50,089 bases of DNA from an uncultured Clostridium sp. GTDB taxonomy: Bacteria; Bacillota; Clostridia; TANB77; CAG-508. Positions 1 to 50,089 of this stretch are shown piece after piece. The DNA lies in the NCBI GenBank assembly GCA_964620415.1, contig CAZUHD010000002.1:1-50089 (forward strand), written 5' to 3'. Every line of letters begins with the position of its first letter. The first letter of the stretch is position 1. Both the position numbers and the translations under genes were made by a program. Below the pieces are notes generated by a model. That model was given only the letters and a program-made list of their open reading frames with translations, did no database searches and was not told where the DNA came from.

Positions 1-493
1 TGCCTAATTTCATTCCTCCATTTTTCATAGGAACAGCCATGCTAATTCCTTCTGGAATATCGTGGAGACATATAGCAATTGCAAGACCAATCCCTAATCT
101 TAAAGAAGCATCAAATCCTGAGCCTATTGCTAACCCTTCTGGAAAATTATGTATTGCAAGTCCTATACTAACAATTATTCCTGTTTTAAGTAAATTATTT
201 GATTTCAAATTCTGCTTTTTAGTAAATTTCTTTTCAACTAATAAATCACAAAAAATCATAGATATTATTCCTAGTCCAATCCCTATTACAATCATTAAAA
301 TATTAGTTAAACTAAATGCTTCTGGAATTAAATCAAAACATATTACTGACATCATAAGCCCTGATGCAAATGATAAAATAAAACTTAAAAATTTATTTGA
401 TACATTACTAAATAAGCACCCTATTATTCCTCCTATAGTTGTTCCAAATGTACCAAAAAATAAACCTAAAAGAGTTGTTTTTAAAACATTCAT
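1..493 (-). CDS. zupT: ZIP-family (ZupT-like) divalent metal transporter, 5' part only; the gene runs past the left window edge
   Basis: Absent from the ORF track because it is open at the window edge. Reverse-strand translation from ATG at 491-493 gives MNVLKTTLLGLFFGTFGTTIGG...GLAIHNFPEGLAIGSGF...AICLHDIPEGISMAVP. The paired HNFPEG and HDIPEG motifs in a hydrophobic context are typical of ZupT/ZIP. A GAGG RBS lies about 8 nt upstream. The listed + ORF 39..530 is its antisense shadow. Confidence 0.75.
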   Translation of the reverse strand, partial: MNVLKTTLLGLFFGTFGTTIGGIIGCLFSNVSNKFLSFILSFASGLMMSVICFDLIPEAFSLTNILMIVIGIGLGIISMIFCDLLVEKKFTKKQNLKSNNLLKTGIIVSIGLAIHNFPEGLAIGSGFDASLRLGIGLAIAICLHDIPEGISMAVPMKNGGMKLG

Positions 494-611
494 ATCTTTA
501 CCTCTTTTAGATTTTATTAATATTACTTAGTTTTTAGAACTTTATTCATATGTATTTATATCAAAAATCAAAAGCCTTCTTATTTATATAACAAGGAAGT
601 TTTTTTCTACT

Positions 612-746
612 TTATTTATTATTTTCTTCTTTTTTATCTTCTTCTACTGTTTCAAATCCATTTCCTGTTTTATTTAATATTGCATTTATACTTTCCATTA
701 TATCTTCTAAATCTTCATCAAAATCATCTTTTTTTACTTCAAGCAT
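612..746 (-). CDS. Hypothetical small acidic protein (44 aa), start abuts the tatD stop (TAAATG)
   Basis: My translation is MLEVKKDDFDEDLEDIMESINAILNKTGNGFETVEEDKKEENNK. It is below the ORF-track size cut-off. It fills the tatD-zupT gap on the same strand. No recognisable family. Confidence 0.3.
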   Translation of the reverse strand: MLEVKKDDFDEDLEDIMESINAILNKTGNGFETVEEDKKEENNK

Positions 747-1535
747 TTATTTTCTCTCCTTTTTTAAGAATAAATTTGTAGCATTTTCATATGCTATTTT
801 TGCAATCTCTTCAGCTGATGTATTTTTGTATTCTGCTAATTTTTGTACTATATATTTTAAGTTACTCGAATCATTTCTAGTTCCTCTAATTGGCTCAGGA
901 GCAAGAAATGGTGCATCTGTTTCTGTAAGAATTTTATCCATTGGAACCATTTTTACTATATTTTCAGCATTTTTTGAATTTTTAAATGTACAAGTACCAC
1001 CAAAAGCAATATATAGCCCAGCATCTAGTCCATGTTTTACAAGCTCATTATTAAATGGACAACAATGTAAAACTCCTGAATTTTTTAGCTTTGTTTTTCT
1101 TAATATTGCTATTGTATCATCTATTGCATCTCTTGTATGTATTGATATTGGTAATTCAAGTTCATTTGCAAGTTCAATTTGCTTTTCAAATGCTTTTATT
1201 TGAAATTCTTTATTATCTAATTTCCAATTATAGTCTAATCCTATCTCTCCAATTGCTACAACTTTTTTATTTTTTATTACTAATTCCTTTATTTTTTGAA
1301 TTTCTCGTTCTAGTCCTTCTTCTGTGTCAGGAAGATTTTCTGGATGGATTCCACATATTGCATATATAAAATCATGTTTTTTAGCAAGTTCTATCGCATT
1401 TTTAGAGCTTTCATAGTCACATCCAACCTCAAATGCCTTTGTTACCCCTGCCTGTAATATTTTTTTTATTATATCTTCCCTATCTGTATCAAATCTTTCC
1501 TCATTTATGTGCATGTGAGTATCAAAAAATTCCAC
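747..1535 (-). CDS. tatD: TatD-family metal-dependent hydrolase/DNase (YabD-like)
   Basis: 262 aa with a GTG start after an AGGAGG RBS. FDTHMHIN at the N-terminus, GEIGLDY, SIHTRDA and ETDAPFL blocks match the TatD amidohydrolase-fold pattern. Confidence 0.85.
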   Translation of the reverse strand: MEFFDTHMHINEERFDTDREDIIKKILQAGVTKAFEVGCDYESSKNAIELAKKHDFIYAICGIHPENLPDTEEGLEREIQKIKELVIKNKKVVAIGEIGLDYNWKLDNKEFQIKAFEKQIELANELELPISIHTRDAIDDTIAILRKTKLKNSGVLHCCPFNNELVKHGLDAGLYIAFGGTCTFKNSKNAENIVKMVPMDKILTETDAPFLAPEPIRGTRNDSSNLKYIVQKLAEYKNTSAEEIAKIAYENATNLFLKKERK

Positions 1536-1544
1536 TATTTCCTC

Positions 1545-1919
1545 CTATTTAAAAAGTACATTTACATTTGCTACAGCATAATCATTGCAATGTGATATAC
1601 TAACATCTACATTTTCAACTTTACTGTCTTTTAAAAATAATATTTCTACCTTTGGTCTCCCATTTTCATCATTCAATGTTTCTACATCTTTCCATGATAT
1701 AGAAAATTTATCATTTACTTCTTCTGATAAAGCCTTAAATGCCGCTTCTTTTACAGCAAATCTAGCAGCATAATGTTCATACCTGTTTTTTCCTTTCGAT
1801 TCGCAATAGTCAATTTCTTTTTTGGTATAGACTTTATTTAAAAACTTATCTCCCAAAGTTTCTATACTATCTTTTATCCTTGAAACTTCTATTATATCTA
1901 CTCCACATTTTATTTTCAT
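1545..1919 (-). CDS. acpS: Holo-[acyl-carrier-protein] synthase (4'-phosphopantetheinyl transferase)
   Basis: 124 aa. GVDIIEVSRI at the N-terminus and FAVKEAAFKAL are characteristic of AcpS, and the size is typical. Confidence 0.85.
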   Translation of the reverse strand: MKIKCGVDIIEVSRIKDSIETLGDKFLNKVYTKKEIDYCESKGKNRYEHYAARFAVKEAAFKALSEEVNDKFSISWKDVETLNDENGRPKVEILFLKDSKVENVDVSISHCNDYAVANVNVLFK

Positions 1920-1934
1920 CTTTGCTGTACCTTT

Positions 1935-3176
1935 CTATCGATTAACAAAATAAATAATAAAATTTATTATATTAAATATAAGAGTTATCACTAATGCAAT
2001 TACAATAAATCCTGTCATCTTTTCATTTTTTTCTATTTTTAATTCATTATATAAAATATTATATTTATTTTTAAGATCATTATATATTTTTTCTACTTCT
2101 AATACTTCTTTTATGTATGTATAATATAAACTACCTATATCATCTGACGTAATTTCTTGTATCCATAGTTTTTTTGTAAAATCTATAAATTTTTTTCTAC
2201 ATACATCTATGTCTTTTCCTTCTCTAAATTCATAATTTAATTTTTTTGAATATACCTTTAAATAAAGTGCAAGTATATATGTGTAAAAATATTGATTTTC
2301 AAAAGTTTCAGGTAAAATAGTATAATTATTTATATCACAATCTGAACTTAATAGATTTATTCCTAATTTTGAAATTCCAATTTTAGAATATTTAGAATTA
2401 GCAAGTATTTTTGTATTATCACTTATAACCGAATTGGTATTTACATCATTAGGAAGTATATTTACATATTTAAAGAAGTCATTTTTTACATTCTCAAAAG
2501 AATTATTTATATCCCAAAATTCTTGTCTAATACAAGTATATGAATACGTATAAAACCTTTCCACATCAAGATTTAATTTTAAAGCATCTATATTTGGTCC
2601 TGTAATATTTTGTATAAAATCTTGAATTGCCTCAATGTTTTCAAAGGAATCTGCTTGTACTTTTATATTATCATAATTTTTTAAGTTATTACATTCTTGG
2701 TTTATATCTTTAAATTTATAGTTAAAATTTAATACGTTTGAAAAGTCGTTACTCCCTTCAATATTTGTTTTTAAATATAGAAAACCTATTCCTGTATTAA
2801 ATAGTACTAATCCAACTTTTTGTATTTTGAAAAATATACTGTTTTCATCTACCGTTTTTCCTTGAATATCTTGTTCTAATTTACATTCAAATGTCACACT
2901 AGGATATTTTGCAAGAACAGCTGCTTGTGTTTCTATTGGTAATTCTTTTAGTTTTTCCATCTTCTGTTTATCTTCTAACTCAAATGTGCTAAATAAGAAC
3001 TCTCTTATTTTAGGCAAGAAATGTGTATATAGTTCTAAGTCTTTATTTCTTTCAAACACTCTAAGATTAAATCTTTTATCTCTTAGTAACTTTAATATAT
3101 ATTTATTATATCTGTTTTCTTTTATTATAAAAGTGTGAATAAAATACGTATATTGATACCTTGTCTTTAGTTCCAT
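1935..3176 (-). CDS. Hypothetical protein with a single C-terminal transmembrane helix
   Basis: Long ORF of 413 aa with a hydrophobic tail (MTGFIVIALVITLIFNIINFIIYF). No family recognised by eye. Confidence 0.5.
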   Translation of the reverse strand: MELKTRYQYTYFIHTFIIKENRYNKYILKLLRDKRFNLRVFERNKDLELYTHFLPKIREFLFSTFELEDKQKMEKLKELPIETQAAVLAKYPSVTFECKLEQDIQGKTVDENSIFFKIQKVGLVLFNTGIGFLYLKTNIEGSNDFSNVLNFNYKFKDINQECNNLKNYDNIKVQADSFENIEAIQDFIQNITGPNIDALKLNLDVERFYTYSYTCIRQEFWDINNSFENVKNDFFKYVNILPNDVNTNSVISDNTKILANSKYSKIGISKLGINLLSSDCDINNYTILPETFENQYFYTYILALYLKVYSKKLNYEFREGKDIDVCRKKFIDFTKKLWIQEITSDDIGSLYYTYIKEVLEVEKIYNDLKNKYNILYNELKIEKNEKMTGFIVIALVITLIFNIINFIIYFVNR

Positions 3177-3197
3177 TTTATATTTTTCTCCTTTTAA

Positions 3198-4712
3198 TTA
3201 TTTATCACAATAGTAATTCATATTTAAATCTAATCCTAAGTGCCATTTTCCTATAAAATCTATAACTAAGTTATTGTCTAAATTATAATATGGTTCAATT
3301 ACAACATTTCCTTCTTTATCTATTGATCCCCATAATCCATCTTTTTTGATTGCCGCAAATCCATATTTATTAAATTCTGTTGCATCATCATATATATAAT
3401 CTACAACGACATTTCCTTTTTTATCAATAAATCCATATTTTCCATTTCGTTTACTTCTATATAATTCATTTGTAGGTAAAATATCTTGTATACTTTTTTC
3501 TTGGAATTTAAAGTTGTAATATTTATAATCATCATTTGTTTGTATTTTCATATATCCTTCATCTGTATTTAATTCTGATAATATTCCTGTAACTTTTACC
3601 TCAAAATTATTGTCTAAAATAGATGAAGTATAATTTTCATCGTCTGCAATATATATTCCTGCTTTTTTATCATATGTTATATCTTGATATATAAATGCAA
3701 TTTTTTCTGTTCCGTCAAGACTCAAAACACCTACTTTTCCATCTTTTGCTGCTAAGAATATATCTGTATTAAGCTCTCTTAAATTATCATATATTGCTTC
3801 CATTTTAACTATCCCATCATATCCCATTAGTCCGTATTTTTCATTTTGTATAAATATAGCTCCTGAGGTTGCAAGTTCCCTAATTTCTCCAAAGTTTGCT
3901 ACAATTATTTGATTTTCTGATTCATCTATTATCTTTTCTTCTCCGTTTTCTTGTACTGCATAATATTTATCATTATAGGCATTTTCTATTTTTTCATATT
4001 TGTTCTCTAATACAGTTTTTCCTGTTATATTTACTAAACCATATTTTCCATCTTGATTTACTGTAATATAACCATTTTTACTTTCATCACCATAGCTAGT
4101 TATTTCTGTATATTCTGTATTGAGTATAGATATTCCTTTGTTATTTACAAGTCCTACTAATCCATCTTTTTCTACTATTATACTGTTTGTAACTCCTTTT
4201 AGCGCAGTTATATCATCATATTCTGCCTGTAATATTTCTTTACCATCTAGGTCTATTAATCCCCATTTTCCGTCTTTTTGGACTTTAAGAACATTTTCCT
4301 CATACCAAATATTGCCTGCTTCATCATAATTTTCCAATGCTTCTACTTTGTTATAGTTTGTAAATATTTCTTCATTATTTTTGTTTATTACTTTTGTTTT
4401 ATATGTTCCATCATCTTCATTTATATCATATGTGCATAAAAACACATCTTTACTTTCATCTACAATAATTATCATTTCTTGGTACATTGGTTCTACTATG
4501 ACATTTCCATCTGTGCCTAGAACGCCCCATTTTTGATCTTTATAAAATGCTACGTAATTTGTAATGTCTACTTGTTTTGTATTCTTTGCTTTAGTAAGGA
4601 TATTTTTTAAAATTATAATTGTCATAATTATAACAATTATTGCTACAATTACTGCAAATACTTTCTTATAATTAAGTTTTGCTCCATCGTCATATCTCTT
4701 TCCTTTACTCAT
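3198..4712 (-). CDS. WG-repeat (KWG-type) protein, N-terminally membrane anchored
   Basis: Many repeats of the form KWGVLGTDGNVIVEPMY, KWGLIDLDGKEILQAEYD, KYGFIDKKGNVVVDYIYD and LWGSIDKEGNVVIEPYY. One N-terminal TM helix. I prefer the second ATG (4712), which follows a GGGGGA RBS, over the track start at 4724. Confidence 0.8.
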   Translation of the reverse strand: MSKGKRYDDGAKLNYKKVFAVIVAIIVIIMTIIILKNILTKAKNTKQVDITNYVAFYKDQKWGVLGTDGNVIVEPMYQEMIIIVDESKDVFLCTYDINEDDGTYKTKVINKNNEEIFTNYNKVEALENYDEAGNIWYEENVLKVQKDGKWGLIDLDGKEILQAEYDDITALKGVTNSIIVEKDGLVGLVNNKGISILNTEYTEITSYGDESKNGYITVNQDGKYGLVNITGKTVLENKYEKIENAYNDKYYAVQENGEEKIIDESENQIIVANFGEIRELATSGAIFIQNEKYGLMGYDGIVKMEAIYDNLRELNTDIFLAAKDGKVGVLSLDGTEKIAFIYQDITYDKKAGIYIADDENYTSSILDNNFEVKVTGILSELNTDEGYMKIQTNDDYKYYNFKFQEKSIQDILPTNELYRSKRNGKYGFIDKKGNVVVDYIYDDATEFNKYGFAAIKKDGLWGSIDKEGNVVIEPYYNLDNNLVIDFIGKWHLGLDLNMNYYCDK

Positions 4713-4819
4713 AGTTTCCCCCATTTCTGCTACAATATTACGTTTTTATTCTACTATAAAAGATATAAAAAGTCAATTATTTAAATATATGTTATTCGTT
4801 TTTTTTCTACAATTTTTTA

Positions 4820-5674
4820 TTATGCGTCCACGTGCTTAAAGCCTTCTCCTAATACCTCCCTAGAGTTCGTAACTATTAAAAATGCCTCTGGGTCAATCTT
4901 TTTTATTATTGTTTTTATTTCACTTAAGTCTCTTCTACTTATAGCACACATAAGAACAAGTTTTTCTGAATTAGTATACATTCCTTTTCCGTAGATTCCC
5001 GTAACTCCTCTTTTTACTTTTCTCTCTATCAGTTTTGATATTTCTTCATTTTTATCTGATACAATAAATATTAATTTTGTAAAATATACTCCTTCAAATA
5101 ATATATCTATTATTTTAAATACTAGAAAAATAGTTATTGCTGAATATAAGCCTATTTCTATTCTCTTCAAACATACTACATTAAGTAGTACAATTGTAGC
5201 ATCTATTATTGTTATCAGACTTCCAGTTTTATACTTAGGGTTATATGATTTTATTATCATGCTTAATAAATCAGACCCTCCTGTTGACGAATTTGCTTTT
5301 AAGATCAATGCAGTGCCAATTCCTACTAATATTCCTCCATATATACATGATAATATTTTGTCATTTGTTACATGTTCAAATGTGTTTAACCAATCTATAA
5401 AAATAGATAAACTTACTGTTCCGACTATAGATTTTATTAAAAATCCTTTTCCAATTTTAAATGTAGCTATTAAAAATAACGGTATATTTAGTATTAATAT
5501 TGTTGTTCCCATTGGAATATTAAAAATATAATAAATTATTGTTGCTATTCCAGCAAATCCCCCTGAAGAGAATTCATTTGGAAGTAAAAATAGTGAAGTT
5601 CCTGCTGCCATAATAAAAGCACCTAATATAGTTTCGATTAGTTCAATTATTATATTTTTACTTTCTTCCTTCAT
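4820..5674 (-). CDS. YitT-family membrane protein (DUF161 membrane repeats plus C-terminal DUF2179-like domain)
   Basis: 284 aa with a polytopic N-terminus and a soluble tail VTGIYGKGMYTNSEKLVLMCAISRRDLSEIKTIIKKIDPEAFLIV, typical of YitT/YpjC-like proteins. Confidence 0.75.
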   Translation of the reverse strand: MKEESKNIIIELIETILGAFIMAAGTSLFLLPNEFSSGGFAGIATIIYYIFNIPMGTTILILNIPLFLIATFKIGKGFLIKSIVGTVSLSIFIDWLNTFEHVTNDKILSCIYGGILVGIGTALILKANSSTGGSDLLSMIIKSYNPKYKTGSLITIIDATIVLLNVVCLKRIEIGLYSAITIFLVFKIIDILFEGVYFTKLIFIVSDKNEEISKLIERKVKRGVTGIYGKGMYTNSEKLVLMCAISRRDLSEIKTIIKKIDPEAFLIVTNSREVLGEGFKHVDA

Positions 5675-5706
5675 TAAATATATTTCCTTTCTTTTGTATA
5701 TTAGTA

Positions 5707-7227
5707 TTATACAGATTTGGTATAATATACACTATCAATTGTAAGTTGTACTTTTTTATATTCTCCTATGCTTTCTGGTAAAATAGCATCACCAATGTTT
5801 GATGTATCTTGTATTTTATTTCCAGATATGTCCAAGTATATTGTTTGTTCGTCATTTGATACAATTATATAGTCTTTTTGAACTTGAATACTTGGTGACA
5901 TTACCTCTAATGTTTTCTGGATTTTTTCATTATAGAACTCTGTTAAATTTGTATCACCATTAACTCCTTGTATTATTTTTTTGCCTTTTATTTTTTGTAA
6001 AGATTTGTATTTCATATCTAATACTACATTTCCATTATAATCAATTATACCAAGGTTTCCTTCATCATTTGTTGCAATGAAATAGTTTTCATAAGCATAT
6101 TCTATATATCTATAAGTTTCATCTACAAGTGGCTTTCCATCTTTATCCACAATACCGTAATATGTTATATTATTATTTAAAAATGTTGATATATTGTAGT
6201 TCTCGTTTTCTGTTTCATATATACTTCTATTTGGATCCATGTTCGTCAATTTTCCATTTGAATCATATATTTCAGTATTTTCATTTTTTGATACATATAA
6301 GTATTTTCCCTTAATTTCTATTTCATCAAAATCAATGTCAATTATAAACTCCCCTTGAATATTTGCTACACCATATTTCCTATTTTTTTGAATTATAAAT
6401 AAGTCCATTTTATCATCATATGTTATGTTTTGGTAACTATTAGGTATAACTTCTTTATCTCCTTTAAAAACTCCATATTGTCCATCTTTAGATACTATTA
6501 AATAGACATCTTCTCCAACTTTTTCTGCTCTATTTATTTGATTATATTCTGTATTTAAAATCTTTCTACTATCAAAACTTATATATCCATATTTATATCC
6601 ATCTTCATTTTTATTAGCAACGATAAATCCTGATTTCTTATAACCCTCTTCTTGTGTGTAGTATTCGTCAGATTCAATTTTGTCATACTCTGTTTCTACT
6701 AAAACATTTCCATTTAAATCTATACATCCATATTTTCCATCTTTAGATACTATAAACTTTCCTTCTGTTGGTCTTAAGTTCTCAATTGAATTATATATTG
6801 GCTTTGTTATAATTTTACCATCAAAATTTATTAACCCATATAGCTCATCTTTTTTATACATTAAAACTTTTTTTTCATAAGTTAAGTCACTTGCTACATT
6901 TTTTAGTTTTATCTCCTTTACTGAATCATATTCATCAAAGAGTTCTTTCCCATTACTATTTAGCACTTTAGAGTCTTCATTATTATAGCAAATAAATATA
7001 TCTTTTTCAGGGTTTGGTATAACTACATTTGAATAATTTGCTTCTATTATTACATTTCCATCTTTATCTATTACTCCAAAGTTTTCATTTTCTCTATATA
7101 AATAATAATTATATTTAGATATATCTTCTATTTCATATTCAAATTTGTTACTTTTTTTGTTTTTAACTACAAAAATTCCTGACACTATTATTATTACAAT
7201 AATCATCACTAAAATTATTTTTTTCAT
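5707..7227 (-). CDS. WG-repeat protein, second paralog, N-terminal TM anchor
   Basis: Repeats include NFGVIDKDGNVIIEANY, LYGLINFDGKIITKPIY, KYGCIDLNGNVLVETEYD and YYGIVDKDGKPLVDETY. Confidence 0.8.
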   Translation of the reverse strand: MKKIILVMIIVIIIVSGIFVVKNKKSNKFEYEIEDISKYNYYLYRENENFGVIDKDGNVIIEANYSNVVIPNPEKDIFICYNNEDSKVLNSNGKELFDEYDSVKEIKLKNVASDLTYEKKVLMYKKDELYGLINFDGKIITKPIYNSIENLRPTEGKFIVSKDGKYGCIDLNGNVLVETEYDKIESDEYYTQEEGYKKSGFIVANKNEDGYKYGYISFDSRKILNTEYNQINRAEKVGEDVYLIVSKDGQYGVFKGDKEVIPNSYQNITYDDKMDLFIIQKNRKYGVANIQGEFIIDIDFDEIEIKGKYLYVSKNENTEIYDSNGKLTNMDPNRSIYETENENYNISTFLNNNITYYGIVDKDGKPLVDETYRYIEYAYENYFIATNDEGNLGIIDYNGNVVLDMKYKSLQKIKGKKIIQGVNGDTNLTEFYNEKIQKTLEVMSPSIQVQKDYIIVSNDEQTIYLDISGNKIQDTSNIGDAILPESIGEYKKVQLTIDSVYYTKSV

Positions 7228-7463
7228 AATCTATTTCCTTTCCTAAAGTTTATCTTTTTACTTATAATACAATATATAATTTATAAATTCAAGTATTTAT
7301 TTATAACTTTATTGATTATTATTACAGTTTTGGAAGAATAATTATTGATATAAAGCCATTTTGTAATTTTTATAAAAATTTTTTAAAGTTTTAATTTTAA
7401 TAAATTTAATTTAAAAATACTATATAATAAGAAATATACATATATCAAGTGTATGTTTTATTT

Positions 7464-7531
7464 TTTGTCAATACTTTTTTATCGTTTTTCAATAAAAAAG
7501 TATTGACAAACGAAGATAAAGGATATATACT
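7464..7531 (+). promoter_or_regulatory. Sigma-70-type promoter (TTGACA-17-TATACT) whose -35 box lies inside a 19-bp perfect inverted repeat (candidate operator)
   Basis: Arms are 7464-7482 (TTTGTCAATACTTTTTTAT) and 7492-7510 (ATAAAAAAGTATTGACAAA), with a 9-nt spacer. The -35 TTGACA is at 7503-7508 and the -10 TATACT at 7526-7531. It lies upstream of the DUF2975/HTH operon that starts at 7558. Confidence 0.6.
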
Positions 7532-7557
7532 TATGGAAAATAAAGGAGGAATCTATA

Positions 7558-8073
7558 ATGAAAATTTTAGGAGAAAAAAGCTTATCATCGAAAGTCATAA
7601 TAGGGCTTAAGATACTTTTTGCCATGATAAGTTTTATTGATATAGTGGTATTAAGCTTAATAGTAAAAGTCATACATCATATTGTTATGAAAGAAAATAT
7701 ACAAAATAATATATTTGATCTTACTTTATTCATTATGATTATAATTACAGGAATAATAGCACTTTTTATAATTTACCAATTTATTAAAATATTTAAAAAT
7801 TTAAAAAACAATGTACTATTTAGTGAAAATAATGTTAAAAGCTTAAATATAGTTAGTAGAAGTTGTTTTATAATAAGTGCAATATATTTTATTATAACAA
7901 TTTTTATATTCTTAATAATGAGTAATCTAATAGGAGATTTTATATATTTTGTATTTGCTTTTTCTATAATGTTGATGGTTATATTTGCTGTTTCTGGAAT
8001 AGGAATAAAAATACTTAATGAAATATATAAAAAAGCAATTGAATATAAAGAAGAAAATGATTTTACAATTTAA
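7558..8073 (+). CDS. DUF2975-like small polytopic membrane protein
   Basis: 171 aa with 4-5 hydrophobic helices, immediately upstream of a YozG-type HTH gene. This pairing is recurrent in Firmicutes. Confidence 0.6.
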   Translation: MKILGEKSLSSKVIIGLKILFAMISFIDIVVLSLIVKVIHHIVMKENIQNNIFDLTLFIMIIITGIIALFIIYQFIKIFKNLKNNVLFSENNVKSLNIVSRSCFIISAIYFIITIFIFLIMSNLIGDFIYFVFAFSIMLMVIFAVSGIGIKILNEIYKKAIEYKEENDFTI

Positions 8074-8090
8074 GGAAAGGAAGAGAAATA

Positions 8091-8294
8091 ATGCCAATTA
8101 TTGTTAATGTAGATGTAATGTTAGCAAAGAGAAAAATGTCATCAGGAGAACTTGCCGAGAAAGTTGGAATAACTCCTGCTAATCTTTCAATATTGAAAAC
8201 AAATAAAGCAAAAGCAATAAGATTTTCAACATTAGAAAAAATTTGTGAAATTTTAGATTGTAAGCCAGGAGATATATTAGATTATGAAAAATAA
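8091..8294 (+). CDS. Short XRE/Cro-like helix-turn-helix transcriptional regulator (YozG-like)
   Basis: 67 aa. KRKMSSGELAEKVGITPANLSILKTNKAKAIRFSTLEKICEILDCKPGDIL matches the HTH_26/YozG pattern. Confidence 0.85.
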   Translation: MPIIVNVDVMLAKRKMSSGELAEKVGITPANLSILKTNKAKAIRFSTLEKICEILDCKPGDILDYEK

Positions 8295-8315
8295 AGTAAA
8301 TGGGGAAATATTATT

Positions 8316-9803
8316 ATGGAAATTATAGGGAGTTTAGCATTAGCTATAATTCAATCTATATTGTTTTATGGTAAAGAAATAGGAATTTCGATGTTGTTAT
8401 TCTTTAGTATAGGAAATGGAATAATTTATTACATACTTAATAAAAAGAATAGAATAAAAAATAAAAATGGTTTTCTATTAATAATATCAATACTGTTATT
8501 AAGTAGCACATACTTTATATTTGCAAATAAGACTTTTTACATAGCAAATATTTTTATTTTAATAATTTTAAACTTGATGATGTATGTGATAGTTACTAAT
8601 AAAAAGAATTACTTAACAAATTATTTCTATAATACATTTAAATTATTAACAGATATAATTACAGGTTATAAATATAGCATAGAATATACAAAAGAAAAAT
8701 CGGAAGAACATATTAAAGGTAACCATAAAATAGATAAAGATAATATAAAAAAGATTGCTATTTCTGGATTAATTGTATTTGCTATTGTTGGAGTAGTTAT
8801 AATATTACTCGCTTCTGCAGATAGTATATTTGCTGGTATATTTACTGGAATAAAAAATATTTTCAGAAACATAAATATAGGTAATGTATTTAGACTAATA
8901 TTAAGACTTGTAATTATTGTAGTAATATATTTCTTATTTTTAAGTTTTATTTTAAATCTTCAAAAAGAATATGATAATGAAGAAAAAAATTTAAAGAATA
9001 ACGATAATAGATATTGTCTTACAATAAAAATGCTTTTAATTACATTAAATATTGTATATTTAGTTTTTTGCTTTATTCAAGTAAAATCACTATTTGCAAA
9101 AATAAATATAGATGAAACATTTAATTATGCGAATTATGCAAGAACTGGATTCTTTGAGCTTATGTTTGTTTCATTTATAAACTTTGTAATTATAATAGTA
9201 TCAAATAGATATAATGAGAATAAAGAAAAACTTATTAAAATATTAAATTTATTTTTAGTTATATTTACAATTATAATAGCTATATCATCAATGTATAGAA
9301 TGCATATGTATGAGATGGAATATGGTTTGACTTATTTAAGAATTTTTGTATATATAATATTACTAACTGAAATAGCAACATTTATTCCAATAACAGCATA
9401 CATTTTTAATGAGAAATTTGACTTTGTAAAATGGAGTTTCGCCATAGTATTATGTGTTTATTGTGGAATTAATTATATGAATATAGAAAAGATAATAGTT
9501 AATAAGAATATTAACAGAGATATAAGTTCAATATCTATTGATTATCAATACTTATCTCGTATTGTAAGTGAAGATAGTTATGATATTTTAGAGGAAAAGC
9601 TCAAAGAAGACAATATAGAATCATCAGAAAAATTAGAATTAACAAACATATTATTAAAACTTGTAACTAATTCTAAAGAAATGAATTGGCAAGAATTTAA
9701 TATTTCAAAATATAAGATGCAAGAAAAGAATATTAATACACAAAAACTTAGAGAAGAAATATTAGATCTAGGAAGAAAAATTACAGAAGAAAAAAATTAT
9801 TGA
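8316..9803 (+). CDS. Large polytopic membrane protein (DUF4153/DUF4173-like)
   Basis: 495 aa with more than 10 hydrophobic segments and a C-terminal soluble K/E-rich tail. The family assignment rests only on topology and neighbourhood. Confidence 0.45.
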   Translation: MEIIGSLALAIIQSILFYGKEIGISMLLFFSIGNGIIYYILNKKNRIKNKNGFLLIISILLLSSTYFIFANKTFYIANIFILIILNLMMYVIVTNKKNYLTNYFYNTFKLLTDIITGYKYSIEYTKEKSEEHIKGNHKIDKDNIKKIAISGLIVFAIVGVVIILLASADSIFAGIFTGIKNIFRNINIGNVFRLILRLVIIVVIYFLFLSFILNLQKEYDNEEKNLKNNDNRYCLTIKMLLITLNIVYLVFCFIQVKSLFAKINIDETFNYANYARTGFFELMFVSFINFVIIIVSNRYNENKEKLIKILNLFLVIFTIIIAISSMYRMHMYEMEYGLTYLRIFVYIILLTEIATFIPITAYIFNEKFDFVKWSFAIVLCVYCGINYMNIEKIIVNKNINRDISSISIDYQYLSRIVSEDSYDILEEKLKEDNIESSEKLELTNILLKLVTNSKEMNWQEFNISKYKMQEKNINTQKLREEILDLGRKITEEKNY

Positions 9804-9909
9804 AGAAGAATATTTTGTAGAATAGGAATTATTAATAATATATGATTTTAGGAAAAACATCTAATCAAATAGATTTTCCATACGAACAAATCTGGAAAGA
9901 GGTATTTAA

Positions 9910-10644
9910 TTGAAAAAATCAGATAAGTTTATATATTTTTTGATAAAAGTAATAGGAATAATAGCTATAATAGGAATATCATACTTTATAATTTTTTCCA
10001 TAATGAACTTAATGAACACAACAGAATATTCGAAAATATTGATAGATATGAATATATATAGACCTTTTTATACTGTTTTAAATTTTATAACTAATTTGGC
10101 TATACCTTTATTTTTAATTATATTTTTTATTGCTATACCATATTTAATAGTATCTATTATTTTATGTATTGTTTTTCTAAGAAAATATATTAAATATAAT
10201 GGAGAAAAGAAAAATCAAATTAGAAAAATAATTATATTAGAAATATTAGCAACATGTTTTGTAATAAAAGGTGTATCATTATTTCCACTGACTAGCCAAT
10301 ACGAAATAAAGATAGATTCTAAAATAGATGAAATATCAAATACCGAAGTTAGAGAATTTTTAAAAAGAGAACTACCTGGAAATAAATATATTTATAAAAT
10401 AGAAATCCAACAAGGTTTTCCAGATGACTATAATTTAAAGATATATTATCAAGATAGAGCAAAAAAAGTAAAAAATGTTTTCTTGTCAGATAATTATTAC
10501 GATTTTATAGATAGAAATGCAAAAGATTTAACAAATGAATTAAGCATTAAATCAATTGCATTAACTTCAATAGGAGATATATTGTGCATTTATTCTTTTA
10601 TATATGTATTAAGGGAATTTAAGAGAATATCAATAATAAATTAG
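9910..10644 (+). CDS. Hypothetical membrane protein (TTG start)
   Basis: 244 aa with 4 hydrophobic helices followed by a soluble domain. GAAAGAGG RBS upstream of the TTG. Confidence 0.45.
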   Translation: MKKSDKFIYFLIKVIGIIAIIGISYFIIFSIMNLMNTTEYSKILIDMNIYRPFYTVLNFITNLAIPLFLIIFFIAIPYLIVSIILCIVFLRKYIKYNGEKKNQIRKIIILEILATCFVIKGVSLFPLTSQYEIKIDSKIDEISNTEVREFLKRELPGNKYIYKIEIQQGFPDDYNLKIYYQDRAKKVKNVFLSDNYYDFIDRNAKDLTNELSIKSIALTSIGDILCIYSFIYVLREFKRISIIN

Positions 10645-10897
10645 AACTAAAAATAAAAGGAGATTAAAATTTTATAAAAAATAGTTTCCTTTTAAACTTT
10701 GATATTATATGATTTTTTTAGTGCAATATTATTGCAAGATTTAATATAATATTTGTAAGGATTAATATTTTTTATAATTTTTTTAAATATTTTTCAAGGT
10801 TTATCGGCATTACCATTATTTAATTCTTCTTGTATGTTTTTTATATCATATTCATAAAGACATTTAGATCTATATATTCCTTTTCTGTCAGCTTTTC

Positions 10898-11362
10898 CTA
10901 TTTTTTATTTGTTGCTTCAATTCCTATATGATATAAATCTATCATATATAATTTAAAAATGCCATTTTCATTTTTTATATAAAACTGTATTTCTTTATCT
11001 ACACGATTTTTAAATTTTAAAATTATTTCTTCTTTTTTTATTTCCCTGTTGTTAATAATACTTAATATTTTTAGCATTCTTTCATATTTTAACACACTTG
11101 TTTTGCTATCTAATTCATCTGCTTCAAATAAATTTTCTAATTTTTCTTTACTTTTATTTATCCTTTTACAAATATTTTTTTATTGAATATACTTATCACA
11201 TTCTTTACTTTTTACATAATTTGTAAACTCTAGATCCTTTATATGTGTGGATTTAAGATTATTATTAAAATCAAAAGTTTTATACTCTCTTGATACAAAT
11301 CTAGGATTATCATATCTGTTTACTCTTATTTGAATGGAATTATTTTTTGAAAACCTATTTCC
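10898..11362 (-). pseudogene. Decayed gene downstream of the Panacea/SocA-like gene: one continuous frame with no start codon and an in-frame TAA
   Basis: The minus-strand frame is open from 11362. It reads GNRFSKNNSIQIRVNRYDNPRFVSREYKTFDFNNNLKSTHIKDLEFTNYVKSKECDKYIQ, then TAA at 11180-11182. It continues KNICKRINKSKEKLENLFEADELDSKTS and runs into track ORF 10898..11095. There is no ATG/GTG/TTG in the first 60 codons. Confidence 0.45.
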
Positions 11363-11837
11363 TTACATATTCTTCTATTATTTCTTCCTTATTAATTACC
11401 TTATTATGAAATTCATCATCATAACTAAAATTGTTTATCCAAGCTGTATCATTATGTGACACATCTACTAATGTGAAATCTCCTGTTTCAAACAATTCTT
11501 TAAGTAAATCATCTATAAACTCTTTTAACTTCTCTTTTCCTTCAAATAAGTTTTCATCATAATATTGTTCAAGATTTTCTGCATGATACACTGCTGGGAC
11601 TACGGGACCGTATACCCATGCCTCTATATCATCGTCGAATAAATATTCGCTAAAATTGTCGTAACGTTCTTCAACTGCATCAGAATACTTTTTTGATTTT
11701 CTTACAGTTCCTCCCCAATATGCAAATAAAAAATATAATGACTTTTGTAATTTTATTGGTGAAATCTCTTTATGTTTCTCTTCATAATATTTCTTTTGTA
11801 TATATGCAGCTAGCTTTTTGACATCTAATTCTGCCAT
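11355..11837 (-). CDS. Panacea-domain (DUF4065, SocA-like) putative antitoxin
   Basis: 160 aa. ISPIKLQKSLYFLFAYWGG and WVYGPVVPAVYH fit the DUF4065 signature (KLQKLLYF...G.V...). Confidence 0.7.
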   Translation of the reverse strand: MAELDVKKLAAYIQKKYYEEKHKEISPIKLQKSLYFLFAYWGGTVRKSKKYSDAVEERYDNFSEYLFDDDIEAWVYGPVVPAVYHAENLEQYYDENLFEGKEKLKEFIDDLLKELFETGDFTLVDVSHNDTAWINNFSYDDEFHNKVINKEEIIEEYVRK

Positions 11838-12053
11838 AAAAATCCCTCCTTATATAGGCTTATTTTATTTTTGAACAATAGTCAATAAATTATAAAAAAA
11901 TGTAATGCAAATATATTTCTTGTAATATTGTTGTAATATTATATCATATCTTAAAAAAATATATTTTTTTCAATATAGAGTCCGTTTCTTTATTAATATT
12001 TTTTATAATTTTTTCGATTTACATTTTATTTTTATTACATTCATTTTATTTAG

Positions 12054-12902
12054 CTACTTCTTATCAAAAATCTTCAAATAATAGGGTTGTATATCTCCAA
12101 CATATTTATTGAAAAATAAAATATTTCCATCTACATCTTGAATTTTCAAATTGGGAAAAGTTTTAATCATTTTCTCATCACTAAAATATTTATAGATAAA
12201 ATTAGCTCTCTTTTCATTACCATATATTTGGCTATACAATTCATTAGTCACATATTCCTTATTTGAAACATTTAAGTCATATTCATATATTTTTCTAACA
12301 ATAAATGCCTTTAGTGCAAACATCGTAATTAAAAAGTCAAGTAACAAAAGCAAAGTTGCAACTATTGTAGCAATTTTTAAAATCTTTATTTGTTTTTTAG
12401 CTGCTATTCGATCAATAAGTTTCTCTATTTTTGGATGAAAAGACGTCATAAAATATACTGCTAAAAAGCCCCAAAAGATTGAAAAATATACGCATATTCG
12501 CCCATTTATATTTAAAGGCATATGAGAATAATCCCACCATTTAACATGAAAGATTAATTCTCCTATTAAACTAACCAAATATTCCACTACTGAGCCTACT
12601 ATAAAACCACCTATAAATAATTTATTAGTGCTTTTATTAAAATGCTGTAAAGATAAAATTAATACAACAGCTCCTAATCCATATATTGCACAAAATGGTC
12701 CATATAAGAAACTCTGTCTACTTTCCCATACGCCCTTTGTTATAATTCCAAATATTGTTTCAACAATATATCCTAAAATACTATAAACAATAAAATAAAC
12801 TAATATTCTGTATATACTAACTCCCAATATTGTAAATCTTTTTTTCGGCTTATTAGTTTCTACATCTCTTTTTTCTAAAGTTTCCTCCATATGTCTCTCC
12901 AT
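12054..12902 (-). CDS. Polytopic membrane protein, putative ABC-transporter type IV (DUF1113/PF06541-like)
   Basis: 282 aa. YILGYIVETIFG, WESRQSFLYGPFCAIYG and WWDYSHMPLNINGRICV resemble that family. Confidence 0.55.
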   Translation of the reverse strand: MERHMEETLEKRDVETNKPKKRFTILGVSIYRILVYFIVYSILGYIVETIFGIITKGVWESRQSFLYGPFCAIYGLGAVVLILSLQHFNKSTNKLFIGGFIVGSVVEYLVSLIGELIFHVKWWDYSHMPLNINGRICVYFSIFWGFLAVYFMTSFHPKIEKLIDRIAAKKQIKILKIATIVATLLLLLDFLITMFALKAFIVRKIYEYDLNVSNKEYVTNELYSQIYGNEKRANFIYKYFSDEKMIKTFPNLKIQDVDGNILFFNKYVGDIQPYYLKIFDKK

Positions 12903-12918
12903 TCCTATAAATCAGCAA

Positions 12919-13374
12919 TTAATCTTTAATTAATTGCTTTATCCACGTTTTCTCCTTCAAGGAAATTTTACCATCTATTGAGCAAATTAGTAAACATACT
13001 GTAATTGCATCTTCTTTAAGTTCATCAGACAACTGTTCAAAAATATCAACCATAGTATTAACAATATTTTTTATTTCTTTTTTCTCTTTAAATGAATTTC
13101 TAACCGCTTTTTTACATTCTTCATAATTTACGTCTTCTCCAAAAAATACATGTAATAATGGATAAATTAAAAGATATTCTTCTTCTGATAATTTTCCGTC
13201 AGCAACAACTGAGCCAATAATAAAAGTACAAAATGCTAAATCTCCTTCAATACCATTATCTGTAATTAGTTTAAGTTTTGCTAATAATTTTACAGATTTA
13301 GCTTTCAAAATTGCAGTATAATCGCTACTGCTTAAATTATCAACTTCTTTACAAATCAAATCAAATTTTTTCAT
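12919..13374 (-). CDS. TerB-like (tellurite-resistance/DjlA N-terminal fold) protein
   Basis: Two copies of the pattern ..VVADGKLSEEEYLLI.. and ..ICSIDGKISLKEKTWIKQL... I place the start at the ATG at 13374, which follows GGAGG, not at the track start 13395. Confidence 0.55.
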   Translation of the reverse strand: MKKFDLICKEVDNLSSSDYTAILKAKSVKLLAKLKLITDNGIEGDLAFCTFIIGSVVADGKLSEEEYLLIYPLLHVFFGEDVNYEECKKAVRNSFKEKKEIKNIVNTMVDIFEQLSDELKEDAITVCLLICSIDGKISLKEKTWIKQLIKD

Positions 13375-13416
13375 ATATTCTTTTCCTCCAATCATATTTA
13401 AAACAATTTTGTTCTA

Positions 13417-14121
13417 TTAACCATTTAATAATTTTACTTCTTTAGTTTGTGAAGATTTGTTAACATCCATATCATGTTCCAATTCATCAATTAAGTTACT
13501 ACCTAATTTAGACATTCTTTCATCAAGCTTTCTTATCATTTTAGCTGCATCTTTTAATTCTTTTGAAATACTTTTAGGTAGTTCATCTGGATACTTGTAT
13601 TTTATTTTGTGTTCTAAACTAGCCCAAAAATCCATAGCAATTGTTCTTATTTGTATTTCCACCTTAACATCTGCTGTTCCACTTGCAAAACTAACTGGAA
13701 CTGATACAATTAAATGATAACTTGAATAACCACTTTCTTTTGGGTTTTTTATATAATCCTTTTTCTCAATAATATTAATTTCTTTTGACAAATCAAACAT
13801 CTCTACTATTTTATATATATCTGGTATAAATGAGCATACAATTCTTATTCCTGCAATATCATTTAAATTCACAAGCATACTATTGTATGTAACTGGATAA
13901 CCTTTTCTCTTTAATTTTTTTATAATACTTTCTGGCGTTTTAATTCTTGTTTTTATGTGTTCTATCGGATTATATTTATATAACATTTGAAATTCATCAC
14001 TAATAATTGATACTTTTGTTTCAATTTCTTTTAATGCAGAATTATACATAAGCATAATTTTTTTAAACTGTTGTTCCTTTTCTTTTATAAAGTTAACATC
14101 ATATATTTTATTTTCTTCCAT
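13417..14121 (-). CDS. Small alarmone synthetase (RelQ/RelP-type GTP pyrophosphokinase)
   Basis: 234 aa. DIAGIRIVCSF, SGYSSYHLIV and EIQIRTIAMDFWASLEHKIKYK form the RelA_SpoT synthetase core with no hydrolase domain. Confidence 0.85.
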   Translation of the reverse strand: MEENKIYDVNFIKEKEQQFKKIMLMYNSALKEIETKVSIISDEFQMLYKYNPIEHIKTRIKTPESIIKKLKRKGYPVTYNSMLVNLNDIAGIRIVCSFIPDIYKIVEMFDLSKEINIIEKKDYIKNPKESGYSSYHLIVSVPVSFASGTADVKVEIQIRTIAMDFWASLEHKIKYKYPDELPKSISKELKDAAKMIRKLDERMSKLGSNLIDELEHDMDVNKSSQTKEVKLLNG

Positions 14122-14156
14122 AATCTTAATTTACAAAATTAAATCTCCTTCCTATA

Positions 14157-16044
14157 TTATTTTGTCATAATTTCACACATCAAATTGCTTATTTCAGTTG
14201 GATTTTCAATTGTTAGCCCTTCAATAAGTCTTGCTCCGAGCATATAGAACTTTAGTATATTTTTTTAACATTTCTTTATCATTTTTATATAAATCCTTTA
14301 ATTTATTTGCTATTTCATGATTTTCATTTATTTCTAATACAGTTTGAGCTTTTATTCCTTGATTATTTGGCATTTGATTTAATGTTTTTTCCATTTCTAC
14401 TGAAACTGCTCCTTCAGAAGTTAAGCATACGGGATGATTTTTTAATCTGTGTGTAAACCTTATATCTTGTACTTCATCTTTGATTACTTCCTTCATTACA
14501 TTAAACATCTCTTTGCTATCCTCATTTGCTTTTTTTAATTCTTCTTTTTCCCCATCTGTATCTAAATCCAAATTATCACTCGAAACATTTTGGAATGTTT
14601 TTTCTTTATAATTTGCTAATGTTTGTAAAACAAATTCATCAATATTTTCTGTTAAATATAATATTTCCAATCCTTTATCTTTTAATAATTCTACCTGTGG
14701 CATCATATCTATTTTATCAATTGTTTCTCCACACGCATAATATATAACTTTTTGTTCATCTTTCATTCTTTGAGTATATTCTTGTAATGTTACTAATTTC
14801 TTTTCAGTCGAAGAATAGAAGAGTAACAAATCCTGTAGTTTATCCTTATTCATTCCATAATCGCTATATGTTCCATATTTTAATTGAGTTCCAAATATAT
14901 TGAAAAATTGCTCATATTTATCTCTTTCATTCTTTAACATATTTTCTAATTCTGTTCTAATTTTATTTTCAATATTTCTTGAAATTACTCTTAAACTTCT
15001 ATCATTTTGTAACATTTCTCTTGATATATTTAATGATAAATCTTCACTATCAACTAATCCTTTAACAAATCCAAAATAATCTGGTACTAATTCAGCACAT
15101 TTATCCATAATTAAAATACCATTACTATATAATTGTACCCCTTTTTCATAATCTTTGGTGTAATAATCATAAGGCAAATGTGAAGGAATATATATTAAAC
15201 TATCAAAGTTGTATTGTCCCTCAGCATGATTATGTATTACTTTTAAAGGTTTATCATAATCATGGAATTTATCCATATAAAAATTTTCATATTCTTCATC
15301 TTTAATTTCTTTCTTGTTTTTCTTCCATATTGGAGTCATAGAATTTACAATTTCAGTTTCTTTTATTGTTTCATATTCATTTTCAGTACCTTCTTTTTTC
15401 TTACTATGTTCTACTTCCATCTCAATTGGATATCTTATATAATCTGAATATGTTTTTATTATTTGCTCTATTCTATAAGTATCTAAAAATTCGCTATATT
15501 TTTCTTCTTCAGTATCATCTTTGATATAAAGTGTAATTTTTGTTCCTGTATCCTTTTTTTCACACTCTTCGATTGAATATCCTTCTACACCTTTTGATGT
15601 CCATTTATATGCTTTTTCAGAGTCAACTGACTTACTCTCAACAGTAACCAAATTACTTACCATAAATGATGAGTAAAAACCAACTCCAAATTGTCCTATA
15701 ATATCAATATCTTCTTTCTTTTCGTTTTTTTCTTTAAATTCTAAAGATCCGCTTTTTGCAATTGTTCCTAAATTTTTATCTAGTTCTTCTTCTGTCATTC
15801 CGCATCCGTTGTCCGTTATAGTTAAAGTTTTAGCGACTTTGTCTATATCAATTCTTATTTTTAAATCATCTTTATTTACATTTATGTTTTTATCAGTTAA
15901 TGAACGATAATACAATTTATCAATTGCATCACTCGCATTTGAAATTAATTCCCTTAAAAATATCTCTTTATTAGTATAAATTGAATTAATCATTAAACCT
16001 AATAATCTTTTTGATTCTGCTTTAAATTGTTTATTTCCCATCAT
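14157..16044 (-). CDS. htpG: Hsp90-family chaperone HtpG; full length needs a +1 shift at the in-frame CGG codon (14236-14238)
   Basis: N-terminal [15 protein letters not shown] and [13 protein letters not shown]. Track ORF 14221..16044 ends ...VLYARSKTY*. The +1 frame reads [26 protein letters not shown] (stop at 14157-14159), which is the canonical HtpG C-terminal helix. The total of 1888 nt is 629 codons plus 1 nt. Confidence 0.9.
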
Positions 16045-16552
16045 TATTCCCTCTTTCTATATAATTTTTTAATTTATCAGATTCATTTATAAATATATCT
16101 ATTTCTGAGTCAAAAATATCTGTTCTAATTTCAGATTTTGACTTTTTTTCAAGTATTTCTCTTAGTATCTCAAATGCTTCAATTGTAAAATGTCTATATT
16201 CATAACTATCATTTATATCTACACAATCTAATGATTCAATTAATTCAAAAGACTTATCTAAAGCTCCAAGCAGTTCCTCTAATAATTCTTGAGGTATTTG
16301 TGAATTATTACTTTTATAATATATACCTAAATACATTCTATACTTAGAATATATTTTGTTAAAATCTATATCTATATTTTGTTGTTCTATATATTTTTTT
16401 ACAAAGTAAAGGTAATATGCTTTAATAAATATATATGTTATTGATTGATCTATGTTTTGAAACTCTTTAAACCTATCTAAAACCTCATAAATAGTATCTT
16501 CTGTCATATCAAATATATCACTTGAAAAATTATCTATATCTATTTCCTTCAT
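16031..16552 (-). CDS. Hypothetical acidic protein, overlaps the htpG start by 14 nt
   Basis: 173-aa ORF translationally coupled between the FtsH-like gene and htpG. No recognised family. Confidence 0.5.
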
Positions 16553-16570
16553 AGATTAACCTCCTCTCAC

Positions 16571-17752
16571 TTATCTTCTCAATTTTCTTAAATTGATATT
16601 ACAATTTGTTTTCTTTCCTGCATTTATTATATTATCCATAGAAATAGTATCTCTTTTTTCTGAAATTGCTTCCATTGCAGCTTCGTTTAATACAGTTTCA
16701 ACACCTGAACAGCTTAATGTTTCAAAACTTTCAGCTAGCTTTTCTTTATCTATATCCTCGGCTAATTTTTTCTTTTTAGTATATAAATCTATTAATTTCA
16801 TTCTTGTTTCAAAATCTGGGTTTGAAATATTATATCTTAAATCAAATCTTCCTGGTCTGATTAATGCAGAATCCAAAGAATTATATGAATTTGTCGCTGC
16901 GATAACTAATATTCCATCTTGTGTTTCGAATCCATCCATTTCATTAAGCATCGCAGTTACAATTCTATTGTTTTCCTTGTCTACTCCTGTACCTGCATAA
17001 TTTCTTCTTTCTCCTATACTATCAAATTCATCTATGAAAATTATACATGGCTTATGGCTTTTAGCTTTTTTAAATAATTGTTTAATTTTTCTAGCTCCCA
17101 TTGACATCATGGCACTTTGAAAATCAGCACCTTTAGTAGCAATAAAATTAACATTCATTTCTTCTGCTAGTGCCTTTGCAAATAATGTTTTACCATTACC
17201 AGGATTTCCTTCAAATATTATTCCTTTTGTTTGTCTTATACCTATATTCTTGTATTTTTCTGGATTTTTTAAAATATCAACTATTTGTCTCATATCTTTT
17301 TTTAGTTCATCCATTCCAGCTATGTCATCAAATGTTACTTTCGTATGTCTAATTACTTTAAATTTTTTTTGATTCATTTCATACATTTTATATAAAACAA
17401 ATATTATTATTCCAAAGAAAAATAAATAAAATAATATATCAAAAATAAATGCAATATTTTCCTTGTCAGAATTAACCTCAACATTAATTCCATGTAGTAA
17501 TAGATCTCTTTCTAGTCCATCATAATTTGGATTATCTGTATAATATAAGTTTTCATCATTGTTTTTAGAAAATTTTACTTTGTTATCTTCTATCAAAACT
17601 GATTGGATATTATTATTTTCAATTTCGTTATTAAATTCTTTATAGCTAATATATTGTAAGTCTTTGCTTTTAAAAACATTAAAAAGTACTATTGCTAATA
17701 ATATTATTATAATAATTAACATTACAATTATTTTTTTTGTTTTTGATTTCAT
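16571..17752 (-). CDS. FtsH-like membrane AAA+ ATPase lacking the M41 protease domain
   Basis: 393 aa in the order TM, FtsH_ext-like segment, TM, AAA module. Walker A GNPGNGKT, Walker B IIFIDEFD, and SRH ATNSYNSLDSALIRPGRFD. The protein ends after the AAA lid and has no HEXXH. Confidence 0.8.
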   Translation of the reverse strand: MKSKTKKIIVMLIIIIILLAIVLFNVFKSKDLQYISYKEFNNEIENNNIQSVLIEDNKVKFSKNNDENLYYTDNPNYDGLERDLLLHGINVEVNSDKENIAFIFDILFYLFFFGIIIFVLYKMYEMNQKKFKVIRHTKVTFDDIAGMDELKKDMRQIVDILKNPEKYKNIGIRQTKGIIFEGNPGNGKTLFAKALAEEMNVNFIATKGADFQSAMMSMGARKIKQLFKKAKSHKPCIIFIDEFDSIGERRNYAGTGVDKENNRIVTAMLNEMDGFETQDGILVIAATNSYNSLDSALIRPGRFDLRYNISNPDFETRMKLIDLYTKKKKLAEDIDKEKLAESFETLSCSGVETVLNEAAMEAISEKRDTISMDNIINAGKKTNCNINLRKLRR

Positions 17753-17797
17753 TATATAACACCTTCTTGATATTTAATTTTTATTTGCATTGTATTT

Positions 17798-18493
17798 CTA
17801 ATCATTTCTACTATTTCTATTACCTCTTACTAAAATAGACAATAATCTAACAAATATATTTATGAAATCTAAATATAAATCCATTGCACCATATATATAT
17901 AATTTTTCTGTATCATAGCTAATATAATTTTGCATATTTTGTATTCTATTCATATCATAAGCTGTTAGCCCACAAAATACGGCTAGCATTACCCAATCTA
18001 AAACTATGTCTATCACTCTATTTCCTATAAATAAATTAATAATAGACATTATAAGTCCTACTATTAAAGCTACTGAAAATACTGTACTTAATTTAGTCAT
18101 ATCTCTATTTGTTGTTTTTCCATATAATGCAAGTCCACCAAATAGTAATGCAGTTGTTAAAAATGCTAATGATATTGTATTAATATTATAGCATGCAAAA
18201 ATTGTCCCCATAGTTAAACCATTTATTAAAGCATAAACATAAAATAAAACTGTTACTGCTGTTGGTGATAATTTTCTAAACATAAATGAAAAAACTACTA
18301 CTACAGCAACTTCTACTACTGCTAAAATAGCATATGAAAACCCAGAATATAACATCATAAATAGTCCTGATTTATATGTGATATATGATGTTATCGCAGT
18401 AACTAGTAATCCTAGAAACATTCTTGAAAAAGTTTTAACCATTGTTTCATTTGTATTATACATACAATTATTATAATTTCTTATTCCTTCCAT
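17798..18493 (-). CDS. Bax inhibitor-1/YccA-family membrane protein
   Basis: 231 aa with 7 hydrophobic helices and a charged tail. FMRKVY-like SRMFLGLLVTA start and YLDFINIFVRLLSIL end. Confidence 0.75.
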   Translation of the reverse strand: MEGIRNYNNCMYNTNETMVKTFSRMFLGLLVTAITSYITYKSGLFMMLYSGFSYAILAVVEVAVVVVFSFMFRKLSPTAVTVLFYVYALINGLTMGTIFACYNINTISLAFLTTALLFGGLALYGKTTNRDMTKLSTVFSVALIVGLIMSIINLFIGNRVIDIVLDWVMLAVFCGLTAYDMNRIQNMQNYISYDTEKLYIYGAMDLYLDFINIFVRLLSILVRGNRNSRND

Positions 18494-18592
18494 CTTTATT
18501 TAATCCTCCTATCTTATAATAATTAAATTATAATCTTAATATAAAATTTTATTAAGAGTAATTTATCATTTTAAATTTTTTTGTCAATATTT

Positions 18593-19723
18593 TTAACCGC
18601 CTTGATTAATAATAATTTTACCATTATTATTTTTTTCTTTCAATTTTTTATCTATAAATTTATTAAACATCTTATAAATAACTGATGCTGTTGGAACACC
18701 AAGTAGCATACCAACAATTCCAAATAGTCCTCCTCCAACTGTAACTGCAAGTAGCACTAGAAAACTAGGTAATCCAATATAATTTCCTACAACTTTCGGG
18801 TATATCAGTTTTCCTTCTACCTGTTGCATAATTAAAAATATAACTATAAATGTGATTACTTTTTTGATATTAGCTGATGCAATTAGCACACAACCAATTG
18901 CCGCTCCTAAAAAAGCTCCAACTATTGGAACTAAAGCTGTTACCCCAATAAATATACTTATTGGCACAGCATATGGTATTTTTAAAATTAGCATACTAAT
19001 CAAACATAGCAGTCCTAATATAGCCGAATCTAAGCATTGTGCAGTTATAAATTTTCTAAAAGTCACATTTATTTGACGCATTACATAACGGACTTTAGTT
19101 ACTATTCTTTTACCAAAAAAAGCATGTAATATTCTTATACTTCGTTTTTTTATTCTCTCTTTATCAACTAATATATATATTGCTAAAATAATAACTACTA
19201 TTAAATTTGTAAAATATCCTAATACATTACCCACAGCTGAAATTGAAAAAGTAACTATTTGCGGAATTTGATTTTTTAAATTTTCTAAATTTATATCTGC
19301 TTCACTAATTGTATTTTTTAAATCAGGGAATGTATTTTCTAATTGTGCCAATATTTCTTTTAATTTTTCATTATAATAAGGTATATTATCAATTAATAAT
19401 CTTACGATATTGGCTAATTCTGGAAATATTAATTTTACTATAAGAAATAAAATTAACACAATAACTGAAATAGCAAATATGATGGATATATACCTAGTTA
19501 TTTTGTTTTTCTTGTTTTTTAAAACTTTCTTTTCAAAAAAAGACATAGGAATATTTAATAAAAAAGCAAGACAAGAACCTAATATAATTGGAGATAAAAC
19601 ACTTAACAATTTACTTATTAAATTTCCAATAACTGATAAATTATTTATACACCAAAATACAATAACTGTAATTAGTAAAATTAAAGCTATTTTCTTGTAT
19701 TTCGCCTTTTCCTCGTTAAACAT
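18593..19723 (-). CDS. AI-2E family transporter (PerM/YdiK-like)
   Basis: Polytopic protein with a C-terminal GLPSFLVLLAVTVGGGLFGIVGMLLGVP block. I place the start at ATG 19723 (MFNEEKAKYKK), which follows GGAGGAG. The 32-codon track extension to 19819 lacks an RBS and looks non-coding. Confidence 0.8.
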   Translation of the reverse strand: MFNEEKAKYKKIALILLITVIVFWCINNLSVIGNLISKLLSVLSPIILGSCLAFLLNIPMSFFEKKVLKNKKNKITRYISIIFAISVIVLILFLIVKLIFPELANIVRLLIDNIPYYNEKLKEILAQLENTFPDLKNTISEADINLENLKNQIPQIVTFSISAVGNVLGYFTNLIVVIILAIYILVDKERIKKRSIRILHAFFGKRIVTKVRYVMRQINVTFRKFITAQCLDSAILGLLCLISMLILKIPYAVPISIFIGVTALVPIVGAFLGAAIGCVLIASANIKKVITFIVIFLIMQQVEGKLIYPKVVGNYIGLPSFLVLLAVTVGGGLFGIVGMLLGVPTASVIYKMFNKFIDKKLKEKNNNGKIIINQGG

Positions 19724-19797
19724 TTTTCTCCTCCATTTTTGTTTTAAAATATAATAGTATCTTTTATAATATTTGTCAATTCTGTTTTTATGCCTAT

Positions 19798-19836
19798 TAT
19801 AACAAATAAAGCAAATCAAAAGTAGACTTGCTTTAT
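19798..19836 (-). terminator. Candidate intrinsic terminator closing the T4SS-like locus
   Basis: Minus-strand RNA reads AUAAAGCAA-13 nt-UUGCUUUAU followed by UUGUU. Stem arms are plus 19806-19814 and 19828-19836. It sits just upstream of a TATAAT for the AI-2E gene. Confidence 0.45.
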
Positions 19837-19897
19837 AAAATTCACTATATCTTTTGTTTTTTCAACTCTTTTCTTACTTACAATCCAAATCAATCTA

Positions 19898-27569: not shown

Positions 27570-30183
27570 TATGACTATTTCCTTCTACTCTATTATTTTT
27601 GTCATTATTTTTTCTTATATCTTTTAATATACTGTCAACATCTACTGTTCTAAGAAAGTTGAAAACTGCTCCTTCTGTTGAATCATTTAGATTATTATCT
27701 CCTAAATTTGCATAAGGATTTGGATTTGGCGAATATCTCCTTCTTTCATCTCTCTTATTTCTCTGCTTTTTCTCCTTATTTTTTGATTTGTCAAGTTTTT
27801 CTAATAATTTTTTTATTTTTTCATATAAATCATCTCCGAGAATTTGTCTTGTTCCTTCTGGATCTTTATCAATTGCTTTTTGAATTACTAGTGCTTGTTC
27901 TGCTAATTTTGTATCTATTGCACTATCTGTTAATACTTTTCTTAGTTTATTTTTCTCTTCCTTGGTAATATTTTGTGAACTATTTATTGAGTTTAATTTT
28001 TCATTAATTGCAAATTTTTCATCTTGTTGTAAAACATCTTTCTTTTTCAAAAAAAGCGTTGAAGCAGCGATCTTTAATCTTGTTCCCATATCAATTGCAG
28101 ATCCTGATGATTCTCTTACATTCTTTATTGCCTCTCGTCTTGCTGCTGCTTCTGAAATTCCTTTTTCTTTTTTCTTCTCATCGTCATCCTGTTTTTCAAC
28201 AGTTCTAAGACGTTTTTCAGCAAGTTGGCTCACGTTTTCTTTACCACTTGTAATTGTTGGATTTTCATAATTTTGTGTCATTGTTTTTCTCTTTTCTAGC
28301 AATTTTTTAGCCATCATAATCATGTTTGCAAAAGACTCAGGATCTACATCTGGATTCGATTCTACCATTGTTCTCATCATTCCTCTAAACTCTGGATCGT
28401 TCAATTGATGAATTGTATCATCTGAAGCCATAGCTGCACTTTCTTGTAATCCTGTTTCGGAACTAGATTGGACACCAATACTTTCATTTTTTAATAAGTC
28501 ATTTAATTCCTTTAATTTTGCATACATTCCCATAGTAAGACCTGCACCAAAAGCCCTCGTCCTCAAATCCGAGAAACGTCTATGTTCTAAAAATTCTGGC
28601 AAAGCTCTAGGCATACGTCTATATACACCAAAATTTCCAGCATTTTTAAGGTAATGGTAAATATTTTCTTTAGCAAAAAATCTATTTCCTTGTTCTCCTA
28701 ATAAATCTATTTCTGGTGGTCTAATTTTTCTTCTATTTCCACTTCTAAGTATAGTCTCTGGGTTTGAATCTATCTGTTTTATTACATCATTATAAAAGTT
28801 GCTGTCTAATCTACGTACATTTAATGTTAGTTTTTTAGGATTATTAAGTTTGTTGACATGTGAATAATTTTCACCTAATGCTGACTCTGTAGACACATTA
28901 ATGGCATTTACACTCTCTCCTTGTTCATTTAATTCTGCATCACTTGCTTCCAGTGCATTTAATGTTGTACCTTCTGGTGCATTAAGACTATTATTTATAT
29001 CTCCCCCTCGTATATTTGAGCCTTCTATTGCATTAAGACTATTATTTACATCTTCTCCTCGTATATTTAATGTCGTACCTTCTGGTGCATTAAGACTATT
29101 ATTTATATCTCCTTCTCGTATATTTAATGTCGTACCTTCTGGTGCATTAAGACTATTATTTACATCTTCTCCTCGTATATTTAATGTCGTACCTTTTGAT
29201 TCATCAAGACTATTATTTATATCTCCTCCTCGTATATTTGAGCCTTCTATTGCATTAAGACTATTATTTACATCTTCTCCTCGTATATTTAATGTCGTAC
29301 CTTCTGGTGCATTAAGACTATTATTTATATCTCCTCCTCGTATATTTGAGCCTTCTATTGCATCAAGACTATTATTTACATCTCCTTCTCGTATATTTAA
29401 TGTTGTACCTTTTGGTAAATTACTATTTATATTCTCCCCTCGTATATTTAATGTTGTACCTTCTGGTGCATTAAGACTATTATTTATATCTCCCCCTCGT
29501 ATATTTGAGCCTCCAATTGCATTAAGACTATTATTTACATCTCCTTCTAGTGCATTTGGTTCTGCTGGTGCATTAAGTCTGTTTATATTTTTTCCATGTA
29601 AATTTAGCTTTGCATTGAGTTTATTTACATTTAAACCAAGTGTTGAATCTTGAGGTCTATTACTATTATTTTCTAGTGCTAACGTAAATCTCTTTCCTCC
29701 ATTTATTTCGCCATTATCAAAAGTTCCTAACTCCATTGGACCAGATATTTTTATTTTTTGTCCTTTATTAATAAAGTTTTCCAAGTTTTGTCTCTCTTGA
29801 TTTAAATAATTTGCATTCAATATATTAACATCTGCAGCAGTTCCAATGTTTTTATCTACAGCAATAGAGCCATTTAGACCTATTTCTCCCTCTATTCTAA
29901 TTTTGCTAGCATTAAAGTTTTCTCCCTTATAGTCCTTGTTCTGTTCAGTTGAAACATTTTCTTGTTGTTTAGCAATCTCCTCATTTGGATCAAGTTTTGG
30001 CACCTCACTTGGTTGAGCTTTATTAGCACTTCCACTTCCTAAAAGTGTCGTTTTATCTTGTGTATGTGTTCCTGTTATATTTTGTATCATAACTTTAGTT
30101 ATAGCACTAGCCGCCGACATAGTTACCTTAATAATTCCTATTGCCGTTCCTAAATATAAAAATGCTATTATAAATAAATTCAT
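27562..30183 (-). CDS. 873-aa N-terminally anchored protein with about 14 tandem 17/19-aa repeats and a K/E-rich helical C-terminus
   Basis: N-terminal hydrophobic helix. Repeats alternate as DINNSLNAPEGTTLNIRGE (19 aa) and DVNNSLNAIEGSNIRGG (17 aa). No recognised family. Confidence 0.7.
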   Translation of the reverse strand: MNLFIIAFLYLGTAIGIIKVTMSAASAITKVMIQNITGTHTQDKTTLLGSGSANKAQPSEVPKLDPNEEIAKQQENVSTEQNKDYKGENFNASKIRIEGEIGLNGSIAVDKNIGTAADVNILNANYLNQERQNLENFINKGQKIKISGPMELGTFDNGEINGGKRFTLALENNSNRPQDSTLGLNVNKLNAKLNLHGKNINRLNAPAEPNALEGDVNNSLNAIGGSNIRGGDINNSLNAPEGTTLNIRGENINSNLPKGTTLNIREGDVNNSLDAIEGSNIRGGDINNSLNAPEGTTLNIRGEDVNNSLNAIEGSNIRGGDINNSLDESKGTTLNIRGEDVNNSLNAPEGTTLNIREGDINNSLNAPEGTTLNIRGEDVNNSLNAIEGSNIRGGDINNSLNAPEGTTLNALEASDAELNEQGESVNAINVSTESALGENYSHVNKLNNPKKLTLNVRRLDSNFYNDVIKQIDSNPETILRSGNRRKIRPPEIDLLGEQGNRFFAKENIYHYLKNAGNFGVYRRMPRALPEFLEHRRFSDLRTRAFGAGLTMGMYAKLKELNDLLKNESIGVQSSSETGLQESAAMASDDTIHQLNDPEFRGMMRTMVESNPDVDPESFANMIMMAKKLLEKRKTMTQNYENPTITSGKENVSQLAEKRLRTVEKQDDDEKKKEKGISEAAARREAIKNVRESSGSAIDMGTRLKIAASTLFLKKKDVLQQDEKFAINEKLNSINSSQNITKEEKNKLRKVLTDSAIDTKLAEQALVIQKAIDKDPEGTRQILGDDLYEKIKKLLEKLDKSKNKEKKQRNKRDERRRYSPNPNPYANLGDNNLNDSTEGAVFNFLRTVDVDSILKDIRKNNDKNNRVEGNSHNV
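28948..29565. repeat. Coding tandem repeat array of 51- and 57-nt units
   Basis: Near-identical units are visible in the plus-strand sequence, for example TAAGACTATTATTTACATCTTCTCCTCGTATATTTAATGTCGTACCTTCTGGTGCAT. The + ORF 28901..29653 is a shadow of this array. Confidence 0.85.
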
Positions 30184-30196
30184 CTCTTCCTCCTAT

Positions 30197-31954
30197 TTAT
30201 ACAATAACTTCAAGCATTATCCTTGCCACTATTGCAAGTACTACCTGAATTAAAGAAATTACGAAATATGTCATAAACCATTGTTTAAATGGTACTAAAC
30301 TCGCATCTTGTGATTTGAATATATATACAAGGACGAGCCAGAACCCCATAATTGAAGCAAACATCAATATGAAAGATCTTACAAACATTCCTACTGCTAA
30401 AATACAATTAGCTAATGCCATTAAAAGATATATTACACCATATGCTAATTTTTTTAAACATAAATAAATATTATCAAGTCCTGCCATATATCTAACATAT
30501 CCTGTTGGTGTCGTGCTAAATGAATATAAATTTTCAACCGTAACTCTTATTGGTCCTTCATATTTATTTCCACCAGTTTCTGATGCAGTATCCTGGAGTA
30601 TTACTTCTGATAAATAAAGACACATTGCTTCTAAAAAAAGTATACTAAATAATAAAATAAGTGATATTACCAGTTTTCTTAATGCCACCCTATGTTTATT
30701 TTGTTCATTTATATTTCCACTAATTGATGCTCTAGATATTCCAACACCATGCCATATTGTTGCTGTAAATATTAAACCTGCTGCTATATACATTAGTCCA
30801 TGTATTATCGAGGCTACGAAATTAACTACGCCATTAAATATTCCTCGTTCTTCGCCTTCTTGTCTTTCAAAGAAATTAGTTTTAATTGAATCCACTTTAT
30901 TTGCTGCTAATGTATATATATCTGTTGCTATCACTGGTATAGGTGTATTTTCTGTAAAATTATGATTTTCTCCATCTATATCTGCTTGTCCTATAAACTT
31001 ACTCACTTTTGTATTTCCACTACTGTCAGTTGAACCTGAGCCACCTTCTGATATTCTTTTAAAATTTAAATAACTATTTATATTTAATGGATCATCAAAT
31101 GGATTATCATATTGGGGTATAATCGTACCTACTGCTTCTGTTTTAACTGTACCTTTCCCATCATTAGTAGTTCCTTCTGCATTTTCTATTTCCGTTGGTG
31201 TTTGCATTAATTCTATTTTTCCAAGTGTCCATGTTTGTGCAAAATTTGCAAGTTCTTGTAATCCATCTCCAAGAGATATTATCCAATTAGCCAAAGCTGT
31301 TATTGCATTTTCTTTTGCATGTGATAAAAAGTCTTTTATTTCCTTAGTTTTATCTTTTGCTTGTGACAATAATGAATCATCTGGATCAGCATATCCTGAA
31401 GCAGAATCATTTCCTAAATCTAAGTCATTTATTTTGTCAATATCTCCCCCAGTAGCAATTACATTAACTTTCCATCTATACCTTCCTGGTTCTTTTACCT
31501 CTTCAACATTCATTGCAATATCCCACATAGCTCCATCTTGTAATCCAGATATAGTATTTCCTTTATCATCAAATAATTTTATCCCCTCTTCATATCCAAA
31601 TAACGATCTTAATTGATCCATACTATATTTTTTTTTAACAAGTTCCATCCATTTTATCCACTTATTTCCTAACTTAACATTCCACATTGAACCAGATAAT
31701 GGCTCTTTTATTGTAACTGTTGTTTTTATATTTATTTTAGACTTAAATTCTTCGGCTTCATAGCCAAACCATTCATTAAAATTCTTCAAAACATCTTTTT
31801 TACTATAATAAGCATTTGTATCTTCACTAATTATCGTATTAATTAAATCTAAATCTCCATCATTTAATGTTATCCATGCTCCATAGCTTTTTCCACATCC
31901 TAACATTATAAATAATATTACAAATATTAAAATTACATATATTCTTTTTTTCAC
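30197..31954 (-). CDS. VirB6-like candidate, paralog 4: signal peptide, variable ectodomain, conserved C-terminal polytopic domain
   Basis: 585 aa. Shares IPVIATDIYTLAANKVD, NFFE, VASIIHGLMYIAAGL, EGPIRV and FSTTPTGYVRYM blocks plus 5-6 C-terminal TM helices with its three neighbours. Confidence 0.55.
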   Translation of the reverse strand: MKKRIYVILIFVILFIMLGCGKSYGAWITLNDGDLDLINTIISEDTNAYYSKKDVLKNFNEWFGYEAEEFKSKINIKTTVTIKEPLSGSMWNVKLGNKWIKWMELVKKKYSMDQLRSLFGYEEGIKLFDDKGNTISGLQDGAMWDIAMNVEEVKEPGRYRWKVNVIATGGDIDKINDLDLGNDSASGYADPDDSLLSQAKDKTKEIKDFLSHAKENAITALANWIISLGDGLQELANFAQTWTLGKIELMQTPTEIENAEGTTNDGKGTVKTEAVGTIIPQYDNPFDDPLNINSYLNFKRISEGGSGSTDSSGNTKVSKFIGQADIDGENHNFTENTPIPVIATDIYTLAANKVDSIKTNFFERQEGEERGIFNGVVNFVASIIHGLMYIAAGLIFTATIWHGVGISRASISGNINEQNKHRVALRKLVISLILLFSILFLEAMCLYLSEVILQDTASETGGNKYEGPIRVTVENLYSFSTTPTGYVRYMAGLDNIYLCLKKLAYGVIYLLMALANCILAVGMFVRSFILMFASIMGFWLVLVYIFKSQDASLVPFKQWFMTYFVISLIQVVLAIVARIMLEVIV

Positions 31955-31991
31955 ATACTGTTCCTCCTTGCTTAATATTTATAATACAATT

Positions 31992-33770
31992 TTACTTTAT
32001 GCCAATATCTATTATTATTCTTACAACTCCAGCCAAAGCAACCTGTATCAATGTAAATACTAAATATGTTGTCATACATGATTTATATTGTCTTAATGCT
32101 ACCTCTTCATCTTTACAGAAAAGATAATATACTACTATAAAGAAGGAAATCGCTGCAAGCCCCATCATTATAATCATTCTTACAAACATAGCAATCAAAA
32201 ATAAAGCATTTGCAATTACTGTAATTGTATACCATAAAAGATACATTCCCTTTTTCCCTACAAGTGCATCATTATTTATTTCTGACATATATCTAAAATA
32301 TCCTGTTGGTGTTGTACTAAAACTATAACCTGTTTCTCCTTCTTGCATTTCCACATAAACTCTTATTGGACCTTCAAGCGAAGTGTCTTCTGAATCTATA
32401 AAATATCCTAAAAACATCTCATTAGAATATATACATAATGCTTCAAATAATATAGTTCCAATTAATAATGTAAAACCTTTAAATACTCTTTGCGTTCGTT
32501 CTCTACTTTTCATTTCTGCATTAACTGAATTTTGAGTTATAGAACCTTTGACTAAAATTACGCCATTATATATAAGTGCTACCATCATACATCCAATTGC
32601 TACATACATTGTTGCATGCACAATTGAAGCTATTATATTTCTTAATGATAACCATAAATCAGATTTATTCCCTGTTTTTTCAAAAAAGTTAGCATCTATA
32701 TAGCTTACTTTATTACTTGCTAAAGTAAATAAATCTGTACTAATAAAAGGTATTTCAGTTTCATCTTTTGAAAATTCATAATTTACTGTTTCTGTTGAGC
32801 CATCTATTGGATCTGTTGTTGTGATTCCTGCTGGTATAACTATATATTTTTGATTTGGTTTATGTTCCCCTTCTCCACCTTTTTTATACATAACATAATT
32901 ATTTACATTTCCTGCTAATGCATCTACTGTTCCTTGTTCTTCTGCTGATATTTCTTCATTTTTTATTTTTTCTAAAGCAGCTGGTGTATATCCTACACTA
33001 CCCCACCCTGATTGAAGAGAATTAACCATCATTTGTATTAAATCTGGGACTAATCTGAGAATATTAAGCAATAATTTCCATAATCCTGCTAATCCGTCAC
33101 TAGTTTCTACTGATGTTTCTTCCTCTTCTGTTTTAGGAGGATTTCCAATATCTACTACCGTTCCCGTGCCACTTATTTCATCTTTCGATGTCCATCCTGA
33201 ATATACATCTGTAACTTCAATTTTATATGTTTTTTTATTTCCTTCTTCTTGACCTGTATAAGGAACAGTAGCAACTATCGTAATATCCCACTGAGGAGAA
33301 GATTCTAATTCTGCTTCACTTAAGGGTCCACATAGTCTATCTCGTATTTGTTCAAAGGAAGTATATTTCACACCATCGTTTCCGCTACTAACTAACCCAA
33401 CATTCATGTTATCAACATGATGGTTTCCTATTATTACATTATAAACATTTGCTCCAGATACTTTACTACATGTAACTGTTGTGTGTAATACTATTTTAGT
33501 TGTTAATGGATTTGCACTTTCAATTCCATCAGTATAAGCAGTTTGTCTATTAATATATCCGCCTATATATACATTCTGCATATATTCATTTATTATATTT
33601 ACTATGTTTCCTTTCTTATTTTTTAATTCTTCCTCTTTTGTATAATCAAATTGTAATAAAGTCCATCTATCTGATGTGCCTAGTCCTCCATCTGCAAATG
33701 AATCATTTTTTAATCCCAATATAGAAAGAAGCAATACTATTATAAAAATTTTATATTTAAATGTTTTCAA
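31992..33770 (-). CDS. VirB6-like candidate, paralog 3
   Basis: 592 aa. IPFISTDLFTLASNKVSYIDANFFE, IASIVHATMYVAIG, EGPIRVYV and FSTTPTGYFRYM. Confidence 0.55.
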   Translation of the reverse strand: MKTFKYKIFIIVLLLSILGLKNDSFADGGLGTSDRWTLLQFDYTKEEELKNKKGNIVNIINEYMQNVYIGGYINRQTAYTDGIESANPLTTKIVLHTTVTCSKVSGANVYNVIIGNHHVDNMNVGLVSSGNDGVKYTSFEQIRDRLCGPLSEAELESSPQWDITIVATVPYTGQEEGNKKTYKIEVTDVYSGWTSKDEISGTGTVVDIGNPPKTEEEETSVETSDGLAGLWKLLLNILRLVPDLIQMMVNSLQSGWGSVGYTPAALEKIKNEEISAEEQGTVDALAGNVNNYVMYKKGGEGEHKPNQKYIVIPAGITTTDPIDGSTETVNYEFSKDETEIPFISTDLFTLASNKVSYIDANFFEKTGNKSDLWLSLRNIIASIVHATMYVAIGCMMVALIYNGVILVKGSITQNSVNAEMKSRERTQRVFKGFTLLIGTILFEALCIYSNEMFLGYFIDSEDTSLEGPIRVYVEMQEGETGYSFSTTPTGYFRYMSEINNDALVGKKGMYLLWYTITVIANALFLIAMFVRMIIMMGLAAISFFIVVYYLFCKDEEVALRQYKSCMTTYLVFTLIQVALAGVVRIIIDIGIK

Positions 33771-33791
33771 ATATTGTTCCTCCTATCTTTT

Positions 33792-35633
33792 TTAATTCAC
33801 CTTTATTCCTTCTAACAGAAATCTTGCAATTATTGCTACAACTACCTGTATCAATGATAAACCTGCAAATGATGTAATCCATTTCCTATATTCCATTGTA
33901 TTTGCAGTGCTAGATTGTAAAACAAATTTCAGTACTAACCAAAAATGGAGTATTGCAAGTGCCATCATAACTATCATCCTTCCTACCATACCAATTGCAC
34001 ATAATAAATTTGATATTGAAAGTATTAAATATGCTCCAACAAACAATGCTTTTGTTTGATATAATTCTACATTAGTTATATCTGCCATATATCTAAAATA
34101 CCCTGTTGGTGTTGTACTAAAACTAGTTTCGCCATTTTTAGTTTTTGTTATAATTTTTATGGGACCTTCATATGTATCTTGCATTGCAACTTCACCTAAT
34201 ATCATATCACTTGCATACAAACAAATCGCTTCTAGAAAAATTGTTCCTACTAGCATTATTAGTCCTGTTACAAATTTTTCCATGCCCTTTATTTTTTTTG
34301 CTTTTTCTTGTGGTGTTTGATAAGTACGTGACACAATTTGTATTCCATAAATTATAATCCCAGTTGTTAGAAATGCAATTGTAATATACATAAGTCCATG
34401 AATAACAGAAGCCACAAAATTTCTTATAGTTAACCAAACTTCATTCTCATTTCCCGTTTTTACTAGGAAATTTGCTTTTGCTAAATCAACTTTATTTGCT
34501 GCTATTGTATATAAATCTACTGCTATTACTGGTATTTCAGTTTCTTTAACATATCCATATTTATAAAAATAGTTTTTTTCTGTATCATCAATTACAAGTT
34601 CTTTTTGTCCAATATAGTTATTTTTATTATTTAGATCTACATATCCGTCCAATTTAGTATGATCAGCTTCTGTTTCAGTACCTGTCGACTTTTTAGTTCC
34701 AGTTATTTGTTCCCTGGTATATGTTACATCCCAGTGTTGCCAACCTGTTTGGAATAAATTAGCCATACTTTGGAAGAGATCACCAATGCCCTTTATAATG
34801 TCAAGACATATAGTTAAAATAGTTTTTACTGGACTGTCATACATCTGTTCACAAAATAACTTGAATTCGTCTGTTATATTGTCCGCAGCATATTGACCAG
34901 CTGCCTCAAATGGGTTGGAAGGAACTCCTGGTACTCCTTGAACGTCCCCTCCATTTTGTTCGTTTCCGTTTTGTTCGTTTCCCCCATTCGGATTATCTTC
35001 TCCATTTGAATCATTCGGCTGATTGTTCATTAAATCATTTATAAAATCTTTTGCTTGTTCTCCAGTTAATACTTGTGTAGCCTTGACTCTATAAACATCT
35101 TGAGGAAAAAAACTTGCGCCATCAGTACATTTTATTACAATATCCCATGATAATTCATTTCCCTGTTTTATATATTCTTCAATTTCTTCCCTACTATTAA
35201 AATGTACAGTTTCTCCATTTTGATTTTTTAGATCCAGACTATCTTCAAAGCCATAATCTTTTTCTAAATTTCGCCACGTTTCACTTTTATTCGTAATTGG
35301 AAACATATCTGGAAGTACATAATCATCTTTATTATTATTTTCATTATAATTTCCATCGCCCAAAGTAACCTGTACCTTATTGTTCTCACTATTACCTTTA
35401 ATTGTAGCTTCTGTAATAACAGTTATATCCCCTGTAACTTGATCTACTCTTACATCACCATATCTTTTTCTTAAATGTTCTGTTATTTGATGATCGTTTG
35501 TATCCTCACCTTGAATAAAAGTTGTTTGGTATAGAACTATATCGCTGTCTATTTCAACTCCTAAGCTTGTATTAATGCCTATTAATATAAATAATATTAC
35601 AAATATTAAAATTTTATTTATTCGTTTTTTCAC
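33792..35633 (-). CDS. VirB6-like candidate, paralog 2
   Basis: 613 aa. IPVIAVDLYTIAANKVDLAKANF, VASVIHGLMYITIA, EGPIKI and FSTTPTGYFRYM. Has a Gly/Asn/Gln-rich linker (NPNGGNEQNGNEQNGG). Confidence 0.55.
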   Translation of the reverse strand: MKKRINKILIFVILFILIGINTSLGVEIDSDIVLYQTTFIQGEDTNDHQITEHLRKRYGDVRVDQVTGDITVITEATIKGNSENNKVQVTLGDGNYNENNNKDDYVLPDMFPITNKSETWRNLEKDYGFEDSLDLKNQNGETVHFNSREEIEEYIKQGNELSWDIVIKCTDGASFFPQDVYRVKATQVLTGEQAKDFINDLMNNQPNDSNGEDNPNGGNEQNGNEQNGGDVQGVPGVPSNPFEAAGQYAADNITDEFKLFCEQMYDSPVKTILTICLDIIKGIGDLFQSMANLFQTGWQHWDVTYTREQITGTKKSTGTETEADHTKLDGYVDLNNKNNYIGQKELVIDDTEKNYFYKYGYVKETEIPVIAVDLYTIAANKVDLAKANFLVKTGNENEVWLTIRNFVASVIHGLMYITIAFLTTGIIIYGIQIVSRTYQTPQEKAKKIKGMEKFVTGLIMLVGTIFLEAICLYASDMILGEVAMQDTYEGPIKIITKTKNGETSFSTTPTGYFRYMADITNVELYQTKALFVGAYLILSISNLLCAIGMVGRMIVMMALAILHFWLVLKFVLQSSTANTMEYRKWITSFAGLSLIQVVVAIIARFLLEGIKVN

Positions 35634-35676
35634 ATATAGTTCCTCCTTACTTAATATTTATAATAATTTTATATTT

Positions 35677-37428
35677 CTAGTGAAATATAAGCGATACTAT
35701 TCTTTCAATAAGTACAAGCAAAATTGGCATCCATACTAATATATTATATATCTTAAACCAATTTGCAAAATGAAAAACGCCTTTTGCTTCTCCTTCTGAT
35801 TCTACATTAGATGTATATATTACAGTCAATGGTGCAAGTACTATAAAAAGTGCAATTGCAAACATTCTTATAATCATAATTACAAACCAAATCATACTAA
35901 TTATAGCTATCACACAATAAAATAGTGAGTATAATAATTTATACAACCCATTTGAGGTTAATGTTAAAGTTCTAACTGCTCCAACTATAGTTGTATTAAA
36001 TGAAAATCCTTCATTAACTACTAATCTTAGAGGATAATATACATCTTCTCCAAGAGATACCATAGAAAGAACTTCTTTATACAAATACAATATAAATATA
36101 ATTATAAAATATATAAAAACTAACAGTAGCACGTATTTAAGTAATGCATTTATTTTTTTTCTTGCATTTTTTGCTTTCTCTGGTCTTTGTGAATATGTTG
36201 CTATAACAAGCATTATACTTCTGAAAATAAGTATGGTTAAAATTAATGCAGCAGTGAAATACATCATTATTTTGCTACCATTTTTAACTACACTTCTAAC
36301 AAGTCCAAATAGTTTATTTGAATTTGTATTATCTTTGCTAAAAAAATCTATATCACATATATTTATTTTTGTTCTTGATAAAACAAATAAATCTGATGGA
36401 ATAATTGGTACGCTTGTAAAATTTTCAAATGTATTTGCATAATTTCCTGCTTGATTTACAAGCTTCATCGGCACTGTAAAAGTATATATTCCTCCCTTTT
36501 TGTTATTTTCTACTTGCAGTTGTGTGTTATCTTCTGGTTGCACCTCTGTATTATCATTCTTCGCATTATTTTTATTTTTCTTCTTTTCTTCATATATTTC
36601 TAATTGCAATGCTTCTTGTAAATCTGGTCTTGCATTTATATCCTCTTTTGTATAGATAGGAAATCCTTCTGGCATTTCCTCCAAACTTATGTTATATACT
36701 TCAGCTGTTAACAATTGTTCTATCAAATCTCCTAAAAATAGTAATGCTGTCGAAAGCACATTTACTAAAAGATTTCCTTCTGCTGTTTTCTTTATATTTG
36801 CTGGGAATTTGCCTGTGTCAGATACTAATATTTCTTTATCTGTAAATTTTTCAACCTTGTTTAATATACCTGCTGCCCCAGCTTCTTCATTAGTTCCTAC
36901 ATATGCAAAAATATATTGTGAATTATTTGTATCGCCACCTTGTTCATGGATAGTAGTACTACTAACAGCCCCTATTATTTTTCCCTTATAAATATTTTTG
37001 TCATTAGAGTAACGTTGATCAAATTGGAAATATATAGTTTCTCCTATTTTAAAACAATACATATCTTCTGTTTCTTCCGTTAATCCTAAAAGGGCAACAT
37101 AAGTTTCTTCTTTTTCTTTAAACTCATACCAACCATAATCTTCATTTCTTACTAATTGAAGGCTACTATATTTACTATCAATCGCTCCCCCAAGTTGTCC
37201 TGCACCTTGACTAGTATAAAATGGTGCTATTTTCCATGATTTCTCATATGAATCAATACTTCGTTTAGTTGTATCTGTAACTGCATCCCCTTCTGTTTCA
37301 TTATCTGCTAAACTGTAGTTTGTATATACATTAAGACTAGGGAATAAAAATATAAATAGTATAAAACATATGAATATTTTTTTTAAATTTAACGAATTTT
37401 TCATACATTTTTTATTCCCTTTCTTCAT
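35677..37428 (-). CDS. VirB6-like candidate, paralog 1 (most divergent)
   Basis: VPIIPSDLFVLSRTKINICDIDFF and GFSFNTTIVGAVRTL are degenerate versions of the family blocks, and the C-terminal TM bundle is present. I place the start at ATG 37428, one nt after the VirB4 stop. The exact start is uncertain (track: 37449). Confidence 0.5.
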   Translation of the reverse strand: MKKGNKKCMKNSLNLKKIFICFILFIFLFPSLNVYTNYSLADNETEGDAVTDTTKRSIDSYEKSWKIAPFYTSQGAGQLGGAIDSKYSSLQLVRNEDYGWYEFKEKEETYVALLGLTEETEDMYCFKIGETIYFQFDQRYSNDKNIYKGKIIGAVSSTTIHEQGGDTNNSQYIFAYVGTNEEAGAAGILNKVEKFTDKEILVSDTGKFPANIKKTAEGNLLVNVLSTALLFLGDLIEQLLTAEVYNISLEEMPEGFPIYTKEDINARPDLQEALQLEIYEEKKKNKNNAKNDNTEVQPEDNTQLQVENNKKGGIYTFTVPMKLVNQAGNYANTFENFTSVPIIPSDLFVLSRTKINICDIDFFSKDNTNSNKLFGLVRSVVKNGSKIMMYFTAALILTILIFRSIMLVIATYSQRPEKAKNARKKINALLKYVLLLVFIYFIIIFILYLYKEVLSMVSLGEDVYYPLRLVVNEGFSFNTTIVGAVRTLTLTSNGLYKLLYSLFYCVIAIISMIWFVIMIIRMFAIALFIVLAPLTVIYTSNVESEGEAKGVFHFANWFKIYNILVWMPILLVLIERIVSLIFH

Positions 37429-37429
37429 T

Positions 37430-50089: not shown

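Follow-up and report, generated by a model that had tools for sequence, protein, structure and literature searches.

A tandem array of N-terminally extended, VirB6-like candidate membrane proteins in a putative monoderm type IV secretion locus of an uncultured Clostridium

Introduction

The prevailing view until very recently was that the type IV secretion systems (T4SSs) of monoderm bacteria have no VirB2 pili; in a 2025 review, the Patescibacteria are the exception. TrwI, the VirB6 protein of R388, is a pentameric platform for VirB5 and VirB2 (PMC12857230). The VirB6 pentamer is regarded as the platform of the pilus, and Gram-positive VirB2-like pilins have been modelled on pentamers of PrgH (bioRxiv 10.64898/2025.12.18.695078; PMC12857230). 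In the Rickettsiales, the T4SSs possessing VirB6 paralogs are not used for plasmid conjugation (PMC2653234, PMC7648143). Here we describe four tandem paralogs, and a diverged fifth one, in a 50,089-nucleotide stretch of DNA from an uncultured Clostridium sp. (the whole stretch analysed, hereafter the window). The literature searched contains no account of Sec-exported VirB6-like proteins with an N-terminal extension that occur as a conserved array and have strain-exchanged distal domains.

Results

Inspection of the open reading frames in the window identified four consecutive minus-strand genes encoding tandem paralogs, here designated A to D, as a first-pass annotation made from the sequence had claimed. 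Paralog A (35677..37428) comprises 583 aa from an ATG codon, or 590 aa from an upstream TTG. Paralogs B (33792..35633; 613 aa, GTG start), C (31992..33770; 592 aa, TTG start), and D (30197..31954; 585 aa, GTG start) each have an AGGAGG ribosome-binding site, and their 1:1 orthologs are found in the same gene order at 5385–7112, 7168–8988 (P0003), and 8987–10765, respectively, in L005, the closest genome. The first 119 nt of D, including the ribosome-binding site, are 80% identical to the matching region of B. The stop codon of the VirB4 gene (37430–37432) adjoins the ATG of A at 37428, which confirms the position directly after VirB4, and A is translationally coupled to this stop codon. The four co-oriented genes are closely packed (operon gaps of 13–43 nt) and constitute one operon after VirB4. 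No terminator-like site was found on the minus strand from 27000 to 41097, and searches of the array for invertible elements, internal terminators, and separate promoters gave nothing above chance. Each N-terminus shows the signal-like start that had been claimed, with an n-h-c segment ending in SYG, SLG, SFA, or SLA; each paralog carries a predicted Sec-type signal.

The four proteins share a C-terminal core of about 250 aa. The cores of B (33795–34553), C (31995–32771), and D (30200..30958, residues 333–585), all on the minus strand, are 39–42% identical to each other (BLASTP E = 1e-54 to 1e-63), and that of A (35680–36429) is 26–28% identical to them (1e-16 to 1e-18), in agreement with the earlier view that the first paralog is the most diverged. 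The D core consists, in order, of IPVIxxD, a pilin-like helix hairpin (H1–H2), a beta-hairpin (EGPIRV/FSTTPTGY), and two long C-terminal helices with R...GP...W. The motifs quoted in the first-pass annotation (IPVIxxD, NFF/NFL, (V/I)AS(I/V)(I/V)H, EGPI(R/K)(V/I), and FSTTPTGY(F/V)RYM) are present in B, C, and D but degenerate in A. A Kyte-Doolittle scan detected five hydrophobic segments in the core, and AlphaFold predicted four long helices and the beta-hairpin (pLDDT 91, pTM 0.84); either count lies within the four to six hydrophobic helices of TrbL/VirB6 proteins. H1–H2 of D (residues 380–441) gave a pilin-like match (E = 0.002), and a hidden Markov model (HMM) built from the window's own pilins matched the hairpin in 23 of 152 cores at E < 0.01 and in none of the reversed sequences. 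Judged from these profiles, the first helix pair of the core resembles the VirB2 pilin hairpin. As whole proteins of 583–613 aa, A–D do not conform to VirB2/TrbC pilins (PF04956, PF18895), which are approximately 70–150 aa in length with a signal and one hairpin with a short charged loop.

The assignment of the array to the VirB6 slot had previously been positional and topological only. In the Pfam and NCBIfam scans, A–D produced nothing above threshold: no match to TrbL (PF04610) was found at E < 0.1 (curated threshold 25.9 bits; the PrgH positive control scores 29.2 bits), nor any to the NCBIfam VirB6 models, and neither database contains a model for this family. A Pfam scan of 106 relatives found T4SS_pilin in 13 (best 1e-5), TrbL in 10 (best 1e-4, sub-threshold), and TrbL_4 in one; apart from T4SS_pilin and TrbL, no Pfam family occurred in more than three members. 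Profile alignment with hhalign gave E = 1e-3 for the core against the PrgH family, 6e-4 to 2e-3 against a broadened Gram-positive VirB6 set, and 0.014 against the single TrwI sequence, compared with 0.19–0.36 for reversed controls. The probabilities were low (4–30%) and changed little, from 4.5% and 22% to 15% and 30%, when seven divergent plasmid VirB6 proteins were added to the PrgH alignment. All of these alignments fall in the last third of the core (columns 155–246), where the R...GP...W segment pairs with its VirB6 counterpart and GP...F..W also aligns with TrwI.

The structural comparison pointed in the same direction. When the core model was compared with the whole PDB, TrwI/VirB6 of R388 had the highest TM-scores (7o3v_G 0.48, 7o3v_J 0.44, and 7o3v_F 0.35), and the best unrelated score was at most 0.33. 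The Foldseek E-values against TrwI were 2.1–3.5, which are not significant (probability ≤ 0.47), and PDB sequence searches with 10- and 106-sequence profiles returned only noise. The profile and Foldseek checks proposed for the core agree on a weak link to VirB6 proteins, and none of them is significant alone. The VirB6 slot is supported in part, now by profile and structural lines, but membership in TrbL/VirB6 is unproven because no single line is significant and no protein in the window reaches the Pfam threshold. We conclude that A–D most likely represent a new N-terminally extended VirB6-like family. A confident mapping of the core to a non-T4SS family such as a transporter, which had been named as evidence to the contrary, was seen neither in Pfam among the 106 relatives nor in the PDB TM-scores. 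A transporter identity was rejected, as no such match recurred among the 106 relatives.

The surrounding minus-strand genes are arranged in the order of eight pilins, VirB3-like and TrsD-like genes, VirB4, and then A–D. Six of the eight VirB2/TrbC-like pilin genes (41055..44848) score above the Pfam TrbC cut-off (1e-8 to 6e-12), and the two promoter-proximal genes show weak matches only. The PrgI/VirB3-like protein (40555..40911) has two hydrophobic helices and a below-threshold match to Pfam PrgI (E = 0.004). The following bitopic TrsD/TraC-like protein (39318..40562) has a weak TrsD match, and its orthologs in the related loci L001 and L004 carry the TraC-like PF26593. The VirB4-like ATPase (37430..39373) has its best NCBIfam matches in the CD1110 (7.6e-58) and Mbov_0397 (1.1e-56) families, both under the curated cut-offs, and also matches Pfam P-loop_TraG. 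A–D are the sole polytopic proteins of the locus, and the same pattern, with the paralogs as the only polytopic candidates beside VirB3/VirB4, is found in L001, L004–L007, L009, and L010. The remaining co-directional genes (22479..30183, minus strand) encode an 873-aa tandem-repeat surface protein, a weakly NlpC/P60-like protein, two bitopic paralogs (484 and 523 aa), and an M23 peptidase. Neither a relaxase nor a coupling protein was found within the 50 kb window, no VirB5 homolog was found in the locus, and the window gave no match in Rfam and tRNA scans. BLAST searches with the region and paralog C found no match in plasmid and phage collections; the locus corresponds to no plasmid or phage element known from them. 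It is most likely a chromosomal, monoderm-type T4SS related to the MPF-FATA class (Firmicutes/Actinobacteria/Tenericutes/Archaea mating-pair formation).

A fifth, diverged family member, absent from the list in the first-pass annotation, is encoded at 19898..21776 on the minus strand and possesses an SGNH/GDSL-like insert of cell-wall-enzyme type, placed after H2 and ahead of the beta-hairpin. This central insert within the core is found only in the fifth paralog, whereas the extension of A–D is N-terminal. The gene is split by a 4-nt AATG duplication into two open reading frames (20568–21776 and 19898–20575) and is intact in L005. Its product is related to the core family (hhalign probability 97.5%, E = 8e-12), and the L001 copy matches TrbL at 7.5e-4; the fifth paralog is no closer to PrgH than A–D are.

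The family comprises 1338 clusters at 50% identity, and the relatives are labelled as Clostridia or Bacilli metagenome-assembled genomes (MAGs). A second word-indexed protein search, queried with the profile of the core, yielded no more than two matches, with hydrophobic words saturating the candidate list. The same synteny with three or four copies was found in six independent MAG or metagenome loci, and in all loci examined the array lies between VirB4 and the wall hydrolases. Type A forms a separate clade and occupies the first place after VirB4 in every related locus. Absence of the genes from homologous loci, also named earlier as evidence to the contrary, was not observed: three to four copies are kept in the related genomes examined. 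The copy number varies (three plus one in L006; a frameshifted type A copy in L004 and L007), and a fixed hetero-pentamer is therefore not general. That B, C, and D each have a stable 1:1 ortholog in the closest genome, with the gene order unchanged, would favour non-redundant, co-expressed subunits.

The layout of A–D is a signal, a variable beta-rich distal domain, a conserved long helix, a linker, and the core. In D, the distal domain spans 31424..31870 (residues ~29–177) and the long helix 31232..31378 (residues ~193–241), both on the minus strand. This helix spans some 50 residues shortly before the core, bears the motif GDxxQxxANxxQT, and is conserved family-wide. The ectodomains had been described as unrelated and mutually dissimilar, which does not hold for B, C, and D: their N-terminal regions match in BLASTP (B–D, 3.6e-10 with 26% identity over 185 aa; B–C, 1e-4; C–D, 1e-3). 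The N-terminus of A has no detectable BLASTP relation to those of the other three. The full-length model of D is of mediocre confidence (pLDDT 63.6), and with it Foldseek found nothing at E ≤ 0.001 (best 0.08 in PDB and 0.05 in BFVD) and no structural match for the ectodomain. A secreted helical bundle akin to VirB5, TraC, or TrwJ was not recognized in the ectodomains by Pfam, PDB-sequence, or Foldseek matches; we infer a possible VirB5-like role solely from their position.

In the B- and C-type orthologs, the distal beta-domain is hypervariable from strain to strain. Two strains share ~100% identity across 4.7 kb, and the distal domains of their B- and C-type copies are the only places where they differ; dS is 0.31 and dN/dS 1.1 in these domains, and dS is 0.009 in the rest of the C-type gene. 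The synonymous divergence is raised as much as the non-synonymous one, which points to allele import by recombination. A diversity-generating retroelement is an unlikely source of the hypervariable patches; no reverse transcriptase is called in the precomputed Pfam annotations for L001 or in the window. At the level of sequence comparison, the strain-level replacement of the distal domain would favour a role in partner recognition.

Discussion

In our view, A–D are probably VirB6-like subunits with an N-terminal extension, belonging to a chromosomal monoderm T4SS that builds a VirB2-type pilus. By analogy with R388 and the pCF10 model, the cores would assemble above VirB4 into a central platform, probably a pentamer, with the first hairpin anchoring the platform in the membrane and templating the polymerisation of the VirB2-like pilins. 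The ectodomains would project through the wall, in the place held by VirB5 in diderm systems, and may contact a variable partner, either the target-cell surface or the cell wall. The copies may be co-expressed, non-redundant subunits, as their conserved order and orthology suggest, and possibly form a hetero-oligomer including the fifth, enzyme-bearing paralog. A bolder version, which we regard as unlikely, is that A–D and the hydrolase-bearing fifth paralog form a five-membered hetero-oligomeric VirB6 ring whose fused ectodomains replace VirB5. The ring would then serve as stalk or tip in a contact-dependent pilus machine, not used for conjugation, of reduced-GC gut Clostridia/Bacilli lineages. 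In Firmicutes, this machine would correspond to the essential T4SS of Patescibacteria or be its source, and strain-specific exchange of the distal domains would set its partner specificity.

H1–H2 is pilin-like, and its matches to pilin profiles are as frequent as those of the C-terminal part to TrbL. This also raises the possibility that A–D enter the pilus via this hairpin and move outward with it, forming a VirB5-like tip complex that displays the beta-domains, the fifth paralog being the true, stationary VirB6. The swapping of distal domains between strains would be expected for an adhesin or receptor-binding tip, and the locus has no VirB5 homolog but does have a separate fifth paralog. 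However, A–D keep the full VirB6-like C-terminal helices, as does the fifth member, which is not nearer to PrgH than they are and is frameshift-split in the window; to our knowledge, no known pilus subunit has four long hydrophobic helices. We thus consider the tip-adhesin reading unlikely.

The divergence and strain-level variability of the ectodomains would also suit mutually exclusive modules, with one paralog per machine or cell conferring a different target or substrate specificity, as in the antigenic or host-range variation proposed for the Rickettsiales and Bartonella arrays. The pilins, which have likewise been amplified, to eight copies, are consistent with such a variation strategy, which has been discussed for pilin arrays (PMC12102498). 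Against it, the genes lie in a single operon with a strong ribosome-binding site on each and none of the switching elements sought above chance (invertible element, internal terminator, or separate promoter), and the stable same-order orthologs in the closest genome, together with type A being a deep clade conserved in all loci examined, argue for distinct fixed roles; exclusive use of the copies is decidedly unlikely. It is highly improbable that the paralogs are an unrelated family (transporter, polymerase, or flippase) merely travelling with T4SS genes. The failure of the curated VirB6 models to match significantly, and isolated weak matches of single members to transporter-like families, are in line with this idea, but no transporter family recurs in the 106 relatives, no PDB transporter surpasses TrwI by TM-score, the position between VirB4 and the wall hydrolases never changes in the loci examined, and the helix hairpin of the core is pilin-like.

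If A–D are the pilus platform, the array provides a natural experiment on pilus nucleation by VirB6, VirB5 replacement in monoderms, and target choice. Defining the family (>1300 clusters at 50% identity, without a Pfam or NCBIfam model) would improve the annotation of T4SSs in metagenomes.

Comparison with known systems

PrgH of pCF10 and the MPF-FATA VirB6 proteins (PF04610) resemble A–D in the size of the hydrophobic module (core ~250 aa, PrgH 266 aa), in being encoded beside PrgI/VirB3 and a CD1110-type VirB4, and in the R...(A/G)P...W helices, which align with the core at E ~1e-3, above the reversed controls. In contrast, PrgH is single-copy, lacks an ectodomain, and is encoded upstream of VirB3/VirB4, whereas A–D follow VirB4, occur in four (plus one) copies, and carry a secreted N-terminal extension of 330–360 aa and the EGPIRV/FSTTPTGY beta-hairpin.

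ConG of ICEBs1 and Orf15 of Tn916 are single-copy proteins of 700–900 aa with their extra domains elsewhere in the protein, and they come from conjugative elements that also encode a relaxase and a coupling protein. A–D differ in being multi-copy and N-terminally extended, in a locus with neither a relaxase nor a coupling protein in 50 kb. These MPF-FA proteins share with A–D a larger-than-minimal VirB6 and a gene directly downstream of VirB4 that is followed by wall hydrolases (partly general background; PMC12857230).

TrwI of R388 (PDB 7O3V) has the best PDB TM-scores to the core model (0.48/0.45 over 221 columns), with a Foldseek E-value that is not significant, and a long-helix architecture in which only its first two helices are membrane anchors. 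Unlike A–D, it belongs to a diderm MPF-T system, works with a separate VirB5 partner, and has no N-terminal ectodomain, and its sequence similarity to the core is limited to the short GP..F..W stretch.

The parallel with the Rickettsiales drawn in the first-pass annotation survives only as an analogy. RvhB6a–e and Anaplasma VirB6-1 to VirB6-4 are likewise encoded by tandem VirB6-like genes with large hydrophilic extensions and accompanied by amplified VirB2 paralogs, but they belong to a different MPF class, the diderm P-type, and their extensions, often huge, are central or C-terminal; the present system is monoderm, with a Sec-exported extension placed at the opposite, N-terminal end. The central or C-terminal hydrophilic domain of extended VirB6 proteins (RvhB6, ConG/Orf15) is thus not the arrangement seen in A–D.

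The T4SSs of Patescibacteria (CPR) have not been described to contain a VirB6 array in PMC12102498 or PMC12857230. The rest of their organization is close to that of the present locus: 2–11 divergent VirB2-like pilins, PrgI/VirB3, TrsD, a FATA-type VirB4, and VirB6, on the chromosome and usually without a relaxase (PMC12102498, PMC12857230). The relatives of A–D differ in being labelled Clostridia or Bacilli MAGs, and the same architecture of pilin arrays in a chromosomal locus lacking a relaxase is now seen in gut genomes carrying these labels.

Four tandem paralogs and the surrounding T4SS locus

As the first-pass annotation had claimed, the interval directly after the VirB4 gene holds four consecutive paralogous ORFs on the minus strand: A (35677-37428, 583 aa), B (33792-35633, 613 aa), C (31992-33770, 592 aa), and D (30197-31954, 585 aa). 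The motifs listed in that annotation were found in the paralogs, and their C-terminal ~250 residues (the core) are clearly homologous in sequence, with BLASTP E-values of 1e-54 to 1e-63 among B, C, and D and of ~1e-16 against A. The ectodomains, the N-terminal parts, had been described as unrelated. This description held for A, whose N-terminus showed no relation to those of B, C, and D detectable by BLASTP, but not for the other three, whose N-terminal 100-185 residues are detectably related (B-D, 3.6e-10; B-C, 1e-4; C-D, 1e-3). A long helix with the pattern GDxxQxxANxxQT, directly N-terminal of the core, is kept family-wide.

The ATG of A lies one base further on from the VirB4 stop codon, and AGGAGG sites are located 7-8 nt 5' of the start codons of B (GTG), C (TTG), and D (GTG). 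Because the intergenic gaps are 13-43 nt and no terminator-like site was found on the minus strand between 27000 and 41097, the paralog genes appear to form a single operon. The 5' ends of D and B (31879-31997 and 35558-35676) share 80% nucleotide identity over 119 nt spanning the ribosome-binding site, start codon, and signal peptide, far above the rest of their ectodomain-coding regions, which suggests a common duplication boundary or local gene conversion.

The window, a complete contig of 50,089 bp, has a G+C content of ~27%, and nearly all of its genes are on the minus strand. Upstream of A-D and in the same orientation are genes for a VirB4-like ATPase (NCBIfam CD1110 family, 7.6e-58, under the cut-off), a bitopic TrsD/TraC-like protein, and a PrgI/VirB3-like protein, as well as eight tandem VirB2/TrbC-like pilin genes (41055-44848, minus strand), six of which score above the Pfam threshold. 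To date, attention to such pilin arrays has centred on Patescibacteria. Pilins 2-6 have near-identical hydrophobic hairpins and divergent N-terminal mature regions, and the two promoter-proximal pilin genes are far more diverged than the others of the array. Downstream of D, an ORF at 27562-30183 (minus strand) encodes an 873-aa protein in which units of 51/57 nt (17-19 aa, e.g., NNSLNAPEGTTLNIRGEDV) are repeated in tandem at least 10 times at 28957-29614; it is probably a repetitive surface protein belonging to the A-D operon. Also downstream of A-D are an NlpC/P60-like protein (weak match), an M23 peptidase, and two bitopic paralogs of 523 and 484 aa. The C-terminal ~216 aa of these two paralogs and 29 nt downstream form an exact 678-nt direct repeat (23772-24449 and 25441-26118), while their N-terminal halves share only ~60% nucleotide identity; the repeat reflects either very recent gene conversion or assembly collapse. 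The only polytopic proteins of the locus are A-D and the product of one further gene.

Housekeeping genes lie beyond 19.9 kb and 46.5 kb (HtpG, an FtsH-like AAA protein, a small RelA/SpoT synthetase, and a class II tRNA synthetase), and the flanks (1-19800 and 46500-50089) also carry the ordinary chromosomal genes TatD, ACPS, and AI-2E. The G+C content of the T4SS block is slightly higher than that of the flanks (0.29-0.32 vs 0.21-0.27). The plausibly coding ORFs of at least 100 aa in the 50-kb window included no relaxase, coupling protein, or integrase, and the T4SS therefore looks like a resident chromosomal system.

Similarity of the core to VirB6 and to pilins

Neither Pfam nor NCBIfam contains a model for the A-D family. 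When 106 relatives were scanned individually against Pfam, only two families matched more than three of them: T4SS_pilin (13 relatives, best 1e-5) and TrbL/VirB6 (10 relatives, best 1e-4; TrbL_4 in one more). A fifth paralog from a related locus (L001), a diverged family member, matched TrbL at 7.5e-4; PrgH itself reaches just 1e-6. In hhalign comparisons, the core matched a 31-member PrgH alignment at E = 1e-3 and a broadened VirB6 set, in which seven divergent VirB6 proteins from Lactococcus, Lacticaseibacillus, Arthrobacter, and Cutibacterium were added to the PrgH alignment, at E = 6e-4 to 2e-3; reversed controls gave E = 0.19-0.36. The helices were paired identically each time (M..R......L...GP......W with IFLR.....KA.AP), and TrwI of R388 aligns with the core over the GP...F..W stretch.

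The first two helices of the core resemble a pilin hairpin. Residues 380-441 of D matched Pfam T4SS_pilin at E = 0.002, and an HMM built from the eight pilins of the window matched helices 1-2 in 23 of 152 family cores (E < 0.01, best 1e-5) in a constant register, with no match to the reversed sequences. The loop joining the two helices is K/R-rich, like that of VirB2. In VirB6 of R388, the first two helices are the sole membrane anchors, with pilins recruited beside them (PMC12857230), a picture with which the hairpin would agree.

The full-length model of D was mediocre and uninformative (pLDDT 63.6). A core-only model from 106 sequences was confident (pLDDT 91, pTM 0.84); in it, two long helices lead into a beta-hairpin, after which come a short helix, one of 50 residues, and a last helix. 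A Foldseek search of the PDB with this model returned nothing at E < 0.8; the top three TM-scores belonged to chains G (0.48), J (0.44), and F (0.35) of 7O3V, which are TrwI/VirB6 of the R388 stalk, followed by values of at most 0.33.

A fifth paralog with enzyme inserts

The core HMM found a diverged downstream family member (E = 1e-9 to 4e-19). Its C-terminal module and the core of A-D are homologous by profile alignment (hhalign probability 97.5%, E = 8e-12). In the closest related locus (L005, 17287-19029), it is one 581-aa protein in which a GDSR-motif, SGNH/GDSL-like domain is inserted into the core, separating helix 2 from the beta-hairpin. The L006 protein (17368-19824) has a Beta-lactamase2 domain (5e-33) and a CHAP-like segment as its insert, and the L009 protein (18025-19728) one that is CHAP/NlpC-like. 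The fifth paralogs would in effect be VirB6-VirB1 fusions carrying interchangeable cell-wall-type enzymes in an extracellular loop, a different one in each lineage. In the window's copy (19898-21776, minus strand), a 4-nt tandem duplication (AATG|AATG, junction ~20568-20575) divides the gene into overlapping ORFs at 20568-21776 (402 aa) and 19898-20575 (225 aa), both collinear with the unbroken L005 protein of 581 aa. Either the frameshift is real, with restart at the newly made ATG, or the assembly is in error.

Distribution, orthology, and ectodomain variation

In an exhaustive search with a family profile, 1338 clusters formed at 50% identity scored E < 1e-3, and 174 of them E < 1e-30; plasmid and phage collections yielded no member of the family. 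Six loci came from GTDB representative genomes, all of them MAGs of gut origin (rabbit and human) with the labels uncultured Clostridia, Clostridiales, Clostridium sp., or Bacilli. Every sufficiently long locus shows the order pilins, PrgI-like, TraC-like, VirB4, and then 3-4 family copies, and copy number varies across the related loci examined. In a neighbour-joining tree of cores, the copies directly after VirB4 (type A) of all loci form a single clade, and B, C, and D each group with the same-position gene of L005. Between these orthologs, identity is 43-53% in the core and 28-37% in the ectodomain. Type A copies on two independent contigs (L007, 3267-5007; L004, 8207-9968) carry an identical 1-nt frameshift within helix 2 (…AVLII|RM… vs FGCVYFAM…), with both ORFs remaining open. 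It leaves the ectodomain, helix 1, and the helix 2 start on one ORF and the remainder of helix 2 with the beta-hairpin and the VirB6-like C-terminal helices on the other, and is either inherited or a programmed frameshift or split.

The strains of L013 and L001 are ~100% identical over the matching 4.7 kb, where most 100-nt windows are the same. Only two patches differ, in the B-type copy at residues ~33-133 and in the C-type copy at residues ~30-215, and they correspond to the distal beta-domain; the D-type copy is identical. In the variable patch of the C-type gene, dS was 0.31 and dN 0.34 (dN/dS 1.1), compared to 0.009 and 0.004 (dN/dS 0.52) in the remainder. Since dS is raised as much as dN, the patches indicate import of divergent alleles by recombination, not local point mutation. 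Such allele import is typical of surface domains recognising a variable partner.

Proposed function and comparison with known systems

In the mechanism we propose, A-D would be exported by Sec, anchored by the pilin-like hairpin, and assembled above VirB4 as a central platform of the VirB6 type, the site where the VirB2-like pilins would polymerise. The N-terminal domains of A-D would extend outward, at the place of VirB5 in diderms, and give contact specificity. A rival explanation regards A-D as an unrelated membrane family. A-D themselves have no TrbL match, and their membership in the TrbL family is unproven; however, the individually weak lines of sequence and structure (TrbL in relatives, hhalign, and TM-scores) all agree, and A-D thus likely work like VirB6. 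As a second rival, A-D may be tip or minor-pilin components instead of the platform. They may also be mutually exclusive specificity modules; we favour co-expressed, non-redundant subunits because of the conserved order, the orthology, and the independent ribosome-binding sites. These subunits possibly form a hetero-oligomer together with the fifth paralog.

The lack of a relaxase and T4CP, the chromosomal location, and the pilin array are shared with the Patescibacteria T4SS (PMC12102498) and suggest by analogy a non-conjugative, contact-dependent function. According to a 2025 review, Patescibacteria are unique among monoderms in having VirB2 pilin arrays, and the literature searched describes for Clostridia or Bacilli neither such arrays nor arrays of VirB6-like proteins with N-terminal extensions. 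Extended VirB6 proteins are also multi-copy in Rickettsiales (PMC2653234, PMC7648143), but those systems are diderm and their extensions central or C-terminal, whereas those of A-D are N-terminal.
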